Assembly (NCBI GenBank): GCA_963677595.1
Contig: OY782041.1
Span: 2,016,001-2,080,000 of the forward strand
Origin: Spirochaetia bacterium
GTDB lineage: Bacteria; Spirochaetota; Spirochaetia; CAKZLE01
Reading direction: 5' to 3'
DNA: 64,000 nt
Shown here: positions 1 to 64,000 of the stretch, in pieces
Position numbering within the stretch: the stretch's first letter is position 1
Layout: each line of letters opens with the position of its first letter
The notes under the pieces: model-generated
The model's database searches: none
Told to the model about the DNA's origin: nothing
The model's input: the letters and a program-made list of their open reading frames with translations, nothing else
Program-made: the position numbers and the translations under genes

Positions 1-189
1 CTGATCGTGGGATTGATCACTCCTCCGTATGGGGCTGCGCTGTTCACCGGTACGATCATCAGCGGGCTTCCCATGGAGAAACTTACCCGGGCACTGCTGC
101 CGTTCATCCTGGCTAGTATTGCGATCCTTTTCCTGGTCGTATACGTACCGGGTATCGTGATGTTCATACCGCACCTGGTAGGACTATAG
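1..189 (+). CDS. dctM: TRAP transporter large permease, C-terminal part (runs off the window start)
   Basis: GLITPPYG motif and hydrophobic C-terminus typical of DctM; similar to GLITPPVG in 14989..16278. Confidence 0.85.
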   Translation: MIVGLITPPYGAALFTGTIISGLPMEKLTRALLPFILASIAILFLVVYVPGIVMFIPHLVGL

Positions 190-215
190 AATAGATCAAG
201 GTAGGGAAGATAGAG

Positions 216-1493
216 ATGAAGACGTTGTTACAATCTGGCTCCATGAGTGAAGAGCTGGTAATTGAGGATACGCACCTTGCAGGGGTCATGCAGCCTGATT
301 ATTCAACCGGGTTCGCTGTCCTCACTGACCAGCAGATACTGCAAGCCATAGATACCCCCATAGGATGCGGGAGGCTGGAGGATCGGGTGTCTCCAGCATC
401 TCAGATCACAATAGTTGTTGATGATGCTACACGCCCAACCCCTTCAGCGAAGATACTTGCTATTCTGCTGGATAAACTAGATGGGCTTGGGGTCCAGAAA
501 GCACAGACGAGGATACATATAGCCACTGGGCTTCACCGGGACCCTACCGAAGCCGAGATCGAACGGATCCTGGGGACGAAGGTGTTGGGGGATTATACGT
601 TCAGCATCAATGATGCCCGCAACGCCGAGACGAATACGTTCGTGGGAACGGTTGGGTCCAAGGAGATCCACGTGAATAGCGTGGTAGCCGGGGCAGATCT
701 TGTCATCACGATAGGCATGGTGAAATCTCATGCCTTTGCCGGCTTCACCGGAGGTGCGAAGAGTATCCTCCCCGGCTGCTCGAGCCGGAGGACGATTCAC
801 GAGAACCACTGCTTCAGCAATATTGAGTATCCAAACAGTTGCCTGGGATCCTGCGAGTTGAGCACTTCCCGCCAGGAGATGGAAGCTGCAGCACGGCTCA
901 TAGACCCGTTCATCATCAATGTCGTCCTGGATGCAGACAAGAACATAATCTTCGCCTCTTCCGGTGATGTGATCGCTGCCCACAGGGCTGCCGTAGAATT
1001 CTATGAACCGATCGCTTCTCAGGAGATAGAGGGCTTCATCGATATCGCATTCATATCAGGGGGATTGGTCGGGGGGATAAATTTCTATCAGGCGCTGTTC
1101 GGGTTCAATGTGGTAAAGACCACGAAACGGCCGATCCTGAAGCATAAGGGGATCGTGATCCTCTATGCCGAATGTTCAGAGGGATCCGGGTCAGCCCTGT
1201 TCGAGCAGAAGATGTCCGAGTTCGATACCCCTGAAGAGATCTTGGATAACCTGGAGAACGGTGAATCCTATGATGACCAATGGGCTGTGCAGTTCCTGGC
1301 GACTGTGGTGCGGGATATGAACGTCTATGTTGTCTCCAGCGGGATCAGCCCGGAAGTGGCCCGGAAACTGAAGATCAGGCGATTCGATACCGCCGCAGAG
1401 GCCTATGCGGAAGCTGTAGCACAAAGCCCGAAAGATTATCGGGTGGGTTTGATCGAGAACCCTGATGTGCTGGTGTTGAACCGGTCTGTATAG
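216..1493 (+). CDS. larA: Nickel-pincer (LarA superfamily) 2-hydroxyacid racemase/epimerase
   Basis: DDATRPTP, ATGLHR, HAFAGFTGGAKSILPG, ENH and DQW motifs; substrate is not necessarily lactate. Confidence 0.88.
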   Translation: MKTLLQSGSMSEELVIEDTHLAGVMQPDYSTGFAVLTDQQILQAIDTPIGCGRLEDRVSPASQITIVVDDATRPTPSAKILAILLDKLDGLGVQKAQTRIHIATGLHRDPTEAEIERILGTKVLGDYTFSINDARNAETNTFVGTVGSKEIHVNSVVAGADLVITIGMVKSHAFAGFTGGAKSILPGCSSRRTIHENHCFSNIEYPNSCLGSCELSTSRQEMEAAARLIDPFIINVVLDADKNIIFASSGDVIAAHRAAVEFYEPIASQEIEGFIDIAFISGGLVGGINFYQALFGFNVVKTTKRPILKHKGIVILYAECSEGSGSALFEQKMSEFDTPEEILDNLENGESYDDQWAVQFLATVVRDMNVYVVSSGISPEVARKLKIRRFDTAAEAYAEAVAQSPKDYRVGLIENPDVLVLNRSV

Positions 1494-1519
1494 AGCCGGG
1501 GTGGATCCCATACGAAAAG

Positions 1520-1554
1520 AAAGGCAGGACCTTCAAGGGGACTCCTGCCTTTTT
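1520..1554 (+). terminator. Intergenic hairpin / probable intrinsic terminator
   Basis: AAAGGCAGGA (1520-1529) pairs with TCCTGCCTTT (1543-1552), ending in a T run. Confidence 0.55.
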
Positions 1555-1581
1555 GTCGGTTCAGTCTGGAAGGATATATTG

Positions 1582-2538
1582 ATGGTGAAAGCACTGGTGA
1601 CCGTACAGATGAGTGATGCCCAAAAAACGAGATTGAAGCGATTCAGGGATGATGTGGACCTGGTCTATGTTACAGGCGGCAAGCAGATCTCAGAGGAGAT
1701 CGGGGATGCTGAGATCATCATAGGGAACCCACCTGCAGAGGTGCTGTCTGGGGCAAAAGCGTTGAAGTGGATGCAGCTTATAACTGCAGGTTCGGACGGA
1801 TACCTGCAGAAAGGATTTCTTTCGAAAGATGTGATCCTGACCAATGCAAGCGGTGCGTATGGTATCGCCCAGGCAGAATTCATGCTGGCTATGCTGTTCT
1901 CGTTGATGAAGAAACTGCATAGGTACCGAGATAACCAGATGAACGCCCAGTGGCATGATGAAGGGACAGAGCTCATGCTCAGAGGATCCACGGTTCTCAT
2001 GCTGGGGCTGGGCGATATCGGGACAGAGTTCACGAGGCTGCTGAAAGCGTTCGGCTGCTATGTGATCGGGGTGCGAAGAGACCCTGAAAGAGTACATGCA
2101 TTCGCTGATGAAGTCCATGCTGTCGATGACCTTGACCAGCTCATTCCCCGCGCCGATATCATCGCGATGGTGCTTCCAGCATCACCCGAGACGGTCAATA
2201 CCTTGAGCAGGGAGAGGATCTCGCTTATGAAACAGGGCGCCATTGTGGTGAATACCGGGAGAGGGAAGACGGTTGATAACGAAGCGCTCTGTGATGCAGT
2301 CGAGCAGGGGAGGATCGCAGGTGCTGCCCTGGACGTCTATGACCCTGAACCGATCCCTCCCGGGCACAGGATCTGGAAGATGAGGGAGATCCTCATAACC
2401 CCGCATATCGCAGGCAGTGACCTTGTTCCGCTCACCAATGCAAGGATCTTTGATGTGATCGAGCAGAACCTTTCAGCATACCTGCATAACCAGCCTTTAG
2501 CGAACATCGTGGACCGCACTGTCTATGAGTTCGTATGA
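1582..2538 (+). CDS. D-isomer-specific 2-hydroxyacid dehydrogenase
   Basis: GLGDIG Rossmann motif, NTGRG, LDV..PEP, TPHIAG; start moved to ATG 1582 after the GGAAGG RBS. Confidence 0.9.
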   Translation: MVKALVTVQMSDAQKTRLKRFRDDVDLVYVTGGKQISEEIGDAEIIIGNPPAEVLSGAKALKWMQLITAGSDGYLQKGFLSKDVILTNASGAYGIAQAEFMLAMLFSLMKKLHRYRDNQMNAQWHDEGTELMLRGSTVLMLGLGDIGTEFTRLLKAFGCYVIGVRRDPERVHAFADEVHAVDDLDQLIPRADIIAMVLPASPETVNTLSRERISLMKQGAIVVNTGRGKTVDNEALCDAVEQGRIAGAALDVYDPEPIPPGHRIWKMREILITPHIAGSDLVPLTNARIFDVIEQNLSAYLHNQPLANIVDRTVYEFV

Positions 2539-2559
2539 AGCTGCTGCCTGGAGGAGTGA

Positions 2560-3846
2560 ATGGCTATAGGGAACATGATGAAAGAGATCGATGTATATGT
2601 TGAGGCTCACCGTACGGATCTCCTGGACTTCTTATCGGCATATATAGCACATGAATCCATAAACCCGGACCTGGCAAACCAAAGAAGAAGATCTGATTGT
2701 CATCTATGGCTCAAAGAGGAGTTAGAACGACTGCAGATCTTTGACGCAGTCGATCACTGGGAGACTGGCGAGCTCTTCTCTAACCTGGTGGCCGTCAAGA
2801 GGGGGCAGTCTGATGAACCGATCCTCTTCTGCGGGCATTCCGACACGGTCCCGGTAACCGAGAGCCAGCTGCAGGAGTGGGACCCTGATAAGGGTCCCTG
2901 GTCGGGGAAGATTCTGGACGGGAAGGTCTTCGGCCGCGGATCCTGTGATATGAAATCAGGAGGGGCTGGTGCCCTGATGGCCGCAAAAGTCCTTTCAGAC
3001 TTGGGTTTCCCGTTGGCACGGGACTCCTATTTTGGTTTTGTCATGTCTGAGGAGTCTGGCAATCGCACCTGCGGTGTCGACTCGATCCTTGAGAGAGGTT
3101 ACTCTGCACGATCGGCAGTAAGTATGGAACCCACGAATTTGAAGATCATCCCCGTGATCCAGGGTGAGTTCTATTTCAAGATAACGATCCGTGGTAAGAG
3201 TTCTTCTATCGCTTCAAGGCATCTTTCGATCTATCCACAGGGGCTGGATGTAGGGGGTCAGCCGGGAGTGAATGCGATCGACCTGATGCAGGATGTACTG
3301 CAAGAGTTGAGACAGCTGGAGAGGCAGCTGGGGTTGTTTACCCATCATGAGCTGCTGCCGCCTGGGACTGCAACAATCAACATCTCAGGCATCGAGAGCA
3401 AGGGGATCTTCTCTGCCCTGGCAGAAGAGTGTTCCGTTGTAGGAAGCATGCTGTACAGCCCTTCGATGTCACAGGAGGAAGCGGTGTCAGAATTCAAGCA
3501 TGCAATCGCCCGTGTGACCGGGCGGGACTGGTGGCTGAGGGCCCATCCTCCGGAGATAGAGATCCCGTATCTCCTTCCTGAGAAACCGCCGGTGAACATC
3601 CCGAAAGACCACTGGCTATGCAGGAAGTTTGAGGAGAGCCTCAGGGCTTGTGGCCTGGCGAAAGCGTATGATGCCAGGGTCAGCACGACAGATGGGAACT
3701 ATCTTGCTGATCACGGGATCGATGTGGTCACCTTCGGCCCCGGGGCAGGCCATATGGGTATGCATGGCTGTAATGAGTATATTCCCGTCGAGGACTACCT
3801 GGATGCGATCAGGGTCTATGCGGGTTTTCTGGTCGCAGAAAGCTGA
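2560..3846 (+). CDS. M20 family (ArgE/DapE-like) metallo-amidohydrolase
   Basis: GHSDTV, GRGSCDMK, SEESG, MEPT and HGCNE metal-ligand motifs; GGAGGAG RBS. Confidence 0.9.
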   Translation: MAIGNMMKEIDVYVEAHRTDLLDFLSAYIAHESINPDLANQRRRSDCHLWLKEELERLQIFDAVDHWETGELFSNLVAVKRGQSDEPILFCGHSDTVPVTESQLQEWDPDKGPWSGKILDGKVFGRGSCDMKSGGAGALMAAKVLSDLGFPLARDSYFGFVMSEESGNRTCGVDSILERGYSARSAVSMEPTNLKIIPVIQGEFYFKITIRGKSSSIASRHLSIYPQGLDVGGQPGVNAIDLMQDVLQELRQLERQLGLFTHHELLPPGTATINISGIESKGIFSALAEECSVVGSMLYSPSMSQEEAVSEFKHAIARVTGRDWWLRAHPPEIEIPYLLPEKPPVNIPKDHWLCRKFEESLRACGLAKAYDARVSTTDGNYLADHGIDVVTFGPGAGHMGMHGCNEYIPVEDYLDAIRVYAGFLVAES

Positions 3847-3893
3847 AGAATCTAAAAAGGATATAGTGGTCTCTTACAGGAGGGGAAGTTCTA

Positions 3894-4853
3894 ATGGGGT
3901 TGAAGGTTCTTATAACATTGACAGAGAAAGAGTATGACCTGGTAAGCAGTCATATGATGAAAGATTTCCAGGAAAAGGGAGTTGAGGTCGTAGCAAGTTT
4001 CTCGAATGCAAAACTGACAGAGGAACAGATCATCGACCTGGTCAAGGATGTCGATGGGTATATATTCGGGCTGGAAGATATAACCAGAAATGTTCTTACG
4101 AGCGGTAAGCGACTCAAGGTTGTCTGTAAGCATGGGATCGGTACTGATAATGTTGACAAACTGGCTGCTAAAGAACTGGGGATCATGGTGACCAACTGCC
4201 CGGGCCTGAACAGCCTTGCGGTGGCTGAGTTGGTCGTTGCCTCCATGATCGGCCTGGCTCGGGATATCCCAGGGATTGACCGGGCTATGAAGGATGGAGT
4301 CTGGGAATCTGACCTCGGGACCGAGATAACTTCAAAGACTCTGGGAGTGATCGGCCTTGGGCATGTCGGGAAGAATATCCTGAAGCTTCTTTCTGGTTTT
4401 GACATGAACATCCTCGTCCATGATATCTATCGGGATGATAACCTGGCCAGGGAATATGGGTTCCACTATGCAGAGCTGGAACAGATCTATACCCAGGCAG
4501 ATTATATATCGGTGAATATACCGCTTACCGATGAGACGAGGAATCTCATCACATTACGGGTGCTGAAGATGATGAAGCCGAATGTATCGATCATCAATAT
4601 GGCAAGGGGTGGTATCGTGAATGAGCAAGATCTGCTGACAGCCCTGAACCAGGGAATCATCAGCGGGGCGGCAATAGATGCATTTGCCGAAGAGCCGACG
4701 AAGTCATTCGACTTGGTGCACCACCCCAGGGTCATTGCCTTTCCCCACATTGGAGCCTCTACCGAGGAGGCGACGGTGAGGATCGGGAGTTGCGCGTTCC
4801 AGAACATCTATAATGTCATAACCGGGAAAGAGCCGGTATACAGGGTTATATGA
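3894..4853 (+). CDS. Phosphoglycerate dehydrogenase-like D-2-hydroxyacid dehydrogenase
   Basis: HGIGTDNVD, GLGHVG, NMARGG, PHIGAST; no ACT domain. Confidence 0.9.
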   Translation: MGLKVLITLTEKEYDLVSSHMMKDFQEKGVEVVASFSNAKLTEEQIIDLVKDVDGYIFGLEDITRNVLTSGKRLKVVCKHGIGTDNVDKLAAKELGIMVTNCPGLNSLAVAELVVASMIGLARDIPGIDRAMKDGVWESDLGTEITSKTLGVIGLGHVGKNILKLLSGFDMNILVHDIYRDDNLAREYGFHYAELEQIYTQADYISVNIPLTDETRNLITLRVLKMMKPNVSIINMARGGIVNEQDLLTALNQGIISGAAIDAFAEEPTKSFDLVHHPRVIAFPHIGASTEEATVRIGSCAFQNIYNVITGKEPVYRVI

Positions 4854-4908
4854 ATATTCATATTTGAACTCTATTTTGAAGGATCATCCATTGAAGGAGT
4901 AAGATTAT

Positions 4909-5841
4909 ATGAGAAAGAAAGTTGAAGGTATCGTGCCGGTCATGATCACCCCGTTCACCGAAGATAACAGGATAGACTATGCCAGCCTCGAGCGGCTGGT
5001 CGAGTGGTATATCGAGAAGGGCTCGGATGCCCTGTTCGCCGTCTGCCAGTCAAGCGAGATGCAGTTTCTCTCTCTCGAGGAACGCTCCAGCCTGGCCAAG
5101 ACTGTGGTAACGATGGTGGACGGCCGTATTCCGGTCGTCGCGAGCGGTCACATCAGCAATGACCCCTATGATCAGGTCCAGGAACTGACTGCTGCGGCGG
5201 AGTCAGGTGCAGACGGGGTCGTGCTCGTCTCCAACCACCTCGATCCCCATAACCGGGGAACGGAGACCTTCCTCGGGAACTTGAAATGGCTACTGGAAAA
5301 GCTCCCGAAGGATATCCCGCTGGGAGTGTATGAATGTCCCGCTCCCTACCGGCGGCTCATCACAGATGATGAGATGAAGTTCATGGCCGATACCGGGCGG
5401 TTCCTCTTTATCAAGGATGTCTCCTGCGACCTGGAGACGGTGAAGAGACGGGTAGAGATCTCGAGGAAATCGGGGATGGCGATCCTCAACGCCAATGCGG
5501 CGATCGCCTGGGATGCCATGAAGGCAGGGTCCCGCGGGTTCAACGGCGTGCTCGCCAACCTCCACCCGGACCTCTACAAGTGGCTCTACACAAAGTGGCA
5601 GACCTATCCGGAGATGGCGAAGGAGCTTGCCTCCTTCCTCGTGCTTGCTGCCTGTACGGAATCGTATGGGTATCCGGTGATTGCGAAGATGTACCACAAG
5701 AGGATCGGTAACTTCGAGACGATCAAGTCCAGGACGATCACCTATGACGTGCATGAGAAAGTCTGGGCTATCGAACCCCTGCTCGATAACCTCATCGAAG
5801 GAGCCGAGATCTGGAGAGAACGGCTGAAAGCCCTGGTGTAG
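4909..5841 (+). CDS. DHDPS/NAL family class I aldolase/lyase (CQSSE variant)
   Basis: GIVPVMITPF..IDY start, YECP tyrosine, Schiff-base Lys in FIKDVS. Confidence 0.88.
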   Translation: MRKKVEGIVPVMITPFTEDNRIDYASLERLVEWYIEKGSDALFAVCQSSEMQFLSLEERSSLAKTVVTMVDGRIPVVASGHISNDPYDQVQELTAAAESGADGVVLVSNHLDPHNRGTETFLGNLKWLLEKLPKDIPLGVYECPAPYRRLITDDEMKFMADTGRFLFIKDVSCDLETVKRRVEISRKSGMAILNANAAIAWDAMKAGSRGFNGVLANLHPDLYKWLYTKWQTYPEMAKELASFLVLAACTESYGYPVIAKMYHKRIGNFETIKSRTITYDVHEKVWAIEPLLDNLIEGAEIWRERLKALV

Positions 5842-5865
5842 CTGTTGGGCTGGATTATGGGTGAT

Positions 5866-6477
5866 TTAACCTGTGCACAGACTCTTCAACAGGAACTCCC
5901 TGCAGTAGGCAAGGGCTTCTTCGACCAGGTCGAACTCTGCTGATGAGATGTTCCAGTCGAGGAAGAGTCCCCGTATCGCGCGATTGAACCAGGAGGCGAG
6001 GGTATGGGCATCCGGGTGGGGTATGAACTCACCGGAGGCCTGGCCTTCTTCGATGATCTCCTCGATGAAGGTATGCCAGAAGCGGCTTTCGTCAATGATA
6101 GCCTTATCGGAACCCCCATTGATCACCTGGTTGGCATAGAGGATCTTGAGCATATCATTGCCGATGATGTCCCTGACGTAGTGCATCTGGTAGCGGGTGA
6201 ATTCCATGAGCTTCTCAGATGCACTGTCCAGTTCCCGTATCTGGTCCTCGAGGCTCCGGTAGTAATGGTCGATCGTCCAGAACTCCTCCACGATGATATC
6301 GCTCTTCGTGGAGAAGTAGGTGTAGAAGCTCCCCTTCGAGGTCCCGGCATAAGTCGTGATCTCCTCGATGGTCACACGGTCGAAACCTTTCTGCTTGAAC
6401 AAGGTCAGGGCACTCTCGAAGATGAGCTCCTTGGTACGCTCTGCTTTCGTCTTGCCCTGGATCCTTGTCTTTGCCAT
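5866..6477 (-). CDS. TetR/AcrR family transcriptional regulator
   Basis: N-terminal HTH GFDRVTIEEI..GTSKGSFYTYF; last gene of the etf operon. Confidence 0.92.
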   Translation of the reverse strand: MAKTRIQGKTKAERTKELIFESALTLFKQKGFDRVTIEEITTYAGTSKGSFYTYFSTKSDIIVEEFWTIDHYYRSLEDQIRELDSASEKLMEFTRYQMHYVRDIIGNDMLKILYANQVINGGSDKAIIDESRFWHTFIEEIIEEGQASGEFIPHPDAHTLASWFNRAIRGLFLDWNISSAEFDLVEEALAYCREFLLKSLCTG

Positions 6478-6485
6478 GAGAGGTA

Positions 6486-7910
6486 CTACTCCTGCATCCT
6501 GATGATCTTTCCCGGGTTCATGATCAGCAGCGGGTCAAGGGCCTTCTTCAGGCTCCAGTAGAGGTCATGCTCTGCCTTGGGGATAACCTCCTCGAGGAAC
6601 TCCCTCCGCTTGAGCCCGATCCCGTGTTCACCGCTGATCTTGCCGCCGAGTTCTCCCACAATAAAAGCATATAGTTCCCGTAAAATCAATGGTTCGATCT
6701 CGAGCCAATGCTCCATGGTGCTCGCCGGGTTCTTTACCAGGGTCGCGTGGAGGTTCCCGTCGCCGGCATGTCCATAGCAGGGGATGGTGACGTCATACTT
6801 CTCTGACAGCCTGGTGAGCTCCGGTATGACATCAGGGATGGAGCCGATCGGCACCACGACATCCTCGAGACTCTGCTCGGGGCTGTAGACCTTGATGGCC
6901 TCCGCTATATTCCTTCGTACTGCCCAGATCCGCTCCTGGGTGTTTCGGTCCTCTGCGATATAGACCTCCATGGCCCCGTGCTTCTCGCAGAGGTCCCCGA
7001 CGATGATCATCTCCTGCTCTACCTGCTTCTCGTTCGTCCCGTCGAGCTCGATGAGCAGCAGCGCCCCGACCCCGTCGATGGGAAGGGTCTCGTTGAGGTA
7101 GGAGCAGGCCATCTCCGTCGATTTCCTGTCCATGAACTCGATGCTCGTCGGGATGATCCCCTGCCGCATGATCAGTGGCACGACATTGATCGCCTCCTCG
7201 GCAGTCCTGAAGGGGACGAGCAGGTCTGCCTTCTCCTTCGGGATCCCAAGCAGCTTGATCGTCACCTTGGTGATGATGCCCAGCGTTCCCTCTGACCCGA
7301 TATACAGCTGTTTCAGGTCATAGCCGCTGACATCCTTCGTGACCTTTCCCCCGAGATTCAGGATCTCTCCCTGGGGAGTGACCACCTCCATGCCCAGGAC
7401 ATACCGGCCGGTGACGCCGTACTTCACGGCCTTCCCGCCTCCCGCGTTCTCGGCGACGTTACCGCCGAGGAAGCAGGTCTCGAGGCTCATCGGATAGCCG
7501 GCGAAGACCAGCCCGTATGACTTCAGCTGCTCATTGAGCTCGTTGGTGATGATCCCTGCTTCCGCGACGACGCAGAGGTTCTTCTCGTCGACCTCGATGA
7601 CCTTGTTCATCTTCTCGACCGAGAGGACGATCCCTCCCAGCAGGGGGATCGCCCCTCCGGAGAGACCTGAGCCGGCACCCCTCGGGGTCACCGGGATCCG
7701 TTCCTTCGTCGCGAGCTTCATGATCTCGGCAATCTGTTCAGTCGTCTCCGGGGTCACCACGACCTCGGGCATATGGGCATAGAGCTCAACAGAGGTCTCG
7801 TCATGGCTGTAGCCCTCCATCCTGTCTGTCTCGGTGATCACATTCTTCTTTCCCAGTATCCCGTAGAGAGCCTCTACTATATGCTCAGTCACTTTCCCAT
7901 AGCAGTTCAT
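6486..7910 (-). CDS. FAD-linked 2-hydroxyacid dehydrogenase (GlcD/LctD type)
   Basis: PRGAGSGLSGG, GGNVAENAGG, GSEGTLG, GHAGDGNLH, SGEHGIG. Confidence 0.92.
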   Translation of the reverse strand: MNCYGKVTEHIVEALYGILGKKNVITETDRMEGYSHDETSVELYAHMPEVVVTPETTEQIAEIMKLATKERIPVTPRGAGSGLSGGAIPLLGGIVLSVEKMNKVIEVDEKNLCVVAEAGIITNELNEQLKSYGLVFAGYPMSLETCFLGGNVAENAGGGKAVKYGVTGRYVLGMEVVTPQGEILNLGGKVTKDVSGYDLKQLYIGSEGTLGIITKVTIKLLGIPKEKADLLVPFRTAEEAINVVPLIMRQGIIPTSIEFMDRKSTEMACSYLNETLPIDGVGALLLIELDGTNEKQVEQEMIIVGDLCEKHGAMEVYIAEDRNTQERIWAVRRNIAEAIKVYSPEQSLEDVVVPIGSIPDVIPELTRLSEKYDVTIPCYGHAGDGNLHATLVKNPASTMEHWLEIEPLILRELYAFIVGELGGKISGEHGIGLKRREFLEEVIPKAEHDLYWSLKKALDPLLIMNPGKIIRMQE

Positions 7911-8905
7911 TACTTTGCCTCCCGCTCTGAAAGCCTTCTCTGGAGTTCAGGGACTATGGCGAACAGGTCCCCCACGATGGCGAAGTCGGCTACTTCCATG
8001 ATGTTGGCATGCTCATCGTTGTTGATAGCCACGATATGTTCCGAGGTCTTCATGCCTGCAAGGTGCTGTACTGCCCCTGAGATTCCGATCCCGATGTAGA
8101 GCTCGGGGGATATTGTCTTCCCGGAGAGCCCGATCTGGTGCGGGTAGCTTGCCCAGCCGCGGTCGACCGCGTCCCTTGAAGCTCCTACCTGGCCGCCGAG
8201 GGAGTGGGCGAGGTCGTCGATCATCTTGAAGTTGTCCCGCTTCTTCATGCCTCTCCCGCCTGCCACGACGATGTCGGCCTCCTCGATTGAGACGAAATCA
8301 CCCTGGTCCACATCAAGTCCCAGGATCCTCACCCGGTCGTCGAACCAGTCGTCGACCCAGGGGATCTCCTTGACCAGGCCGCTCCTGGTCGTGTCCGGGG
8401 GCAGCGGCCGCATCGACTTCGGCCGAACGGTAGACATCTGCGGCCTGTGGTCCGGGGTCTTGATCGTTGCCATGATGTTGCCCCCGATAGCGGGCCTCGT
8501 CTGCAGGAGGTTCCCGGTCTCCTTCTCGATCGCCAGTTCCGTGCAGTCTGCCGTGAGGCCTGCATGGAGCTTGACGGCAAGGTAGGGGAGGATCGTCCTT
8601 CCCGCTGTGGTAGCTCCTGCGAGGAAGACGTTGGGTGTATAGGTCTCGGCAAGGTCTTTGAGGATCGCTGCCTGGGTCTGGCACTCCACCTCCGCGAGGC
8701 AGGGATGGTTCACGTAATACACGATGTCAGCCCCATGGTGGATCAGCCTGTCCAGCTCGCTGTCAGGTATGCTGTCTCCCATGACGATGGCGCAAAGGTT
8801 CCCTTCCAGGTCATCTGCAAGTGCCTTTCCCCTGGCGAGGAGCTCGAAGGAGACCTCTTTCAGTTTTCCGTTATGCTGTTCTGCATATATCCATACATCT
8901 TTCAT
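7910..8905 (-). CDS. etfA: Electron transfer flavoprotein alpha subunit
   Basis: GLTADCT, TRPAIGG, QIGLSGKT, GISGAVQH. Confidence 0.95.
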   Translation of the reverse strand: MKDVWIYAEQHNGKLKEVSFELLARGKALADDLEGNLCAIVMGDSIPDSELDRLIHHGADIVYYVNHPCLAEVECQTQAAILKDLAETYTPNVFLAGATTAGRTILPYLAVKLHAGLTADCTELAIEKETGNLLQTRPAIGGNIMATIKTPDHRPQMSTVRPKSMRPLPPDTTRSGLVKEIPWVDDWFDDRVRILGLDVDQGDFVSIEEADIVVAGGRGMKKRDNFKMIDDLAHSLGGQVGASRDAVDRGWASYPHQIGLSGKTISPELYIGIGISGAVQHLAGMKTSEHIVAINNDEHANIMEVADFAIVGDLFAIVPELQRRLSEREAK

Positions 8906-8906
8906 A

Positions 8907-9716
8907 CTACATACCCTTCCTTAGGAGATCCTGTTCCCCGAGATAGGCAAGGAGCTTGTCCACTGCCTCCCTGACCGACTGGTCATCCTCAGCCCTCACG
9001 ACGGTGCAGGACCGGGTGACCGTGGGGGTCGCGATCTTCACGACCTTGGTAGGGGAGCCCTTGAGCCCGATAAACTCCATATTGACCTCAAGGTCATCGA
9101 CGCCCCAGACGGGGATGTCCATGGCCATCGCCCGCTTCTTGCCCCGGAGGGTCGGGAGTCGCGGTATCGCCACTTCCTTGACTACTGTGAGGACAGCTGG
9201 GAGGGAAGCCTCCACCTTCTGGTAGCCCTCCTCGATGAGCCGGTCCACCTGGATGGTCTTATCGGTGATCCTTCCCAAGTGGGCGACATAGGAGACGACA
9301 CTCATGTCGAGCCAGGAGGCGATCCCGGGCCCGACCTGGCCGGTATCGCCGTCAGTGGCACGCTCTCCGGCTATGATGAGGTCGACGGGGAACAGTCTCT
9401 TGATCGCGGAGGCGATGGTGTAGGAGGTAGCCCAGGTGTCGGCTCCCCCGAACTTCCTGTCGGACAGCTGCACGGCTGCATCGCAGCCCATGGCTATCGC
9501 CTCCTTGAGTACCTTGATGGAACTCGGCGGTCCCATGGTCACCGCGGTGATCGTCGCTCCGATCCGGTCCTTGATCTGCAGGGCAGACTCAAGGGCATAG
9601 AGGTCCAGCGGGTTCACGATCGACTCGGACCCGATCCTGATCATGGTGCCGGTCTCCCGGTCCATCTGGACATTGCTGGTCTCCGGGACCTGTTTTATGG
9701 GGACTACGATATGCAT
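8907..9716 (-). CDS. etfB: Electron transfer flavoprotein beta subunit
   Basis: IKQVPET, GGADTWATS, DGDTGQVGP, GLKGSPT. Confidence 0.95.
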   Translation of the reverse strand: MHIVVPIKQVPETSNVQMDRETGTMIRIGSESIVNPLDLYALESALQIKDRIGATITAVTMGPPSSIKVLKEAIAMGCDAAVQLSDRKFGGADTWATSYTIASAIKRLFPVDLIIAGERATDGDTGQVGPGIASWLDMSVVSYVAHLGRITDKTIQVDRLIEEGYQKVEASLPAVLTVVKEVAIPRLPTLRGKKRAMAMDIPVWGVDDLEVNMEFIGLKGSPTKVVKIATPTVTRSCTVVRAEDDQSVREAVDKLLAYLGEQDLLRKGM

Positions 9717-9746
9717 AGAGTGGTCTCCTTATGATGAATTACCATG

Positions 9747-9775
9747 ATGGTACGACAGAAATATGGAGACGTCAA
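9747..9775 (-). promoter_or_regulatory. Sigma70-type promoter of the etf operon
   Basis: Minus strand TTGACG-17 nt-TACCAT upstream of the AAGGAG RBS. Confidence 0.6.
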
Positions 9776-9781
9776 GAAAAA

Positions 9782-9797
9782 AATGACTGTGGTCATT
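9782..9797. promoter_or_regulatory. Palindromic operator, candidate TetR site
   Basis: AATGAC-TGTG-GTCATT just upstream of the etf -35. Confidence 0.55.
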
Positions 9798-10151
9798 AAA
9801 AAGTGCCAATGATTTGATTTTACCGTGGTCAATAGGCATCCGGATAAGCAATCATTGAATTTGGTGTGTGCTAAAAATAGAATTTGTTTTGTGGGTTGTT
9901 CGCTTGCATATTGAACTTTACGTTCAAGTATTCAATAAACTGGGCCTGACTGTTCTATAACACCGAAGGGATGTGTTGTGATGAGAAGTTGGTATTTCTT
10001 GTAAAAGAATGCATTAAAAGAAATTACTTGTAATCGTCAGTAAGCCGTACATGCTCATGGCTCGAACAAGGGGTTTGTAGGGCATCATTCTCCAACACTT
10101 CGATCGAAAAAACTGCAGATTATAATGAAGTGGAAAACTGAAAGAAATTAG

Positions 10152-10190
10152 TTGACAACTCAAATTTTGTGCCTTAGTCTGTTATCAGAC
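10152..10190 (+). promoter_or_regulatory. Promoter with overlapping FadR-type operator
   Basis: TTGACA-17-TAGTCT; GTCTG-TTAT-CAGAC (10177-10190) overlaps the -10. Confidence 0.7.
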
Positions 10191-10203
10191 AATTTGAGGG
10201 GCG

Positions 10204-10908
10204 TTGATGAAAGCCGTAGTTAGAAGATCGATAATCGACCAGGTCCTGGAACAGATACAGCAGATGATCTCCTCGGAAGGGTATGAAGCAGGGATGAAGC
10301 TTCCCCCCGAGGTCGAGATGTGCAGGATCCTGGGAGTGAGCAGGTCTACGGTGAGAGAAGCCTTCAGGATGCTTCAGGCGATGGATTACGTGGAGATCAA
10401 GCAGGGCAGGGGTGCGTTCGTGAAGAACAAGCAGCCGAACAGCCCGGAGACGATCAAGCAATGGTTCGGGGAGAATGCCCCGCAGTTGAACGACTTCATG
10501 GATGTTCGCCTTGCCCTGGAGACCCTTGCCTTGAAGATAGCCGTCAAGCAGGCGACAGAGGAAGAGATCCTCAGGCTGTATGAGATCGAAAGGAGTTTTG
10601 AGCAGGCAGTCGAGGAACGGGATGTCATGTATATGGCGCAGTATGATGAAGACTTCCATAGTGAAATCGTGGCGATGACGCACAATACGCTGATGATCAA
10701 TATCTATCAGCTCGTCGTTCATGAATTCAAGAAGTACCGGAACAAGGCCTTCGCGTTGGAACGGTACGCGTCAAATGCGGTGGAACCGCATGGACATATC
10801 CTTCAGGCGATCAGGGACCGGGATGAGAGGCTCGGGGTACTGTATACCGAGGATCACCTGAAGATATCGAAACGGGATATGGAACTGGCTGCTCGGGAAG
10901 AGAAGTGA
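10204..10908 (+). CDS. GntR family, FadR subfamily regulator
   Basis: KLPPEVEMCRILGVSRSTVREA HTH plus FCD domain (D..FH, N, H); the start may be ATG 10207. Confidence 0.93.
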   Translation: MMKAVVRRSIIDQVLEQIQQMISSEGYEAGMKLPPEVEMCRILGVSRSTVREAFRMLQAMDYVEIKQGRGAFVKNKQPNSPETIKQWFGENAPQLNDFMDVRLALETLALKIAVKQATEEEILRLYEIERSFEQAVEERDVMYMAQYDEDFHSEIVAMTHNTLMINIYQLVVHEFKKYRNKAFALERYASNAVEPHGHILQAIRDRDERLGVLYTEDHLKISKRDMELAAREEK

Positions 10909-10921
10909 GTTTTTTATAGTA

Positions 10922-10943
10922 ATTTGTCTGATACCAGACAAAT
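10922..10943. promoter_or_regulatory. FadR-type palindromic operator
   Basis: ATTTGTCTG-ATAC-CAGACAAAT, perfect 9-bp arms. Confidence 0.7.
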
Positions 10944-11913
10944 CTGTCGTGTAGCGGCAGGTAACCCCCAATAACATCAATCATAAGGAGATATGAGATG
11001 TTCAATAAAGACACATACGGCAAGATCTTAGTCCCGGTAGTGACCCCCTTCAAAGAGAACGGGGACGTGGACTATGAAGGGATGGTGCAGATCGGCGAGA
11101 AGCTGCTTGAGAAGGGCTGGGCCGATTCATTCATCCTGACAGGGACCACCGGCGAGTTCCACACGATGACGAGCGAAGAGCGGATCAAGATCTTCCAGAC
11201 GATGTATGACGCATTCAAGGGACGGATCCCTATCATCGCAGGGACCGGAGCCCCCTCGACACGAGAGACGATCAAGCTGACGAAGGCAGCCGAGGAGATC
11301 GGGTACGAGACGGTGATGGTGGTAGCCCCCTACTACACAAGGCCGTCACAGGCAGAGATCAAGAACCACTACCAGCTCGTAGCGCGCGCAGTGAAGGTCG
11401 ATATCCTGATCTACAACATCCCGATCTTCACAGGGGTGAACACCTCACCTGAGATCGTGGCCGAGCTGGCGAAAGAGCCGAACATCGTGGGTCTGAAGGA
11501 AGAGGCTGAGCTGAATGCGAAGCAGATGACCGAGTTTATCAACGTGACACCGGATGATTTCATCATCTACAACGGAGATGACACGATGGTATTAGAGTCC
11601 TTCGTACAGGGATACGAGCGGATCGGCGGCGTGATCAGCGGCGGGGCGCACCTGGTAGGTGACCAGATCCGTGAGATGATCGACTGCCTGCATGAGGGGA
11701 AGGTGCAGGAAGCATCAGTGATCCAGCGACGGCTGCTGCCGTTGTACCGGATCATGGGACAGGGCGGGAGGACGAACCCGGTCTGTCTGATCAAGGATGC
11801 GATGAGGATGGTAGGCTATCCTGCAGGCTACCCGAGACTGCCGATGCTCCCCGGGACTGAGGAAGAGGTGAAGAACGTACGTGAGCTGATGATCAAGGTC
11901 GGCGCACTGAAGG
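10926..11913 (+). repeat. ~988-bp direct repeat, copy 1 (operator + leader + aldolase gene)
   Basis: Matches 22848..23835 at offset 11922; the only differences I noticed are three synonymous changes at 11591, 11592 and 11594. Confidence 0.92.
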
Positions 11914-11918
11914 CATAA
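10998..11918 (+). CDS. DHDPS/NAL family aldolase/lyase (copy 1)
   Basis: GTTGE, IYNIP, GLKEE; AAGGAG RBS. Confidence 0.92.
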   Translation: MFNKDTYGKILVPVVTPFKENGDVDYEGMVQIGEKLLEKGWADSFILTGTTGEFHTMTSEERIKIFQTMYDAFKGRIPIIAGTGAPSTRETIKLTKAAEEIGYETVMVVAPYYTRPSQAEIKNHYQLVARAVKVDILIYNIPIFTGVNTSPEIVAELAKEPNIVGLKEEAELNAKQMTEFINVTPDDFIIYNGDDTMVLESFVQGYERIGGVISGGAHLVGDQIREMIDCLHEGKVQEASVIQRRLLPLYRIMGQGGRTNPVCLIKDAMRMVGYPAGYPRLPMLPGTEEEVKNVRELMIKVGALKA

Positions 11919-12034
11919 GACGTCCCCCATCCAGCGATAGGGGCTATTAGGCCGGGCAGAAAAGAGAAACCCTCCTGCCCGGACCCATGAATAGGAAACG
12001 ACAGCAGATGGCTGTTGTCCGAATGAGGAAGATA

Positions 12035-12916
12035 ATGAAAGATACGCTGAGAGGGCTGATCACACCGATCGTCACCCCTTTTACGGAACAAGGTGATATC
12101 GACGAAGCCCTGTTCATCAAGGAAGTCGAGTACCTGATCGCTGCAGGTGTACATGGCCTGAGTCCCGGCGGGAGTACCGGTGAGGGAGCCTTCCTGACCG
12201 CCGCAGAGATAGCACGGCTGGTGGAATTGACGAAGGAGCTTAATACGAAAGGCCTGCCGATCGTGGCCGGAGTGATCAAGAATTCCACAAGGGATGCCGT
12301 TGAGTCGGGACTGGCCGCAAAAGCAGCCGGTGCCGATGCCCTGATGGTCACCCCTGCCTCCTATAACATCCTGGTACCGGATGACGACGGGAACTATGAT
12401 TTCTATAAGCAGATCTCCGATGCCGTGGACCTGCCTATCGTGATCTACAATGTCGTGCCCCAGAACGAGATCTCTACCGACCTGTTCATCAGGCTCTCGG
12501 AGATCAAGAACGTCGTCGGCATCAAGCAGAGTGTGGGAACGGTGAAGTCCCTCTATGACAAGATCCTGTTCTCCGATTCGTCCATGCTCACCTACGGGGC
12601 ACAGGATGACATGCTGTTCACCTGTTTCGAATTAGGTGCTGATGGTGCGATAGCGGCAATCCTGACCCTGTTCCCTGAGATCTGTGTCCAGATGTGGGAC
12701 TGCGCTCAGAGCGGTGACCACAAGACCGGACTCGAGCTGCAGAACAGGATCTACCCGGTATGGCAGAAGATCATCGGGCCGCATTTCCCGAGAAGGATCA
12801 AGATCGCCCTTGCCCAGCTGGGCAGGAATCCCGGGCTGACACGCAGCCCGATCACCAAGGCTACGCCTAAAGAGATTGAGGAGATCTCCAAGGCGATGGA
12901 TGCCTTCAACGCTTAG
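12035..12916 (+). CDS. DHDPS/NAL family aldolase/lyase
   Basis: GSTGE, IYNV, GIKQS; start chosen after the GAGG RBS. Confidence 0.9.
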   Translation: MKDTLRGLITPIVTPFTEQGDIDEALFIKEVEYLIAAGVHGLSPGGSTGEGAFLTAAEIARLVELTKELNTKGLPIVAGVIKNSTRDAVESGLAAKAAGADALMVTPASYNILVPDDDGNYDFYKQISDAVDLPIVIYNVVPQNEISTDLFIRLSEIKNVVGIKQSVGTVKSLYDKILFSDSSMLTYGAQDDMLFTCFELGADGAIAAILTLFPEICVQMWDCAQSGDHKTGLELQNRIYPVWQKIIGPHFPRRIKIALAQLGRNPGLTRSPITKATPKEIEEISKAMDAFNA

Positions 12917-12978
12917 GTTTCTAACAGATTGTAATCTGTGTATAGTTTTTGTCTTTAAACGATTTAGGAGGTCGAAGA

Positions 12979-14199
12979 ATGAAGAAACGAATCACAAGTG
13001 TAGTTGTGCTGGTACTGTTGCTGGCAGCACTCGTCCAAGTGTCCGCAGCGGATCCTATTGTCATCAAGATGGCATTCACTGACTCTGCCATGACAACGAT
13101 CGGTGATAACAAACTGCCGCACCCATCTTACGCTGCCATGCTGGCGTTCCAGAACTCAGTACAGAAAGCTTCTGGTGGTAAGATCGTAGCTGAACTCTAC
13201 CCTGGTGGTGTCCTTGGGGATGCCAACTCGAATATGGAGCAGATCCTGACTGGGCAGCTCCAGTGCGCTACCCCGGCTGACGGTGCTGTAGCTCCGTTCT
13301 ATGAGAACATCCAGGCGTTCGCTATCCCCTATCTCTTCAAAGATGCATCCCAGGCTTATGACCTGCTCGACAGTGATGTAGCTACTGAGATCTTCGAGGA
13401 TATGGCAGCAACCAGCGGATTCCGTATCCTTGCAGCGTATGATAACGGCGGTTTCAGGAACTTCAGTAACAGTAAGCGTGTGGTCAAGTCTGCCGCTGAT
13501 ATGGAAGGACTCAAGATCCGGACCATGGATATCACAGCACATATGGAGATGGTCAAGACTCTTGGCGCGGCTCCTACCCCAATCGCATTCCTCGAGCTCT
13601 ACAGTGCACTCCAGACTGGCGTCGTGGACGGGCAGGAGAACTCCGCAATCACCACGCTCTCAGCATCACTGCAGGAAGTCCAGGACTACTATACCCTTGA
13701 TGGCCACATGCTTGGGATCGCGTACCTGGTCATCGGGGAGGAATTCTTCCAGGGCCTTACTCCTGAACTGCAGGAGAGTGTACTTCGGGCTGGTAACGAG
13801 GCTGAGATTGCTGCACGAGGGGCAGTCAGGGCGTATGAGTCCCTGGCATTGGCAGCCCTTGCTGAAGGCGGGATGAATATCTACTCACCGACAGCTGCAG
13901 AGATGGAGACCTTCAAGGTCAGCCAGGCACCAGTCATCAAGTACCTGAAAGAGAACATCAATCCTGATTATGTAGATGCAGTCCTTGGCTATGTCGAGAA
14001 CTATGACAACAGGGACGCGGTAGCTGCAGCTGCACCAGCTGCGACAGTCGCCGCAACGACCACTGCCCCTGCTGCAGCCCCTGCTGCACAGGCAGTTGCA
14101 CCGGAGAAGAGCAGCAATACCCTGACGATCATCCTGATCGCGGTGATTGCACTCCTCGTGGCATACATTGTCTACAAGTCAGTGAAGAAGAAAAGCTGA
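12979..14199 (+). CDS. dctP: TRAP substrate-binding protein with C-terminal Ala/Pro/Thr linker and membrane anchor
   Basis: Signal peptide MKKR..VSA, GFRNF, GLKIRT, ELYSALQTGVVDGQEN; AGGAGG RBS. Confidence 0.93.
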   Translation: MKKRITSVVVLVLLLAALVQVSAADPIVIKMAFTDSAMTTIGDNKLPHPSYAAMLAFQNSVQKASGGKIVAELYPGGVLGDANSNMEQILTGQLQCATPADGAVAPFYENIQAFAIPYLFKDASQAYDLLDSDVATEIFEDMAATSGFRILAAYDNGGFRNFSNSKRVVKSAADMEGLKIRTMDITAHMEMVKTLGAAPTPIAFLELYSALQTGVVDGQENSAITTLSASLQEVQDYYTLDGHMLGIAYLVIGEEFFQGLTPELQESVLRAGNEAEIAARGAVRAYESLALAALAEGGMNIYSPTAAEMETFKVSQAPVIKYLKENINPDYVDAVLGYVENYDNRDAVAAAAPAATVAATTTAPAAAPAAQAVAPEKSSNTLTIILIAVIALLVAYIVYKSVKKKS

Positions 14200-14216
14200 T
14201 CATTGAACTGAAATGA

Positions 14217-14243
14217 GAAGGACCGGATTGTATCCGGTCCTTC
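14217..14243 (+). terminator. Stem-loop after dctP (terminator or mRNA stabiliser)
   Basis: GAAGGACCGGAT-TGT-ATCCGGTCCTTC, 12-bp stem; no clear T tail. Confidence 0.55.
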
Positions 14244-14494
14244 ATCTCGGTGTACCTGGCGAAACTGGCAAGCCTTGTTCTTGAGGGAGTTCTCCCCATA
14301 CTGCATGTCAGAATGGCTTCCAGGTACAATGAAACGTGTGTTTTCAGGAAGAATTGATTAAAAAGTAATTGCTGGAAGAAGCAGTGTGTTTTTCCCTGTC
14401 CTGCTGATTCTGATATAGAATAGGGAAGCAGGGCAGCGGGGGTATGGTGAATGCCTCTGCATGAGAAAAAAGTCCGGGATTCGGAGGTTGTGTT

Positions 14495-14992
14495 GTGAAC
14501 GAGATTATAGAAGATTATTATTCCTTGACAGGTCTGTTGGATAAACTCTTTAAACATATATCTATTCTGCTCATGGGGGTGATGACGCTGACAGTACTGC
14601 TGCAGATCCTGTTCCGGTATATCATGAAAGCCCCATTGATCTGGACTGAGGAGCTCTCGAGGTACCTGATGATCTGGATGGCGTTCATCGCCGCATCCTC
14701 GATCATCCGTAATTGGGAATCCATCAGTGTTGACTTGTTCGTCGGCAAGCTGAGTCCGAACGTGCAGTTCTATATCAAGCTATTCAATAAGATCGTGGTG
14801 TTCGCTTTCTGCCTGCTAATCTTCATCATCAGCCTCAGGATCTATCCGAAGGTAAGTGCCAGCCAGAAAGCCCCTGCGCTGAGGATCAACATGCTGATCC
14901 CGCAATCGGGTGTGATCATCGGGATGCTGCTGATGACTCTGCAGACTATCTCCGCGATTATCCTTGATTTCAAGAGAAGGTACCAGAAATGA
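14495..14992 (+). CDS. dctQ: TRAP transporter small permease
   Basis: QILFRY..WTEELSRYLMIW; four TM segments; GGAGG RBS with GTG start. Confidence 0.92.
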   Translation: MNEIIEDYYSLTGLLDKLFKHISILLMGVMTLTVLLQILFRYIMKAPLIWTEELSRYLMIWMAFIAASSIIRNWESISVDLFVGKLSPNVQFYIKLFNKIVVFAFCLLIFIISLRIYPKVSASQKAPALRINMLIPQSGVIIGMLLMTLQTISAIILDFKRRYQK

Positions 14993-16278
14993 TTGAGTTC
15001 GTTGTAGCGTTCGTTTTACTTATCGTGTTGCTGTTTATTGAGATACCTATTGCTTTCTCGATCGGGATGGCATCTCTCGTCTATATGGTGATAACCGACG
15101 CAGGAAATATCCTTGTTGCACCGTTGAGGATCTTTGCCGGGCTGAACTCGTTCATCCTCATGGCTATCCCACTGTTCATCTTCGCTGCGGAGATCATGAT
15201 CCGTTCGAAGATATCAAAGAAGATGTTCACCTTCATATCGCTATCGATCGGTCGGTTCCAGGGAGGCCTGGCATATGTGAATGTCCTGGCCAGTACGGTA
15301 TTCGGGAGTATTGCCGGTGCGGCCCTCTCTGATATCGCGGGACTGGGGAAGATCGAGATCGACGCGATGAAGGAGGACGGGTATGAGCCGAACTTCGCCT
15401 GTGCCATAACCGCGGCATCGGCGATCCAAAGCCCGATCATCCCGCCAAGCAACATCGCGATCCTGTACGGCGGGGTCATGAGTCTCTCGGTCGGAGCCCT
15501 CTTCATAGCTGGGGTCATCCCCGGCTTGCTGCTTGCCCTGGGACAGTTCGCCTATATCAAGGTCATGTCAAAGAAGATAAACCTCCCGCGACATACTGAG
15601 GTGTTCACGAAGAAGGAGCGACTGCAGATCATCCGTGACGGGCTGATCGCCATGCTGATGCCGGTCATCATCCTTGGGGGGATCCTCGGCGGGCTGGTCA
15701 CACCGACGGAGTCTGCCGCTGTCGCGGTACTCTATGCCTTGGTCGTCTCACATTTCGTCTTTCATAACCTGACGTTCAAAGATATCAAGGAGAGCATGTG
15801 GGTATCGGCGAAGATCTCGGCTAATCTCTTCCTGATCATCTCATTCTCGACGATCTTCGCTTGGGCTCTAGGTATGCAGAAGGTCCCAGACCAGATAGCC
15901 GCCCTCATGCTGAGGATCAGCGAGAATCCGTACATCCTCCTGCTGATCGTGAATGTGTTCCTGATCATCGTCGGTATGTGGATGGAGACAGGAGCGGCAG
16001 TACTGCTGTTTGCCCCGATCCTGGCACCGGTCATGTACAAGGTGGGGATACACCCCATCCATTTTGCCATGGTGATGCTCATCAACCTGACCGTAGGGCT
16101 GATCACCCCGCCGGTCGGGGTCGTGCTCTATGCCACCACCTCGGTCGGGAATGTCAAGTTCGAGGATCTGGTACGGAAGATCCTGCCGCTGGTGCTGCTT
16201 GGGATGCTAGTGGTACTGCTGGTGACGTTCTTCCCTGAATTGACCTTGTTCCTGCCGAGACTGGCAGGGCTGGTGTGA
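14989..16278 (+). CDS. dctM: TRAP transporter large permease
   Basis: AIPLF, GGLAYVNV, IIPPS, TPTESA, GLITPPVG. Confidence 0.94.
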   Translation: MIEFVVAFVLLIVLLFIEIPIAFSIGMASLVYMVITDAGNILVAPLRIFAGLNSFILMAIPLFIFAAEIMIRSKISKKMFTFISLSIGRFQGGLAYVNVLASTVFGSIAGAALSDIAGLGKIEIDAMKEDGYEPNFACAITAASAIQSPIIPPSNIAILYGGVMSLSVGALFIAGVIPGLLLALGQFAYIKVMSKKINLPRHTEVFTKKERLQIIRDGLIAMLMPVIILGGILGGLVTPTESAAVAVLYALVVSHFVFHNLTFKDIKESMWVSAKISANLFLIISFSTIFAWALGMQKVPDQIAALMLRISENPYILLLIVNVFLIIVGMWMETGAAVLLFAPILAPVMYKVGIHPIHFAMVMLINLTVGLITPPVGVVLYATTSVGNVKFEDLVRKILPLVLLGMLVVLLVTFFPELTLFLPRLAGLV

Positions 16279-16318
16279 TACAGTGAGAGCAGAAATCATA
16301 TGGTGTAAAGTGTAGGAG

Positions 16319-17605
16319 ATGAGAATGAAGATTAATGCATATTCCGGTTCCATGAGAGAATCGCTTGAGATAGAGGACAGCCTGGTCATTGGCTATGCCG
16401 TGCAGGATGATTCTACGGCTCATGAGCCATTTACCCTCGAGATGATCGAGCAGGCTATCGACCGTCCGGTGGGAAAGGAGAGGATCGAGGAGTCTGTCGG
16501 TCCGGATACCTCGGTTGCGATCATCGTTGATGACGCAACCAGGCCGACCCCTACCAGTGCTATCCTGCCGATCGTCCTGAAGAAGCTCTACCGTGCTGGG
16601 GTCACGAAAGAGCATATCTGCATCACGATCGGTACCGGTCTGCACAGGGACACGACAGTCGAAGAGAAGAAGAAGATCCTCGGAGAAGCCATATACGAGG
16701 AATTCGATGTGATCGACAATGCCGGGCGGGACAATACCCAGTTCACCTATGTCGGTACGAATTCCTACGGGCTGGACATCAATATCAACAACAGGGTCGC
16801 TGATGCGGATTATGTCATCACCATCGGCATGGTAAAATCCCACGCGTTCGCCGGGTTCACCGGCGGGGCGAAGAGTATCCTGCCGGCGGTATCGAACCAG
16901 AGTACCGTCCATGGGAACCACTGCTTTGACAATATCGAGTACCCGCAGGGGATCCTGGGTTCCTGTGACCGGAGTGTCGCCAGGCTGGGGATGGAAGAGG
17001 CTGCCAGGTTCGTCGATCCCTACATTATCAATGTCGTCCTTGATAAGCAGGGCAATGTGGTACATCTCTCTGCAGGTGATGTGGTCTTTGCCCATCGGAA
17101 GGCTGTGGCCTTCTATATGGGGGACTCCGAGAAGCTCCTTGATACCACAGCAGATATTGCCATCATCTACGGCGGACTTGCAGGGAGTATCAACCTGTAC
17201 CAGGGGTTGTTCGGTTGTAATGTTGTCAAGACGACTGAGCGACCGATCCTGCAGAAAGGCGGGACCGCGATCATCTACGCTGAATGTGCCCAGGGACTGG
17301 GGACCCATCTCTTCGAGGAGATGATGCCGAAGTTCGACACTCCTGCAGAGGTCCTGGCACATTTGAAATCACATCCAGTCATAGATGACCAGTGGGCTGT
17401 GCAGTTCCTCTGCTCGTTTCTTGAGGACTTGGATATCTACCTGGTATCTTCCACGATCTCCGATGAGACTGCAGAGGTCCTGCGGATCAAACCGTTCAAG
17501 ACACTGGAAGAGGCTCTCAAGCAGGCAACGGCAAAGTATGAAAAACCGAAAGTAGCAATCATCGAGAATCCCGACGGGTTGATCGTCAACCTCAGGGAAG
17601 CTTGA
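16319..17605 (+). CDS. larA: Nickel-pincer (LarA superfamily) racemase/epimerase, paralog of 216..1493
   Basis: DDATRPTP, GTGLHR, HAFAGFTGGAKSILP, GNH, DQW. Confidence 0.88.
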   Translation: MRMKINAYSGSMRESLEIEDSLVIGYAVQDDSTAHEPFTLEMIEQAIDRPVGKERIEESVGPDTSVAIIVDDATRPTPTSAILPIVLKKLYRAGVTKEHICITIGTGLHRDTTVEEKKKILGEAIYEEFDVIDNAGRDNTQFTYVGTNSYGLDININNRVADADYVITIGMVKSHAFAGFTGGAKSILPAVSNQSTVHGNHCFDNIEYPQGILGSCDRSVARLGMEEAARFVDPYIINVVLDKQGNVVHLSAGDVVFAHRKAVAFYMGDSEKLLDTTADIAIIYGGLAGSINLYQGLFGCNVVKTTERPILQKGGTAIIYAECAQGLGTHLFEEMMPKFDTPAEVLAHLKSHPVIDDQWAVQFLCSFLEDLDIYLVSSTISDETAEVLRIKPFKTLEEALKQATAKYEKPKVAIIENPDGLIVNLREA

Positions 17606-17640
17606 AGATCTCTACGATAACCAGAAACAAGCAACTGAAT

Positions 17641-17677
17641 TACCTGTCCCTGCCCATCGGGGCGGCAGGGACAGGTA
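17641..17677 (+). terminator. Strong intergenic stem-loop
   Basis: TACCTGTCCCTGCC ... GGCAGGGACAGGTA, 14-bp stem. Confidence 0.6.
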
Positions 17678-17743
17678 TCCTTGCTTTCACAGCCCCTGAG
17701 CCTGGATGCATGTGTTGTCTTGCTGGATCCTGGAGGCAGTGAT

Positions 17744-19045
17744 ATGAATCAGAACGGAAGTAAGAACGCACGAAGAGATGGCATGGTCGCAGCGATCCTG
17801 GAGAAGACCGAGCTCCCGAGGATGTGCCGTGTCAGGCAGTCCTTTGACGATACCCATATAGCACAGCTTGAGGATGAGGTGCGAATCCAGCTCAAGCGCC
17901 CCGGGACGTTGGATAGGGTCATGCCTGGGCAGTCCATTGCCGTCACTGCGGGCAGCAGGGGCGTCGCTGACATCGCACGCATCCTGAGGACGGTAGTCGA
18001 TGAGATCCGGCGTGTCGGGGGACACCCCTTCGTGATACCTGCCATGGGAAGCCATGGCGGGGCTGTTGCGACTGGGCAGCTGGGGATCCTGCGCGGGTAT
18101 GGTATCACGGAAGAGTCTATGGGATGCCCAATCAGGGCAACTATGGATACAGTCCAGATTGGGACGGCAGGGAATGGTATGCCGGTGCGGATCGACGCGA
18201 ATGCTGCCGAGGCCGACGGGATCGTCGTTATCGGTAGAATTGCAAGCCATACATCTTTTCACGGCAGCCATGAGAGCGGGCTGATGAAGATGGTCACGAT
18301 CGGCCTGGGGAAACAGTACGGTGCGGAGATCTGCCATGAACAGGGTTTCGGGAAGATGGAGCGAAACATCGTCTCGATAGCACGGGAGACGATCGCTTCG
18401 GGACGGATCCTGTTCGGACTTGGGATCATTGAGAACGCCTATAACCAGACAAAGCAGCTTGCCTCAGTTCCCGCGGAGCTGATCGAGGCAGAGGAGCCGG
18501 GACTGCTGAAGGAAGCGAAATCCTGCAAGGCGTCGCTTCTTGTCAAGGATATCGACGTACTGGTCGTGGACGAGGCAGGGAAGAATATCAGCGGGGAGGG
18601 GATGGACCCCAATGTCACCGGACGATGGAGTACCCCATTCGCTTCAGGTGGACCTGAGATCCAGCGGATCGCCCTCCTGGATCTGACCGATGGATCCCAT
18701 GGGAATGCCGGCGGGTTCGGGATGGCCGATTTCTCCACACAGCGGGCATTCGACAAGATGGACTTTGACCAGACGTATCCCAACATCCTCACCCCGACCG
18801 TGATCAGGCCGGGCATGATCCCGATCATCATGGCTAATGATGAGCTTGCGATCAAGGCTGCCATCCAGACATGCAATGGGATCGATAAGGAGAACCCGCG
18901 GGTCATACGTATCAGGAATACCAAGAAGCTCAATGAGATCCTGGTGTCGGAAGCGCTTGTGGAAGAAGTCCTGGGGACTCCCGGCATGGAGATGCTGGGA
19001 GACCCTGCATATATGCAGTTTGACGGGGATGGGAACCTGGTGTAA
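17744..19045 (+). CDS. Divergent LarA-like (DUF2088 / lactate racemase N-terminal domain) protein
   Basis: TAGSRG, PAMGSHGG, HT.F.G..ESGLMKM..IGLGK, GKNISG.GMDPNV.GR. Confidence 0.8.
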   Translation: MNQNGSKNARRDGMVAAILEKTELPRMCRVRQSFDDTHIAQLEDEVRIQLKRPGTLDRVMPGQSIAVTAGSRGVADIARILRTVVDEIRRVGGHPFVIPAMGSHGGAVATGQLGILRGYGITEESMGCPIRATMDTVQIGTAGNGMPVRIDANAAEADGIVVIGRIASHTSFHGSHESGLMKMVTIGLGKQYGAEICHEQGFGKMERNIVSIARETIASGRILFGLGIIENAYNQTKQLASVPAELIEAEEPGLLKEAKSCKASLLVKDIDVLVVDEAGKNISGEGMDPNVTGRWSTPFASGGPEIQRIALLDLTDGSHGNAGGFGMADFSTQRAFDKMDFDQTYPNILTPTVIRPGMIPIIMANDELAIKAAIQTCNGIDKENPRVIRIRNTKKLNEILVSEALVEEVLGTPGMEMLGDPAYMQFDGDGNLV

Positions 19046-19095
19046 GGGTTACTGGTCCATGCATGATATGGCTTATATGATATGAGAGGTGTACG

Positions 19096-20586
19096 ATGGA
19101 CGATGCATTCAGGGTCATTCACCCCAAGGACAATGTCGGGGTAGCAGGACGAGCCTTGAAACAGGGCGAGACGATCCAGGTTGGTGGAGCGAAAGTAACC
19201 CTGCTCTCTGATGTGCCCATCCGGCATAAGTTCGCACTACACGCCCTTACAGCAGGGGAGCAGGTCATCAAATACGGGGAAGTTATCGGCAGGGTGAGGC
19301 AGGCTGTCGAAACCGGGGCTTATCTTCATACGGATGAGATCGAGACGACCCTCTCCGGGATCATCGACTACACATACCATCCGGTACCAAAGCGAAAGCT
19401 GCGGGTGCCGGAGAGCAGGACGTTCATGGGGTATCGTCGTGAGGATGGGTCCGTTGGGACACGGAACGAGATCTGGATCGTGAATACCGTAGGGTGTGTG
19501 AACACGACTGCCAGGAACCTCGCACGGGCTGCGACTGAAGAGTTCGGGCATCTGGTGGACGGGGTGTATGCGTTCCCCCATGTCTATGGCTGTTCCCAGC
19601 TTGGTGAGGACCTCCTGTCATCACAGCGGATCCTGGCCGGTATGGTGAAACACCCGAATGCAGCAGGGGTCCTGGTGCTGAGCCTTGGGTGTGAACGGAA
19701 CAATATACCAGAATTCAGGAAGGTCCTGGGGCCGGTGGATGAGACCCGGGTGAAATTCCTGGTCACGCAGGAATCAGAAGATGAGATGGAGGATGGGCTT
19801 GCCCTTATCGGCGAACTGGCAGGGTGTGCTTCCTCTTGTGAGAGGACTGAAGTACCAGTCTCTGAGCTCAAGGTCGGGTTGAAGTGTGGTGCATCGGATG
19901 GATTCTCCGGGGTGACGGCAAACCCCCTGACCGGGGCGGTGTCAGACCTCATAACGAGTGCGGGCGGGATAACCATCCTTACCGAGATCTCCGAGATGTT
20001 CGGGGCGGAGCAGGTCCTGATGAATCGCAGCAGGGATCGTGACGTGTTCGACAAGATGGTCTCGATGATCAATGATTTCAAGATGCATTACCTGAAGTAC
20101 GGCCAGCGGATCGACGAGAACCCGTCACCAGGCAACCTGGCAGGGGGGATCTCTACCTGCGAGGAGAAGTCGGTCGGCTGTATACAGAAAGGCGGAAGGG
20201 GGCCGGTAGCGGATGTACTTCGTTACGGGGAGCAGGCGAGTGTCCCGGGATTGAACATCCTTTCGGGACCGGGTGATGACATGATCGCGATCACGGCCCT
20301 GATGGCAGCCGGCTGTCAGGTGATCCTCTTCACTACCGGGAACGGGAACCCGCTTGGGGCCCCGGTCCCGACGATCAAGATATCAAGTAATACCTCGTTG
20401 TTCCAGAGAAAGGGGAACTGGATCGATTTTGATGCAGGCGTGCTCCTCTCAGGTGCATCCATGGAGACGGAGGCAGATAGCCTCTATGCCCTGGTACTCT
20501 CCGTTGCTTCAGGTGAGGTCCTGACCTTGAACGAGATCAACGGGTACCGGGATATCGCGATGGTGAAGGATGGAGTGACTACGTAG
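19096..20586 (+). CDS. uxaA: Altronate dehydratase (UxaA/GarD family)
   Basis: N-terminal SAF domain (HPKDNV, HKFAL, IKYG), GTRN, HVYGCSQ, LGCE, KCGASD, ENPSPGN, FTTG. Confidence 0.9.
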   Translation: MDDAFRVIHPKDNVGVAGRALKQGETIQVGGAKVTLLSDVPIRHKFALHALTAGEQVIKYGEVIGRVRQAVETGAYLHTDEIETTLSGIIDYTYHPVPKRKLRVPESRTFMGYRREDGSVGTRNEIWIVNTVGCVNTTARNLARAATEEFGHLVDGVYAFPHVYGCSQLGEDLLSSQRILAGMVKHPNAAGVLVLSLGCERNNIPEFRKVLGPVDETRVKFLVTQESEDEMEDGLALIGELAGCASSCERTEVPVSELKVGLKCGASDGFSGVTANPLTGAVSDLITSAGGITILTEISEMFGAEQVLMNRSRDRDVFDKMVSMINDFKMHYLKYGQRIDENPSPGNLAGGISTCEEKSVGCIQKGGRGPVADVLRYGEQASVPGLNILSGPGDDMIAITALMAAGCQVILFTTGNGNPLGAPVPTIKISSNTSLFQRKGNWIDFDAGVLLSGASMETEADSLYALVLSVASGEVLTLNEINGYRDIAMVKDGVTT

Positions 20587-20619
20587 CGGGGAGGCCGAAG
20601 GAAAGTTATCGCATGCTAG

Positions 20620-20657
20620 TTGACAACTGGTATCATGTAGCATAGTTTGGTATCATG
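20620..20657 (+). promoter_or_regulatory. Promoter of the second FadR-type gene
   Basis: TTGACA-17-TAGTTT, with direct repeat TGGTATCATG at 20628 and 20648. Confidence 0.5.
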
Positions 20658-20674
20658 CTAGGTGAGAGGTAGCG

Positions 20675-21376
20675 ATGAAAGCCGTAGAACGAAGGTCGAT
20701 AATCGACCAGGTACTGGAACAGATGAAGAAGATGATCGCCTCGGAAGAGTATGAAGCAGGGATGAAGCTTCCTCCCGAGGTCGAGATGTGCAGGATCCTG
20801 GGAGTGAGCAGGTCTACGGTGAGGGAAGCCTTTAGGATGCTTCAGGCGATGGATTACGTGGAGATCAAGCAGGGACGTGGTGCGTTCGTGAAGAACAAGC
20901 AGCCGAACAGTCCTGAGACGATCAAGGAGTGGTTCGGGGAGAATGCACCGAAACTCAACGATTTCATGGATGTCCGTCTTGCCCTGGAAACCCTTGCCCT
21001 GAAGATAGCCGTGAAGCAGGCGACAGAAGAAGAGATCAGTAAATTGAAGGAGATCGAAGAGAGTTTCGAACAGGCTGTCAAGGACGGTGATGTCCCTTTC
21101 ATGGCGCAGTATGATGAGGACTTTCATAGTGAGCTCGTGGCGATGACACACAACGCGCTCATGATCAATATCTACCAGCTGGTAGTGCGGGAGTTCAAGA
21201 AGTACCGGAACAAGGCTTTTGCGATCCAGAAGAATGCTTCCCATGCAGTTGGGCCCCATAAGCACATATACGGGGCTATCAGGGACCGGGACGAGAAACT
21301 CGGGGTGATGTACATCGAGGACCACCTGAAGATATCGAAGAGGGATATGGAACTGGCTGCCCGGGAAGACCAGTAA
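20675..21376 (+). CDS. GntR family, FadR subfamily regulator; close paralog of 10204..10908
   Basis: Identical HTH/wing region; diverged FCD domain. Confidence 0.93.
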   Translation: MKAVERRSIIDQVLEQMKKMIASEEYEAGMKLPPEVEMCRILGVSRSTVREAFRMLQAMDYVEIKQGRGAFVKNKQPNSPETIKEWFGENAPKLNDFMDVRLALETLALKIAVKQATEEEISKLKEIEESFEQAVKDGDVPFMAQYDEDFHSELVAMTHNALMINIYQLVVREFKKYRNKAFAIQKNASHAVGPHKHIYGAIRDRDEKLGVMYIEDHLKISKRDMELAAREDQ

Positions 21377-21529
21377 CCCTCCTGCAGCTTGACCATACGT
21401 TTGAATATCCCATCTCACGCCTGAGCATGAATCCCATATATCTTCATATCCTCTAATAATCTGTCGGGCATGGATTCTGTCAGGATAGCATCATCGAGAA
21501 AAAGATAAAAATTTATTTAAAAAAAACAT

Positions 21530-21578
21530 TTGACAAATCAGGAAATCAGTACGACAATTGAAAGGTACTACAATTGAA
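21530..21578 (+). promoter_or_regulatory. Promoter with tandem operator candidates
   Basis: TTGACA-17-GACAAT; GTACGACAATTGAA (21549) and GTACTACAATTGAA (21565). Confidence 0.55.
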
Positions 21579-21607
21579 CATTAGAACAAGAGGCGTAAGA
21601 GAATACG

Positions 21608-22303
21608 ATGTCTTTTCAGAAGCTGAGATTTGAGAAAGTGACTCTACGGGATACGATTGCTGAGAAGCTCGAAGAAATGATCCTGAATGAAGAACTCAAG
21701 GTAGGAAGCAAGATCCCCTCTGAGCTGGAACTCGCTGAATCGTTCGGGGTGAGCAGGAATATCCTCCGGGAAGCCCTGAATATCCTGAAGGAGCGTGGGA
21801 TCATCTCCGGGAAAGCCGGTGACGGGACCTATGTCGTACGGCCCGAACCGGTGATCCTGACGCGCATGGTAGGGCGTCTCGTCCAGCTGAGCGATCTGAG
21901 TTATGAGAACATCTTCGATCTCAGGTTGTCGCTCGAAGTCCTCTCTGCAGGGCTTGCGGCAGTACATGCGACTGAAGAGGATCTGATGATCCTTGATGAG
22001 ATCATCACCGATATGAAGAGAAGCATGCTGGACAGCTCGAAGTATTCAGAGGTGGTGTTCCACTTCCACCTCGCAGTTGCAGCAGCATCGAAGAATCCGC
22101 TTATCCCGTCGATCATGGAACCGCTGCAGACTGCCCTGCTTGAGATATTCACCGGAGGGTATATCGAGGAGCGGGGGAGTAAGGCTGAGTTGGTTGACGA
22201 GCATGAGAGGATCCTTGTCCTCATTCGCAATAAAGACCGGGATGGTGTGGAACGGCTTATGAAGGAGCATATCCTTAATTCAAAGAGGAAGGTTATCAAG
22301 TAG
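21608..22303 (+). CDS. GntR family, FadR subfamily regulator
   Basis: IPSELELAESFGVSRNILREAL HTH; FH..N..H FCD residues. Confidence 0.92.
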   Translation: MSFQKLRFEKVTLRDTIAEKLEEMILNEELKVGSKIPSELELAESFGVSRNILREALNILKERGIISGKAGDGTYVVRPEPVILTRMVGRLVQLSDLSYENIFDLRLSLEVLSAGLAAVHATEEDLMILDEIITDMKRSMLDSSKYSEVVFHFHLAVAAASKNPLIPSIMEPLQTALLEIFTGGYIEERGSKAELVDEHERILVLIRNKDRDGVERLMKEHILNSKRKVIK

Positions 22304-22767
22304 GAAATCAACTTTGCGTAGCAGAACGGTATATTCAGGAGGGGATGCATGAAAAGAGGTCTGGCTTCTTTTTACTGGTTGTAGTCCGTAAGGCCCTGTA
22401 CGTAAGGATAGCGATATAAAGGTGTAGTGTATAACGATTTCATTAAAAATGACTGAGGTCAAAAAATATACTAAATTATGTAGATATGATGAGTTTGTAC
22501 CTAGGATCCAGGTTGTAAGGAATGGCAGCTGTGTACGATCCTGGTCTTAAGAAGAGTTCCAGTCGGTGAGGATTCGGCAGTGGTAAGAGGTTTAACAGGA
22601 GTATTTGCTGGAATGCTTGATGGTGGTTGATGATAATTGCTAATAATATAACTAGATATATAATTCGTTCAGCTATTCGGCTGATAGGTCGGGTGTTGTA
22701 TGTGGCTTTGTGACAATCTGTGCATATAGGGTATGCAGATTGACAGGTGTAAAACAAAAAAAATATG

Positions 22768-22861
22768 TTGACAGATGGGAATATGTGCTTTAGTCTGTTA
22801 TCAGACAATTGATACAGCGCAGCTAGCTGGGCATGTCCTGGTTCTGCGTCTGATACCAGAC
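22768..22861 (+). promoter_or_regulatory. Promoter with two FadR-type operators
   Basis: TTGACA-17-TAGTCT; GTCTG-N4-CAGAC at 22793 and 22848. Confidence 0.7.
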
Positions 22862-23835
22862 AAATCTGTCGTGTAGCGGCAGGTAACCCCCAATAACATC
22901 AATCATAAGGAGATATGAGATGTTCAATAAAGACACATACGGCAAGATCTTAGTCCCGGTAGTGACCCCCTTCAAAGAGAACGGGGACGTGGACTATGAA
23001 GGGATGGTGCAGATCGGCGAGAAGCTGCTTGAGAAGGGCTGGGCCGATTCATTCATCCTGACAGGGACCACCGGCGAGTTCCACACGATGACGAGCGAAG
23101 AGCGGATCAAGATCTTCCAGACGATGTATGACGCATTCAAGGGACGGATCCCTATCATCGCAGGGACCGGAGCCCCCTCGACACGAGAGACGATCAAGCT
23201 GACGAAGGCAGCCGAGGAGATCGGGTACGAGACGGTGATGGTGGTAGCCCCCTACTACACAAGGCCGTCACAGGCAGAGATCAAGAACCACTACCAGCTC
23301 GTAGCGCGCGCAGTGAAGGTCGATATCCTGATCTACAACATCCCGATCTTCACAGGGGTGAACACCTCACCTGAGATCGTGGCCGAGCTGGCGAAAGAGC
23401 CGAACATCGTGGGTCTGAAGGAAGAGGCTGAGCTGAATGCGAAGCAGATGACCGAGTTTATCAACGTGACACCGGATGATTTCATCATCTACAACGGAGA
23501 TGACACGATGGTGCTGGAGTCCTTCGTACAGGGATACGAGCGGATCGGCGGCGTGATCAGCGGCGGGGCGCACCTGGTAGGTGACCAGATCCGTGAGATG
23601 ATCGACTGCCTGCATGAGGGGAAGGTGCAGGAAGCATCAGTGATCCAGCGACGGCTGCTGCCGTTGTACCGGATCATGGGACAGGGCGGGAGGACGAACC
23701 CGGTCTGTCTGATCAAGGATGCGATGAGGATGGTAGGCTATCCTGCAGGCTACCCGAGACTGCCGATGCTCCCCGGGACTGAGGAAGAGGTGAAGAACGT
23801 ACGTGAGCTGATGATCAAGGTCGGCGCACTGAAGG
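22848..23835 (+). repeat. ~988-bp direct repeat, copy 2
   Basis: Near-identical to 10926..11913. Confidence 0.92.
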
Positions 23836-23840
23836 AGTAG
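22920..23840 (+). CDS. DHDPS/NAL family aldolase/lyase (copy 2)
   Basis: Protein identical to 10998..11918 except the last residue (E vs A). Confidence 0.92.
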   Translation: MFNKDTYGKILVPVVTPFKENGDVDYEGMVQIGEKLLEKGWADSFILTGTTGEFHTMTSEERIKIFQTMYDAFKGRIPIIAGTGAPSTRETIKLTKAAEEIGYETVMVVAPYYTRPSQAEIKNHYQLVARAVKVDILIYNIPIFTGVNTSPEIVAELAKEPNIVGLKEEAELNAKQMTEFINVTPDDFIIYNGDDTMVLESFVQGYERIGGVISGGAHLVGDQIREMIDCLHEGKVQEASVIQRRLLPLYRIMGQGGRTNPVCLIKDAMRMVGYPAGYPRLPMLPGTEEEVKNVRELMIKVGALKE

Positions 23841-23844
23841 TGGA

Positions 23845-24825
23845 ATGGGACTGAAACCACAGGAGATGATCAAGAAGCTCAAAGGGCCTCTCACGATATT
23901 CCCGACCCATTTCAAGGATAACGGGGATCTCGACCTCGATGCGATGCGTGTCTCTGCGGAGTATGCGAAGGAAGTCTATAAAGGGCATGACGGCTGTATG
24001 ATGATAGCCGGCAGTACCAGTGAGTTCTATGCGATGACCGATGAGGAGTCGTTGGCTATGATCAAGACGGTCGCTGACGTGCTGGGAGGATCCGTCCCCC
24101 TGATCGTTGGTACCGGCCGAGCCGCTACACGATTGTCGATAGACATGAGCGTGAAAGCCCAGGACCTGGGCATCGACATGGCGATGATCACCAACCCCTA
24201 CTACATGCATGTGACCGAGGATGGGCTCTACCGCCACTTCTCGCAGATAGCTGAGAAGCTCGATATCGGGGTGATGATCTATGACAACCCGACGACGAGC
24301 AAGATCGCTATCCCCCCGCACCTGATGCAGCGGCTCTCGAAGGTGCCGAACATCATCGGGGTGAAGGAGAATACCACCAGTATCGAGAACTACTACTGGA
24401 TGACGAAGGTCGTGGATCCTGCTGATATGGTCATCACCTGCGGGATCGGTCACCTGACCTATATGTTCGAGGCTCCGCTGGGAGTCCCGGCATTCGTCTC
24501 GGAACTCGTCTGCTTCGCACCGAAGATCGCGTTCGCGATCTACGATGCGGCAGTAGCGAAAGATTACGCGGAAATGAGGCGACAGCTTGACCTGCTGGTA
24601 CCGTACCATCGGTTCGTAGCAGGCTGTGTCGCGAGAAGGAGTATCCCCACTATCCTCGGACAGGAATGGGGAGGAAAGGCCACCTCCGTCTACCAGTCGA
24701 TCCTCAAGAAGGCGATGGAACTGGTAGGACTTCCTGGTGGCATCGTAAGAGAACCGTTAGAGAATATTACCGATGCGGAAGTTGCAGAGCTAAAGAGTGT
24801 CCTGCACTCCATCGGGATAATTTAA
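23845..24825 (+). CDS. DHDPS/NAL family aldolase/lyase
   Basis: GSTSE, IYDNP, GVKEN. Confidence 0.88.
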   Translation: MGLKPQEMIKKLKGPLTIFPTHFKDNGDLDLDAMRVSAEYAKEVYKGHDGCMMIAGSTSEFYAMTDEESLAMIKTVADVLGGSVPLIVGTGRAATRLSIDMSVKAQDLGIDMAMITNPYYMHVTEDGLYRHFSQIAEKLDIGVMIYDNPTTSKIAIPPHLMQRLSKVPNIIGVKENTTSIENYYWMTKVVDPADMVITCGIGHLTYMFEAPLGVPAFVSELVCFAPKIAFAIYDAAVAKDYAEMRRQLDLLVPYHRFVAGCVARRSIPTILGQEWGGKATSVYQSILKKAMELVGLPGGIVREPLENITDAEVAELKSVLHSIGII

Positions 24826-24837
24826 TTAAGGAGAAGG

Positions 24838-25809
24838 ATGATGAAAAGACTTTTCGTTCTGTTGATGGTGCTTGCTATGGCAGCTCCAATGGTGTTCGCT
24901 CAGGGTGCTGCTGAGGCAGCTGATGAGTTTCCTACGGAACCGATCAAGCTGATCGTTCCCTGGTCAGCCGGCGGTGGTACTGATGCTATTGCCCGTGCAT
25001 TGGCAAAATCAGGTGAGAAGCACCTTGGTGTACCTGTCGTTGTAGAGAACAAGCCTGGTGGAACCGGTGCTGTAGGCCTTGGAGAGACGGTGAAGGCAAA
25101 ACCAGATGGGTATACCCTTGCTGTACTGCCTGTTGAGCTGAGCTTCCTGAAGGATTCCGGGATCTACCCGTTCGACTTCACGAACTTCACACGGATCATG
25201 AACCTCAACACAGACCCCTCTGCCCTGACTGTGAAGGCAGATGCTCCCTGGAACACCCTGGCTGAGTTCGTCGCTTATGCTGAAGCTAATCCTGGTGCGA
25301 TCAAGATCGGTCACTCAGGAACCGGTATGCTGTGGCACCTCGCAGCTGCATCCCTCGCGCTTGAGACTGGGACTGAGTACACCTATGTTCCGTTCAACGG
25401 AGCTGCAGACGCTATCGCAAGTGTCCTTGGTGACAACATCGATGCAGTCACAGTAAGTGGTGCTGAGGTATCAGCCCAGGTACGTGCCGGCGAGATGAAG
25501 ATCCTTGCAGTATTCGGTGACAGCCGAATGGAAATCTTCCCGGATGTCAAGACTGCTAAAGAGCAGGGATTTGATGTCGTCGTCAACACCTTCCGGGGAC
25601 TCGGTGGTCCTGCAGGCATCCCTGAAGATCGAGTGAAGATCCTCCATGAAGGGTTCAAGGCGATGATGGAAGAACCTGAGTTCATCAAGGTCATCAGCAA
25701 CATGGGTCTCGGTATCGATTACCGAAGCACTGATGATTACTATGCACTGACTGATGATACTGCTGCCAGGTTGGCTCCAGTACTTGAAAGTCTCTTGGAA
25801 ATCCAGTAA
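24838..25809 (+). CDS. tctC: Tripartite tricarboxylate transporter substrate-binding protein
   Basis: PWSAGGGTD, VENKPGGTG, KPDGYTL; signal peptide ending FAQG. Confidence 0.93.
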   Translation: MMKRLFVLLMVLAMAAPMVFAQGAAEAADEFPTEPIKLIVPWSAGGGTDAIARALAKSGEKHLGVPVVVENKPGGTGAVGLGETVKAKPDGYTLAVLPVELSFLKDSGIYPFDFTNFTRIMNLNTDPSALTVKADAPWNTLAEFVAYAEANPGAIKIGHSGTGMLWHLAAASLALETGTEYTYVPFNGAADAIASVLGDNIDAVTVSGAEVSAQVRAGEMKILAVFGDSRMEIFPDVKTAKEQGFDVVVNTFRGLGGPAGIPEDRVKILHEGFKAMMEEPEFIKVISNMGLGIDYRSTDDYYALTDDTAARLAPVLESLLEIQ

Positions 25810-25875
25810 GCGTGTTCAGATAGGGTTTTGCTCCGGCTGTATGCCGGGGCAAAGTCCTATAATAAGGATTGATAC

Positions 25876-26382
25876 ATGAAGTATACACGAAAAGTTGCCT
25901 TGGAGATCGGAATCAATATCCTGTTCATCATGATCGCTGTCGGGATGTTCGCTGTCTCAGGCAATTATAAATTTGTCCGGGGGACCCTCATCGGGGCGAG
26001 GACCTTCCCGATCCTGATCGGGGGGATCATGTCTGTATTTGCCCTCGTCAATATCACGGTCGCATTGAGACGGGAAGCTCCCCAGGACGAGGAGCTGGAT
26101 GTTGAGGAAGATATCGACGAGTCTTCAACAGGCAGGTTCAATGAGTGGCTGCGGAAGTACCGAGTGGGTGCAGCCATCGGCCTGATGGTGATCTATTATC
26201 TGCTGCTGCTGTCTGTCGGCTTCATCGTCGCGACCCTGATCTTCCTGCCAGCAATGCTGTATATCGTTGAGTACAGGAAATGGACGCATGTTGCCCTCGT
26301 GACGGTCATCGGTGTCGCATTTCTCTATGTCGCATTCAAGATCCTGCTTGGAGTACCGCTCCCACAGTCACCGCTATTCTAA
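25876..26382 (+). CDS. tctB: Tripartite tricarboxylate transporter TctB subunit
   Basis: GARTFP, GFIVAT, F..LLGVPLP; lies between tctC and tctA. Confidence 0.88.
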   Translation: MKYTRKVALEIGINILFIMIAVGMFAVSGNYKFVRGTLIGARTFPILIGGIMSVFALVNITVALRREAPQDEELDVEEDIDESSTGRFNEWLRKYRVGAAIGLMVIYYLLLLSVGFIVATLIFLPAMLYIVEYRKWTHVALVTVIGVAFLYVAFKILLGVPLPQSPLF

Positions 26383-26396
26383 GGAGAATCAGCACA

Positions 26397-27881
26397 ATGT
26401 TAAATTACCTGTTTGATGGATTCGGTTTTCTATTCACGACGATGGCAGCTCCCGCACTCATGGCTGGAGTGGTACTTGGGATCATCCTCGGAGTCCTCCC
26501 TGGTCTCACTGCAACGATGGGAATTGCGCTTCTCATCCCATTGACCTACTACGTTTCGCCAAGTATTGGATTATCGATGCTCATCGGTATCTTCGCCGGG
26601 GGGATCTATGGTGGGTCAGTTTCAGCCATCCTGCTGAAGACGCCGGGGACTCCTGCCGCAGGGGCGACCCTCCTTGACGGATATCCCCTGGCACAGAGCG
26701 GCCATGCCGGCAAGGCGATCGCTATCGCCACGATCTCAAGTGCGATCGGGGGACTGATCGGGGCCCTCATCCTCTCGTTCCTTGCACCGCAGATCGCGAA
26801 GATCGCTGTGAAGTTCGGGCCACCGGAATATGTACTTCTCGGTGTCTACGGCTTGACGATGATCTCCTTCGTTTCGGGAAAATCCCTGATCCGGGGCCTG
26901 TTTGCCGGATGTATCGGCCTGCTGATCTCGACGTTCGGGATCGACCCGATCACCAGTGTCCCCCGATTCACCTTCGGGACGCTCAACCTCCTTACCGGGT
27001 TCGAGCTGCTTCCCATCCTCATCGGGATCTTCGCGATGTCCCAGGCCATAGAGGGTGTGCGTGACTCAAGGAAGATAGCACCCCCGCAAGTCAAGCTGAC
27101 CAGCGTCGGGATCTCGATCAAGGAATTCCTGCGCATTCTGCCGCATATCGTGAAGAGTGCGTTCATCGGGACCTTCGTAGGGGCAGTCCCCGGGACCGGT
27201 ACTGATATAGCAGCATTCCTCTCCTATGGTGAGGCTAAGCGGTCCTCGAAACACCCCGAAGAGTTCGGAACCGGTGCCCTTGAAGGGGTGGCGGCACCGG
27301 AAGCCGGGAATAACGCCTGTGTGAACGGGGCAATGATTCCTATGTTTACGCTCGGAATCCCAGGGGAGGCGGCGACTGCAGTCATCCTCGGGGGACTCAT
27401 GGTCCTCGGTCTCCAGCCTGGTCCGCTCCTGTTCACCGATTCACCTGATGTGATCTATACGGTGTTCGCCAGTACGATCACATCCAACCTGTTCATGATC
27501 GTTTTGGGTATCCTCGGAGCACGGTTCTTTGCCAAGGTCCTGTCGCTTCCGAAGAGTGTCATCGTCTCATTCATCTTTGTCTTCTCGGTTCTGGGAGCCT
27601 ATTCGATGAGGAACAGCATGTTCGACATCATCGTCATGATGAGTGCCGGTCTGCTGGGGTATATCTTCTCTGTTATCGATTACCCCGTACCCCCAGTGCT
27701 GCTGGGAGTGATCCTCGGGCCGCTGGTAGAGTCGAATCTTGGAAGGACGCTGCTGGTATCAGACGGGAACCTGACGATCTTCTTCAAGCGCCCGATCTCG
27801 ATATTCTTCATCCTGATCATCGTGGGCACTATCAGTTCGAATGTGTACAAACACTTTAAAGCAAAGCGGACTTCCGCCTGA
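26397..27881 (+). CDS. tctA: Tripartite tricarboxylate transporter permease
   Basis: GVLPGL, YGGS..AIL..TPGTP, PEAGNNA, TLGIPG, PGP; start after AAGGAG. Confidence 0.94.
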   Translation: MLNYLFDGFGFLFTTMAAPALMAGVVLGIILGVLPGLTATMGIALLIPLTYYVSPSIGLSMLIGIFAGGIYGGSVSAILLKTPGTPAAGATLLDGYPLAQSGHAGKAIAIATISSAIGGLIGALILSFLAPQIAKIAVKFGPPEYVLLGVYGLTMISFVSGKSLIRGLFAGCIGLLISTFGIDPITSVPRFTFGTLNLLTGFELLPILIGIFAMSQAIEGVRDSRKIAPPQVKLTSVGISIKEFLRILPHIVKSAFIGTFVGAVPGTGTDIAAFLSYGEAKRSSKHPEEFGTGALEGVAAPEAGNNACVNGAMIPMFTLGIPGEAATAVILGGLMVLGLQPGPLLFTDSPDVIYTVFASTITSNLFMIVLGILGARFFAKVLSLPKSVIVSFIFVFSVLGAYSMRNSMFDIIVMMSAGLLGYIFSVIDYPVPPVLLGVILGPLVESNLGRTLLVSDGNLTIFFKRPISIFFILIIVGTISSNVYKHFKAKRTSA

Positions 27882-27911
27882 AGGAACCGCAGACTCAAGG
27901 AGAAATAAAAG

Positions 27912-28739
27912 ATGAAAGATACGTTATTCAGTGTGGAAGGCAAAGTAGCCATCGTTACCGGGGCCCTCGGACAGCTTGGGGCACAGTTCGCGAACGAACT
28001 GCTGAGCCGGGGCGCCAAGGTCGCTGTCTTTGGGAGGACCCTGCGACAGGGGTCGATAGAAAGCCTCTACACAAAAGAGGATCGGGATGCAGGGAATGTG
28101 ACCTTCCATCAGGTCGATATCGCCGATAAAGCGAGCATTACCAAAGGTGTCTCAGAAGTGGTCTCCAATTTTGGAGTCCCCCACATCCTGGTGAACAATG
28201 CCGGGATCGATACACAGCCGAGTGCACCGCCCGAGGTGTCCGGACCCTTCGAAAAGTTCCCGGAGGAAGTATTCCGTGAGGTCGTTGATGTGAACCTTAC
28301 CGGGACATTCCTGATGATCCAGGCTGTCGGAGCCCTCATGGCTGAAGAAGGGCGAGGCTCTATCATCAACATCGGGTCGATCTACGGCATGCTCTCCCCG
28401 GTACAGGATATCTACGCGTACAAGGCAGAGAAGACCGGGGTCCCCTTCATCAAGCCAGTCGCATACTCCGCCGCGAAATCGGGTCTCTATAACCTAACAC
28501 GATACTGCGCTACCTACTGGGGAAAGAAGGGCGTTCGTGTGAACATACTCTCTCCAAGCGGGGTATTCCGTGATACGCAGGATGCTGAGTTCCAGAAGAA
28601 CTACTGTAACCGTATCCCTATCGGCAGGATGGCTAGGTCTGAGGAGTATAACGGAGCGATCATCTTCCTCGCTTCCGATGCATCGATCTATATGACCGGG
28701 GCGAACCTGGTGATGGACGGTGGTTGGACCGCATGGTAG
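27912..28739 (+). CDS. Short-chain dehydrogenase/reductase (PtmA-like subfamily)
   Basis: TGALGQLG, NNAG, SIYG, YSAAK, DGGWTAW. Confidence 0.9.
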   Translation: MKDTLFSVEGKVAIVTGALGQLGAQFANELLSRGAKVAVFGRTLRQGSIESLYTKEDRDAGNVTFHQVDIADKASITKGVSEVVSNFGVPHILVNNAGIDTQPSAPPEVSGPFEKFPEEVFREVVDVNLTGTFLMIQAVGALMAEEGRGSIINIGSIYGMLSPVQDIYAYKAEKTGVPFIKPVAYSAAKSGLYNLTRYCATYWGKKGVRVNILSPSGVFRDTQDAEFQKNYCNRIPIGRMARSEEYNGAIIFLASDASIYMTGANLVMDGGWTAW

Positions 28740-29623
28740 CTTCAGGAACGAATCCCCTGAGTGGGATCTATTCAGCACTCATCACCCCGATGGATGCTGG
28801 GGAGCAGGTCAATATCCCGGTCCTGCGCGAGATCGTGGAATACCAGATCCAGAAGGGGGTGGAGGGGTTCTACTGCTGCGGCTCATCAGGGGAAGCACTG
28901 CTGCTTTCCCATGAGGAACGCGAGTTGATCGTCAAGACCGTCGCTGAACAGGTGGCAGGAAGGGTCCCCGTCATTGCCCATGTGGGCACGCTCAGGACCC
29001 GGGATACCGTGATGCTTGCCCGGCGTGCCATAGATGACGGGGCATCTGCGGTCTCGATGATCCCTCCTTACTACTACAAATTCTCACAGACTGAGATCCT
29101 CGGTTACTATGAGGATGTGGTCGCCGAAGCGAAGGTCCCGGTCATCATCTATAATATCCCGCAATTCACGGGGATCTCATTCACCAAGGAGAATGCCGGA
29201 TCTCTGCTGGAAAGGGAAGAGGTGATAGGCGTCAAGCACACATCCTCCGACCTGTACGGGCTGGAGCGGATGAAGAGTGCATTCCCTGACAAGCTCTATT
29301 TCAATGGGTTTGATGAGACCTTCCTCTCTGCGCTCTCAGCAGGTGCGGATTCTGCGATAGGGACTACGGTCAACCTGTTTGCCCCGCGATTCACGAAGAT
29401 CCGTGACCTGTTCAAGGCAGGGAACATAGTGGAAGCCCAGGTCGAGCAGACCAAGGCGAATACCTGTGTGGAACTGCTGGTAAAACATGGGATCTTCAAC
29501 GGGGTGAAATATGCACTTACCCTGCAGGGATTCGAGAGCGGGTCCTGCAGGGCTCCCTTCAAACCCCTTACAGCTGAAGCGAAGGAAGAGATCGCACAGC
29601 TGATGAACGAGTACAGCCTGTAA
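28733..29623 (+). CDS. N-acetylneuraminate lyase-like (DHDPS/NAL family)
   Basis: GIYSALITP, CGSSGE, IYNIP, GVKHTSSDLY, NGFDE, IGTTVN; overlaps the SDR stop. Confidence 0.85.
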   Translation: MVASGTNPLSGIYSALITPMDAGEQVNIPVLREIVEYQIQKGVEGFYCCGSSGEALLLSHEERELIVKTVAEQVAGRVPVIAHVGTLRTRDTVMLARRAIDDGASAVSMIPPYYYKFSQTEILGYYEDVVAEAKVPVIIYNIPQFTGISFTKENAGSLLEREEVIGVKHTSSDLYGLERMKSAFPDKLYFNGFDETFLSALSAGADSAIGTTVNLFAPRFTKIRDLFKAGNIVEAQVEQTKANTCVELLVKHGIFNGVKYALTLQGFESGSCRAPFKPLTAEAKEEIAQLMNEYSL

Positions 29624-29635
29624 CCACATGTAACA

Positions 29636-29672
29636 GCCTGATACGGGTCGTCCCGTATCAGGCCCGTTCTTT
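29636..29672 (+). terminator. Probable intrinsic terminator ending the island operon
   Basis: GCCTGATACGGG-TCGT-CCCGTATCAGGC followed by a pyrimidine-rich tail. Confidence 0.65.
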
Positions 29673-29812
29673 CATACCACGGTTCCCAAGTCCTTTCTTG
29701 GCTTGGAAGATGCTATCGAACAGAGTAGAGACAACAAAAACCCCCTTTAGAACTGCGTTATTCGCTGACAAGGGGTAAAACCACTATTTGTCAAGAAGTA
29801 TATGCATAAATA

Positions 29813-29841
29813 TTGACTAATTGTCTGATATCAGATATTTT
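29813..29841 (+). promoter_or_regulatory. Promoter with FadR-type operator in the spacer
   Basis: TTGACT-17-TATTTT; GTCTG-ATAT-CAGAT at 29823-29836. Confidence 0.55.
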
Positions 29842-29876
29842 ATCGATAAATATTTATATTTTCGAGGTGTTGGCAG

Positions 29877-30044
29877 ATGGCACAGAAAGGCAAGAAGAAA
29901 CAGCGTATCGGAAGTGCATTAGCAAGTTTCGGTAAATCCAGCAGAAACTGGCTGGCAAGTTCTTTCAGGGACGCTTTGAAGGACGAGGCTAAGAACGACC
30001 AAGATAGGGATGTGGTTGGTTCGTATCGGTATTACGGACTATAG
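29877..30044 (+). CDS. Small hypothetical protein (55 aa; below the ORF-track cut-off)
   Basis: GAGGTG RBS, ATG, MAQKGKKKQRIGSALASFGKSSRNWLASSFRDALKDEAKNDQDRDVVGSYRYYGL*; own promoter and terminator. Confidence 0.65.
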   Translation: MAQKGKKKQRIGSALASFGKSSRNWLASSFRDALKDEAKNDQDRDVVGSYRYYGL

Positions 30045-30060
30045 AGCAAGGAAGAGCATT

Positions 30061-30087
30061 GCCCACGGGATTGACCGTGGGTTTTTT
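30061..30087 (+). terminator. Intrinsic terminator
   Basis: CCCACGG-GATTGA-CCGTGGG-TTTTTT. Confidence 0.75.
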
Positions 30088-30092
30088 ATAGG

Positions 30093-30851
30093 TCACCCAT
30101 ACTGCTTGATGAACAGGTTGATGATGGTTGCAGCCACTACCAGGATGAAGAAGATCCTGATGAACTTCGTCCCCCGTGTTATGACGAGGTGGGTCCCGAC
30201 CCAGGAGCCGGCGAACTGTCCTGCCCCCATGAGCAGTCCCACTGCTATGATGACCTTCCCCGAGAAGAGGAACACGATCAATGATATGATGTTGCTCGTG
30301 AAGTTCATGGCCTTGGTGGCAGCTGTCGCCTTCTTGAGGTTGTAGCCGGCGAGGGTAGCCAGCGCGATGGTCCAGAAAGAGCCTGTCCCGGGGCCGAAGA
30401 AGCCGTCATAGAACCCGAGCAGTAAGCCGAAGCAGATGAAGAGCAGGGGTTCTGCCATTTTCCTCGGTGTATCCTCTGCCCCCAGTTTAGGGCTGGCGAT
30501 CGTGTAGATGAGGAGGGCGAGGAGCACGAAGGGGATGACCTTGCTCAAGGCGCTCGCATCCACCCTCTGGATCAGCAGTGCCCCTGTGGTCGCTCCGATT
30601 GCGGTGAATACGATACCTATGAACACCCTCCGTAATGAGACCAGCCCGCTGTGGCGGTAGCGCATCATCGAGGTGAAGGACCCGAAGGAGGCCTGCAGCT
30701 TGTTGGTGGCGATCGCCGCATGGGGCGGGATGCCCACCGAGAGCAGGACCGGCATGCTGATGATGCCGCCGCCTCCGGCGATGGCATCGACCAGCCCGGA
30801 GAGGGCTGCACCGAGAAAGAGCATAAGGTACTGATACACTGTAAGATCCAT
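30093..30851 (-). CDS. TSUP (TauE/SafE, YfcA-like) membrane transporter
   Basis: VDAIAGGGG, ATNKLQ, GFYDGFFGPGTGSF, NFTSN. Confidence 0.92.
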   Translation of the reverse strand: MDLTVYQYLMLFLGAALSGLVDAIAGGGGIISMPVLLSVGIPPHAAIATNKLQASFGSFTSMMRYRHSGLVSLRRVFIGIVFTAIGATTGALLIQRVDASALSKVIPFVLLALLIYTIASPKLGAEDTPRKMAEPLLFICFGLLLGFYDGFFGPGTGSFWTIALATLAGYNLKKATAATKAMNFTSNIISLIVFLFSGKVIIAVGLLMGAGQFAGSWVGTHLVITRGTKFIRIFFILVVAATIINLFIKQYG

Positions 30852-30912
30852 GACACACCTCTGAAGACAATACAGTATCAGTAGCCTGTTTTCCGGAATT
30901 AATCAAGGAAGC

Positions 30913-31584
30913 TCATAACTCTTTTTTCCTGAATATCCTGATAGAGACGATGTAGCTGATGCTGAAGACCAGGAGGGCGATGAGTAAGAGCGTGGTATTC
31001 CTCTGCGGTACTGACCAGGAGGTATACCAGGCTATGATCCTGTCAAGCAGGTTCGGCCCGTCATCCGCGGAGGCGAGCATGAGAATGAACCCCACCTGCA
31101 GTGCGACTCCCAGCCCGACGAGCCCGATCAGGAAGTACTTCACGACCAGCACCCCGAACCGCAGGTAGAAGGGAACCAGGAGTGAAATGAACATCATGCC
31201 CGTGATAATCCGTACCGCATCGAGGGGATCCACTACTCCCCGCGTCAGGGGGAGGAAGCCGCTGCTGAAGATGAGCGTGAATACCGCAGTCGAAGCCGCC
31301 CCGAAGAGGGTGCCGAGAAGGAGCAGCAGCATCTTCTCATGGACGACCGCATCCCGTTCTACCGGGAGGCTCATGAGGAAACGGTAGGTCTTAGCCTTGT
31401 CGGACTTGAAGCTCCCGGAGATGACCAGGAAGCCGACCATGATGCTCGAGAAGACGAATATGAAGGATACATCGGGGGCTTCGCCCAAGATCGAGAAGAG
31501 GATGAAGAACAGCAGGCTGTAGAGCCCGTAGAAGGGCAGTATCTTCCTCTGGCTGAGGAAATCCTTAGTCAGCAGTGTTCTCAT
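30913..31584 (-). CDS. ABC-2 type transporter permease
   Basis: LLTKDF, LMSLPVER..VV.EK, C-terminal FRKKEL; start after GGGAGG. Confidence 0.82.
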   Translation of the reverse strand: MRTLLTKDFLSQRKILPFYGLYSLLFFILFSILGEAPDVSFIFVFSSIMVGFLVISGSFKSDKAKTYRFLMSLPVERDAVVHEKMLLLLLGTLFGAASTAVFTLIFSSGFLPLTRGVVDPLDAVRIITGMMFISLLVPFYLRFGVLVVKYFLIGLVGLGVALQVGFILMLASADDGPNLLDRIIAWYTSWSVPQRNTTLLLIALLVFSISYIVSIRIFRKKEL

Positions 31585-32446
31585 ATGCAGTACCTCCCTG
31601 TGAATAGATGAAGAGATCTTCGATCGTGGGTCGCTCGAAGACTGCCTTCGGACCGAGCAGTCCCTTGAGCCTGACGGGATCTGCCGTGAGCCCGACGAAG
31701 CTGTAGGGGTGCTCTTCACAGCCGATGAACTGTTCCCTGATATCATCGGTGACGGCTGCTGGGTCGCACCGGCAGAGGGCATACTCCTCCCTGAGTTCCT
31801 CGATGCTGACCTGCTTCACGAGTTTCCCGGCATCGAGTACGGCTATATGGTCAGCGATCTGCTCCAGGTCGCTCGTGATATGGGTCGAGATGATGATCGT
31901 CCGGTGTTCTCTCATCATCTCCCTGCGGAGCAGGTCATACAGTTCCTTCCTGACGAGCGGGTCCAGCCCGGAGCTCGGCTCATCCATGATGAGCAGTTCC
32001 GCCTCGTGCGACAGGGCGATCGCCAGTGCCAGGCGCATCCTGCTTCCCTTCGAGAAGGTCTTGATCCGCTTCCGCTCCGGGATCTCGAAATCTTTGAGGT
32101 ATCTCAGGAACGCATCGCTGTCCCATCTCGGGTATGCTGCCCCGCAGATACGCCCGGTCTCCCGTGCCGTGAGGTTCTCATAGAGCACACTCTCCTCATG
32201 GACGAACCCGATCCTTGCCTTGAGCTCCTTCTGGCTTCCGGAGAGTTCCTTCCCGAATATGGTGACCGAACCACTGTCTGTGGAGATCAGTCCCAGGATC
32301 GCCTTGATCAGGGTGGTCTTTCCCGCACCGTTACGGCCAATGAGGCCGAGGACATACCCCTCCTCGACCGTCAGGGAGACATCCCTTAAGGCCTCTGTCT
32401 GCCTGAACTGTTTGCTGACGTTCCGTAATACCAGGATACTCATCAC
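31565..32446 (-). CDS. ABC transporter ATP-binding protein (YtrB-like)
   Basis: GRNGAGKT, FSKG, MDEPSSGLD, STH. Confidence 0.94.
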   Translation of the reverse strand: MMSILVLRNVSKQFRQTEALRDVSLTVEEGYVLGLIGRNGAGKTTLIKAILGLISTDSGSVTIFGKELSGSQKELKARIGFVHEESVLYENLTARETGRICGAAYPRWDSDAFLRYLKDFEIPERKRIKTFSKGSRMRLALAIALSHEAELLIMDEPSSGLDPLVRKELYDLLRREMMREHRTIIISTHITSDLEQIADHIAVLDAGKLVKQVSIEELREEYALCRCDPAAVTDDIREQFIGCEEHPYSFVGLTADPVRLKGLLGPKAVFERPTIEDLFIYSQGGTAYENTAD

Positions 32447-32820
32447 TCCTCCTCCCCGTACAGGATTTCGATCATGGCTGTGAGGTGTTCCTGCGGGATG
32501 CCGTAGGTCTTGGCTGCAGAGACCGCCTCATCGAGCAGGTTCTCGACCGCGCGTACCTGCTTCTCCCGCAGGAACTCCGGGTTCTGCTCTGCCACATAGG
32601 AGCCCTTCCCTGCGACTGAGTTGATGAGCCCTTCATGCTCTAGCTCGGCATACGCCCGCTTGGTCGTGATGACGCTGACCTGCAGCTCCCTTGCGAGGGT
32701 GCGGATGGAAGGCAGCATCTCTCCCGGCGCAAGCGTCCTGTTCACGATGGCTGAACGGACCTGATCGGCGATCTGCTGGTAGATAGGGTCATCGGAAGCA
32801 TTCGAAATGACTATATACAT
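32443..32820 (-). CDS. GntR family, YtrA subfamily regulator
   Basis: PIYQQI, LPSIRTLAREL.VSVITTKRAY; short C-terminus; heads an ABC operon. Confidence 0.92.
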   Translation of the reverse strand: MYIVISNASDDPIYQQIADQVRSAIVNRTLAPGEMLPSIRTLARELQVSVITTKRAYAELEHEGLINSVAGKGSYVAEQNPEFLREKQVRAVENLLDEAVSAAKTYGIPQEHLTAMIEILYGEEE

Positions 32821-32831
32821 AACAACCGTCC

Positions 32832-32874
32832 TTACTGTATATAAACTATATATACAGTAATTACAGATTGTCAA
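32832..32874 (-). promoter_or_regulatory. Promoter and YtrA-type operator
   Basis: TTACTGTATATA-N5-TATATACAGTAA (32832-32860) overlapping minus-strand TTGACA-18-TATAGT. Confidence 0.75.
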
Positions 32875-32956
32875 GGTGTGCTGCGTTAAAAAAGTTCTTC
32901 ATGTTCACCATCGTATGATATACTGTGCAGAACATCATATTACAGGGAGTGTGTAT

Positions 32957-33595
32957 ATGTGGTTCGGGACAGCTGACAACCGGGCTGCTGCAGATATCGC
33001 CAATGCGGCGGTACGCAGCACCGATAACTTTCATTGGACGTTCATCGCCATCTTCGCCGCCGTAGTCTATATCTATGCAACGGAGCTCAAGAATGGTAAT
33101 TATAGGAGTATTGCAGCGGGACTTGCCCTCTATACGGTCCACTGGTTCTACGAAATCCTCAATGCTGTCATAGGCGGGGTATCGGGGTATGCCCTCTGGA
33201 CCGTCTCCCCGGAGAGTACCTCCTTCATCCTGCTGATCGGGGTGAGCTGGGAGCTTTCCATGATGTTCAGCATCGCGGGGATCGCCCTCTCGAAACTCCT
33301 CCCCGCGGACAAGGACATGAAGCTCCTTGGGATCAACAACCGGGTCCTCTTCGCGGTCGGGAATGCGGCCTTCTTCTCTATCTTCGAGATCTTCCTCGCA
33401 TCCACGCCGGCATTCATCTGGGTCTACCCCTGGTGGGGTGCGATCCCCGTCTTCATCACCACCTACATCCCGTTCTTCCTTGCATCCTTCCTCATCCATG
33501 ACGCCGCCCCAAGGACACAGAAGCGGTTCATTGGCGGGATGGCGATCCTGGATACAGTGCTGCTGGTCATCCTGATCCCTGCAGGGGTCATCTGA
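32957..33595 (+). CDS. Uncharacterised integral membrane protein
   Basis: About 6-7 hydrophobic segments, GGGAG RBS, host-like codon usage. Confidence 0.75.
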   Translation: MWFGTADNRAAADIANAAVRSTDNFHWTFIAIFAAVVYIYATELKNGNYRSIAAGLALYTVHWFYEILNAVIGGVSGYALWTVSPESTSFILLIGVSWELSMMFSIAGIALSKLLPADKDMKLLGINNRVLFAVGNAAFFSIFEIFLASTPAFIWVYPWWGAIPVFITTYIPFFLASFLIHDAAPRTQKRFIGGMAILDTVLLVILIPAGVI

Positions 33596-33617
33596 AAGTT
33601 CTGGAAAGTTCTGAATA

Positions 33618-34634
33618 CTATTTCAGAGAGGATATTGATCCACGATCCTCGAACTGCTGACGTATCTTCAGTACGTGCGGTGAGCCGTCATCCTCTTCCT
33701 GGTTCATCTTGCTCAGCATGAGATCGACTGCGTATTTACCCATGAGCGACGTGTTGATCTTCATCGTAGAGATCTTCGGGGACTCCGGCTGGGAGTAGTC
33801 GATGGTATCTCCCGGTGAGAGCAGGGAGATATCCTCCGGGATACGAATACCCTTGGAGCTGATGATATGGTGGATCCGGGAGGCGAGGAAATCATCATGG
33901 ATGAAGAAGGCTGTCGGCCGGTCCCGGCTGATGAGCAGCCTGTCGAGTTCCGTTATGAGCGCTTCGGGCTGCTCCAGGGGTACCGTGATCCTCCACGCAT
34001 CAGGCAGGTCAAGGCCCTTGTCCAGCATGGAGGACCTGAAACCGTTATACCGGTCATTCATGACCACGGGCAATGACGGCCGTGGATAATCGAAATACGC
34101 GATCTTCGTATGACCCAACCTGTGCAGCACATCCACCGCCTCATAGGAGCCGCTGAAATCATCGACACAGACAGACCAGTAATCTCTCTGGTATTCTGAA
34201 TTGTTCACCACGACAAGCGGATATTTCTGTGCGGTCAGTTCCCGGAACAGGACATGGTCCCCATGATGGATGGAGAAGATCGCATCCGCCCCGGTCTTCT
34301 GGATGATCTCAAGGACCTCGGAGACCGGCTGTTCCGAGAGGATAGGGAGGATGAGGCTGGTGTAATCCAGGGCAGTCATCCTGGACTGGACACAGTCTAT
34401 GATATCTTTCAGGAAGTGCCAGACATAGCCCCAGGTATTACTGATGGGCAGCAGCATGATCGTGCTCTTGTGCGTCTTCGGGATCGTCTTCCGGTACTGG
34501 TACCCGATGTCATGGGCGATCGAGATGATCTTTGCCCGCATCTCCTCCGAGACCCTGCCTTTCCCTGAGAGTGCCAGGGAGACGGTAGCAGTCGTGACCT
34601 GTGCCTGTTCTGCGATATCTTTCAACGTTGCCAT
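33618..34634 (-). CDS. LacI family transcriptional regulator
   Basis: TLKDIAEQAQVTTATVSLAL HTH plus sugar-binding domain (RIPEDIS). Confidence 0.92.
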   Translation of the reverse strand: MATLKDIAEQAQVTTATVSLALSGKGRVSEEMRAKIISIAHDIGYQYRKTIPKTHKSTIMLLPISNTWGYVWHFLKDIIDCVQSRMTALDYTSLILPILSEQPVSEVLEIIQKTGADAIFSIHHGDHVLFRELTAQKYPLVVVNNSEYQRDYWSVCVDDFSGSYEAVDVLHRLGHTKIAYFDYPRPSLPVVMNDRYNGFRSSMLDKGLDLPDAWRITVPLEQPEALITELDRLLISRDRPTAFFIHDDFLASRIHHIISSKGIRIPEDISLLSPGDTIDYSQPESPKISTMKINTSLMGKYAVDLMLSKMNQEEDDGSPHVLKIRQQFEDRGSISSLK

Positions 34635-34675
34635 ACAGTAATACTATCATAGCTTATGTGTCTTGTATATAAAGA

Positions 34676-34826
34676 GGTTAAGTTTTTAATCATATAATCG
34701 AAATATACAGCTGCCTGCTGCAGGAATACCAATATTATCCAAGATATATAAGAATATTCAAAAAAAATCTTGACATATATGAAAAGGATGTTAATATATT
34801 AACCAGTTAAGATTAAAAAATTAACC
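34676..34826. promoter_or_regulatory. Divergent promoter region with three (G/A)TTAA-N4-TTAA(C/T) operators
   Basis: Sites at 34677, 34790 and 34812; TTGACA at 34770. Confidence 0.6.
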
Positions 34827-34839
34827 AAAGGCGTGATAG

Positions 34840-35163
34840 ATGAGACGATTTGGACAGGTGATCGGCCTGAATCCGGAATTCAGGGAGATGTATATACGGG
34901 AACATGCCGCCTGCTGGCCGGGGGTCCTGGCGAAGATCGGTGAGTGCGGTATCAGGAACTATTCGATCTTCATGAGGGGTGACCTGCTGTTTTCCTACTT
35001 TGAGTATCACGGGGATGATTTCGAGGCTGATATGAAGAAGATGGCAGCGGACCCTGAGACTCAGGACTGGTGGGCCCTGGTCGGGAAAGCCCAGGTGCCG
35101 GTGAAAGACCGTGCTGAAGGCGAGTGGTGGGTGACGATGGATGAAGTGTTCCACTGTGATTGA
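34840..35163 (+). CDS. rhaM: L-rhamnose mutarotase family protein
   Basis: Y..EH...WP, GIRNYSIF, LFSYFEY, WW, EVFH. Confidence 0.88.
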   Translation: MRRFGQVIGLNPEFREMYIREHAACWPGVLAKIGECGIRNYSIFMRGDLLFSYFEYHGDDFEADMKKMAADPETQDWWALVGKAQVPVKDRAEGEWWVTMDEVFHCD

Positions 35164-35178
35164 GATTTGGAGAGGATT

Positions 35179-36432
35179 ATGACTTCACGAGAGAGAGTAT
35201 TGACTGCGATAGCGCATAAGGAACCTGATAGAGTGCCGGTGGACATGGGTGCTACCCCGAGTTCCGGGATCTCAGCACAGGCATATGCCCGCCTGCAGGG
35301 ATACCTGGGCTATGATGAACCGACGCAGATATATGATGTGGTCCAGCAGCTGGCACAGCCAAGCGACCGGATCATTGACCATTTCGGGATCGATGTGCTT
35401 GATATCGGGCGTATGTGGAATGCACAAGCCTCCGACTGGTATGATGTTGATATCGGGCAAGGATTGACAGGTCAGTACCCCGTCTGGTTCCATCCGGAAC
35501 GGGCTGTAGACGGCGCCTGGGAAGCAAAGGATGAAAGGGGCAGGGTTCTGGCTTATATGCCTGAGGGGGCAACCTTTTTTGACCAGGCCGTCTTCCCCTG
35601 GATTGACGGGTATCCGGAATCAAGAGCAGATATGGAGGAGTTGCTTGATGAGGCAATGAACGACGTGTTGTGGCAGCGCTATGCACACAGCCCTTGGGAT
35701 CATGCCTCAGAGGATGATTTCTGGCAGCAGCTCAGAAGCAGAACTCTCAAGCTCCGTGAGAGTACGGATAAAGCCCTGATGGTAGTCTGTGGATGCAATC
35801 TCTTCGAATGGGGTACCTTCCTCAGGAGGATGGATAACTTCCTGATGGACCTCTATGTGGAGCAGGAGAAGGCAGCCATGCTCATGGAAGCCCTGATGAC
35901 GAGGCATATGGCCACATTGGAGAAGGTCTGTGCCGCGGTAGGTGATGTGGTAGACATCCTGCGGTTCGGGGATGACCTCGGAATGGACTCGGGACCGTTC
36001 ATGGGACTTGATATCTATCGTGAACTGTTTCATGATCACCGGACGCGGCTGTGTGATTATGTGCACCGGAACAGCTCCATGCATACGTTCCTGCATTCCT
36101 GCGGTTCGATCGAGCAGTACCTGCCGTCACTGATCGAGTCTGGGATTGATATCATAAACCCTGTACAGACGAACTGCCGTGATATGGAGGCTGCCTCGCT
36201 CAAGGCTGCCTACGGCAAGGATATCGTGTTCTGGGGCGGGGGTGTGGACCCGAGGGAGATCCTCAACCGGGGAACACCGCAGCAGGTGAAGGATGACGTG
36301 AGGAGGAGACTGGAGGTATTCTCCCCGGGTGGCGGCTATGTGTTCAACACGATCCATAATATACTGCCTGACGTCCCGCCGGAGAACATAGAGGCGGTAT
36401 TCCAGGCCGTTGAAGAATTCTCAAACAAATAA
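35179..36432 (+). CDS. URO-D / MtaA-CmuA methyltransferase-like protein
   Basis: MTSRERV..AIAHKEPDRVP, GDDLG, HSCG, NPVQ, FWGGG.D, GGYVF..IHNI..DVPPENI. Confidence 0.85.
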   Translation: MTSRERVLTAIAHKEPDRVPVDMGATPSSGISAQAYARLQGYLGYDEPTQIYDVVQQLAQPSDRIIDHFGIDVLDIGRMWNAQASDWYDVDIGQGLTGQYPVWFHPERAVDGAWEAKDERGRVLAYMPEGATFFDQAVFPWIDGYPESRADMEELLDEAMNDVLWQRYAHSPWDHASEDDFWQQLRSRTLKLRESTDKALMVVCGCNLFEWGTFLRRMDNFLMDLYVEQEKAAMLMEALMTRHMATLEKVCAAVGDVVDILRFGDDLGMDSGPFMGLDIYRELFHDHRTRLCDYVHRNSSMHTFLHSCGSIEQYLPSLIESGIDIINPVQTNCRDMEAASLKAAYGKDIVFWGGGVDPREILNRGTPQQVKDDVRRRLEVFSPGGGYVFNTIHNILPDVPPENIEAVFQAVEEFSNK

Positions 36433-36448
36433 AGGGGGCTATTCAACC

Positions 36449-37432
36449 ATGAACAGCATACTGAAGAAATATATCAAACGGAGGGAGAGCGGCATCGCCA
36501 TCGCGGCGATCCTGATCTTCCTGCTCTTTTCGATCACGACCGACAGCTTCCTGACTGCCTACAACCTGTTCAACATCTCACGGACCCTGGCGTTCTATGT
36601 GTTCATCGCCCTGAGCCAGGCAGTCGTCCTGGTAGTAGGCGGCATGAACCTCTCGATCGGGGGGATCGGTGCGCTGGCGACGATCACTACCGGGTACCTC
36701 CTGCAGAACGCGGGACTCCCCGGGTGGCTGGGCGTGATCTGTGCCCTGGCTGTCGGGCTGCTGTGCGGGCTGGTCAACGGGATCCTCATCACGAAGGTGC
36801 CGCTGAACGCCTTCATCGTGACCCTCTCGACGTCCTTCATCTTCACCGGCCTGGTATACGGGATCTCGAAAGGGTTCTCTTACACCGAGATCCCGAAGAG
36901 TTTCAGCTATGTGGGGCGTCAGGCCTGGTTTGGGCTTCCCGTCATATTCTGGATGCTGCTCCTGGTGCTGGGGCTGGTCTTCTATCTCTACCAGTTCACG
37001 GTGACAGGACGCAGGATGCTGGCAACCGGCGGGAACAAGGAAGCGGCACAGCTGTCCGGGATCAACACTGACAGGATGATCCTCCTGTCGAATGTACTGT
37101 CAGGTCTCTTTGCGGCACTGACCGGTATCCTCTACGTCTCGCGTATGGGCTCGGCACAGCCGGCAACCGGGACGAACTGGATGATCATCTCATTCGCCGT
37201 CGCGATCATCGGGGGTACTTCCCTTGACGGCGGGGTCATCACAGCCGTGGGTCTGTTCTTCGGCGGTGTGATCATGGTCATGATCAAGAACGGGCTGATA
37301 TTGGTCGAGGCCAATGTCTATTTTGAACAGGCATTCCTTGGGTTGATCATATTGCTGGCAGTCTCCCTAGACAGGCTGCAGTACTTCTTCTCTCAGCTGA
37401 GAAAGAAGATGGTCAATGCAAAGAAGAGATAA
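36449..37432 (+). CDS. Sugar ABC transporter permease (RbsC-like)
   Basis: GGMNLSIG, GGNKEAAQLSGI, IIGGTSL.GG. Confidence 0.92.
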   Translation: MNSILKKYIKRRESGIAIAAILIFLLFSITTDSFLTAYNLFNISRTLAFYVFIALSQAVVLVVGGMNLSIGGIGALATITTGYLLQNAGLPGWLGVICALAVGLLCGLVNGILITKVPLNAFIVTLSTSFIFTGLVYGISKGFSYTEIPKSFSYVGRQAWFGLPVIFWMLLLVLGLVFYLYQFTVTGRRMLATGGNKEAAQLSGINTDRMILLSNVLSGLFAALTGILYVSRMGSAQPATGTNWMIISFAVAIIGGTSLDGGVITAVGLFFGGVIMVMIKNGLILVEANVYFEQAFLGLIILLAVSLDRLQYFFSQLRKKMVNAKKR

Positions 37433-37453
37433 AAAAGAATGGAGGAATCATTC

Positions 37454-38476
37454 ATGAGAAAGAAGGTTGTTTTAGCAATGTTGTGTCTGGCTGTGGTGTT
37501 CAGCCCCCTGTTCGCCGGCGGCGCACAGGAGAAGGAGACCGAGAAGGCGTATCGGATCGCATGGTATGCACCTGCAGTCCATCCCTATTTCGATGCCGTA
37601 CAGAAAGGTGTGAAAGCATTCGAGGCAGATACCGGTATCGCCGTCCACCAGCAGATCGGGCCTGACTGGATCCAGGATTCAGAGACCCAGAATGTGGAAG
37701 CCCTGGCTGCTAAGGGGTACGATGCGTTCACGATCTATCCGACCGACCCGACAGGAGCGAACAGCCTCTATGAGGAACTGACCGACAGGGGGAAGGTGAT
37801 CGTCAACTTCGGGACCAGCACGAGCCAGCCTACGACCGCATCGTTCGCGGTGGCGACAGACGTCAAGGTGGCAGCCATGGATGCGACTGAATTCCTGATC
37901 AAGAAGATGGGCGGCAAGGGAAAGATCCTGAACGTCCTCGAAGTCCTTACCGATGCGAATACCAAGCTGAGGAAGGAGGGAGTCGAGGAAGTCGCGGCCA
38001 AATACCCGGATGTTGAGATCGTCCAGGAAGTCGGCGATATCACCTCCATCGAGGAAGCGACTGAGAAGATCGAGAATGCACTTTCGGCGAACCAGGGGAA
38101 TATCGACGGTGTCATCTGCACCGGCTATACCACCACGGTAGCCGCTGCCCAGCTGCTGTCCGAGCTCAACGTCGACGGGGCAAAGAGGATCGCGTTCATC
38201 GGTATCGATGATGACCCGATCGTGCTTGATGCGATCAGGGCCGGGAGCATTGACGGCACCATCGCACAGAACCCCTACGGTCACGGGTATATTACCTGTA
38301 AGGTACTGACCTACCTGCTCGACGGGTATACCCCGAAAGCCGGTGTCTATTTCATCAACTCGGGGGTCGCGGTCGTGACTGCCGACAATGTGGACACCTA
38401 CAGCGAGGACCTCACTGCCGTGACGAAGAATATCATCGATTCCATGGAATCAGCATACCTGAACGCACCGAAATAG
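37454..38476 (+). CDS. Sugar ABC transporter substrate-binding protein
   Basis: MRKK..LFAGGAQE leader, HPYF, GIDD, AQNPYGHG. Confidence 0.9.
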   Translation: MRKKVVLAMLCLAVVFSPLFAGGAQEKETEKAYRIAWYAPAVHPYFDAVQKGVKAFEADTGIAVHQQIGPDWIQDSETQNVEALAAKGYDAFTIYPTDPTGANSLYEELTDRGKVIVNFGTSTSQPTTASFAVATDVKVAAMDATEFLIKKMGGKGKILNVLEVLTDANTKLRKEGVEEVAAKYPDVEIVQEVGDITSIEEATEKIENALSANQGNIDGVICTGYTTTVAAAQLLSELNVDGAKRIAFIGIDDDPIVLDAIRAGSIDGTIAQNPYGHGYITCKVLTYLLDGYTPKAGVYFINSGVAVVTADNVDTYSEDLTAVTKNIIDSMESAYLNAPK

Positions 38477-38496
38477 ATGTAACAATGTAAGGAATT

Positions 38497-38523
38497 GGCA
38501 TCAGCCGGATCCCGGCTGATGCC
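38497..38523 (+). other. Intergenic stem-loop after the SBP gene
   Basis: GGCATCAGCCGG-ATC-CCGGCTGATGCC; no T tail, so probably an mRNA stabiliser. Confidence 0.5.
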
Positions 38524-38545
38524 TGTCAATGGAGAACATGTAACC

Positions 38546-40057
38546 ATGCTTGAACTGCAGCATATCGGAAAATCATTTCCCGGAGTCAGGGCTCTGGATG
38601 ACATCAATCTCACATTCAGCCCCGGGGAGATCCATGCCCTGCTTGGGGAGAACGGAGCCGGGAAGAGCACCATGATCAAAGTGGTGAGCGGGATCTATCC
38701 TGTCTATGACGGCGAGTTCTTCGTGGACGGGCAGCGGATGACTCTCAGAAGTTACCAGGATGCCCTGGACCACGGGATCAGCGTGGTGAACCAGGAGATA
38801 CAGGTCATCCCGGAGAGTTCGGTGGCTGAGAACATCGTGATGGATAAGCTGCATCTGTTCCGGAAGGCCGGGAGGATCGAGTGGAAGCGGATCTATGAGT
38901 TCGCCTCGAAGTACCTGAAGATGGTAGACCTGCAGCTCGATCCCCGGACCCCGATCGGGCCGCTGAGCGCGGCACAGAAGCAGCTGGTCCAGATTGCCAA
39001 GGCGCTCTCCTGTGACTCGAAGATCCTCATCCTCGATGAACCGACCTCCTCGGTGACGAAGCATGAGGCGGCGAACCTGTTCTCCATCATGCGGAGGCTT
39101 AAGGAGAGGGGAGTGACCCTGATCTTCGTCTCCCATAAGCTTGAAGAGATCTTCGAGGTCTGTGACCGGGTCACGGTCATCCGGGACGGAAAGTGGGTTG
39201 GTACAGATCATGTAAGCAGCCTGGACCGTGAGAAGATCATCGAGATGATGATCGGCAGGAAGTGCAGCAATGAGTACCTCGGGAACCTCGACAGGAACGG
39301 GGAGGATATCGTCCTCGAGGCTGTGGGGATCACGAAGGAGTCTGAGATCGAGGATGCGTCCTTCCAGCTCAGGAGAGGAGAGATCCTGGGGTTCTACGGG
39401 CTTGTCGGTGCAGGCCGGACCGAGCTGGCAAAGATCCTTATCGGCAGCACGAAGGCGGACAGCGGGGTGCTCCGGGTCCACGGCCGGGAGGTCGAGATCA
39501 GGAGTGTCGCAGACGCTATCTATACCCATGGCATCGGGTATGTCTCGGAGAACAGGAAGGAGGAGGGGCTGATCCTCGATTTCGATGTCGAGCAGAACAT
39601 CGGGATCACGATCTGGTCCAGGATGCGGGCAAAGCTCTCCCGGAAGATAGATGACCGAGCCATCAGGGATGTTGAGCGGCGGCATATCGACAGGCTGAAG
39701 ATCAAGATAACGGGACTCGACCAGATGGTGAAGAACCTGAGCGGCGGGAACCAGCAGAAGGTGAGCATCGCGAAATGGCTGGCAGCGGACTGCGACATCC
39801 TCATCATCGATGAGCCGACCGTCGGTGTCGATGTCGGGGCGAAGGAGTATATCCACGAACTGATCTGGGACCTTGCGAAGGAGCAGCATACATCGATCAT
39901 CCTCATCAGCTCGGACCTCCCGGAGATGGTGAAGCTCGCAAGGAGGATCCTGGTCTTCAAGGAACACAGGATCGTCGCTGAACTCGATGATATCCATACC
40001 CGGGAGTCCCTCTGTGAGGATGAGATATCCCGGAGGATCGGGGCCTACCTGGTCTGA
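38546..40057 (+). CDS. Sugar ABC transporter ATP-binding protein (RbsA-like, double NBD)
   Basis: GENGAGKST, LDEPT, LSGGNQQK, DEPTVGVDVGAK. Confidence 0.94.
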   Translation: MLELQHIGKSFPGVRALDDINLTFSPGEIHALLGENGAGKSTMIKVVSGIYPVYDGEFFVDGQRMTLRSYQDALDHGISVVNQEIQVIPESSVAENIVMDKLHLFRKAGRIEWKRIYEFASKYLKMVDLQLDPRTPIGPLSAAQKQLVQIAKALSCDSKILILDEPTSSVTKHEAANLFSIMRRLKERGVTLIFVSHKLEEIFEVCDRVTVIRDGKWVGTDHVSSLDREKIIEMMIGRKCSNEYLGNLDRNGEDIVLEAVGITKESEIEDASFQLRRGEILGFYGLVGAGRTELAKILIGSTKADSGVLRVHGREVEIRSVADAIYTHGIGYVSENRKEEGLILDFDVEQNIGITIWSRMRAKLSRKIDDRAIRDVERRHIDRLKIKITGLDQMVKNLSGGNQQKVSIAKWLAADCDILIIDEPTVGVDVGAKEYIHELIWDLAKEQHTSIILISSDLPEMVKLARRILVFKEHRIVAELDDIHTRESLCEDEISRRIGAYLV

Positions 40058-40158
40058 GGCAGGTATCCCTGAGGCGTTTTTCCGTATCTGTGCTGAGATA
40101 TATGATGCAGGATTGTCGTGATCAATGCTATACTGCCAGTAAGGGAGTACAAAAAGTA

Positions 40159-40722
40159 ATGAAGACGATCCTCTGGTATACCTCATGGACAGGGCATACG
40201 GAGCTCTATGCAGACTGGCTGGGCAAGGAGATCAGGAAGGCCCCGGTACATGCGAACAATGTCGACCTGTCGACCCTCATGGTCCACGACCTGATCATTT
40301 ACGGAGGACCAGTCCACTCTGATAAGATCTCCGGGTTCGAGCGGATCAGGAAGGTCTTCCCCTACCTCGAGAAGCAGCGTCTCGTCGTCTTTGCCGTCGG
40401 GACCGTACCGGACAGCGAGGAGAACACCAGCCGCCTCAAGGCGAAGAACCTTGCCGGGCTCGACCAGGAGAGGATCGCTTTCTTCTACCTCAGGGGCGGG
40501 TTCGACCCGGAACGGCTCTCTGGTTTGCATAAGCTGTCCGTCAACTTCTTCAAGTTCCGCCTGCTCAGGAGAGATATCACCTCGCTCACGGAGGGGGAAC
40601 GGAGCCTGCTCGCTGCCTACAGCCAGGCTACCAACTACACCGACAAAGAGTACCTCAAGCCGATGCTGGAGCACATCAAAGGGCTCTATGCTGAACAGCG
40701 GGCGATCTCCCCGTTCCGGTAG
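40159..40722 (+). CDS. Flavodoxin-domain protein (HemG-like fold)
   Basis: YTSWTGHTELYA, IYGGPVH, FYLRGG. Confidence 0.82.
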   Translation: MKTILWYTSWTGHTELYADWLGKEIRKAPVHANNVDLSTLMVHDLIIYGGPVHSDKISGFERIRKVFPYLEKQRLVVFAVGTVPDSEENTSRLKAKNLAGLDQERIAFFYLRGGFDPERLSGLHKLSVNFFKFRLLRRDITSLTEGERSLLAAYSQATNYTDKEYLKPMLEHIKGLYAEQRAISPFR

Positions 40723-40841
40723 GGGGAGGCAGGCGTGGCTGCCTGAAATAAATAGTTGCCAATAGCAACTTTTAAGCTTTACAAAATCTGTCAGAATTAT
40801 TATCTTATGCCACATATGTGAATAGAGGAGAAACAAAACAT

Positions 40842-41882
40842 ATGTGGAACGTACTGCAATGGATCAAACAGCATCTATCGATACTGCTGCCTATCGTCAT
40901 GGTCGCCGGGTTCCTGTTCGGGATCACGTTCGAGAGCATGGCGTGGGGGAAGCAGTTCATCCTACCCCTGACGATCTTCATGGTCCTGCCGATGATGATC
41001 ATGTTCCCGGTCAGGCAGCTGTTCACCAACGGCATCTCGATGAGACTGCTCCTGGTGAACCTGCTGGTCAACTTCGTCATCTTCCCGCTCTTCGTCTTCG
41101 GACTCGGGCGATTCTTCTTCGCTGACAACCCCGGCTTCATGCTCGGTATCTTCATGCTCGGGCTCATCCCGACGAGCGGCATGACGATCTCCTGGACCGG
41201 GTTCGCCAAGGGGAACATGAAGGCTGCCGTGAGCCTGACGGTGATCGGATTGCTGCTCGGGGCAGTCCTTGCACCGGTCTACCTCTCCCTCATGCTCGGG
41301 AAGTCCTCCTCGGTGCCCATGGGATCGATCTTCGTGCAGATCCTGCTCGTGGTCTTCCTGCCGATGGTCATCGGGAACCTGATCAGGATGCTCCTGGTGA
41401 AAACACAGGGGGAACAGCGGTTCAAGACCTACTGGAAGCAGAGGATACCGACGCTCTCGAGCCTCGGTGTCCTCCTGATCGTCTTCCTTGCCATCGCCCT
41501 CAAGGCGAAGACCCTCGTGAAGGATCCCTCGCAGGTCATCATCGCGCTCGTCCCCATCCTCATCTTCTATGCGGTCGCCTATGCGGTCAGTACCTTCACT
41601 GCCCGTATCGCCTTCAACAGGGTCGTCGACGGGGTCGACCAGGTCCATTTCCAGGGGACTTCCCTGGTATTCTCAACCGTGATGCGCAACCTGTCGATCG
41701 TGCTCGCTATCGCGGTGACCGCCTTCCCCGAGTACGGCGGGAGCGCTGCCCTCGTGCTTGCGCTTGCCTATGCCCTCCAGGTGCAGACCGCCTCGCTCTA
41801 TGTGCGGTACGCGGATAAATTGCTGCGCGCATCCGGCAGTAAGCGGGCAGCACGTGAGATTCGTGTCGGCGCTGCAGAGTAG
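40842..41882 (+). CDS. ACR3 / bile-acid:Na+ symporter superfamily carrier
   Basis: PMM, NFVIFP, PTSGMTISWT.FAKGN, MRNLSI.LAIA; about 10 TM. Confidence 0.82.
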   Translation: MWNVLQWIKQHLSILLPIVMVAGFLFGITFESMAWGKQFILPLTIFMVLPMMIMFPVRQLFTNGISMRLLLVNLLVNFVIFPLFVFGLGRFFFADNPGFMLGIFMLGLIPTSGMTISWTGFAKGNMKAAVSLTVIGLLLGAVLAPVYLSLMLGKSSSVPMGSIFVQILLVVFLPMVIGNLIRMLLVKTQGEQRFKTYWKQRIPTLSSLGVLLIVFLAIALKAKTLVKDPSQVIIALVPILIFYAVAYAVSTFTARIAFNRVVDGVDQVHFQGTSLVFSTVMRNLSIVLAIAVTAFPEYGGSAALVLALAYALQVQTASLYVRYADKLLRASGSKRAAREIRVGAAE

Positions 41883-41957
41883 TTTCTTTTCGATGTAACA
41901 AGATCTTCATGGCCCCCGCCCCTCCTCAGTGGTATACTACCTGGGAGGAGGAGTGTG

Positions 41958-42503
41958 ATGAAGACGAAGATCTGTTATACCTCGAATACCGGGTTCACCG
42001 AGACCTATGCCGGGTGGCTCGGGGAGTCCCTGAAAAATTCCCCTGCCAGGCTGAAGGAAGTCAGCCGGTCCGACCTTGCAGGGCTGGAGCTGGTCATCTA
42101 TGCTGCCCCCGTACATGCCGGGAGGATCGCGAAGCTCGGGCGTGTCAGGCGTATGGTGCAGAGGCTCGGTGGTACGAAGCTGATCATCATCGCTGTCGGC
42201 GCTTCAGAGGATGATGAGGAGAATACCGGGAAGCTGCTTGGGAAGAATTTCCCGGGCGGGCTGCAGGAGGACACCTCCTTCTTCTACCTTCGGGGCGGGA
42301 TGAACTACGGTGAGTTGAAGGGGTTCATGAAGTGGATGATGGGCACCTTCCGCAATGCGACTATGAAGAAGGACCCTGCGCAGCTGAGCGAAGACGAGAA
42401 GGAGATGCTCGCCTCATTCGAGCATCCCGTGGACCACAGCAGCAGGGAGTTCCTCGTCCCCGTCCTGGAGTATGTCACGTCGCTTGAGACAATCACAAAT
42501 TGA
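41958..42503 (+). CDS. Flavodoxin-domain protein (HemG-like fold)
   Basis: YTSNTGFTETYA, PVHAG, FYLRGG; GGAGGAGG RBS. Confidence 0.82.
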   Translation: MKTKICYTSNTGFTETYAGWLGESLKNSPARLKEVSRSDLAGLELVIYAAPVHAGRIAKLGRVRRMVQRLGGTKLIIIAVGASEDDEENTGKLLGKNFPGGLQEDTSFFYLRGGMNYGELKGFMKWMMGTFRNATMKKDPAQLSEDEKEMLASFEHPVDHSSREFLVPVLEYVTSLETITN

Positions 42504-42562
42504 TTCGAAGAATCACAAATTGATTCAACGAATCACAGATTGATTCGAAGAATCAATAATTG
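42491..42562. repeat. 20-bp tandem repeat (~3.5 copies) containing TGATTC-N3-GAATCA palindromes
   Basis: AATCACAAATTGATTCGAAG / AATCACAAATTGATTCAACG / AATCACAGATTGATTCGAAG / AATCAATAATTG. Confidence 0.9.
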
Positions 42563-42596
42563 TGGTATCCCCGTACCTGGATTATAATAGTGAACT

Positions 42597-44369
42597 ATGA
42601 CGAACACCATACAAGGCAAGTACACCCTCATCATCATCGTCGTGGTCACCGTGTTTCTGGCCGGGCTGCTGGGGATCAACTATACCCTGCTCAAGGCCCA
42701 TTCCCTGAGTACTGCGAAGGAGACATCCCACCTGCTGCTGGGAAACGTGGACAACCAGGTGAACCTGGCCTTGAAGGATATCGAGGCGATCGTCTCCACC
42801 CTGGTCGAATCCGAGTCGGTGCAGCAGGTCGATACCCTCAGGATGAAGGATATCTTCCTCGCCAACGTGAATGCCAGGAGCTCCTACATACGGGCGATCT
42901 ACCTGGGGACCGAGGAGGGGAAGATGTACGAATGGGGCCAGGGGCCGGGATTCGTCGAGAACACCCCCACCTTCCCCGAGGGCTACGACCCAAGGATCCG
43001 CCCCTGGTACCGGACGGCGGTCGAGCAGGGCGGCTATGCCGTCACCGATCCCTATATCTACGCGAGCATAAAGGCCATGGGGGTGACTGCCGTGAAGCCC
43101 GTCTATGCTGACGGGAAGTTCGTCGGGGTGCTTGGCCTGGACCTGATCTTCGACGGGCTGCAGAACATGGTGGACTCCCTTAACGTCGAGAAGGGCGGGC
43201 GGATCGTCCTTCTCTCCCGTAATCATGAGATCCTCGTGGACCAGTTCCAGCCGACTGAGGAGCTGATCACCGAGCTCGAACCCTTCGAGTACCCTGAGAT
43301 TCTCGCCTCCGTCCAGCCGTATGAGATCGTGACGGTAGGGGGGATACGCTACATGGTGGAGGAGGCGGTCAACCTTGATACCGGGTGGACCATCCTCATC
43401 TTCATCCCCTATGACGCGATCATCTCCTTCTCCCAGGAGACGGTGAAGATCATCATCTTCTATGACCTCCTGATCATGATGCTGCTCGGGGTGGTGGTGA
43501 CCTTCGTCTCGAGGAGGATCCTCACCAACCCGCTGGAGTCGATCATCGGCGTGATGCGGGAGCGGGAGCAGGGTGACCAGCAGGTCCGCATCCCGGACCA
43601 GCGGGTCTATGAGTTCAAGCTGATCGCACGGCTGTTCAACCGGCTGACCGACATATCCGACGAGATCGCCCAGCAGCAGGAAGAGCGGGTACGGAAGCGG
43701 ACCGAGGAGGTCCTCTCCCTCCAGAAGGAGAATACCCGTCTTCGCATCGTGAAGGAGAAGGAGCAGCTCTACTCGAACCTCCACGACTCGCTCGGTGCAC
43801 GCCTGACCGGGATCCATATCAGCAACACGGTCGCCAGGAGTGCGCTTGCGAGAGGGGAGTACACCCTCCTCGAGGCCATGCACAACAGGATCGACCAGAA
43901 TGCCGAGCAGGGGATCCATGACCTGCGGGAGCTCCTGATCACCAATGAGGCCGTCCCGTTCACTTCCGATGATCTTGTCCGGTATATAAAGAAGCGGATG
44001 CGTGAGCGGCTGGCCCTGCAGAACATCACCTTCACCTACCAGCTCCCCGTAAGCAGGGAGTTGGAGACGCTTGAAGCGGACCTGCTTTCAGGTCTCATGC
44101 GGGTCTTCCAGGAGATGGTGACCAATACCCTCAAATACGCGGAAGCGCTCCATGTCGAGCTCTCGATGTCGTTCCACGGGAACCGGTTCAATGTGAGCTA
44201 CCATGACGACGGCCTCGGGTTCGAGAGCAAGACGGTACAGCAGGAGAGCTTCGGGATCAAGGGGATCATCAGGCGAGTCAAGGACCTTGGGGGGACGGTG
44301 AAGCTCACCACGAGGCCGGGCCGGGGCGTCAAGTATGAGATCTCATTCCCTGCAGGAGGTGAGGCATGA
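42597..44369 (+). CDS. Sensor histidine kinase (dCache + HAMP + HisKA_3 + HATPase)
   Basis: Two TM segments, YDPRIRPWY, LHDSLG, QEMVTNTLKY, DDGLGF, GIKGI. Confidence 0.92.
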   Translation: MTNTIQGKYTLIIIVVVTVFLAGLLGINYTLLKAHSLSTAKETSHLLLGNVDNQVNLALKDIEAIVSTLVESESVQQVDTLRMKDIFLANVNARSSYIRAIYLGTEEGKMYEWGQGPGFVENTPTFPEGYDPRIRPWYRTAVEQGGYAVTDPYIYASIKAMGVTAVKPVYADGKFVGVLGLDLIFDGLQNMVDSLNVEKGGRIVLLSRNHEILVDQFQPTEELITELEPFEYPEILASVQPYEIVTVGGIRYMVEEAVNLDTGWTILIFIPYDAIISFSQETVKIIIFYDLLIMMLLGVVVTFVSRRILTNPLESIIGVMREREQGDQQVRIPDQRVYEFKLIARLFNRLTDISDEIAQQQEERVRKRTEEVLSLQKENTRLRIVKEKEQLYSNLHDSLGARLTGIHISNTVARSALARGEYTLLEAMHNRIDQNAEQGIHDLRELLITNEAVPFTSDDLVRYIKKRMRERLALQNITFTYQLPVSRELETLEADLLSGLMRVFQEMVTNTLKYAEALHVELSMSFHGNRFNVSYHDDGLGFESKTVQQESFGIKGIIRRVKDLGGTVKLTTRPGRGVKYEISFPAGGEA

Positions 44370-45013
44370 TCAATGTGGCGATCATCGAGGACTCCATCGA
44401 TGCACGGGAGGGGTTTCGGTACCTGCTGAACCTCGACCCCGAGATCCGGGTCCTGCAGGCCTTCGAGTCGGCTGAACCCCTGCTCATGAAGCCCGAGCTC
44501 CTCGGGATGCTCGATATCATCCTCATGGATATCGAACTTCCGGGGATGGACGGGATCACGGCGACCGGGAGGATCAAGAAGTCCAATCCCGGGATCGACA
44601 TCCTGATCCTCACCATCTTCGAGGAGCAGGACAAGATCCTGCGGGCCATCCAAGCCGGGGCTACGGGGTATATCCTCAAGAACAGTGACCCGACCGAGCT
44701 GGTGAGCCAGATCAAGAGCATCAGCCAGGGAGGGTCCCCGATCAGCCCCCATGTTGCCAGGACCCTGGTCGAACAGCTGCAGAAGGAGCGGGATCAGCAG
44801 AAGAGCCCCGAGGACTACCACCTGACGGCAAGGGAGATCGAGATCTGCCGTGAGATCATAGACGGGTACACCTACCGTGAGATCGCAGACCACCTGAGCA
44901 TCTCCGGGACGACGGCCAAGCGCCACATCCTCAACGTCTATGCGAAGCTCGAGGTCAGCTCCAAGGTCGAGTTCATGCGCAAGATCGTGACCGAGGGGCT
45001 CTTCACGATCTGA
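44366..45013 (+). CDS. NarL/LuxR family response regulator
   Basis: IIED, LMDIELPGMDG, GYILK, LTAREIE HTH; ATGA overlap with the kinase. Confidence 0.94.
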   Translation: MINVAIIEDSIDAREGFRYLLNLDPEIRVLQAFESAEPLLMKPELLGMLDIILMDIELPGMDGITATGRIKKSNPGIDILILTIFEEQDKILRAIQAGATGYILKNSDPTELVSQIKSISQGGSPISPHVARTLVEQLQKERDQQKSPEDYHLTAREIEICREIIDGYTYREIADHLSISGTTAKRHILNVYAKLEVSSKVEFMRKIVTEGLFTI

Positions 45014-45017
45014 GTAC

Positions 45018-45033
45018 TACACCATTTGGTGTA
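45018..45033. promoter_or_regulatory. 7-2-7 inverted repeat, candidate response-regulator site
   Basis: TACACCA-TT-TGGTGTA upstream of the symporter gene. Confidence 0.5.
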
Positions 45034-45150
45034 TGGATGACCCATGATCTCCCCTTCCCAGCCAGAATTTCAATCCCTTTGGTGAATAGGAAACACCTCA
45101 TCCCTGTGATTAGATAGAGATAGATAATCATACACAGGGAGGAAATTCGC

Positions 45151-46434
45151 ATGAGCGCAGAAACAAAGAAAGGGGCATTCGACTGGTACTTCAAGTCGAA
45201 CCTGCTCATCAGGATATTCATCGGCCTGGTTGCCGGTGCATTGGTCGGTATCATATTCGGTGAGAGCATCACCTGGCTGAACCCGCTGGGAAGTATCCTG
45301 GTAGGCCTGCTGAAGATGATCGTCATGCCGGTCATCCTGTCGACCCTCGTCGTCGGCGCGGCTAGCATCAAGCCTTCGACCCTCGGCAAGGTCGGGGTGA
45401 AGATCATCGTCTTCTACATGATCACCTCAGCCTTCGCGGTCGCAGTCGGCCTGCTGATGGGGAACATCTTCAAGCCCGGACTCGGGCTGGCCCTCGGCTC
45501 GGCAGCTGATGCCGCCGGGAAGGTCCTCACGAAGCCCAACTTCATGGACACCCTCATCGCGATCATCCCGACGAATCCCTTCGGTGCCATCTCGAACGGT
45601 CAGGTCCTGCCGACGATCTTCTTCGCGATCATTCTCGGGATCGCTATCTCCTTCCTGCGGGACAGCAAGACTGCACGTATCAAGGAGAGCGCCGAGACGA
45701 TCTTTCGTGTGTTCGACGGCCTTGCAGAGGCGATGTACCTGATCGTCAACGGCGTACTGCAGTATGCCCCGATCGGTGTCTTCGCCCTGATCGCAGTCGT
45801 CTTCGGGAAGCAGGGAGCATCCGCTGTAGGGTCCCTGGGGACCGTGACACTCGCTGCCTTCCTCGGATACATCGTCCATGTCGCTGTCGTCTACACGATC
45901 ATCCTCTTGGTCAGCAAGATCAGTCCCGCCAAATTCTTCAAGGGAGCACGGGCACCGATGGTCACCGCGTTCGTCACACGATCGAGCAGCGGTACGCTGC
46001 CTGTCACCATGAAGGCCATGGATGAGAACTTCGGGGTCTCGAAGAACGTCTACTCCTTCACTCTCCCGCTCGGCGCGACCATCAACATGGATGGTACGGC
46101 CATCTACCAGGGTGTCTGTGCACTCTTCATCGGCTTCGCTATCGGCATGCCGCTCTCCTTCGCCCAGCAGATGACGGTCATCGTCACTGCAGTGCTCGCA
46201 TCGATCGGTACAGCCGGAGTTCCCGGTGCAGGTGCGATCATGCTCCTCATGGTACTCAACTCGGTAGGCCTCCCGGTAGAGGCAGGCACCCCGGTAGCGG
46301 CTGCCTACGCCATGGTCCTCGGGATCGACGCGATCCTCGATATGGGACGGACTGCTGTCAATGTGACCGGTGACATGACCGGTACCCTCGTTGTCGCAAA
46401 GAGCGAAAAGCAGGTAGATGCAGCAAAGCTATAA
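45151..46434 (+). CDS. Dicarboxylate/amino acid:cation symporter (GltP/GltPh family)
   Basis: TRSSSGTLP, GATINMDGT, GTAGVPG, DMGRTAVNV. Confidence 0.95.
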   Translation: MSAETKKGAFDWYFKSNLLIRIFIGLVAGALVGIIFGESITWLNPLGSILVGLLKMIVMPVILSTLVVGAASIKPSTLGKVGVKIIVFYMITSAFAVAVGLLMGNIFKPGLGLALGSAADAAGKVLTKPNFMDTLIAIIPTNPFGAISNGQVLPTIFFAIILGIAISFLRDSKTARIKESAETIFRVFDGLAEAMYLIVNGVLQYAPIGVFALIAVVFGKQGASAVGSLGTVTLAAFLGYIVHVAVVYTIILLVSKISPAKFFKGARAPMVTAFVTRSSSGTLPVTMKAMDENFGVSKNVYSFTLPLGATINMDGTAIYQGVCALFIGFAIGMPLSFAQQMTVIVTAVLASIGTAGVPGAGAIMLLMVLNSVGLPVEAGTPVAAAYAMVLGIDAILDMGRTAVNVTGDMTGTLVVAKSEKQVDAAKL

Positions 46435-47185
46435 CCCCAGTCGGATGATCATCATCGGCGGCGGCGTCGGCCCCCTCGCGGGGGTCGACCTCCACCGGCA
46501 GATCATCGAACTGACTGAGACGACCGGGAGGGACCAGGACCACCTGCGGGTGCTCCACCTCTCCTGTTCAGACATGATCCCCGACAGGACGGAAGCCCTG
46601 CTTGGGGGAAACCCGGAAGGCCCGGCATTGGGGATGGCACGGATCCTCACGGCAGCTGAAGCCTGCTGTGACCGCATGTTCCTCCAGGGGTATGCCGCAG
46701 TTCCCTGCAATACCTTCCATGCCCCGGCGATCTGGGACCGCTTCCAGCAGGCCCTGGCCGAGGCAGGTTCAAGGCTGCAGGTCCTGAACATGATCAGCAT
46801 CACGATCGATCATATACGGACGTGCTATCCCGGGATCCGGAGGATCGGCATCATGTCGACCACCGGGACCCGGAAGACAGGAGTCTATGCTGGGCTCCTC
46901 GCTGAGGCTGGGTATGAGACGGTCCAGACTGATGACCAGGAGCTGCTGCATGAGATGATCTACAACACCTCCTACGGTATCAAGGCTGTGGCGCCAGTAT
47001 CTGGGGAGGCTATGGGGATCGGCAGGAGGATCCTTGCAGAGCTCCAGGACAAGGGTGCGGAGGCAGTCATCCTTGGCTGCACCGAACTACCGCTTGCCCT
47101 TCCAGAATCGCAGTACCGGGGGATCCCCCTGATCAACCCCGTCCGGCTCCTCGCTCTGGAACTGATCCGCAGCGTGCGTCAATAA
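46418..47185 (+). CDS. Aspartate/glutamate racemase family protein
   Basis: GGGVGPLA, DQDH, PDRT, two catalytic cysteines PCNT and GCTE. Confidence 0.9.
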   Translation: MQQSYNPSRMIIIGGGVGPLAGVDLHRQIIELTETTGRDQDHLRVLHLSCSDMIPDRTEALLGGNPEGPALGMARILTAAEACCDRMFLQGYAAVPCNTFHAPAIWDRFQQALAEAGSRLQVLNMISITIDHIRTCYPGIRRIGIMSTTGTRKTGVYAGLLAEAGYETVQTDDQELLHEMIYNTSYGIKAVAPVSGEAMGIGRRILAELQDKGAEAVILGCTELPLALPESQYRGIPLINPVRLLALELIRSVRQ

Positions 47186-47289
47186 CCGTAACGACAGAGC
47201 CCTCCCATTCATGCTGCCGCCTCGAGAGAGGCGGCTTTCTGCAGTGGTATATCCCAGATGAATTTTGTATGAATCGTATAGATTCACTC

Positions 47290-47368
47290 TTGCTTTATTT
47301 CAAAAACCGTCGTATTATGGAAACCAATAAGAAAGCAAAACGAAAGTTAAAAGAAAGCTTTCAGAAAA
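47290..47368 (+). promoter_or_regulatory. Promoter and candidate DeoR operator repeats
   Basis: TTGCTT-17-TATTAT, then GAAA(G/A) at 47331, 47342, 47353 and 47364 (11-bp period). Confidence 0.55.
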
Positions 47369-47375
47369 GGTTGGC

Positions 47376-48131
47376 GTGGTGAACGGGTTAAGCAAACGTG
47401 AAGAGATCATCCTCGGGCAGATGCGGGACGGTCGGGATATCTCAGTCTCAGAACTGAGTAAGCTCCTGAAGGTCTCCGTCGTCACGGTCCGTGCCGATCT
47501 GAAGTCCCTGGATGAGAAAGGCCTGGTGATCAGGACACACGGGGGCGCGATGCCCGCTTTCCATCCGGACCTCCTGGAGCGGAAGAACAGCCGTAATGCG
47601 GAAAAAGAGCGTATAGCCAAGGCTGCCGCCTCCCTGGTCAAGGACGGGGACCGGATCATGATCACGAACGGGACAACCTCTGCACTGGTTGGCAGGTACC
47701 TGCTGGGACGAAGGGATGTGCAGATCGTCACCAACTCGACCCTCCTTCTCCCTTATGCCCGGATCAATCCGAATCTGAGCATCACGTTCGTTGGCGGTGA
47801 GTTCAGGCCCTCCGCAGAGGCTCTCGTGGGGCCTGAGGCGATAAACCGTATCGACCAGTTCCATGTCTCCATGACCATTACCGGGACGGATGGGTTCACC
47901 CTGGAGCATGGGCTTACCACCCACCTGGTCGAGAATGCCGAGATCGTGAGGAAGATGTGCCAGCAGTCTGATACCAGCGTGCTGGTGGTGGATTCCAGCA
48001 AGTTCGGGAATAAGGGTTTTGTGAAGATCCTTCCGTTGGAAGATATCGATATATTGATCACAGATACAGGATTGGACGACGAGATCGCCCGGAGCATAGA
48101 GGCTGCCGGGGTACAGGTCATGCGGGTCTGA
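47376..48131 (+). CDS. DeoR/GlpR family transcriptional regulator
   Basis: VSVVTVRADL..L, RTHGG, GTT, VTNS, DSSKF. Confidence 0.94.
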   Translation: MVNGLSKREEIILGQMRDGRDISVSELSKLLKVSVVTVRADLKSLDEKGLVIRTHGGAMPAFHPDLLERKNSRNAEKERIAKAAASLVKDGDRIMITNGTTSALVGRYLLGRRDVQIVTNSTLLLPYARINPNLSITFVGGEFRPSAEALVGPEAINRIDQFHVSMTITGTDGFTLEHGLTTHLVENAEIVRKMCQQSDTSVLVVDSSKFGNKGFVKILPLEDIDILITDTGLDDEIARSIEAAGVQVMRV

Positions 48132-48162
48132 TCCGGTATATCATGAATGAGGAGATGAATAC

Positions 48163-49530
48163 ATGGCAGCACAGGTGTTAATGCCGAAGCAGGGAAACTC
48201 AGTCGAGTCCTGCATAATCCTGGATTGGAAGAAGGCTGAGGGTGATACGATCGCCGAGGGTGAGATCCTCTGCGAGGTCGAGACTGACAAGGCGACCATC
48301 GAGGTCGAGTCCACTGCGGAAGGTACGATCCTGAAGCTGCTCTATGCGGTGGATGACGATGTCCCTGTACAGGTCCCCATCGCTATCGTGGGAGCCCCCG
48401 GGGAAGATATCTCCGACCTGGCAGGTGGGAGTGAGACGGCAGCTGAAGCACCGGCAGAGGAAGCAGCGGTAACCCCCGAAGCAGCCCCGAAGGCAGAAGC
48501 GAAAGTAGAAAAAGCAACTGCAGTCGTTGCAGCAGGCACCAGTTCAGTCTCCCCCCGTGCACGGATGGCGGCAGAGAAGAGCGGCCTCGATGCAACGACA
48601 CTCGTCGGTTCCGGGCCGAAGGGCAGGGTGATCGAACGTGATGTCGATGCTGCAGCGGCAGCCATGCCTCCCCTTTCACCGGCAGCGAAAGAGAAGATGG
48701 CAGCAGAAGGGCTTTCAGCCCCGGCAGCCGGAAGCGGGATCGGCGGACGGGTCCTCTCCTCGGACCTCCTCTCCCTCAGTTCACAGCTTTCGGCAGAACA
48801 GGTCGCTGATGCGGCTGCCGCAGCCGGGTTCCCGGGACCTGCGGCAGAGATCAAGGTTCGTGGTGTACGGAAAGTCACCGCGAAGCGGATGTACGAATCG
48901 ATCAGCACCACCGCCCAGCTGACGCTCAACAGCTCAGCCGATGCGGCGAACCTCCTTGCATTACGAAAGCGATTCAAGAACTCAGACCCTGAGAAGGGAC
49001 TTGCCAAGGTCACCATCAATGACCTCGTGCTCTACGCAGTAGCGAAGACCTTAAAGGCATATCCCCAGATCAACTCCCACTTCCTCGGGGACACCATCCT
49101 GCAGTTCGACCATATCCACCTCGGGTGTGCCGTCGATACCCCGAAGGGCCTCATGGTACCGGTCATCAGGTATGCTGACCTCATGAGCCTGAAGACCCTG
49201 AGCGATACCGCCAAGGGGCTCTTCAACGACTGCCTCGAGGGGAAGGCTAATCCTGACACCCTCTCAGGCGGTACCTTCACGGTGACCAACCTCGGGGGCA
49301 TGGGGATCGAGAGCTTTACACCGGTACTCAACACACCGGAGACCGGTATCCTCGGCGTGAGCACGATCGAGCTCAAGCCGGTACAGGGCGCTGACGGGGT
49401 GGAGTTCATCCCCCACATCGGCCTCTCGCTCACCTTCGATCACCAGGCCTTCGATGGTGCTGACGGAGCACGGTTCCTCAAGAGCCTTGCGGACAATATA
49501 AAGAATATCGACCTGCTCATGGCGCAGTAG
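48163..49530 (+). CDS. Dihydrolipoamide acyltransferase (E2)
   Basis: Lipoyl domain ETDKA, two subunit-binding-like repeats (GSG..GRV...D), FTVTNLG, DHQAFDG. Confidence 0.93.
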   Translation: MAAQVLMPKQGNSVESCIILDWKKAEGDTIAEGEILCEVETDKATIEVESTAEGTILKLLYAVDDDVPVQVPIAIVGAPGEDISDLAGGSETAAEAPAEEAAVTPEAAPKAEAKVEKATAVVAAGTSSVSPRARMAAEKSGLDATTLVGSGPKGRVIERDVDAAAAAMPPLSPAAKEKMAAEGLSAPAAGSGIGGRVLSSDLLSLSSQLSAEQVADAAAAAGFPGPAAEIKVRGVRKVTAKRMYESISTTAQLTLNSSADAANLLALRKRFKNSDPEKGLAKVTINDLVLYAVAKTLKAYPQINSHFLGDTILQFDHIHLGCAVDTPKGLMVPVIRYADLMSLKTLSDTAKGLFNDCLEGKANPDTLSGGTFTVTNLGGMGIESFTPVLNTPETGILGVSTIELKPVQGADGVEFIPHIGLSLTFDHQAFDGADGARFLKSLADNIKNIDLLMAQ

Positions 49531-49551
49531 TCAATAAAGGAGAAGATACTC

Positions 49552-50889
49552 ATGGCAACCTATGATCTGATCGTCGTCGGGGCTGGCCCCGGGGGCTATG
49601 TGGCTGCTGAACGGGCCGGTGAGATGGGAAAGAAGGTCCTTCTCATCGAGAAGGGTGACCTCGGCGGTGTATGCACCAACTCAGGCTGTATCCCGACGAA
49701 GTCCCTGCTCAATGCGGCAAAGCATTACCATTACGCGCTCACCGGCGACAAGTTCGGTGTACACTGCGCTGATGTCTCCTTCGACCTCTCTGAGGCCATG
49801 GCCTGGAAGCAGGACGTCATCGAGACCCTGCGCTCCGGGATCGCCTTCCTCATGAAGAAGAACAAGGTCGAAGTGGTCTTCGGCGAGGCGAAGTTCGTCT
49901 CACGCGATACCGTGGAAGTCGACGGGACAGCCTATACCGGTTCCAACATCATGATCGCAACCGGCTCATCACCCTTCATCCCGCCGATCCCCGGCGCAGG
50001 GAACGACATCGTGATGACCAGCAAGGACATCCTCTCGATCGACCATATCCCTGAGAAGCTCGTCGTCATCGGCGGCGGGGTCATCGGGGTGGAGTTCTCC
50101 TCCCTCTTCAGCAACATCGGGAGCGAGGTCACCGTCATCGAGATGATGCCTGAGATCCTGCCGATGATGGACGCCGAGTTCGCCAAACTCATGCGGCGGG
50201 AGATGAAGGCAGTCACCTTTAAGACCGGCTGCAGGGTAGAGGAGATCCTCACCGACGGTGTCGTCTATACCGATGCGAAAGGAAAGAAGCAGACGGTGAA
50301 CGCTGATGCGGTCCTCCTCAGTGTCGGTCGGAGACCGAACACCGCAGGACTCGAGGCCCTCGGCCTCGATATCGCGCGGGGCGGGATCGTTGTCGACGAG
50401 CAGATGCGAACCAACCTCCCCGGCGTATATGCTGTAGGGGATGTGAACGGGAAGTCGCTGCTTGCCCACTCCGCATCACGGATGGGGGAAGTCGCCGTCA
50501 ATACGATGTTCGGCAAGGCTGACAGGATGCGCTACAACGCGATCCCCTGGGCAGTCTACACCATCCCTGAGGCAGCAGGCTGCGGGATGACCGAGGAAGA
50601 GGCAAAGGCCAAGGGCTACAACGTGAAGAGCGCCTCGGCCCAGATGCGGTCGAACGGCCGGTTCCTCGCTGAGTACGGGAAGCGTGCAGGCGGCCTGTGC
50701 AAGGTAGTCGTCGATGCCGATACCGATGTGATCCTCGGGATCCACCTCCTCGGTGCGGTCAGCAGCGAGATGGTCCACAGCGCTTCGGTGATCATCGAGG
50801 CGGAGCTGAGGGCCAAGGACGTGAGAGAGATAGTCTTCCCGCACCCGAGTGTGTCGGAAATCATCAAGGACGTTTGCTTTGCCCTCTAG
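49552..50889 (+). CDS. lpdA: Dihydrolipoyl dehydrogenase (E3)
   Basis: GAGPGG, GGVCTNSGCIP, GGGVIGVE, HPSVSE. Confidence 0.95.
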   Translation: MATYDLIVVGAGPGGYVAAERAGEMGKKVLLIEKGDLGGVCTNSGCIPTKSLLNAAKHYHYALTGDKFGVHCADVSFDLSEAMAWKQDVIETLRSGIAFLMKKNKVEVVFGEAKFVSRDTVEVDGTAYTGSNIMIATGSSPFIPPIPGAGNDIVMTSKDILSIDHIPEKLVVIGGGVIGVEFSSLFSNIGSEVTVIEMMPEILPMMDAEFAKLMRREMKAVTFKTGCRVEEILTDGVVYTDAKGKKQTVNADAVLLSVGRRPNTAGLEALGLDIARGGIVVDEQMRTNLPGVYAVGDVNGKSLLAHSASRMGEVAVNTMFGKADRMRYNAIPWAVYTIPEAAGCGMTEEEAKAKGYNVKSASAQMRSNGRFLAEYGKRAGGLCKVVVDADTDVILGIHLLGAVSSEMVHSASVIIEAELRAKDVREIVFPHPSVSEIIKDVCFAL

Positions 50890-50932
50890 CCGGCAAAGAG
50901 TTATATAGAGTTATAAAACCAGGAGTGACAAG

Positions 50933-53386
50933 ATGCCTAGAAATCTAGTAGTGGATCCAGTAGCTATACGAAAGAAAGAGACCGTGAAGATCAATTCGAT
51001 CCCGGTGAACCAGTATACCGGCGATATCAAGAAAGAGGTCAAGAAGTACGGGAAAGACGGCCTGAAGCGCGTCTATCTCGACATGCTCCTGATCAGGGAG
51101 TTCGAGAACATGCTCGACCTGATCAAGCGGGAAGGTTCCTACCAGGGGATGGAGTACAACCACCGGGGACCTGCACACCTCTCAGCAGGGCAGGAGTCTG
51201 CTGCAGTCGGCCAGTGCCTCAACCTGCAGCCGGAGGACTTCATCTTCGGTTCACACCGTTCACACGGTGAGATCCTCGCCAAGTGTTTCTCAGCGATCCA
51301 GAAGATCGACGAGACGAACCTGCAGACCATCATGGAAGGGTTCATGGGCGGGGATGTCCTCTCAGTCGTGGACAAGCACTTCAAGGGCAAGGACGTGAAG
51401 GACCTCGCAGAGAACTTCGTTCTCTACGGGGCACTTGCAGAGATCTTCGCACGTAAGACCGGGTTCAGCCGGGGTCTCGGCGGATCGATGCACACCTTCT
51501 TCGCTCCCTTCGGTTCCATGCCTAACAATGCCATAGTCGGGGGGTCAGGCGACATCGCAGTCGGCGCGGCCCTCTATAAGAAGATAAACAGGAAGCCGGG
51601 GATCGTCATCGCGAATATCGGGGATGCAGCGATGGCGTGCGGCCCAGTCTGGGAAGGATTGATGCTTGCGGCAATGGACCAGTACAACACCCTCTGGGGT
51701 GACATGGCTGGTGCTCCACCATACATGCTCAACGTATTCAACAACTTCTACGGGATGGGCGGCCAGACAGTCGGCGAGACTATGGGGTATGGGATACCTG
51801 CAAGAGTCGGTGCTGGTGTGAATCCTGACGGGATGCATGCAGAACGGGTAGACGGGTTCAACCCGCTGGCCGTCGCTGATGCGATCGAGAGGAAACGAGC
51901 CCTCATGCTCGAGGGTAAGGGACCTGTCCTGATGGATACGATCACCTACCGACTCTCAGGTCACTCGCCTTCCGATGCGTCCTCATACAGGACCAAGGAA
52001 GAGATCGACTCCTTCAAGGAGAAGGACGCGATCCTCGGCTACGAGGCGTACCTCAAGGAGAACGGCATCATCACCGATGATGAGATCGCAGCCTACCGGG
52101 AGAACGTCGTGGCGAAGATCTCCAAGACCATGGAGCTCGCCATCAACGATGAGATTTCCACGCGGGTCGACGGCAAGTTCATCGAGTCAGTGATGTTCTC
52201 GAACGGGAACGTAGAAGCCCTCGATGATGCTGAACCGGAACTGCTCACACCGATCGAGGAGAACCCGAGGGTACAGCAGATCGCACGGAAGGTCCGGACC
52301 TCTACCAAGGACGGCAAGCCGGTACCTGCAGCACGGATGTACCAGTACCGTGACGGTATCTTCGAGGCGATGCTCTACCGGTTCGCCAAGGACCCGACCA
52401 TGATTGCCTATGGTGAGGATAACCGTGACTGGGGCGGCGCATTCGCCTGCTACCGCGGACTTACCGAGATCCTCCCGTACCACAGGTTCTTCAATTCACC
52501 GATCTCCGAGGCCTCCATCGTGGGTTCCGGTGTCGGATACGCCATGAGCGGCGGCCGTGCGGTCGTGGAGCTCATGTACTGTGACTTCATGGGAAGGGCA
52601 GGAGACCAGATCTTCAACCAGATGCCTAAGTGGCAGTCGATGAGCGCAGGCGTCCTCAAGATGCCGCTCGTCCTCCGGGTATCTGTTGGTAACAAGTACG
52701 GTGCACAGCACTCACAGGACTGGACCGCACTCGTCGGCCATATCCCGGGGCTCAAGGTCATGTTCCCGGCGACTCCCTACGATGCAAAGGGTATGTTGAA
52801 CCTGGCACTGAGGGGGACCGACCCGGTCGTCTTCTTCGAGAGCCAGAAACTCTACGGTATTGGGGAGGACTTCGAGGCAGACGGCGTACCAGAGGGGTTC
52901 TATGAGGTACCGGAAGGGGAGCCGGCAGTCAAGAAGACCGGGGATGACATCACGATCATCACCATCGGTGCCACCCTCTATTCTGCGATGGAAGCAGCTA
53001 AGGAACTCGAGGAGAAATACGGCATGAGCGCTGAGGTCATCGACCTCCGGTTCATCAACCCGCTCAACTACGGACCACTCGTGGAATCCGTGAAGAAGAC
53101 CGGACGGGTCCTGCTCTCCTCAGACGCAGTCGAGAGAGGCTCATTCCTCCACACCGTCTCCTCCAACCTGGGACGGCTCGCATTCGATTACCTCGATGCA
53201 CCGCCGGTCGTCGTCGGCTCACGGAACTGGATCACACCGCCGGCAGAGATGGAAGACTACTACTTCCCGACGGCAGCATGGATGCTTGACGCGATCCACG
53301 AACAGATCCTCCCGCTTGCAGGCCACACTGTCTCCACGGTCCAGACCGACGGGGAGTTCGTGAAGGTCCAGCGGGAAGGCGTATAA
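50933..53386 (+). CDS. Fused E1 alpha/beta ThDP-dependent dehydrogenase (2-oxoacid/acetoin type)
   Basis: HLSAGQE, HRSHG, GGSMH, GDAA..NN ThDP motif, YRLSGHS, SPISE, GAQHSQ. Confidence 0.92.
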
Positions 53387-53396
53387 GGAAGTACCC

Positions 53397-54740
53397 ATGG
53401 CACACACAGAATACGATGCAGTGATAGAAAGATTGAACGCGCCGCTGCTTGCCGACCGGCTGGCAGCAGCCGAAGAGGTCGGGAAGCTGATCTCTGACGG
53501 GAAGCTTACCCGGACCGTGTCGGAGGAGGTGAACAACCACGTCCACACGACCTACTCCTTCAGCCCCTATGAACCGGCGATGGCCGCATTCAGGGCCTGG
53601 GAGTCAGGACTCCAGATCGTCGGCAGCATCGACCATGACAGCATCAGTGCTGCAGAGGAGATGATGGCTGCCGGCAAGGCGATCGGGATCGCCACCACCG
53701 TCGGGTTCGAAGTACGGTGCAGCTTCCTCGAGACGTCCTTGAAGGACAAGAAGATCAACAACCCGGACTCTGAAGGCATCGTCTATATGTGTGTGCATGG
53801 AGTACCTGCACAGCATATCGAAGAGGTGAAAGAGTTCCTGAAGCCAGTCAACAGGGTGCGAAACATCAGGAACCGTGCAGAGGTCGAGAGGCTCAACAGC
53901 CTGATCGAGGGCAGCGGCCTCGCACCCCTCGATTTCGATGCAGATGTGGCATCTCTCTCGAGGATGTCAGAGAACGGCTCGATCACCGAGCGCCATATCC
54001 TCTCTGCCTTCGCGGGCAGGATCATGGACTCCTGCGGGAAGGGGGAGGCTGTCGTGGCCTTCCTCGAGAATAACCTGAAGCTTACTGTCGCCGGTAAGAT
54101 CAGGGAGGTCCTGCTCGATACGGGGAACCCCCATTACCGGTATGACCTGCTCGGGATCCTCAAGAGCTCCTACCTGCCGCAGTTCTTCATCCAGCCGAGC
54201 GTCGAGGAGACCATCCCGGCCGAGGAGGTCGTCTCCTTCTCGCTGAAGATCGGGGCGATCCCCTCCTATGCATACCTCGGGGACGTGACCGAGAGCCCTA
54301 CCGGGGACAAGAAGGCCGAGAAGTTCGAGGACAGCTTCCTCGATGAGCTCTTCGACCTGCTGAAAGCTATCGGGTACCCTGCGGTAACCTATATGCCGCC
54401 GCGAAACAGCGTCGAGCAGCTCAAGCGAATCCAGGATCTTGCGCACAAGCACGACATGATGGAGATCAGCGGAGTCGATATAAACTCGTCACGGCAGAGC
54501 TTCAACTGTCCTGAACTGCTGATGCCCGAGTTCTCCCACCTGATCGACTCAGCCTGGGCGCTCGTCGCACATGAGAAACTCGCAGGCATAGACGGGAAGT
54601 ACGCGATCTTCAACAGCGAGAACCCCTTCGCGGGGATGGCCCTGTCCGAGCGTATCGCCCTGTATGCCGAGGTGGGGAAGAAGATGGACCCCCATACGCC
54701 GGAAGCGGCTCTGAAGGTCCTTGAGGAGGTAAGGAAATGA
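53397..54740 (+). CDS. PHP-domain metal-dependent phosphoesterase-like protein
   Basis: NNHVHTTYS, DHDS and GFE motifs. Confidence 0.8.
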   Translation: MAHTEYDAVIERLNAPLLADRLAAAEEVGKLISDGKLTRTVSEEVNNHVHTTYSFSPYEPAMAAFRAWESGLQIVGSIDHDSISAAEEMMAAGKAIGIATTVGFEVRCSFLETSLKDKKINNPDSEGIVYMCVHGVPAQHIEEVKEFLKPVNRVRNIRNRAEVERLNSLIEGSGLAPLDFDADVASLSRMSENGSITERHILSAFAGRIMDSCGKGEAVVAFLENNLKLTVAGKIREVLLDTGNPHYRYDLLGILKSSYLPQFFIQPSVEETIPAEEVVSFSLKIGAIPSYAYLGDVTESPTGDKKAEKFEDSFLDELFDLLKAIGYPAVTYMPPRNSVEQLKRIQDLAHKHDMMEISGVDINSSRQSFNCPELLMPEFSHLIDSAWALVAHEKLAGIDGKYAIFNSENPFAGMALSERIALYAEVGKKMDPHTPEAALKVLEEVRK

Positions 54741-55861
54741 GTAACAGCAGCAACCTGATCCCATACCTGAGGGGTCTGACGTTCGACGGTGAGAAGGGGC
54801 TCTTCATCACGCAGGTGGAGACTGTCTCCTCTGATGATGTCCTGAGACTCTCCTCCGATGAACAGAGTCAGGTAACAGCACAGTTCGAGAACTATGTAAC
54901 AGAGAAAAAGGCATATCCTGCGGCAGTCATCCTGCCGGATGGGACCTGCCATGCCATAGGGGCTACCTTCGATGAGGCGCTCGCAGCTGCCGGCTGCAGC
55001 GCCGAGCCGGGGACTCCCGGCTCGAAGGCACGCGGCGACGTCGTCAGGGGGAAGATAGCCCTTGTCACCGGCGGTGCCCAGGGCTTCGGCGAGGGGATGG
55101 TCCGCGGCCTGATCGCTGAAGGCGCCTTCGTCTATATCGCGGACATGAACTACGCAGGGGCGAAAGACCTTGCAGGGGCGCTGAACACCGAGGCCGGGAA
55201 GACCGTGGCCTGCCCGTTGGAAGTCAACGTGACCGATGAGGATTCCGTTGCCGCGATGATCAGCAGTGTCGCCGACATCACCGGCGGGTTTGACATCTTC
55301 ATCAGCAATGCCGGGGTTCTCCGTGCAGGGAGCGTGAAGGAGATGACCTTGCGGGACTTCAACTTCGTCACCTCTGTCGACTATGTCGGCTTCTTCATCT
55401 GCACCAAGTTCGCTTCCCAGCTGCTTGCCCTGCAGCACCAGGCCGCACCCGGCTATATGACCGACATCATCGCGATCAGCTCCAAGTCGGGACTCGAGGG
55501 GTCGAACAAGAACGGTGCCTATGCCGGTGCCAAGTTCGGGACCATCGGGCTCACCCAGAGCTTCGCGCTCGAGCTGGTGACCGACGGGGTCAAGGTGAAT
55601 GCCATCTGCCCGGGGAACTTCCTCGACGGGCCGCTGTGGTCGGATCCTGACCGGGGTCTGTTCGTGCAGTACCTCAATGCCGGGAAGGTCCCGGGGGCGA
55701 AGACCGTCGCCGATGTGAGACGGTTCTACGAGTCGAAAGTACCACTCGATCGTGGATGCACGACCGAGGATGTCATGAAGGCTGTCTGCTACTGCGTGGA
55801 GCAGAAGTACGAGACAGGACAGGCTGTCCCCGTTACCGGCGGACAGGTCATGCTCAATTAG
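54737..55861 (+). CDS. SDR, sorbitol-6-phosphate 2-dehydrogenase-like, with ~100-aa N-terminal extension
   Basis: TGGAQGFG, SNAG, SSKSG..GS.KN..YAGAKFG..GLTQS.ALEL, KVPL.RGC, TGGQVM. Confidence 0.85.
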   Translation: MSNSSNLIPYLRGLTFDGEKGLFITQVETVSSDDVLRLSSDEQSQVTAQFENYVTEKKAYPAAVILPDGTCHAIGATFDEALAAAGCSAEPGTPGSKARGDVVRGKIALVTGGAQGFGEGMVRGLIAEGAFVYIADMNYAGAKDLAGALNTEAGKTVACPLEVNVTDEDSVAAMISSVADITGGFDIFISNAGVLRAGSVKEMTLRDFNFVTSVDYVGFFICTKFASQLLALQHQAAPGYMTDIIAISSKSGLEGSNKNGAYAGAKFGTIGLTQSFALELVTDGVKVNAICPGNFLDGPLWSDPDRGLFVQYLNAGKVPGAKTVADVRRFYESKVPLDRGCTTEDVMKAVCYCVEQKYETGQAVPVTGGQVMLN

Positions 55862-55873
55862 GAGGAAACTGAT

Positions 55874-57133
55874 ATGAAGACGAAAGCAGTACGATTATAC
55901 GGAGTGAACGATCTCAGGCTCGAGGAGTTCGAGCTTCCTGAGCTGAAAGAGGACGAGATCCTCGCGAAAGTCATCACGAACAGCATCTGTATGTCCAGCC
56001 ACAAGGCTGCGGAGCAGGGGAATGCCCATAAGCGTGTCCCGCAGAACATCGCCGAGGAACCGGTCATCGTGGGCCATGAGTTCTGCGGTGAGCTCGTCGA
56101 GGTCGGCAGCAAGTGGGCCGATAAGTTCTCCGCTGGGGACAAGTTCTCCATTCAGCCGGCCCTCAACTACAAGGGGTCGCTCGATGCGCCCGGCTACTCC
56201 TACCGATGGATCGGCGGGAATGCCACCTACATCATCATCCCCAACGAGGTCATGGAGATGGACTGCCTGCTTCCCTATAACGGGGATGCATACTTCCACG
56301 GTTCCTTGTCAGAGCCGGTCTCCTGTATCGTCGGCACCTACCATGCTATGTACCACACCACGCCCGGCTCCTACGTCCATGAGATGGAGATCGTCGAGGG
56401 CGGGAAGATGGCGATCATCGCCGGTGTAGGCCCCATGGGGCTCGGTGCGATCGACTACGCCATCCATAACGACCGGAAACCGGGACTCCTCGTCGTCACC
56501 GATATCGACCAGGCACGACTCGACCGGGCGGCAGTCCTCTACAGTGTGGAAGAGGCAAAGAAGAACGGGGTGGAGCTCATCTACCTCAATACCCGTGAAG
56601 TCAAGGACCCGAACCAGGCCCTCATCGACCTGACCGACGGCGAAGGCTTCAACGATGTCTTCGTCATGGCTCCGGTAAGCTTCCTCATCGAGCAGGCTGA
56701 CGCGATCCTCTCACGGGATGGATGCCTCAACTTCTTCGCAGGACCGAACACCCAGGACTTCCGTGCATCATTGAACTTCTATGATGTCCACTATGCCGCA
56801 CACCATATCGTCGGCACGAGCGGCGGGAACACCGATGACATGAAGGAGTCACTGGAGATGATGGAGAAGGGCCTGCTGAACCCGGCCTCCATGGTGACCC
56901 ATGTAGGCGGTATCGACAGCGTGGCACAGACGATCATCGACCTGCCGGGTATCCCGGGCGGGAAGAAGCTGATCTATACCCAGATCGACATGCCGCTCAC
57001 GGCCCTCGTGGACTTCGCTGAGCTCGGCAAGGAAGATGAACTCTTCGCTGCACTGGCTGAGATCGTGGAGAAGCATAACGGCCTCTGGTCACTGGAAGCT
57101 GAGCAGTACCTGCTGGCGAAGAAAGGCGCGTAA
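55874..57133 (+). CDS. Zn-binding dehydrogenase, L-sorbose-1-phosphate reductase (SorE)-like
   Basis: AVRLYG, ICMSSHK, GHEF.G, EPVSC, GVGPMG, GTSGG. Confidence 0.85.
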   Translation: MKTKAVRLYGVNDLRLEEFELPELKEDEILAKVITNSICMSSHKAAEQGNAHKRVPQNIAEEPVIVGHEFCGELVEVGSKWADKFSAGDKFSIQPALNYKGSLDAPGYSYRWIGGNATYIIIPNEVMEMDCLLPYNGDAYFHGSLSEPVSCIVGTYHAMYHTTPGSYVHEMEIVEGGKMAIIAGVGPMGLGAIDYAIHNDRKPGLLVVTDIDQARLDRAAVLYSVEEAKKNGVELIYLNTREVKDPNQALIDLTDGEGFNDVFVMAPVSFLIEQADAILSRDGCLNFFAGPNTQDFRASLNFYDVHYAAHHIVGTSGGNTDDMKESLEMMEKGLLNPASMVTHVGGIDSVAQTIIDLPGIPGGKKLIYTQIDMPLTALVDFAELGKEDELFAALAEIVEKHNGLWSLEAEQYLLAKKGA

Positions 57134-57156
57134 GCAGCACACAAAAGGGAGGCAGC

Positions 57157-58572
57157 ATGAAGAAGTACATCGCAGTTGACTTGGGGGCGTCCAACGGTCG
57201 TGTCATCGTAGGCAACCTTGAGTCATTCGAAGTGACGAACAGGTTCATAACGCGGAACGAGGAGCTAGGCGGTCATGTTTACTGGGACATCGTCTATATC
57301 TTCGCCGAGATCAAGAAAGGGATCAAGGAAGCCTTCAGGCGCTACGGGGATGAGATCGTCTCCATCGGCATCGACACCTGGGGTGTCGACTACGGCCTCC
57401 TTGATGAGGCAGGGGAGCTGATTGGGCTTCCCTACCACTACCGGGACAGCAGGACCGACGGCATGCCCGAGGAGGTCTTCTCCCAGATGCCGAAAGAGGA
57501 TATCTACCGGAACACTGGCATCCAGTTCATGCAGCTCAACACGATCTTCCAGCTTGCTGCCTATAAAAAAGAGCATCCCACGCTCCTGGCTGCGGCTGTA
57601 CAGTACCTCTCGATCCCCGACCTGCTCAACTACTGGCTGACCGGGGTCATGAAGAACGAGTTCTCCCATGCCACGACCACGCAGCTCTATAACCCGGCTG
57701 CACGTGACTGGGCCTGGGACGTCATCGACGCCCTCGGCCTGCCGCGGAAGGTCTTCGGTGAGATCGTACCGAGCGGTACGGTCCTCGGGCCCCTGAGCGG
57801 ACCGGTGGCTCGTGAGCTCGGTGCGCCTGCAGGTGTGCAGGTGATCGCATCCGGCTCCCATGACACGGCAGCGGCAGTCGCGGCTGTTCCCGCGGAAGAG
57901 GGCGAGGAGTACCTCTACCTCTCGAGCGGGACCTGGTCCCTGCTCGGGATGGAGAGCGATGAGCCGATCATCACCGAGAAGAGCCTGGAGTACAACTTCA
58001 CCAATGAGGGGGCTGCCAGCGGCAAGATCCGATTCCTGAAGAACATCATGGGGATGTGGATCCAGCAGGAGTGCATCCGCTGGTGGGAACAGCAGGGTGA
58101 GGAGATCTCCTTCAAGTACCTGGATGCGGAGACCCTGAACGAGGCAGATTTCGCAGGCTATATCGACCCGAACGATGATCGTTTCCTCAAGCCGAACTCG
58201 GCTGACTCGCCGATGCCGCAGCGCATCTGTGACTACTGCACCGAACACGGCATGCCCGCCCCGACGAATCACGGCCAGTACATGACCGCGATCTACCGGG
58301 GACTGGCGAAGGTGTATGCCTTCTACATGAAGCAGATCGAGGAGACTTCAGGCAAGAAGTTCGACCACCTCTATATCATCGGGGGAGGCTCCAAGAACGG
58401 GATCCTCAACCAGTGGACCTCGGACGAGATCGATGCAAAGGTATCGGCCGGACCGGTCGAGGCCACTGCCCTGGGGAACATCCTCGTCCAGGCACTTGCC
58501 TGCGGTGACATCGCAGACCGGGCTGAGGGGCGAAGACTCATCCGTGAGAACCAGGAGATCATCTCCTACTAG
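57157..58572 (+). CDS. rhaB: Rhamnulokinase
   Basis: DLGASNGR, GIDTWGVD, YRDSRT, SHDTA, SSGTWSL, KNIMGMW, GPVEAT. Confidence 0.9.
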   Translation: MKKYIAVDLGASNGRVIVGNLESFEVTNRFITRNEELGGHVYWDIVYIFAEIKKGIKEAFRRYGDEIVSIGIDTWGVDYGLLDEAGELIGLPYHYRDSRTDGMPEEVFSQMPKEDIYRNTGIQFMQLNTIFQLAAYKKEHPTLLAAAVQYLSIPDLLNYWLTGVMKNEFSHATTTQLYNPAARDWAWDVIDALGLPRKVFGEIVPSGTVLGPLSGPVARELGAPAGVQVIASGSHDTAAAVAAVPAEEGEEYLYLSSGTWSLLGMESDEPIITEKSLEYNFTNEGAASGKIRFLKNIMGMWIQQECIRWWEQQGEEISFKYLDAETLNEADFAGYIDPNDDRFLKPNSADSPMPQRICDYCTEHGMPAPTNHGQYMTAIYRGLAKVYAFYMKQIEETSGKKFDHLYIIGGGSKNGILNQWTSDEIDAKVSAGPVEATALGNILVQALACGDIADRAEGRRLIRENQEIISY

Positions 58573-59471
58573 ACGCTGTGAGCCTTCCGGTACTCCCGGG
58601 GGCTCATCTGCATGATCCTCCTGAACTGCCTCGAGAAGTAGTTACTGTCCGAGAACCCCACATACTCTGCGATCATCGTCATCGAATGATTGGTGGTGAT
58701 CAGCAGGGTGCAGGCCTTCCTCACCTTGAGCTGAAGCTGGTACTCGACCGGGGAACAGCCGGCCGCTTTCTGAAAAGCACGGTTGAGCGTGCTGTGGGAC
58801 ATGTGGGTGATCTCGGTGAGTTCCTCGATCCTGATAGTCCGCTCGCTGTTGTTCTCTATGAAGGTGAAAGCGGCAGCGAGCCGGTTGATCACCTGGGAGT
58901 CCGGCAGCGTGTTCTTCGAGTATATCCTTGACAACATGACAATGATCTCAATGAAATAGGCGAGTGACAGCGTCCTCGAAGAGTACTCCTCCTCGCGGAA
59001 GGCCAGCTCCTTCTTGAGCAGCTCGATCCGCTCGACGATCTGGGTGAGCTCCCTGGCTGAGAGCTTCAGGCGGCTGCTGAACTCATGGTCCTGCCGGTAC
59101 TTCGGCTCGATGTTGAAGATGGCATGGTAGCCGGGAATCCTGCTCAGGTCGAAGAGCCGCTGGTCGAGGAAGTCCCGGTCGAAGATGATGTTATAGAGAT
59201 TGAGCTCCTCGGTCCTGCTGTACCCGTGGGAGTAGCCGGCCTCGAGCACGAAGACGTCACCGGGGAGGATCGCATACTCGGCATGTTCGGTGAAATGGAT
59301 CCCGCTGCCCCCGGTCACGATGACCAGCTCATAGAAATCGTGGGTATGGAGCGGGTAGGGCTTCTGAGGTGAGCGCTCGAGCAGGTCCAGGTGGAAGTCC
59401 TCATGTGAGAAGATCATCGAGGACCGGAGGAGCGGTGAGTAGGGGGTCTCCCTGGTTGGCAGCCTGTTCAT
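58569..59471 (-). CDS. AraC family regulator (RhaS/RhaR-like)
   Basis: HTHDFYEL cupin, GFSDSNYFSRQF HTH; divergent from rhaA. Confidence 0.9.
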   Translation of the reverse strand: MNRLPTRETPYSPLLRSSMIFSHEDFHLDLLERSPQKPYPLHTHDFYELVIVTGGSGIHFTEHAEYAILPGDVFVLEAGYSHGYSRTEELNLYNIIFDRDFLDQRLFDLSRIPGYHAIFNIEPKYRQDHEFSSRLKLSARELTQIVERIELLKKELAFREEEYSSRTLSLAYFIEIIVMLSRIYSKNTLPDSQVINRLAAAFTFIENNSERTIRIEELTEITHMSHSTLNRAFQKAAGCSPVEYQLQLKVRKACTLLITTNHSMTMIAEYVGFSDSNYFSRQFRRIMQMSPREYRKAHSV

Positions 59472-59565
59472 GACATAATAGTGCTAAAAAACGATAGGAT
59501 AGTCAAGGCGGATTCCCCCAACCGGTGCTACCATGGGTATAGTTGTAAAAGAATCAGGAGGAATC

Positions 59566-60837
59566 ATGATGACAAGAGAACAGGTAACCGGGGCATATGA
59601 GCTGGCGAAACAGGCCTATGCTGACCTGGGAATAGATACGGAGAAGGCTATCGAGGCCTTGGGGAACATACCGCTGTCACTGCACTGCTGGCAGGGCGAT
59701 GATGTCGGCGGGTTCGAGACCCCGGATGCCGAGCTGGCAGGCGGTGGTATCCAGGTGACGGGGAATTATCCCGGGAAGGCCCGGAGCGTCGGTGAGCTGC
59801 GATCAGATCTTGAGAAGGTCTACTCCATGCTCGCAGGTACACACCGGCTCAACCTCCATGCAAGCTATGGCGAGTTCGATGGTGAGTCTATCGACCGGGA
59901 CCAGATCGAGGAGAAGCACTTCTCAGGCTGGGTAGACTGGGCGAAGAAGCTCGGGATCGGCGTTGATTTCAATGCGACCTGCTTTTCACACCCGAAGGCA
60001 GCTGATGGGTTCACCCTTTCGAGCAAGGACCCGGAGATCAGGGCATTCTGGATCGAGCACGTGAAGCGGGCCAGGAGGATCTCGGCCTACTTCGGGAAGG
60101 AACTCGGCACTCCCTGTGTCCATAACACCTGGATTCCCGACGGGGGCAAGGACCTCACCGTCGACAAGACCGGGTACCGGAAGATCCTGATGGAGTCACT
60201 CGACGAGATCTTCGCAGATGAACTCCCGAAGGAGCACATGCGGGATGCGGTCGAGACCAAGCTCTTCGGTATCGGGAGCGAGTCCTTCGTCGTCGGTTCC
60301 CATGAGTTCTACATGAACTATGCGAACACCAGGGGAAAGATGGTCTGTCTCGACCTTGGACACTTCCACCCCACCGAGCAGATCTCGGACAAGATCTCAT
60401 CGATGATGCTCTTCCATGACGAACTGCTCCTCCACGTGAGCCGCCCGATGCGATGGGACAGCGATCACGTGGTGATTCTCAATGACGACATCCTCTTCCT
60501 GACCCAGGAACTCGTCCGGTCAGGGAAGATCGATAACATCCACATCGGCCTCGACTTCTTCGATGCCTCCATCAACAGGATCGGGGCATGGGTCACCGGT
60601 GCGAGAGCTACCCAGAAGGGCCTGCTCCTCGCGCTGCTCGAGCCGACCGGGACCCTCATCGGTTACGAGGAAGCCGGAAACAACTACGCACGGATGGGGC
60701 TGCTCGAGCAGCTGAAATCCATGCCGTTCGGGGCTGTCTGGGATGAGGCCTGTGCACGTGCAGGGGTCCCCCTGGAGAGTGAGATCATCGGAGAAGTCCT
60801 CGCCTACGAGCAGGATGTCCTGTCAGAGAGGGCATAA
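59566..60837 (+). CDS. rhaA: L-rhamnose isomerase
   Basis: SLHCWQGDDV, TGNYPGKAR, VETKLFGIG.E, DLGHFHPTE, RWDSDH, GLDFFDASINR. Confidence 0.96.
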   Translation: MMTREQVTGAYELAKQAYADLGIDTEKAIEALGNIPLSLHCWQGDDVGGFETPDAELAGGGIQVTGNYPGKARSVGELRSDLEKVYSMLAGTHRLNLHASYGEFDGESIDRDQIEEKHFSGWVDWAKKLGIGVDFNATCFSHPKAADGFTLSSKDPEIRAFWIEHVKRARRISAYFGKELGTPCVHNTWIPDGGKDLTVDKTGYRKILMESLDEIFADELPKEHMRDAVETKLFGIGSESFVVGSHEFYMNYANTRGKMVCLDLGHFHPTEQISDKISSMMLFHDELLLHVSRPMRWDSDHVVILNDDILFLTQELVRSGKIDNIHIGLDFFDASINRIGAWVTGARATQKGLLLALLEPTGTLIGYEEAGNNYARMGLLEQLKSMPFGAVWDEACARAGVPLESEIIGEVLAYEQDVLSERA

Positions 60838-60841
60838 CCCT

Positions 60842-61942
60842 ATGGAAAAAGCACTGGAACGCCTCATTCAGGCATCACAGATGTACGGGAACAATACGGA
60901 CATGGTCCTCGTCGGCGGGGGCAACACCTCCGTCAAGGATGATGAGGTCATGTATGTGAAGGCCTCAGGGCATGCCCTGGGATCCATCGATGCGACCGGT
61001 TTCGTCAAGATGGATATGAAGGCCATGAGGGCTATCTGGCAGAAGACCTACTCCGCTGACACCGAGCAGCGGGAGGAAGAGGTCCTCGCCGACATGATGG
61101 CGGCACGCTGCGAGGGTGAGACTGCCCGGCCGAGTGTCGAGGCCCTGCTGCACAGCCTCCTGAAGGATCCTTTCGTGATCCATATGCACCCGGGCCTGGT
61201 GAACGGGGTGACCTGTTCCCAGACAGGGGAGCAGACGATCAAGCGGCTCTTCGGGGACCGCTCTGTATGGATCCCGCTGGTCAACCCGGGATACATCCTG
61301 GCGAAGGTTGTCAAGGACGCCATCGAGCAGCATGAGGCCGATACCGGGGTCTACCCCGATATGATCTTCCTGCAGAACCATGGTGTGTTCGTCAGCGGTG
61401 AGACCCTGGAGCGGGTCAATGCCGTCTATGAGGAGATCTCCGATCGACTCGGAAAGGAACTCAAACGGACTCCCGACCTTTCAGCAGTCGAGATTTCCCA
61501 GGAGAGGGCAGGAATCATTGCTGAGGCGATGGGAATCGAACCATACAGCCTCAACAACAAGGAACTCATGGGCTTCCTGGCCGATGAGCAGACCTTCTCC
61601 CCGATCAGCTCCTCGTTCACCCCTGATCATATCGTCTACAGCGGGTTCAAGCCCCTGTGGATAGCAGAAGACGTCTTCTCCGCAGAAGATCCTGCGGCAG
61701 CAGTCACAGAGGCGATAGCCGCTTTCACTGAGGAGCACGGGTCCCCCGCGAAGGTTCTGGCAGTCCAGAATACCGGGGTATTCGCAGTCAATAAGAATGC
61801 ACGTGACCTCTTCCTCGATACCGTGAAGGTTGCGGTATTCACCGAGTCTTTCGGCGGGCCGAGGTTCATGGATGATGACCAGATAGATTTCATCAGGAAC
61901 TGGGAAGTTGAGAAGTACCGGGCGAAGATGAGCAGCACCTGA
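60842..61942 (+). CDS. Class II aldolase/adducin family; probable rhamnulose-1-phosphate aldolase (RhaEW N-domain type)
   Basis: GGGNTSVK, KASG, RPSVE..LH, H.HP, LQNHG, FTPDH, WEVEKYR. Confidence 0.85.
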   Translation: MEKALERLIQASQMYGNNTDMVLVGGGNTSVKDDEVMYVKASGHALGSIDATGFVKMDMKAMRAIWQKTYSADTEQREEEVLADMMAARCEGETARPSVEALLHSLLKDPFVIHMHPGLVNGVTCSQTGEQTIKRLFGDRSVWIPLVNPGYILAKVVKDAIEQHEADTGVYPDMIFLQNHGVFVSGETLERVNAVYEEISDRLGKELKRTPDLSAVEISQERAGIIAEAMGIEPYSLNNKELMGFLADEQTFSPISSSFTPDHIVYSGFKPLWIAEDVFSAEDPAAAVTEAIAAFTEEHGSPAKVLAVQNTGVFAVNKNARDLFLDTVKVAVFTESFGGPRFMDDDQIDFIRNWEVEKYRAKMSST

Positions 61943-61980
61943 TACACGATACAGGTTTTACCTCCTTTTACCTGTATCGA

Positions 61981-62004
61981 GCCCCGTGAGAACGGGGCAT
62001 TTTT
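61981..62004 (+). terminator. Intrinsic terminator
   Basis: GCCCCGT-GAGA-ACGGGGC-ATTTTT. Confidence 0.7.
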
Positions 62005-62013
62005 ACGCCCTGG

Positions 62014-62328
62014 TCAGTCTGCGATGACCTCCCGGAGGATCATGAGGCCTTCCATCATCCGGGGGAAGCCGGCAGACGGGGCGATCATGAGGATCGCATG
62101 CTCGATCTCCTCGACGGAACAGCCTGCGGCGATCGCCTTCCTGATATGGGTCTTGAGTGCGAACTGGTACTCACTCGTGCTGGAGATCGCGACCTTGATC
62201 AGCCAGCGGGTCTTCTCGTCGAGCGGTCCCCCCTCGGTATGGATCAGCCGTCCATAGGTCTCATAGGCTTCATAGATCTCCCCATGATGGGCTTTGAGAT
62301 ACTCCAGGTTCTCCTTGATCTCGTTCAT
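62014..62328 (-). CDS. Carboxymuconolactone decarboxylase family protein
   Basis: LDEKTRWLI.VA, H..KA..AG.S.EEI, AGFP. Confidence 0.85.
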   Translation of the reverse strand: MNEIKENLEYLKAHHGEIYEAYETYGRLIHTEGGPLDEKTRWLIKVAISSTSEYQFALKTHIRKAIAAGCSVEEIEHAILMIAPSAGFPRMMEGLMILREVIAD

Positions 62329-62373
62329 CGTCTCCTCCTGTACTTCTATGTGCTCCTGCTAAAAAGGCAGGTA

Positions 62374-63114
62374 TCAGTATCCTGAGGTCACCCCGACCCC
62401 GGCATCGACCCGGAGGTTGACCCCGGTAATGGCGGAAGACATCGTACTTGCAATGAATAGTGCCGCATACGATACCTCATCAGCAGAAACAAGCCTTCCA
62501 AGTGGCGAAGCGGCTATGAAACGGTTGACGCCGTCAGGCCAAGCCTCCTCGATACCCTCCTTGTGGATCACACCGGGGGATATTCCGTTGACCCTGATCC
62601 CGAGCGACCCGAGCTCGAGGGCGGCACTCCTGGTGAACTGCAGCAGGGCCCCCTTCGTCGCATCATACATGGCATGGGATCGTGCCGGGGCGTCCGCCTC
62701 AATCGAGAGGATGTTGATCACCGAGCGGTCCCTGTGGTCAGGGACGGAGCGGGCAAGGAGGGAAGTCAGCTGCATCGGTGCGAAGAGGTTCACCTCAGAG
62801 AAGGTGAGCATATGATCCCGCGTGAGGTCGGTGATGGGCAGGAGATCCTGTATCCCTGCGTTGTTGATGATCACATCAGGACAGGGAATGGAAGCGAAGA
62901 GAGACTCGATCTCCTCCATGCTCTTCAGGTCCGCTTTGAGCAGCTGGTAGGGGTAGTTCAGCTCCTTCGCTGCCCACATGGTCCGCCCCTCGTCCCAGCG
63001 GGTGGAGTGTAAGAACACTGCTGCGCCTGCAGCCGAGAACCTGGTTGCCAGGGACTTCCCCAGCAGCCCGGTACTGCCGGTGATCAGGACGTTCTTCCCA
63101 GTAAGATCGATCAT
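62374..63114 (-). CDS. Short-chain dehydrogenase/reductase
   Basis: TGSTGLLG, NNAG, YDATK, GIRVNGISPG; GGAGG RBS. Confidence 0.9.
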   Translation of the reverse strand: MIDLTGKNVLITGSTGLLGKSLATRFSAAGAAVFLHSTRWDEGRTMWAAKELNYPYQLLKADLKSMEEIESLFASIPCPDVIINNAGIQDLLPITDLTRDHMLTFSEVNLFAPMQLTSLLARSVPDHRDRSVINILSIEADAPARSHAMYDATKGALLQFTRSAALELGSLGIRVNGISPGVIHKEGIEEAWPDGVNRFIAASPLGRLVSADEVSYAALFIASTMSSAITGVNLRVDAGVGVTSGY

Positions 63115-63208
63115 TGATGATTCCTCCAACTCTTATCATACAGGGGGTTGGGACAGCCGGCAAGTCATACCGTTCCATCTCCCCCCGATTCGTGATAGAC
63201 TCAACAGT

Positions 63209-64000
63209 ATGTCACAAGAAGAAAGAATCTGTGAACCAGGTGCCCTGGTTCTCTACAAGAAGAAACCTGCGAAGGTGACGGCAGTCGATGCCAAGATCCA
63301 CCTGCAGCTCGAGAATGCCAAGACCGTACAGGTCCGTGAGAAGGATATAACCGTCCTCCATCCCGGTAAACTGAACTCGCTGGGAGAGCTTGAGACCCTC
63401 CCCGAACCGGAGGAGGATCTCGCGGAAGTCTGCGAGATGCTCGAAGAGACCTCTGACATCGCCGAGTTCGCCGAGCTGGCCTACGGGGAGTATACCCCCG
63501 TGACCGCCTGGGCGGTCTGCGGCCTGCTCGACGACGGCCTCTTCATCACCGGCGAGCCGGGGAGTATCATCGTGGTGGAGCCTGGGCAAAGGGAAGCCAT
63601 CCTGGCTGAACGGAGGGAGAAAGCAGAGAAGCAGGCAGCATGGGAAGCCTTCATCGCGCGTGTGAAGACACGCAAGCTGGAGGAGGGGGACCGTACTAGT
63701 TTCTTTGATGTCGAGAACCTCGCCTACGGGAAGAGCCCGGTAAGCAGGCTGCTCAAGGAGCTGAAGATCTCTGAGGATCCCGAGCATGCACATGAGTTAC
63801 TCCTCAAGATGGGGATCTGGGATGAATACATCGACCCCTTCCCCTCACGAATGGGGGTGAGTACTGATGTCGCCTACCCCGGGATCGGGGAGATGAAGGC
63901 TGAAGAGCGGATCGACCTCACGCACTTGGCAGCCTATGCGATAGATGATGAGGGGTCGAAGGACCCGGATGATGCGGTCAGCATCGACGGGGACCGTCTG
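63209..64000 (+). CDS. RNB-domain (RNase II/R family) ribonuclease, N-terminal part (runs off the window end)
   Basis: Begins MSQEERICEPGALVLYKKKPA and ends RIDLTHLAAYAIDDEGSKDPDDAVSIDG (catalytic D..S.D.DDA) in the same frame; absent from the ORF track, consistent with having no stop in the window. Confidence 0.85.
   Translation, partial: MSQEERICEPGALVLYKKKPAKVTAVDAKIHLQLENAKTVQVREKDITVLHPGKLNSLGELETLPEPEEDLAEVCEMLEETSDIAEFAELAYGEYTPVTAWAVCGLLDDGLFITGEPGSIIVVEPGQREAILAERREKAEKQAAWEAFIARVKTRKLEEGDRTSFFDVENLAYGKSPVSRLLKELKISEDPEHAHELLLKMGIWDEYIDPFPSRMGVSTDVAYPGIGEMKAEERIDLTHLAAYAIDDEGSKDPDDAVSIDGDRL

Follow-up and report, generated by a model that had tools for sequence, protein, structure and literature searches.

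The DNA examined here, a window of 64,000 nucleotides from a Spirochaetia bacterium, carries an eight-gene operon that probably takes the place of the aldolase and lactaldehyde steps when L-fucose and L-rhamnose are broken down; judged from the sequences and their genomic context, its products would cut the six-carbon sugar to acetyl-CoA and a tetrose 4-phosphate. Both deoxy-sugars are major components of mucin, algal fucoidan and pectin, and in the textbook anaerobic route half of their carbon is lost in the form of 1,2-propanediol or lactate. The genes make up a conserved module with a common operator motif, which is kept even where the cluster is split. Its features and those just beside it are listed below by position in the window.

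47290..47318, + strand: possible sigma-70 promoter (TTGCTT, 17 bases, TATTAT) just 5' of the operator, a candidate read by eye
47320..47368, + strand: operator, five GAAAG-type direct repeats with an 11-bp period (pattern and matrix search)
47376..48131, + strand: DeoR-family regulator (best model AgaR, below cut-off)
48163..49530, + strand: E2 dihydrolipoyl acyltransferase (lipoyl Lys43, two subunit-binding repeats, catalytic DHQ)
49552..50889, + strand: E3 dihydrolipoyl dehydrogenase (TIGR01350, 498 bits against a cut-off of 409)
50933..53386, + strand: fused E1 alpha/beta (ThDP), 817 aa, of an uncharacterised clade; predicted 1-deoxy-ketose phosphate cleavage
53397..54740, + strand: PHP-fold protein (TrpH/Cv1693/RNase AM type), three usual metal ligands missing
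54737..55861, + strand: SrlD-like polyol-6-phosphate dehydrogenase (SDR; best model SrlD PRK12384)
55874..57133, + strand: SorE/YggP-like ketose-1-phosphate reductase (zinc MDR), by similarity to annotated SorE and to YggP
57157..58572, + strand: RhaB-like kinase (TIGR02627, 465 bits against a cut-off of 528)
58569..59471, - strand: RhaS/RhaR-like AraC regulator, divergent from rhaA (domain and profile match)
59533..60837, + strand: L-rhamnose isomerase RhaA (NF002203 and TIGR01748, both over cut-off)
60839..61942, + strand: RhaE-like class II aldolase-fold protein (domain match, residue comparison)

All eight open reading frames of the operon lie on the + strand, with coordinates that agree with the original prediction, and successive genes are separated by 31, 21, 43, 10, -4, 12 and 23 bases. 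The reading frames, gaps and protein families bear out the one tightly packed operon proposed there, in the order DeoR, E2, E3, fused E1, PHP, SrlD-like SDR, SorE-like dehydrogenase and rhaB. Both the operator 5' of the operon and the AraC, rhaA and RhaE-like genes just 3' of it (58569-61942) lay outside that account.

The GAAAG-repeat operator is likely bound by the DeoR regulator of the operon. Its strict pattern was found in 29 of 47 deoR upstream regions, against a shuffle mean of 0.44, and a matrix trained without the window gave the window operator a score of 34.6, compared with 16.6 for the next best site in the genome; scores at the operator level were reached by 0.06% of random 300-base segments. 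The motif lies 5' of E2 in 14 of the 15 loci where E2 heads a unit, 5' of stand-alone PHP genes in 7 of 9 genomes, and 5' of split-off SorE and SDR genes in five and two loci, respectively. It was not found upstream of fucI (0/26), rhaA (0/15), fucU (0/13) or rhaM (0/17), so the link to these sugars stands on co-occurrence and adjacency. The promoter candidate agrees with only three of six positions at -35 and is absent from the scanner's list; the promoter scan as a whole returned no more sites than it did in shuffles.

Gene neighbourhoods were compared across Spirochaetota and rhizobial plasmids. Among 62 loci with at least 4 kb of downstream sequence, 52 contained PHP, 51 contained PHP, SDR and SorE together, and 44 contained RhaB as well; in 8 of the 10 loci without an adjoining PHP gene, one was present elsewhere in the genome. 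The linkage of E1 to PHP, SDR and SorE on which the original prediction was built is kept in these 51 loci and is far beyond chance.

E1 orthologues were found in 12 of 251 Spirochaetota genomes, and all 12 encode FucI or RhaA, compared with 40 of the 239 E1-negative genomes. A strong match to FucA, RhaD or FucO was sought in the 12 E1-positive genomes and found in none. Among the 52 genomes with FucI or RhaA, FucA was strongly matched in 23, RhaD was present in 7 and FucO exceeded its cut-off in 19, none of these being E1-positive; such relatives are not independent, as 20 of the 24 aldolase-bearing genomes belong to one family. A second set of 50 further E1-positive genomes gave FucI over cut-off in 47, RhaD in none and a moderate FucA-like match in three. 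Genes for fucose or rhamnose use lie next door in 23 of 47 long loci. Most E1-positive genomes also carry a RhaE-like gene (10 of 12, and 9 of 10 in a further examined set), which adjoins rhaA in all nine examined carriers. Three fucose-only genomes (G125, G150 and G258) combine the module with FucI and lack a RhaE-like gene, and three others (G029, G207 and G219) combine it with RhaA and have no FucI match.

The original prediction read the operon mainly as a route from an ordinary ketose phosphate to glycolyl-CoA. The genome context points instead to L-fucose and L-rhamnose, and a 6-deoxyhexose is the probable sugar rather than an ordinary ketose. The wording "glycolyl- or acyl-CoA" survives in part, as acyl-CoA allows acetyl-CoA without naming it, whereas glycolyl-CoA is not supported as the main product. 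A search of open-licence PMC papers and bioRxiv for a description of such a pathway found none.

The E1 scores below both curated PdhA models (TIGR03182, 177 bits against a cut-off of 394; TIGR03181, 114 against 411). In a quick tree without bootstrap, containing five PdhA/BkdA rows, it forms its own clade on a long branch with a support of 100, and it does not group with AcoAB rows from acetoin/butanediol operons, which are annotated, context-checked plasmid genes and not purified enzymes. It therefore lies outside the PdhA, BkdA and AcoA references. Together with the conserved linkage, the operator common to the separated pieces and three other lipoamide systems in the genome, this placement upholds the proposal of a specialised, non-housekeeping complex tied to sugar-phosphate genes. 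Of the inserts reported around HRSHG (position 108) and GDAA (position 230), the one that follows HRSHG has about 43 residues relative to human PDH E1 and the one within the ThDP motif about 11; among orthologues, the latter tetrad reads GDAA, GDGS, GDAS or GDGA. In the alignment, His108 is matched by His in all five acetoin-type rows and by Tyr in all five PdhA/BkdA rows, but an excerpt of PMC2663715 places His at the equivalent position of the E. coli pyruvate E1, so ketol cleavers are not alone in having this residue. Arg473, which lines up with transketolase Arg358, is also present in three of five 2-oxoacid rows. The basic residues near the site (R473, R498 and K588) are invariant within the clade and also found in references, and are thus candidates only. 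Candidate relatives of the E1 number in the thousands, some of them in clostridia. Rhizobial orthologues, 52% identical, adjoin genes for xylulokinase and a polyol (D-arabinitol-dehydrogenase-like) dehydrogenase and are paired with an AcoC-like hydrolase.

The E2 matches lipoyl, E3-binding and catalytic domains and retains the lipoyl Lys, the subunit-binding domain and the catalytic His of this enzyme class; the E3 combines its TIGR01350 score with a CxxxxC motif, as in dihydrolipoyl dehydrogenases. The DHQ noted in place of DHR is located at position 426. Among 60 full-length orthologous E2s, this motif is DHQ in 50, NHQ in five, NHM in five and DHR in none, whereas DHR is found in each of the three other E2s of the genome. 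Two tandem subunit-binding repeats, also noted originally, are recognised by motif, with Pfam scoring the first repeat only; a strict pattern finds both in 28 of the 60 orthologues.

No Pfam match was obtained for the window PHP protein itself, but its predicted structure (pLDDT 95.5; best Foldseek matches 3o0f and 2yb1) confirms a PHP fold. We take the set HxH..D, DH, E, H, H, DxH to be the metal ligands of the trinuclear phosphoesterases; here it is incomplete, with SDG replaced by SFS (F55), AH by AY and DxH by DIN. These changes were considered as a peculiarity of the cluster and rejected as such: they are common to homologues at 25-35% identity, including membrane-domain fusions, and hence are a family-wide trait. 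The protein may act as a phosphatase or an epimerase. A metagenome scan with it as the single query returned one weak 29% match of no use, and a search against plasmid sequences returned none.

SrlD PRK12384 is the best of 207 models for the SDR, at 221 bits and below its cut-off of 307, compared with 129 bits on the RhaEW model; the SrlD structure 5o3z is matched with an E-value of 8e-45. The N-terminal 100 residues of the SDR resemble the end of the RhaE-like protein. A profile comparison of the two gave a 35-column match with a probability of 80%, a BLAST comparison of the two window proteins gave no match, and two genomes (G207 and G219) encode the SDR as a fusion with a RhaE-like domain, in the layout of RhaEW. 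Against TIGR02632 (RhaEW, cut-off 568) the window proteins score 92 and 129 bits and the fused form 213, all below cut-off. The MDR shares 48-49% identity with SorE-annotated plasmid genes and 51% with E. coli YggP, which is uncharacterised; it matched no curated SorE model in the 207-model search. The RhaB-like kinase likely acts on both rhamnulose and fuculose; the fucI locus of the genome has no kinase gene. The RhaE-like protein, compared by the features listed in an excerpt of PMC3870299, keeps the zinc histidines, a Glu at the catalytic position and the GGGN loop, and adjoins rhaA. It may be a rhamnose-specific partner, either an aldolase or a net 4-epimerase. Two further, unassigned class II aldolases occur in genome G000, one beside a second RhaB-like kinase.

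In the proposed pathway, FucI or RhaA followed by the RhaB-like kinase would yield L-fuculose-1-phosphate or L-rhamnulose-1-phosphate, by established chemistry and with the genes present. The RhaE-like protein might convert rhamnulose-1-phosphate to its C4 epimer and so join the fucose line, the most tentative of these steps. By analogy with SorE/SorD, the SorE-like enzyme would reduce C2 to give a 6-deoxy-hexitol-1-phosphate, and the SrlD-like enzyme would oxidise C5 to give a 1-deoxy-ketohexose-6-phosphate, CH3-CO-CHOH-R, with the phosphate now at C6. The 6-deoxy end of fucose or rhamnose would thereby become a methyl ketone, hence acetyl-CoA as the expected product. E1 would add ThDP to this ketone, as acetoin dehydrogenase does with acetoin, and free tetrose-4-phosphate; in the manner of acetoin dehydrogenase, the C2 unit would then pass from E1 via the E2 lipoyl arm to CoA, and E3 would form NADH. 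If PHP is a 3-epimerase, fuculose-1-phosphate would give 6-deoxy-L-sorbose-1-phosphate, followed by 1-deoxy-D-fructose-6-phosphate and D-erythrose-4-phosphate, and the stereochemistry of SorE, SrlD and transketolase would be kept at every step. Without that epimerisation, 1-deoxy-D-tagatose-6-phosphate would give D-threose-4-phosphate. A more ambitious reading, possible but doubtful, makes the E1 clade a novel class of enzyme, a lipoamide complex that cleaves ketose phosphates oxidatively. In anaerobes this clade would close a third fucose/rhamnose route to acetyl-CoA and erythrose-4-phosphate, free of lactaldehyde and propanediol, in which a PHP-fold protein serves as ketose-phosphate 3-epimerase and a RhaE-derived protein as 4-epimerase; its rhizobial members would cleave pentulose phosphates.

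Cleavage of an ordinary ketose phosphate, xylulose-5-phosphate or fructose-6-phosphate, to glycolyl-CoA and an aldose phosphate is an improbable alternative. D-Arabinose, another substrate of FucI, could reach xylulose-5-phosphate via the same reductase and dehydrogenase, of 80 loci, 14 have xylA and 12 have xylB nearby, and an E2 that never carries DHR could handle an acyl group other than acetyl. However, the xylA-adjacent loci all have a single arrangement, with xylA on the other strand at a distance of several genes, and all five xylA-type genomes tested also carry RhaA, the RhaE-like gene and FucI. Dedicated cleavage of such phosphates is not needed, because the genome has several transketolases, and this reading accounts neither for the rhamnose link nor for the absence of FucA, RhaD and FucO. 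The glycolyl-CoA idea may nevertheless fit the rhizobial orthologues that adjoin xylulokinase and polyol dehydrogenase genes. Stereochemically, L-fucose is D-arabinose plus a methyl, so the arabitol-phosphate logic leads to a variant of similarly low probability in which the SDR oxidises C4, not C5, of fucitol-1-phosphate to a 3-ketose and E1 moves a lactyl unit, giving lactyl-CoA and glyceraldehyde-3-phosphate. The fucose link and the DHQ of E2 fit this equally well, but SrlD, the closest relative of the SDR, oxidises the carbon beside the hexitol-6-phosphate end far from the phosphate, and by that analogy the carbon is C5.

The rhamnulose-1-phosphate aldolase activity proven for RhaE, and the aldolase and lactaldehyde dehydrogenase activities proven for RhaEW, as an excerpt of PMC3870299 reports, raise another reading: that the RhaE-like protein is a true aldolase forming DHAP and lactaldehyde, and that the module handles the C3 fragment as lactaldehyde, hydroxyacetone, or lactate and then pyruvate. 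The RhaE-like domain-SDR fusions, the retained catalytic residues and the constant position beside rhaA favour it, yet we consider it unlikely: the fucose-only genomes keep the module with no RhaE-like gene, the SDR scores higher on SrlD than on RhaEW, and a phosphosugar reductase of the SorE type would be left without a function. Rhamnose might pass through the aldolase and fucose through the module, but the module is also present in G029, G207 and G219, which have RhaA and gave no FucI match. Least probable, at a very low level, is that E1 is a decarboxylating dehydrogenase for a hydroxylated 2-oxoacid and the sugar genes are co-inherited neighbours. Besides the annotation of E1 relatives as 2-oxoisovalerate dehydrogenase, this draws on the closest genetically studied orthologue (52%), encoded on pRL8 within pRL80079-88, a cluster reported for homoserine catabolism in an excerpt of PMC8416774. 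By gene count from pRL80081, the hydrolase in an excerpt of PMC5118466, this orthologue would be pRL80083, a gene that homoserine use requires according to an excerpt of a preprint. However, the genes around it on pRL8 encode a psicose-epimerase-like protein, a sugar kinase, FucU and a sugar ABC transporter; the recurrent neighbours that could be named included no gene for a dehydratase or for an oxoacid-forming enzyme, and the common operator ties E1, E2 and E3 to polyol-phosphate genes.

The route through a 1-deoxy-ketose phosphate, which we favour, combines features of several known systems. With acetoin dehydrogenase (AcoA/AcoB/AcoC/AcoL) the module shares a ThDP E1 with the HRxHG His, a lipoyl E2, an E3, a reaction predicted to split a methyl alpha-ketol into acetyl-CoA and an aldehyde without CO2, and, in rhizobia, the AcoC-like hydrolase partner. 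It differs in the separate, fused, insert-bearing 817-aa E1 and in the DHQ of its E2. The window operon also showed no recognisable butanediol dehydrogenase, acoX or acoR gene, and a distinct Aco-type locus is present in another part of G000. As in the L-sorbose pathway (SorE with SorD/SrlD), a ketose-1-phosphate reductase and a polyol-6-phosphate dehydrogenase would shift the phosphate between chain ends. However, the operon has no sorbose PTS, entry would be by the RhaB-like kinase, the SDR does not reach the cut-off for SrlD, and the predicted product is a 1-deoxy ketose with no direct entry to glycolysis. The phosphorylated pathways (FucI-FucK-FucA-FucO, RhaA-RhaB-RhaD and RhaEW) use isomerases, a type of kinase, mutarotases and ABC uptake that also occur in the module neighbourhoods, whereas E1-positive genomes gave no strong scores for FucA, RhaD or FucO and the RhaE-like domain is partnered by an SrlD-like SDR, not RhaW. 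Like transketolase, and with chemistry resembling reverse DXS, E1 is predicted to use ThDP to cleave a ketose phosphate between C2 and C3, with Arg473 in the place of Arg358; unlike it, the C2 unit would be oxidised on lipoamide and passed to CoA, instead of moving to an aldose or leaving as acetyl phosphate. The candidate intermediate 1-deoxyfructose-6-phosphate is a known metabolite, described in an excerpt of PMC13450708 for the YbiW/PflD route, where glycyl radical enzymes make it and an aldolase splits it to hydroxyacetone and glyceraldehyde-3-phosphate. A glycyl radical enzyme beside a sister-clade E1 (L115) was considered as such an enzyme and rejected, scoring 697 and 692 bits with diol/glycerol dehydratases against 569.

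If the proposed route is correct, many spirochaetes and probably clostridia would direct all six carbons of these sugars to central metabolism, and by a rough count the ATP yield could be nearly double, given disposal of the extra NADH. The missing-aldolase gap in E1-positive genomes would be filled, and lipoamide complexes would gain a sugar-phosphate substrate. The common label of 2-oxoisovalerate dehydrogenase on a large E1 family would also be corrected; database sources often give this name to relatives of the window E1.

The original prediction of an eight-gene, tightly packed operon on the plus strand was borne out in the window, where family scans recovered DeoR, E2, E3, a fused E1 of 817 residues, an SDR whose top-scoring model was SrlD, a zinc dehydrogenase and a RhaB-like kinase. 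The zinc dehydrogenase is 48–49% identical to annotated SorE proteins and, slightly above this, 51% identical to YggP, an uncharacterised E. coli protein encoded in the cmtBA operon (L183:5180-6457). The window PHP protein had no Pfam match of its own in the family scan; its confidently predicted structure (pLDDT 95.5) matches the TrpH/Cv1693 PHP fold.

Features of the window referred to in the text
45151-47185: dicarboxylate/amino-acid symporter, then a gene of the Asp/Glu racemase family; both lie upstream of the operon, to which they are apparently unrelated
~47210-47240: GC hairpin parting these two genes from the operon
47320-47368: GAAAG repeats upstream of deoR
47376..58572, plus strand: operon deoR-E2-E3-fused E1-PHP-SDR-SorE-like-RhaB-like kinase
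53397..54740, plus strand: PHP-fold protein
54737..55861, plus strand: SrlD-like SDR
55874..57133, plus strand: SorE-like zinc dehydrogenase
Directly beyond the operon boundary first predicted: RhaS-like regulator, genuine RhaA and RhaE-like class II aldolase-fold gene (60839..61942), all from the family scan
61981-61998: terminator-like hairpin at the end of the unit formed by rhaA and the RhaE-like gene

The E1 inserts, the DHQ motif of E2 and its second subunit-binding repeat, all noted previously, are real. DHR occurred in 0 of 60 orthologous E2s and in all three other E2s of the window's genome. Since that genome (G000) has, at other places, a fused-type match, a split E1 of Aco type and an AceE-type locus, the window complex is not the housekeeping one.

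An E1 relative was encoded in 299 of 304 candidate stretches of the genome collection. The best 80 of these 299, which were retained, share 66–88% identity and are nearly all labelled Spirochaetota. Clostridia and KSB3 also appear among the labels of close E1 relatives. Among the 62 loci whose downstream flank spans 4 kb or more, PHP was present in 52, PHP, SDR and SorE together in 51, and the kinase as well in 44; the 10 exceptions had PHP elsewhere in the genome in eight cases, and it was not found in the other two genomes, both small assemblies. Within a sample of 251 Spirochaetota genomes, 12 contained an E1 orthologue (at least 58% identity), 11 of them with SorE and 11 with a close PHP; only two other genomes of the sample had SorE.

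Upstream of deoR, GAAAG repeats recur with an 11-base period. A strict two-unit pattern was present in 29 of 47 deoR upstream regions, compared with a shuffle mean of 0.44, and repeat spacings peaked at 11, 22 and 33. When a matrix trained on 37 of 46 regions, none of them from the window, was used to scan the 4.3-Mb genome, the window site was the sole strong one (score 34.6; runner-up 16.6). The motif also accompanies the pieces of broken-up clusters, standing ahead of E2 in 14 of the 15 loci where E2 leads, ahead of stand-alone PHP in seven of nine genomes, ahead of SorE in five loci and ahead of SDR in two, against a background of 0.06% of windows. The remaining 11 "leading" SorE rows mostly lay behind another gene or outside the module, with low scores. 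No motif was found upstream of fucI (0/26), rhaA (0/15), fucU or rhaM, which have LacI or AraC regulators of their own. Because the motif stays with the split pieces, the E1/E2/E3 and polyol-phosphate genes are, as judged from sequence, one regulon, with DeoR as the presumed binder of the operator.

The neighbourhood points to deoxyhexoses. FucI, FucU, RhaA, RhaM, a rhamnose-type ABC transporter and the RhaE-like gene recur beside the loci; at least one such neighbour was found in 23 of the 47 long loci, and xylA in 13. FucI or RhaA was present in all 12 E1-positive genomes of the Spirochaetota sample versus 40 of the 239 others. These 52 genomes included 23 with a strong FucA-like protein and seven with RhaD (24 together), as well as 19 with FucO over the cut-off, and E1 occurred in none of the genomes bearing any of the three. 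One family supplies 20 of the 24 aldolase-bearing genomes, so this contrast amounts to a handful of independent cases. In a second set of 50 genomes, chosen from the 80 locus genomes for their longest contigs, FucI exceeded the cut-off in 47, and RhaA was found in one of the other three; RhaD was detected in none of the 50, and a moderate FucA-like gene in three, one adjoining nucleoside phosphorylases. The fucI locus of the window's genome comprises fucU, a LacI gene and an ABC transporter, without a kinase or aldolase gene. A role of the module in deoxyhexose metabolism is very probable. A separate cluster of this genome (G000:C1:2214000-2225000) encodes a FucI-C-domain isomerase, an HpcH-like protein, a class II aldolase and a second RhaB-like kinase.

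The distribution of the RhaE-like gene follows rhamnose. This gene was found in 10 of the 52 isomerase genomes, all E1-positive and all with rhamnose isomerase; it adjoins rhaA in nine of 10 further genomes, whereas three fucose-only genomes retain the module but lack it. It is fused to SDR in two genomes, and in G219 a PHP/mannitol-1-phosphate-dehydrogenase-like fusion (L107:6170-8692) is followed by a RhaE-like/SDR fusion (L107:4203-6173) and lipoate genes.

The window E1 scored below both PdhA cut-offs. A maximum-likelihood tree of 39 rows, built by a quick search without bootstrap and with the beta part broken in one reference row, grouped the orthologues with three proteins from rhizobial plasmids (support 100). 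The clade that they form is sister to a spirochaete clade of 35% identity, and the PdhA/BkdA rows (five) and acetoin-type rows (five) stand apart from it. The window E1 thus lies outside both AcoAB and PdhA by tree, and outside PdhA by model score too, yet it is predicted to work like acetoin dehydrogenase. Its ThDP and catalytic motifs are intact. Arg473, which also occurs outside the clade, aligns with transketolase Arg358, a phosphate ligand. His108 is shared with the acetoin-type rows, whereas the 2-oxoacid rows have Tyr; E. coli pyruvate E1 likewise has His at the equivalent position (PMC2663715).

Four observations form the core of the proposed route: the gene set itself, the operator motif shared by its parts, its occurrence together with deoxyhexose isomerases, and the rarity of FucA, RhaD and FucO. 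SorE and SrlD chemistry acting on a 6-deoxy-ketose-1-phosphate would reverse the chain, giving a 1-deoxy-ketose-6-phosphate, in effect acetoin with a sugar-phosphate tail, which an acetoin-type complex could cleave to acetyl-CoA and tetrose-4-phosphate. By analogy, we consider a cut into acetyl-CoA and a tetrose somewhat favoured. Fuculose-1-phosphate is the C3 epimer of SorE's substrate in its 6-deoxy form and the C4 epimer of rhamnulose-1-phosphate; these differences suggest PHP as a 3-epimerase and the RhaE-like protein as a 4-epimerase, in which case the route would end in 1-deoxy-D-fructose-6-phosphate and erythrose-4-phosphate. The former is a known metabolite (PMC13450708). Both epimerase assignments are tentative. 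PHP lacks three usual metal ligands, as does its whole family, and the roles of clean-up phosphatase and 3-epimerase have similar probability for it. RhaE itself is a proven aldolase within RhaEW (PMC3870299), and the window RhaE-like protein retains the RhaE catalytic residues. No account of the route was found among open-licence PMC papers and bioRxiv preprints, and we regard it as an undescribed pathway. Distant PHP homologues (23–26%; L168, L171, L174, L175) lie directly 5' of a class II ketose-bisphosphate-aldolase-like gene, and other homologues form fusions with an LPG-synthase membrane domain.

The sister clade (L108-L116; genomes G021, G034, G044, G053, G062, G084 and G091) consists of fused E1s of ~760 aa with 35% identity, in several copies per genome, beside MtlD-like, DeoR, transaldolase-like, class II aldolase and FGGY kinase genes. 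FucI was present in all 10 genomes of this kind, and a strong FucA, RhaD or SorE match in none; a second version of the route may operate in them.

The rhizobial plasmid orthologues (L093-L096; 52% identity) occur with a free lipoyl domain and an AcoC-like alpha/beta hydrolase, along with genes for sugar kinases or polyol dehydrogenases (xylulokinase or arabitol-dehydrogenase-like); the pRL8 locus instead has a psicose-epimerase-like gene together with a kinase gene and FucU. One orthologue falls within the pRL8 region reported for homoserine use (PMC8416774, PMC5118466 and a preprint); this cluster, published as homoserine catabolism, looks by its genes like a sugar pathway. At two further Rhizobium plasmid loci (L151, L157), genes for a SorC-type regulator and an NAD(P)H oxidoreductase precede another E1 alpha/beta and E2 set, and a sorbitol PTS or a class II aldolase is encoded close by; this set is a putative further sugar-linked lipoamide complex.
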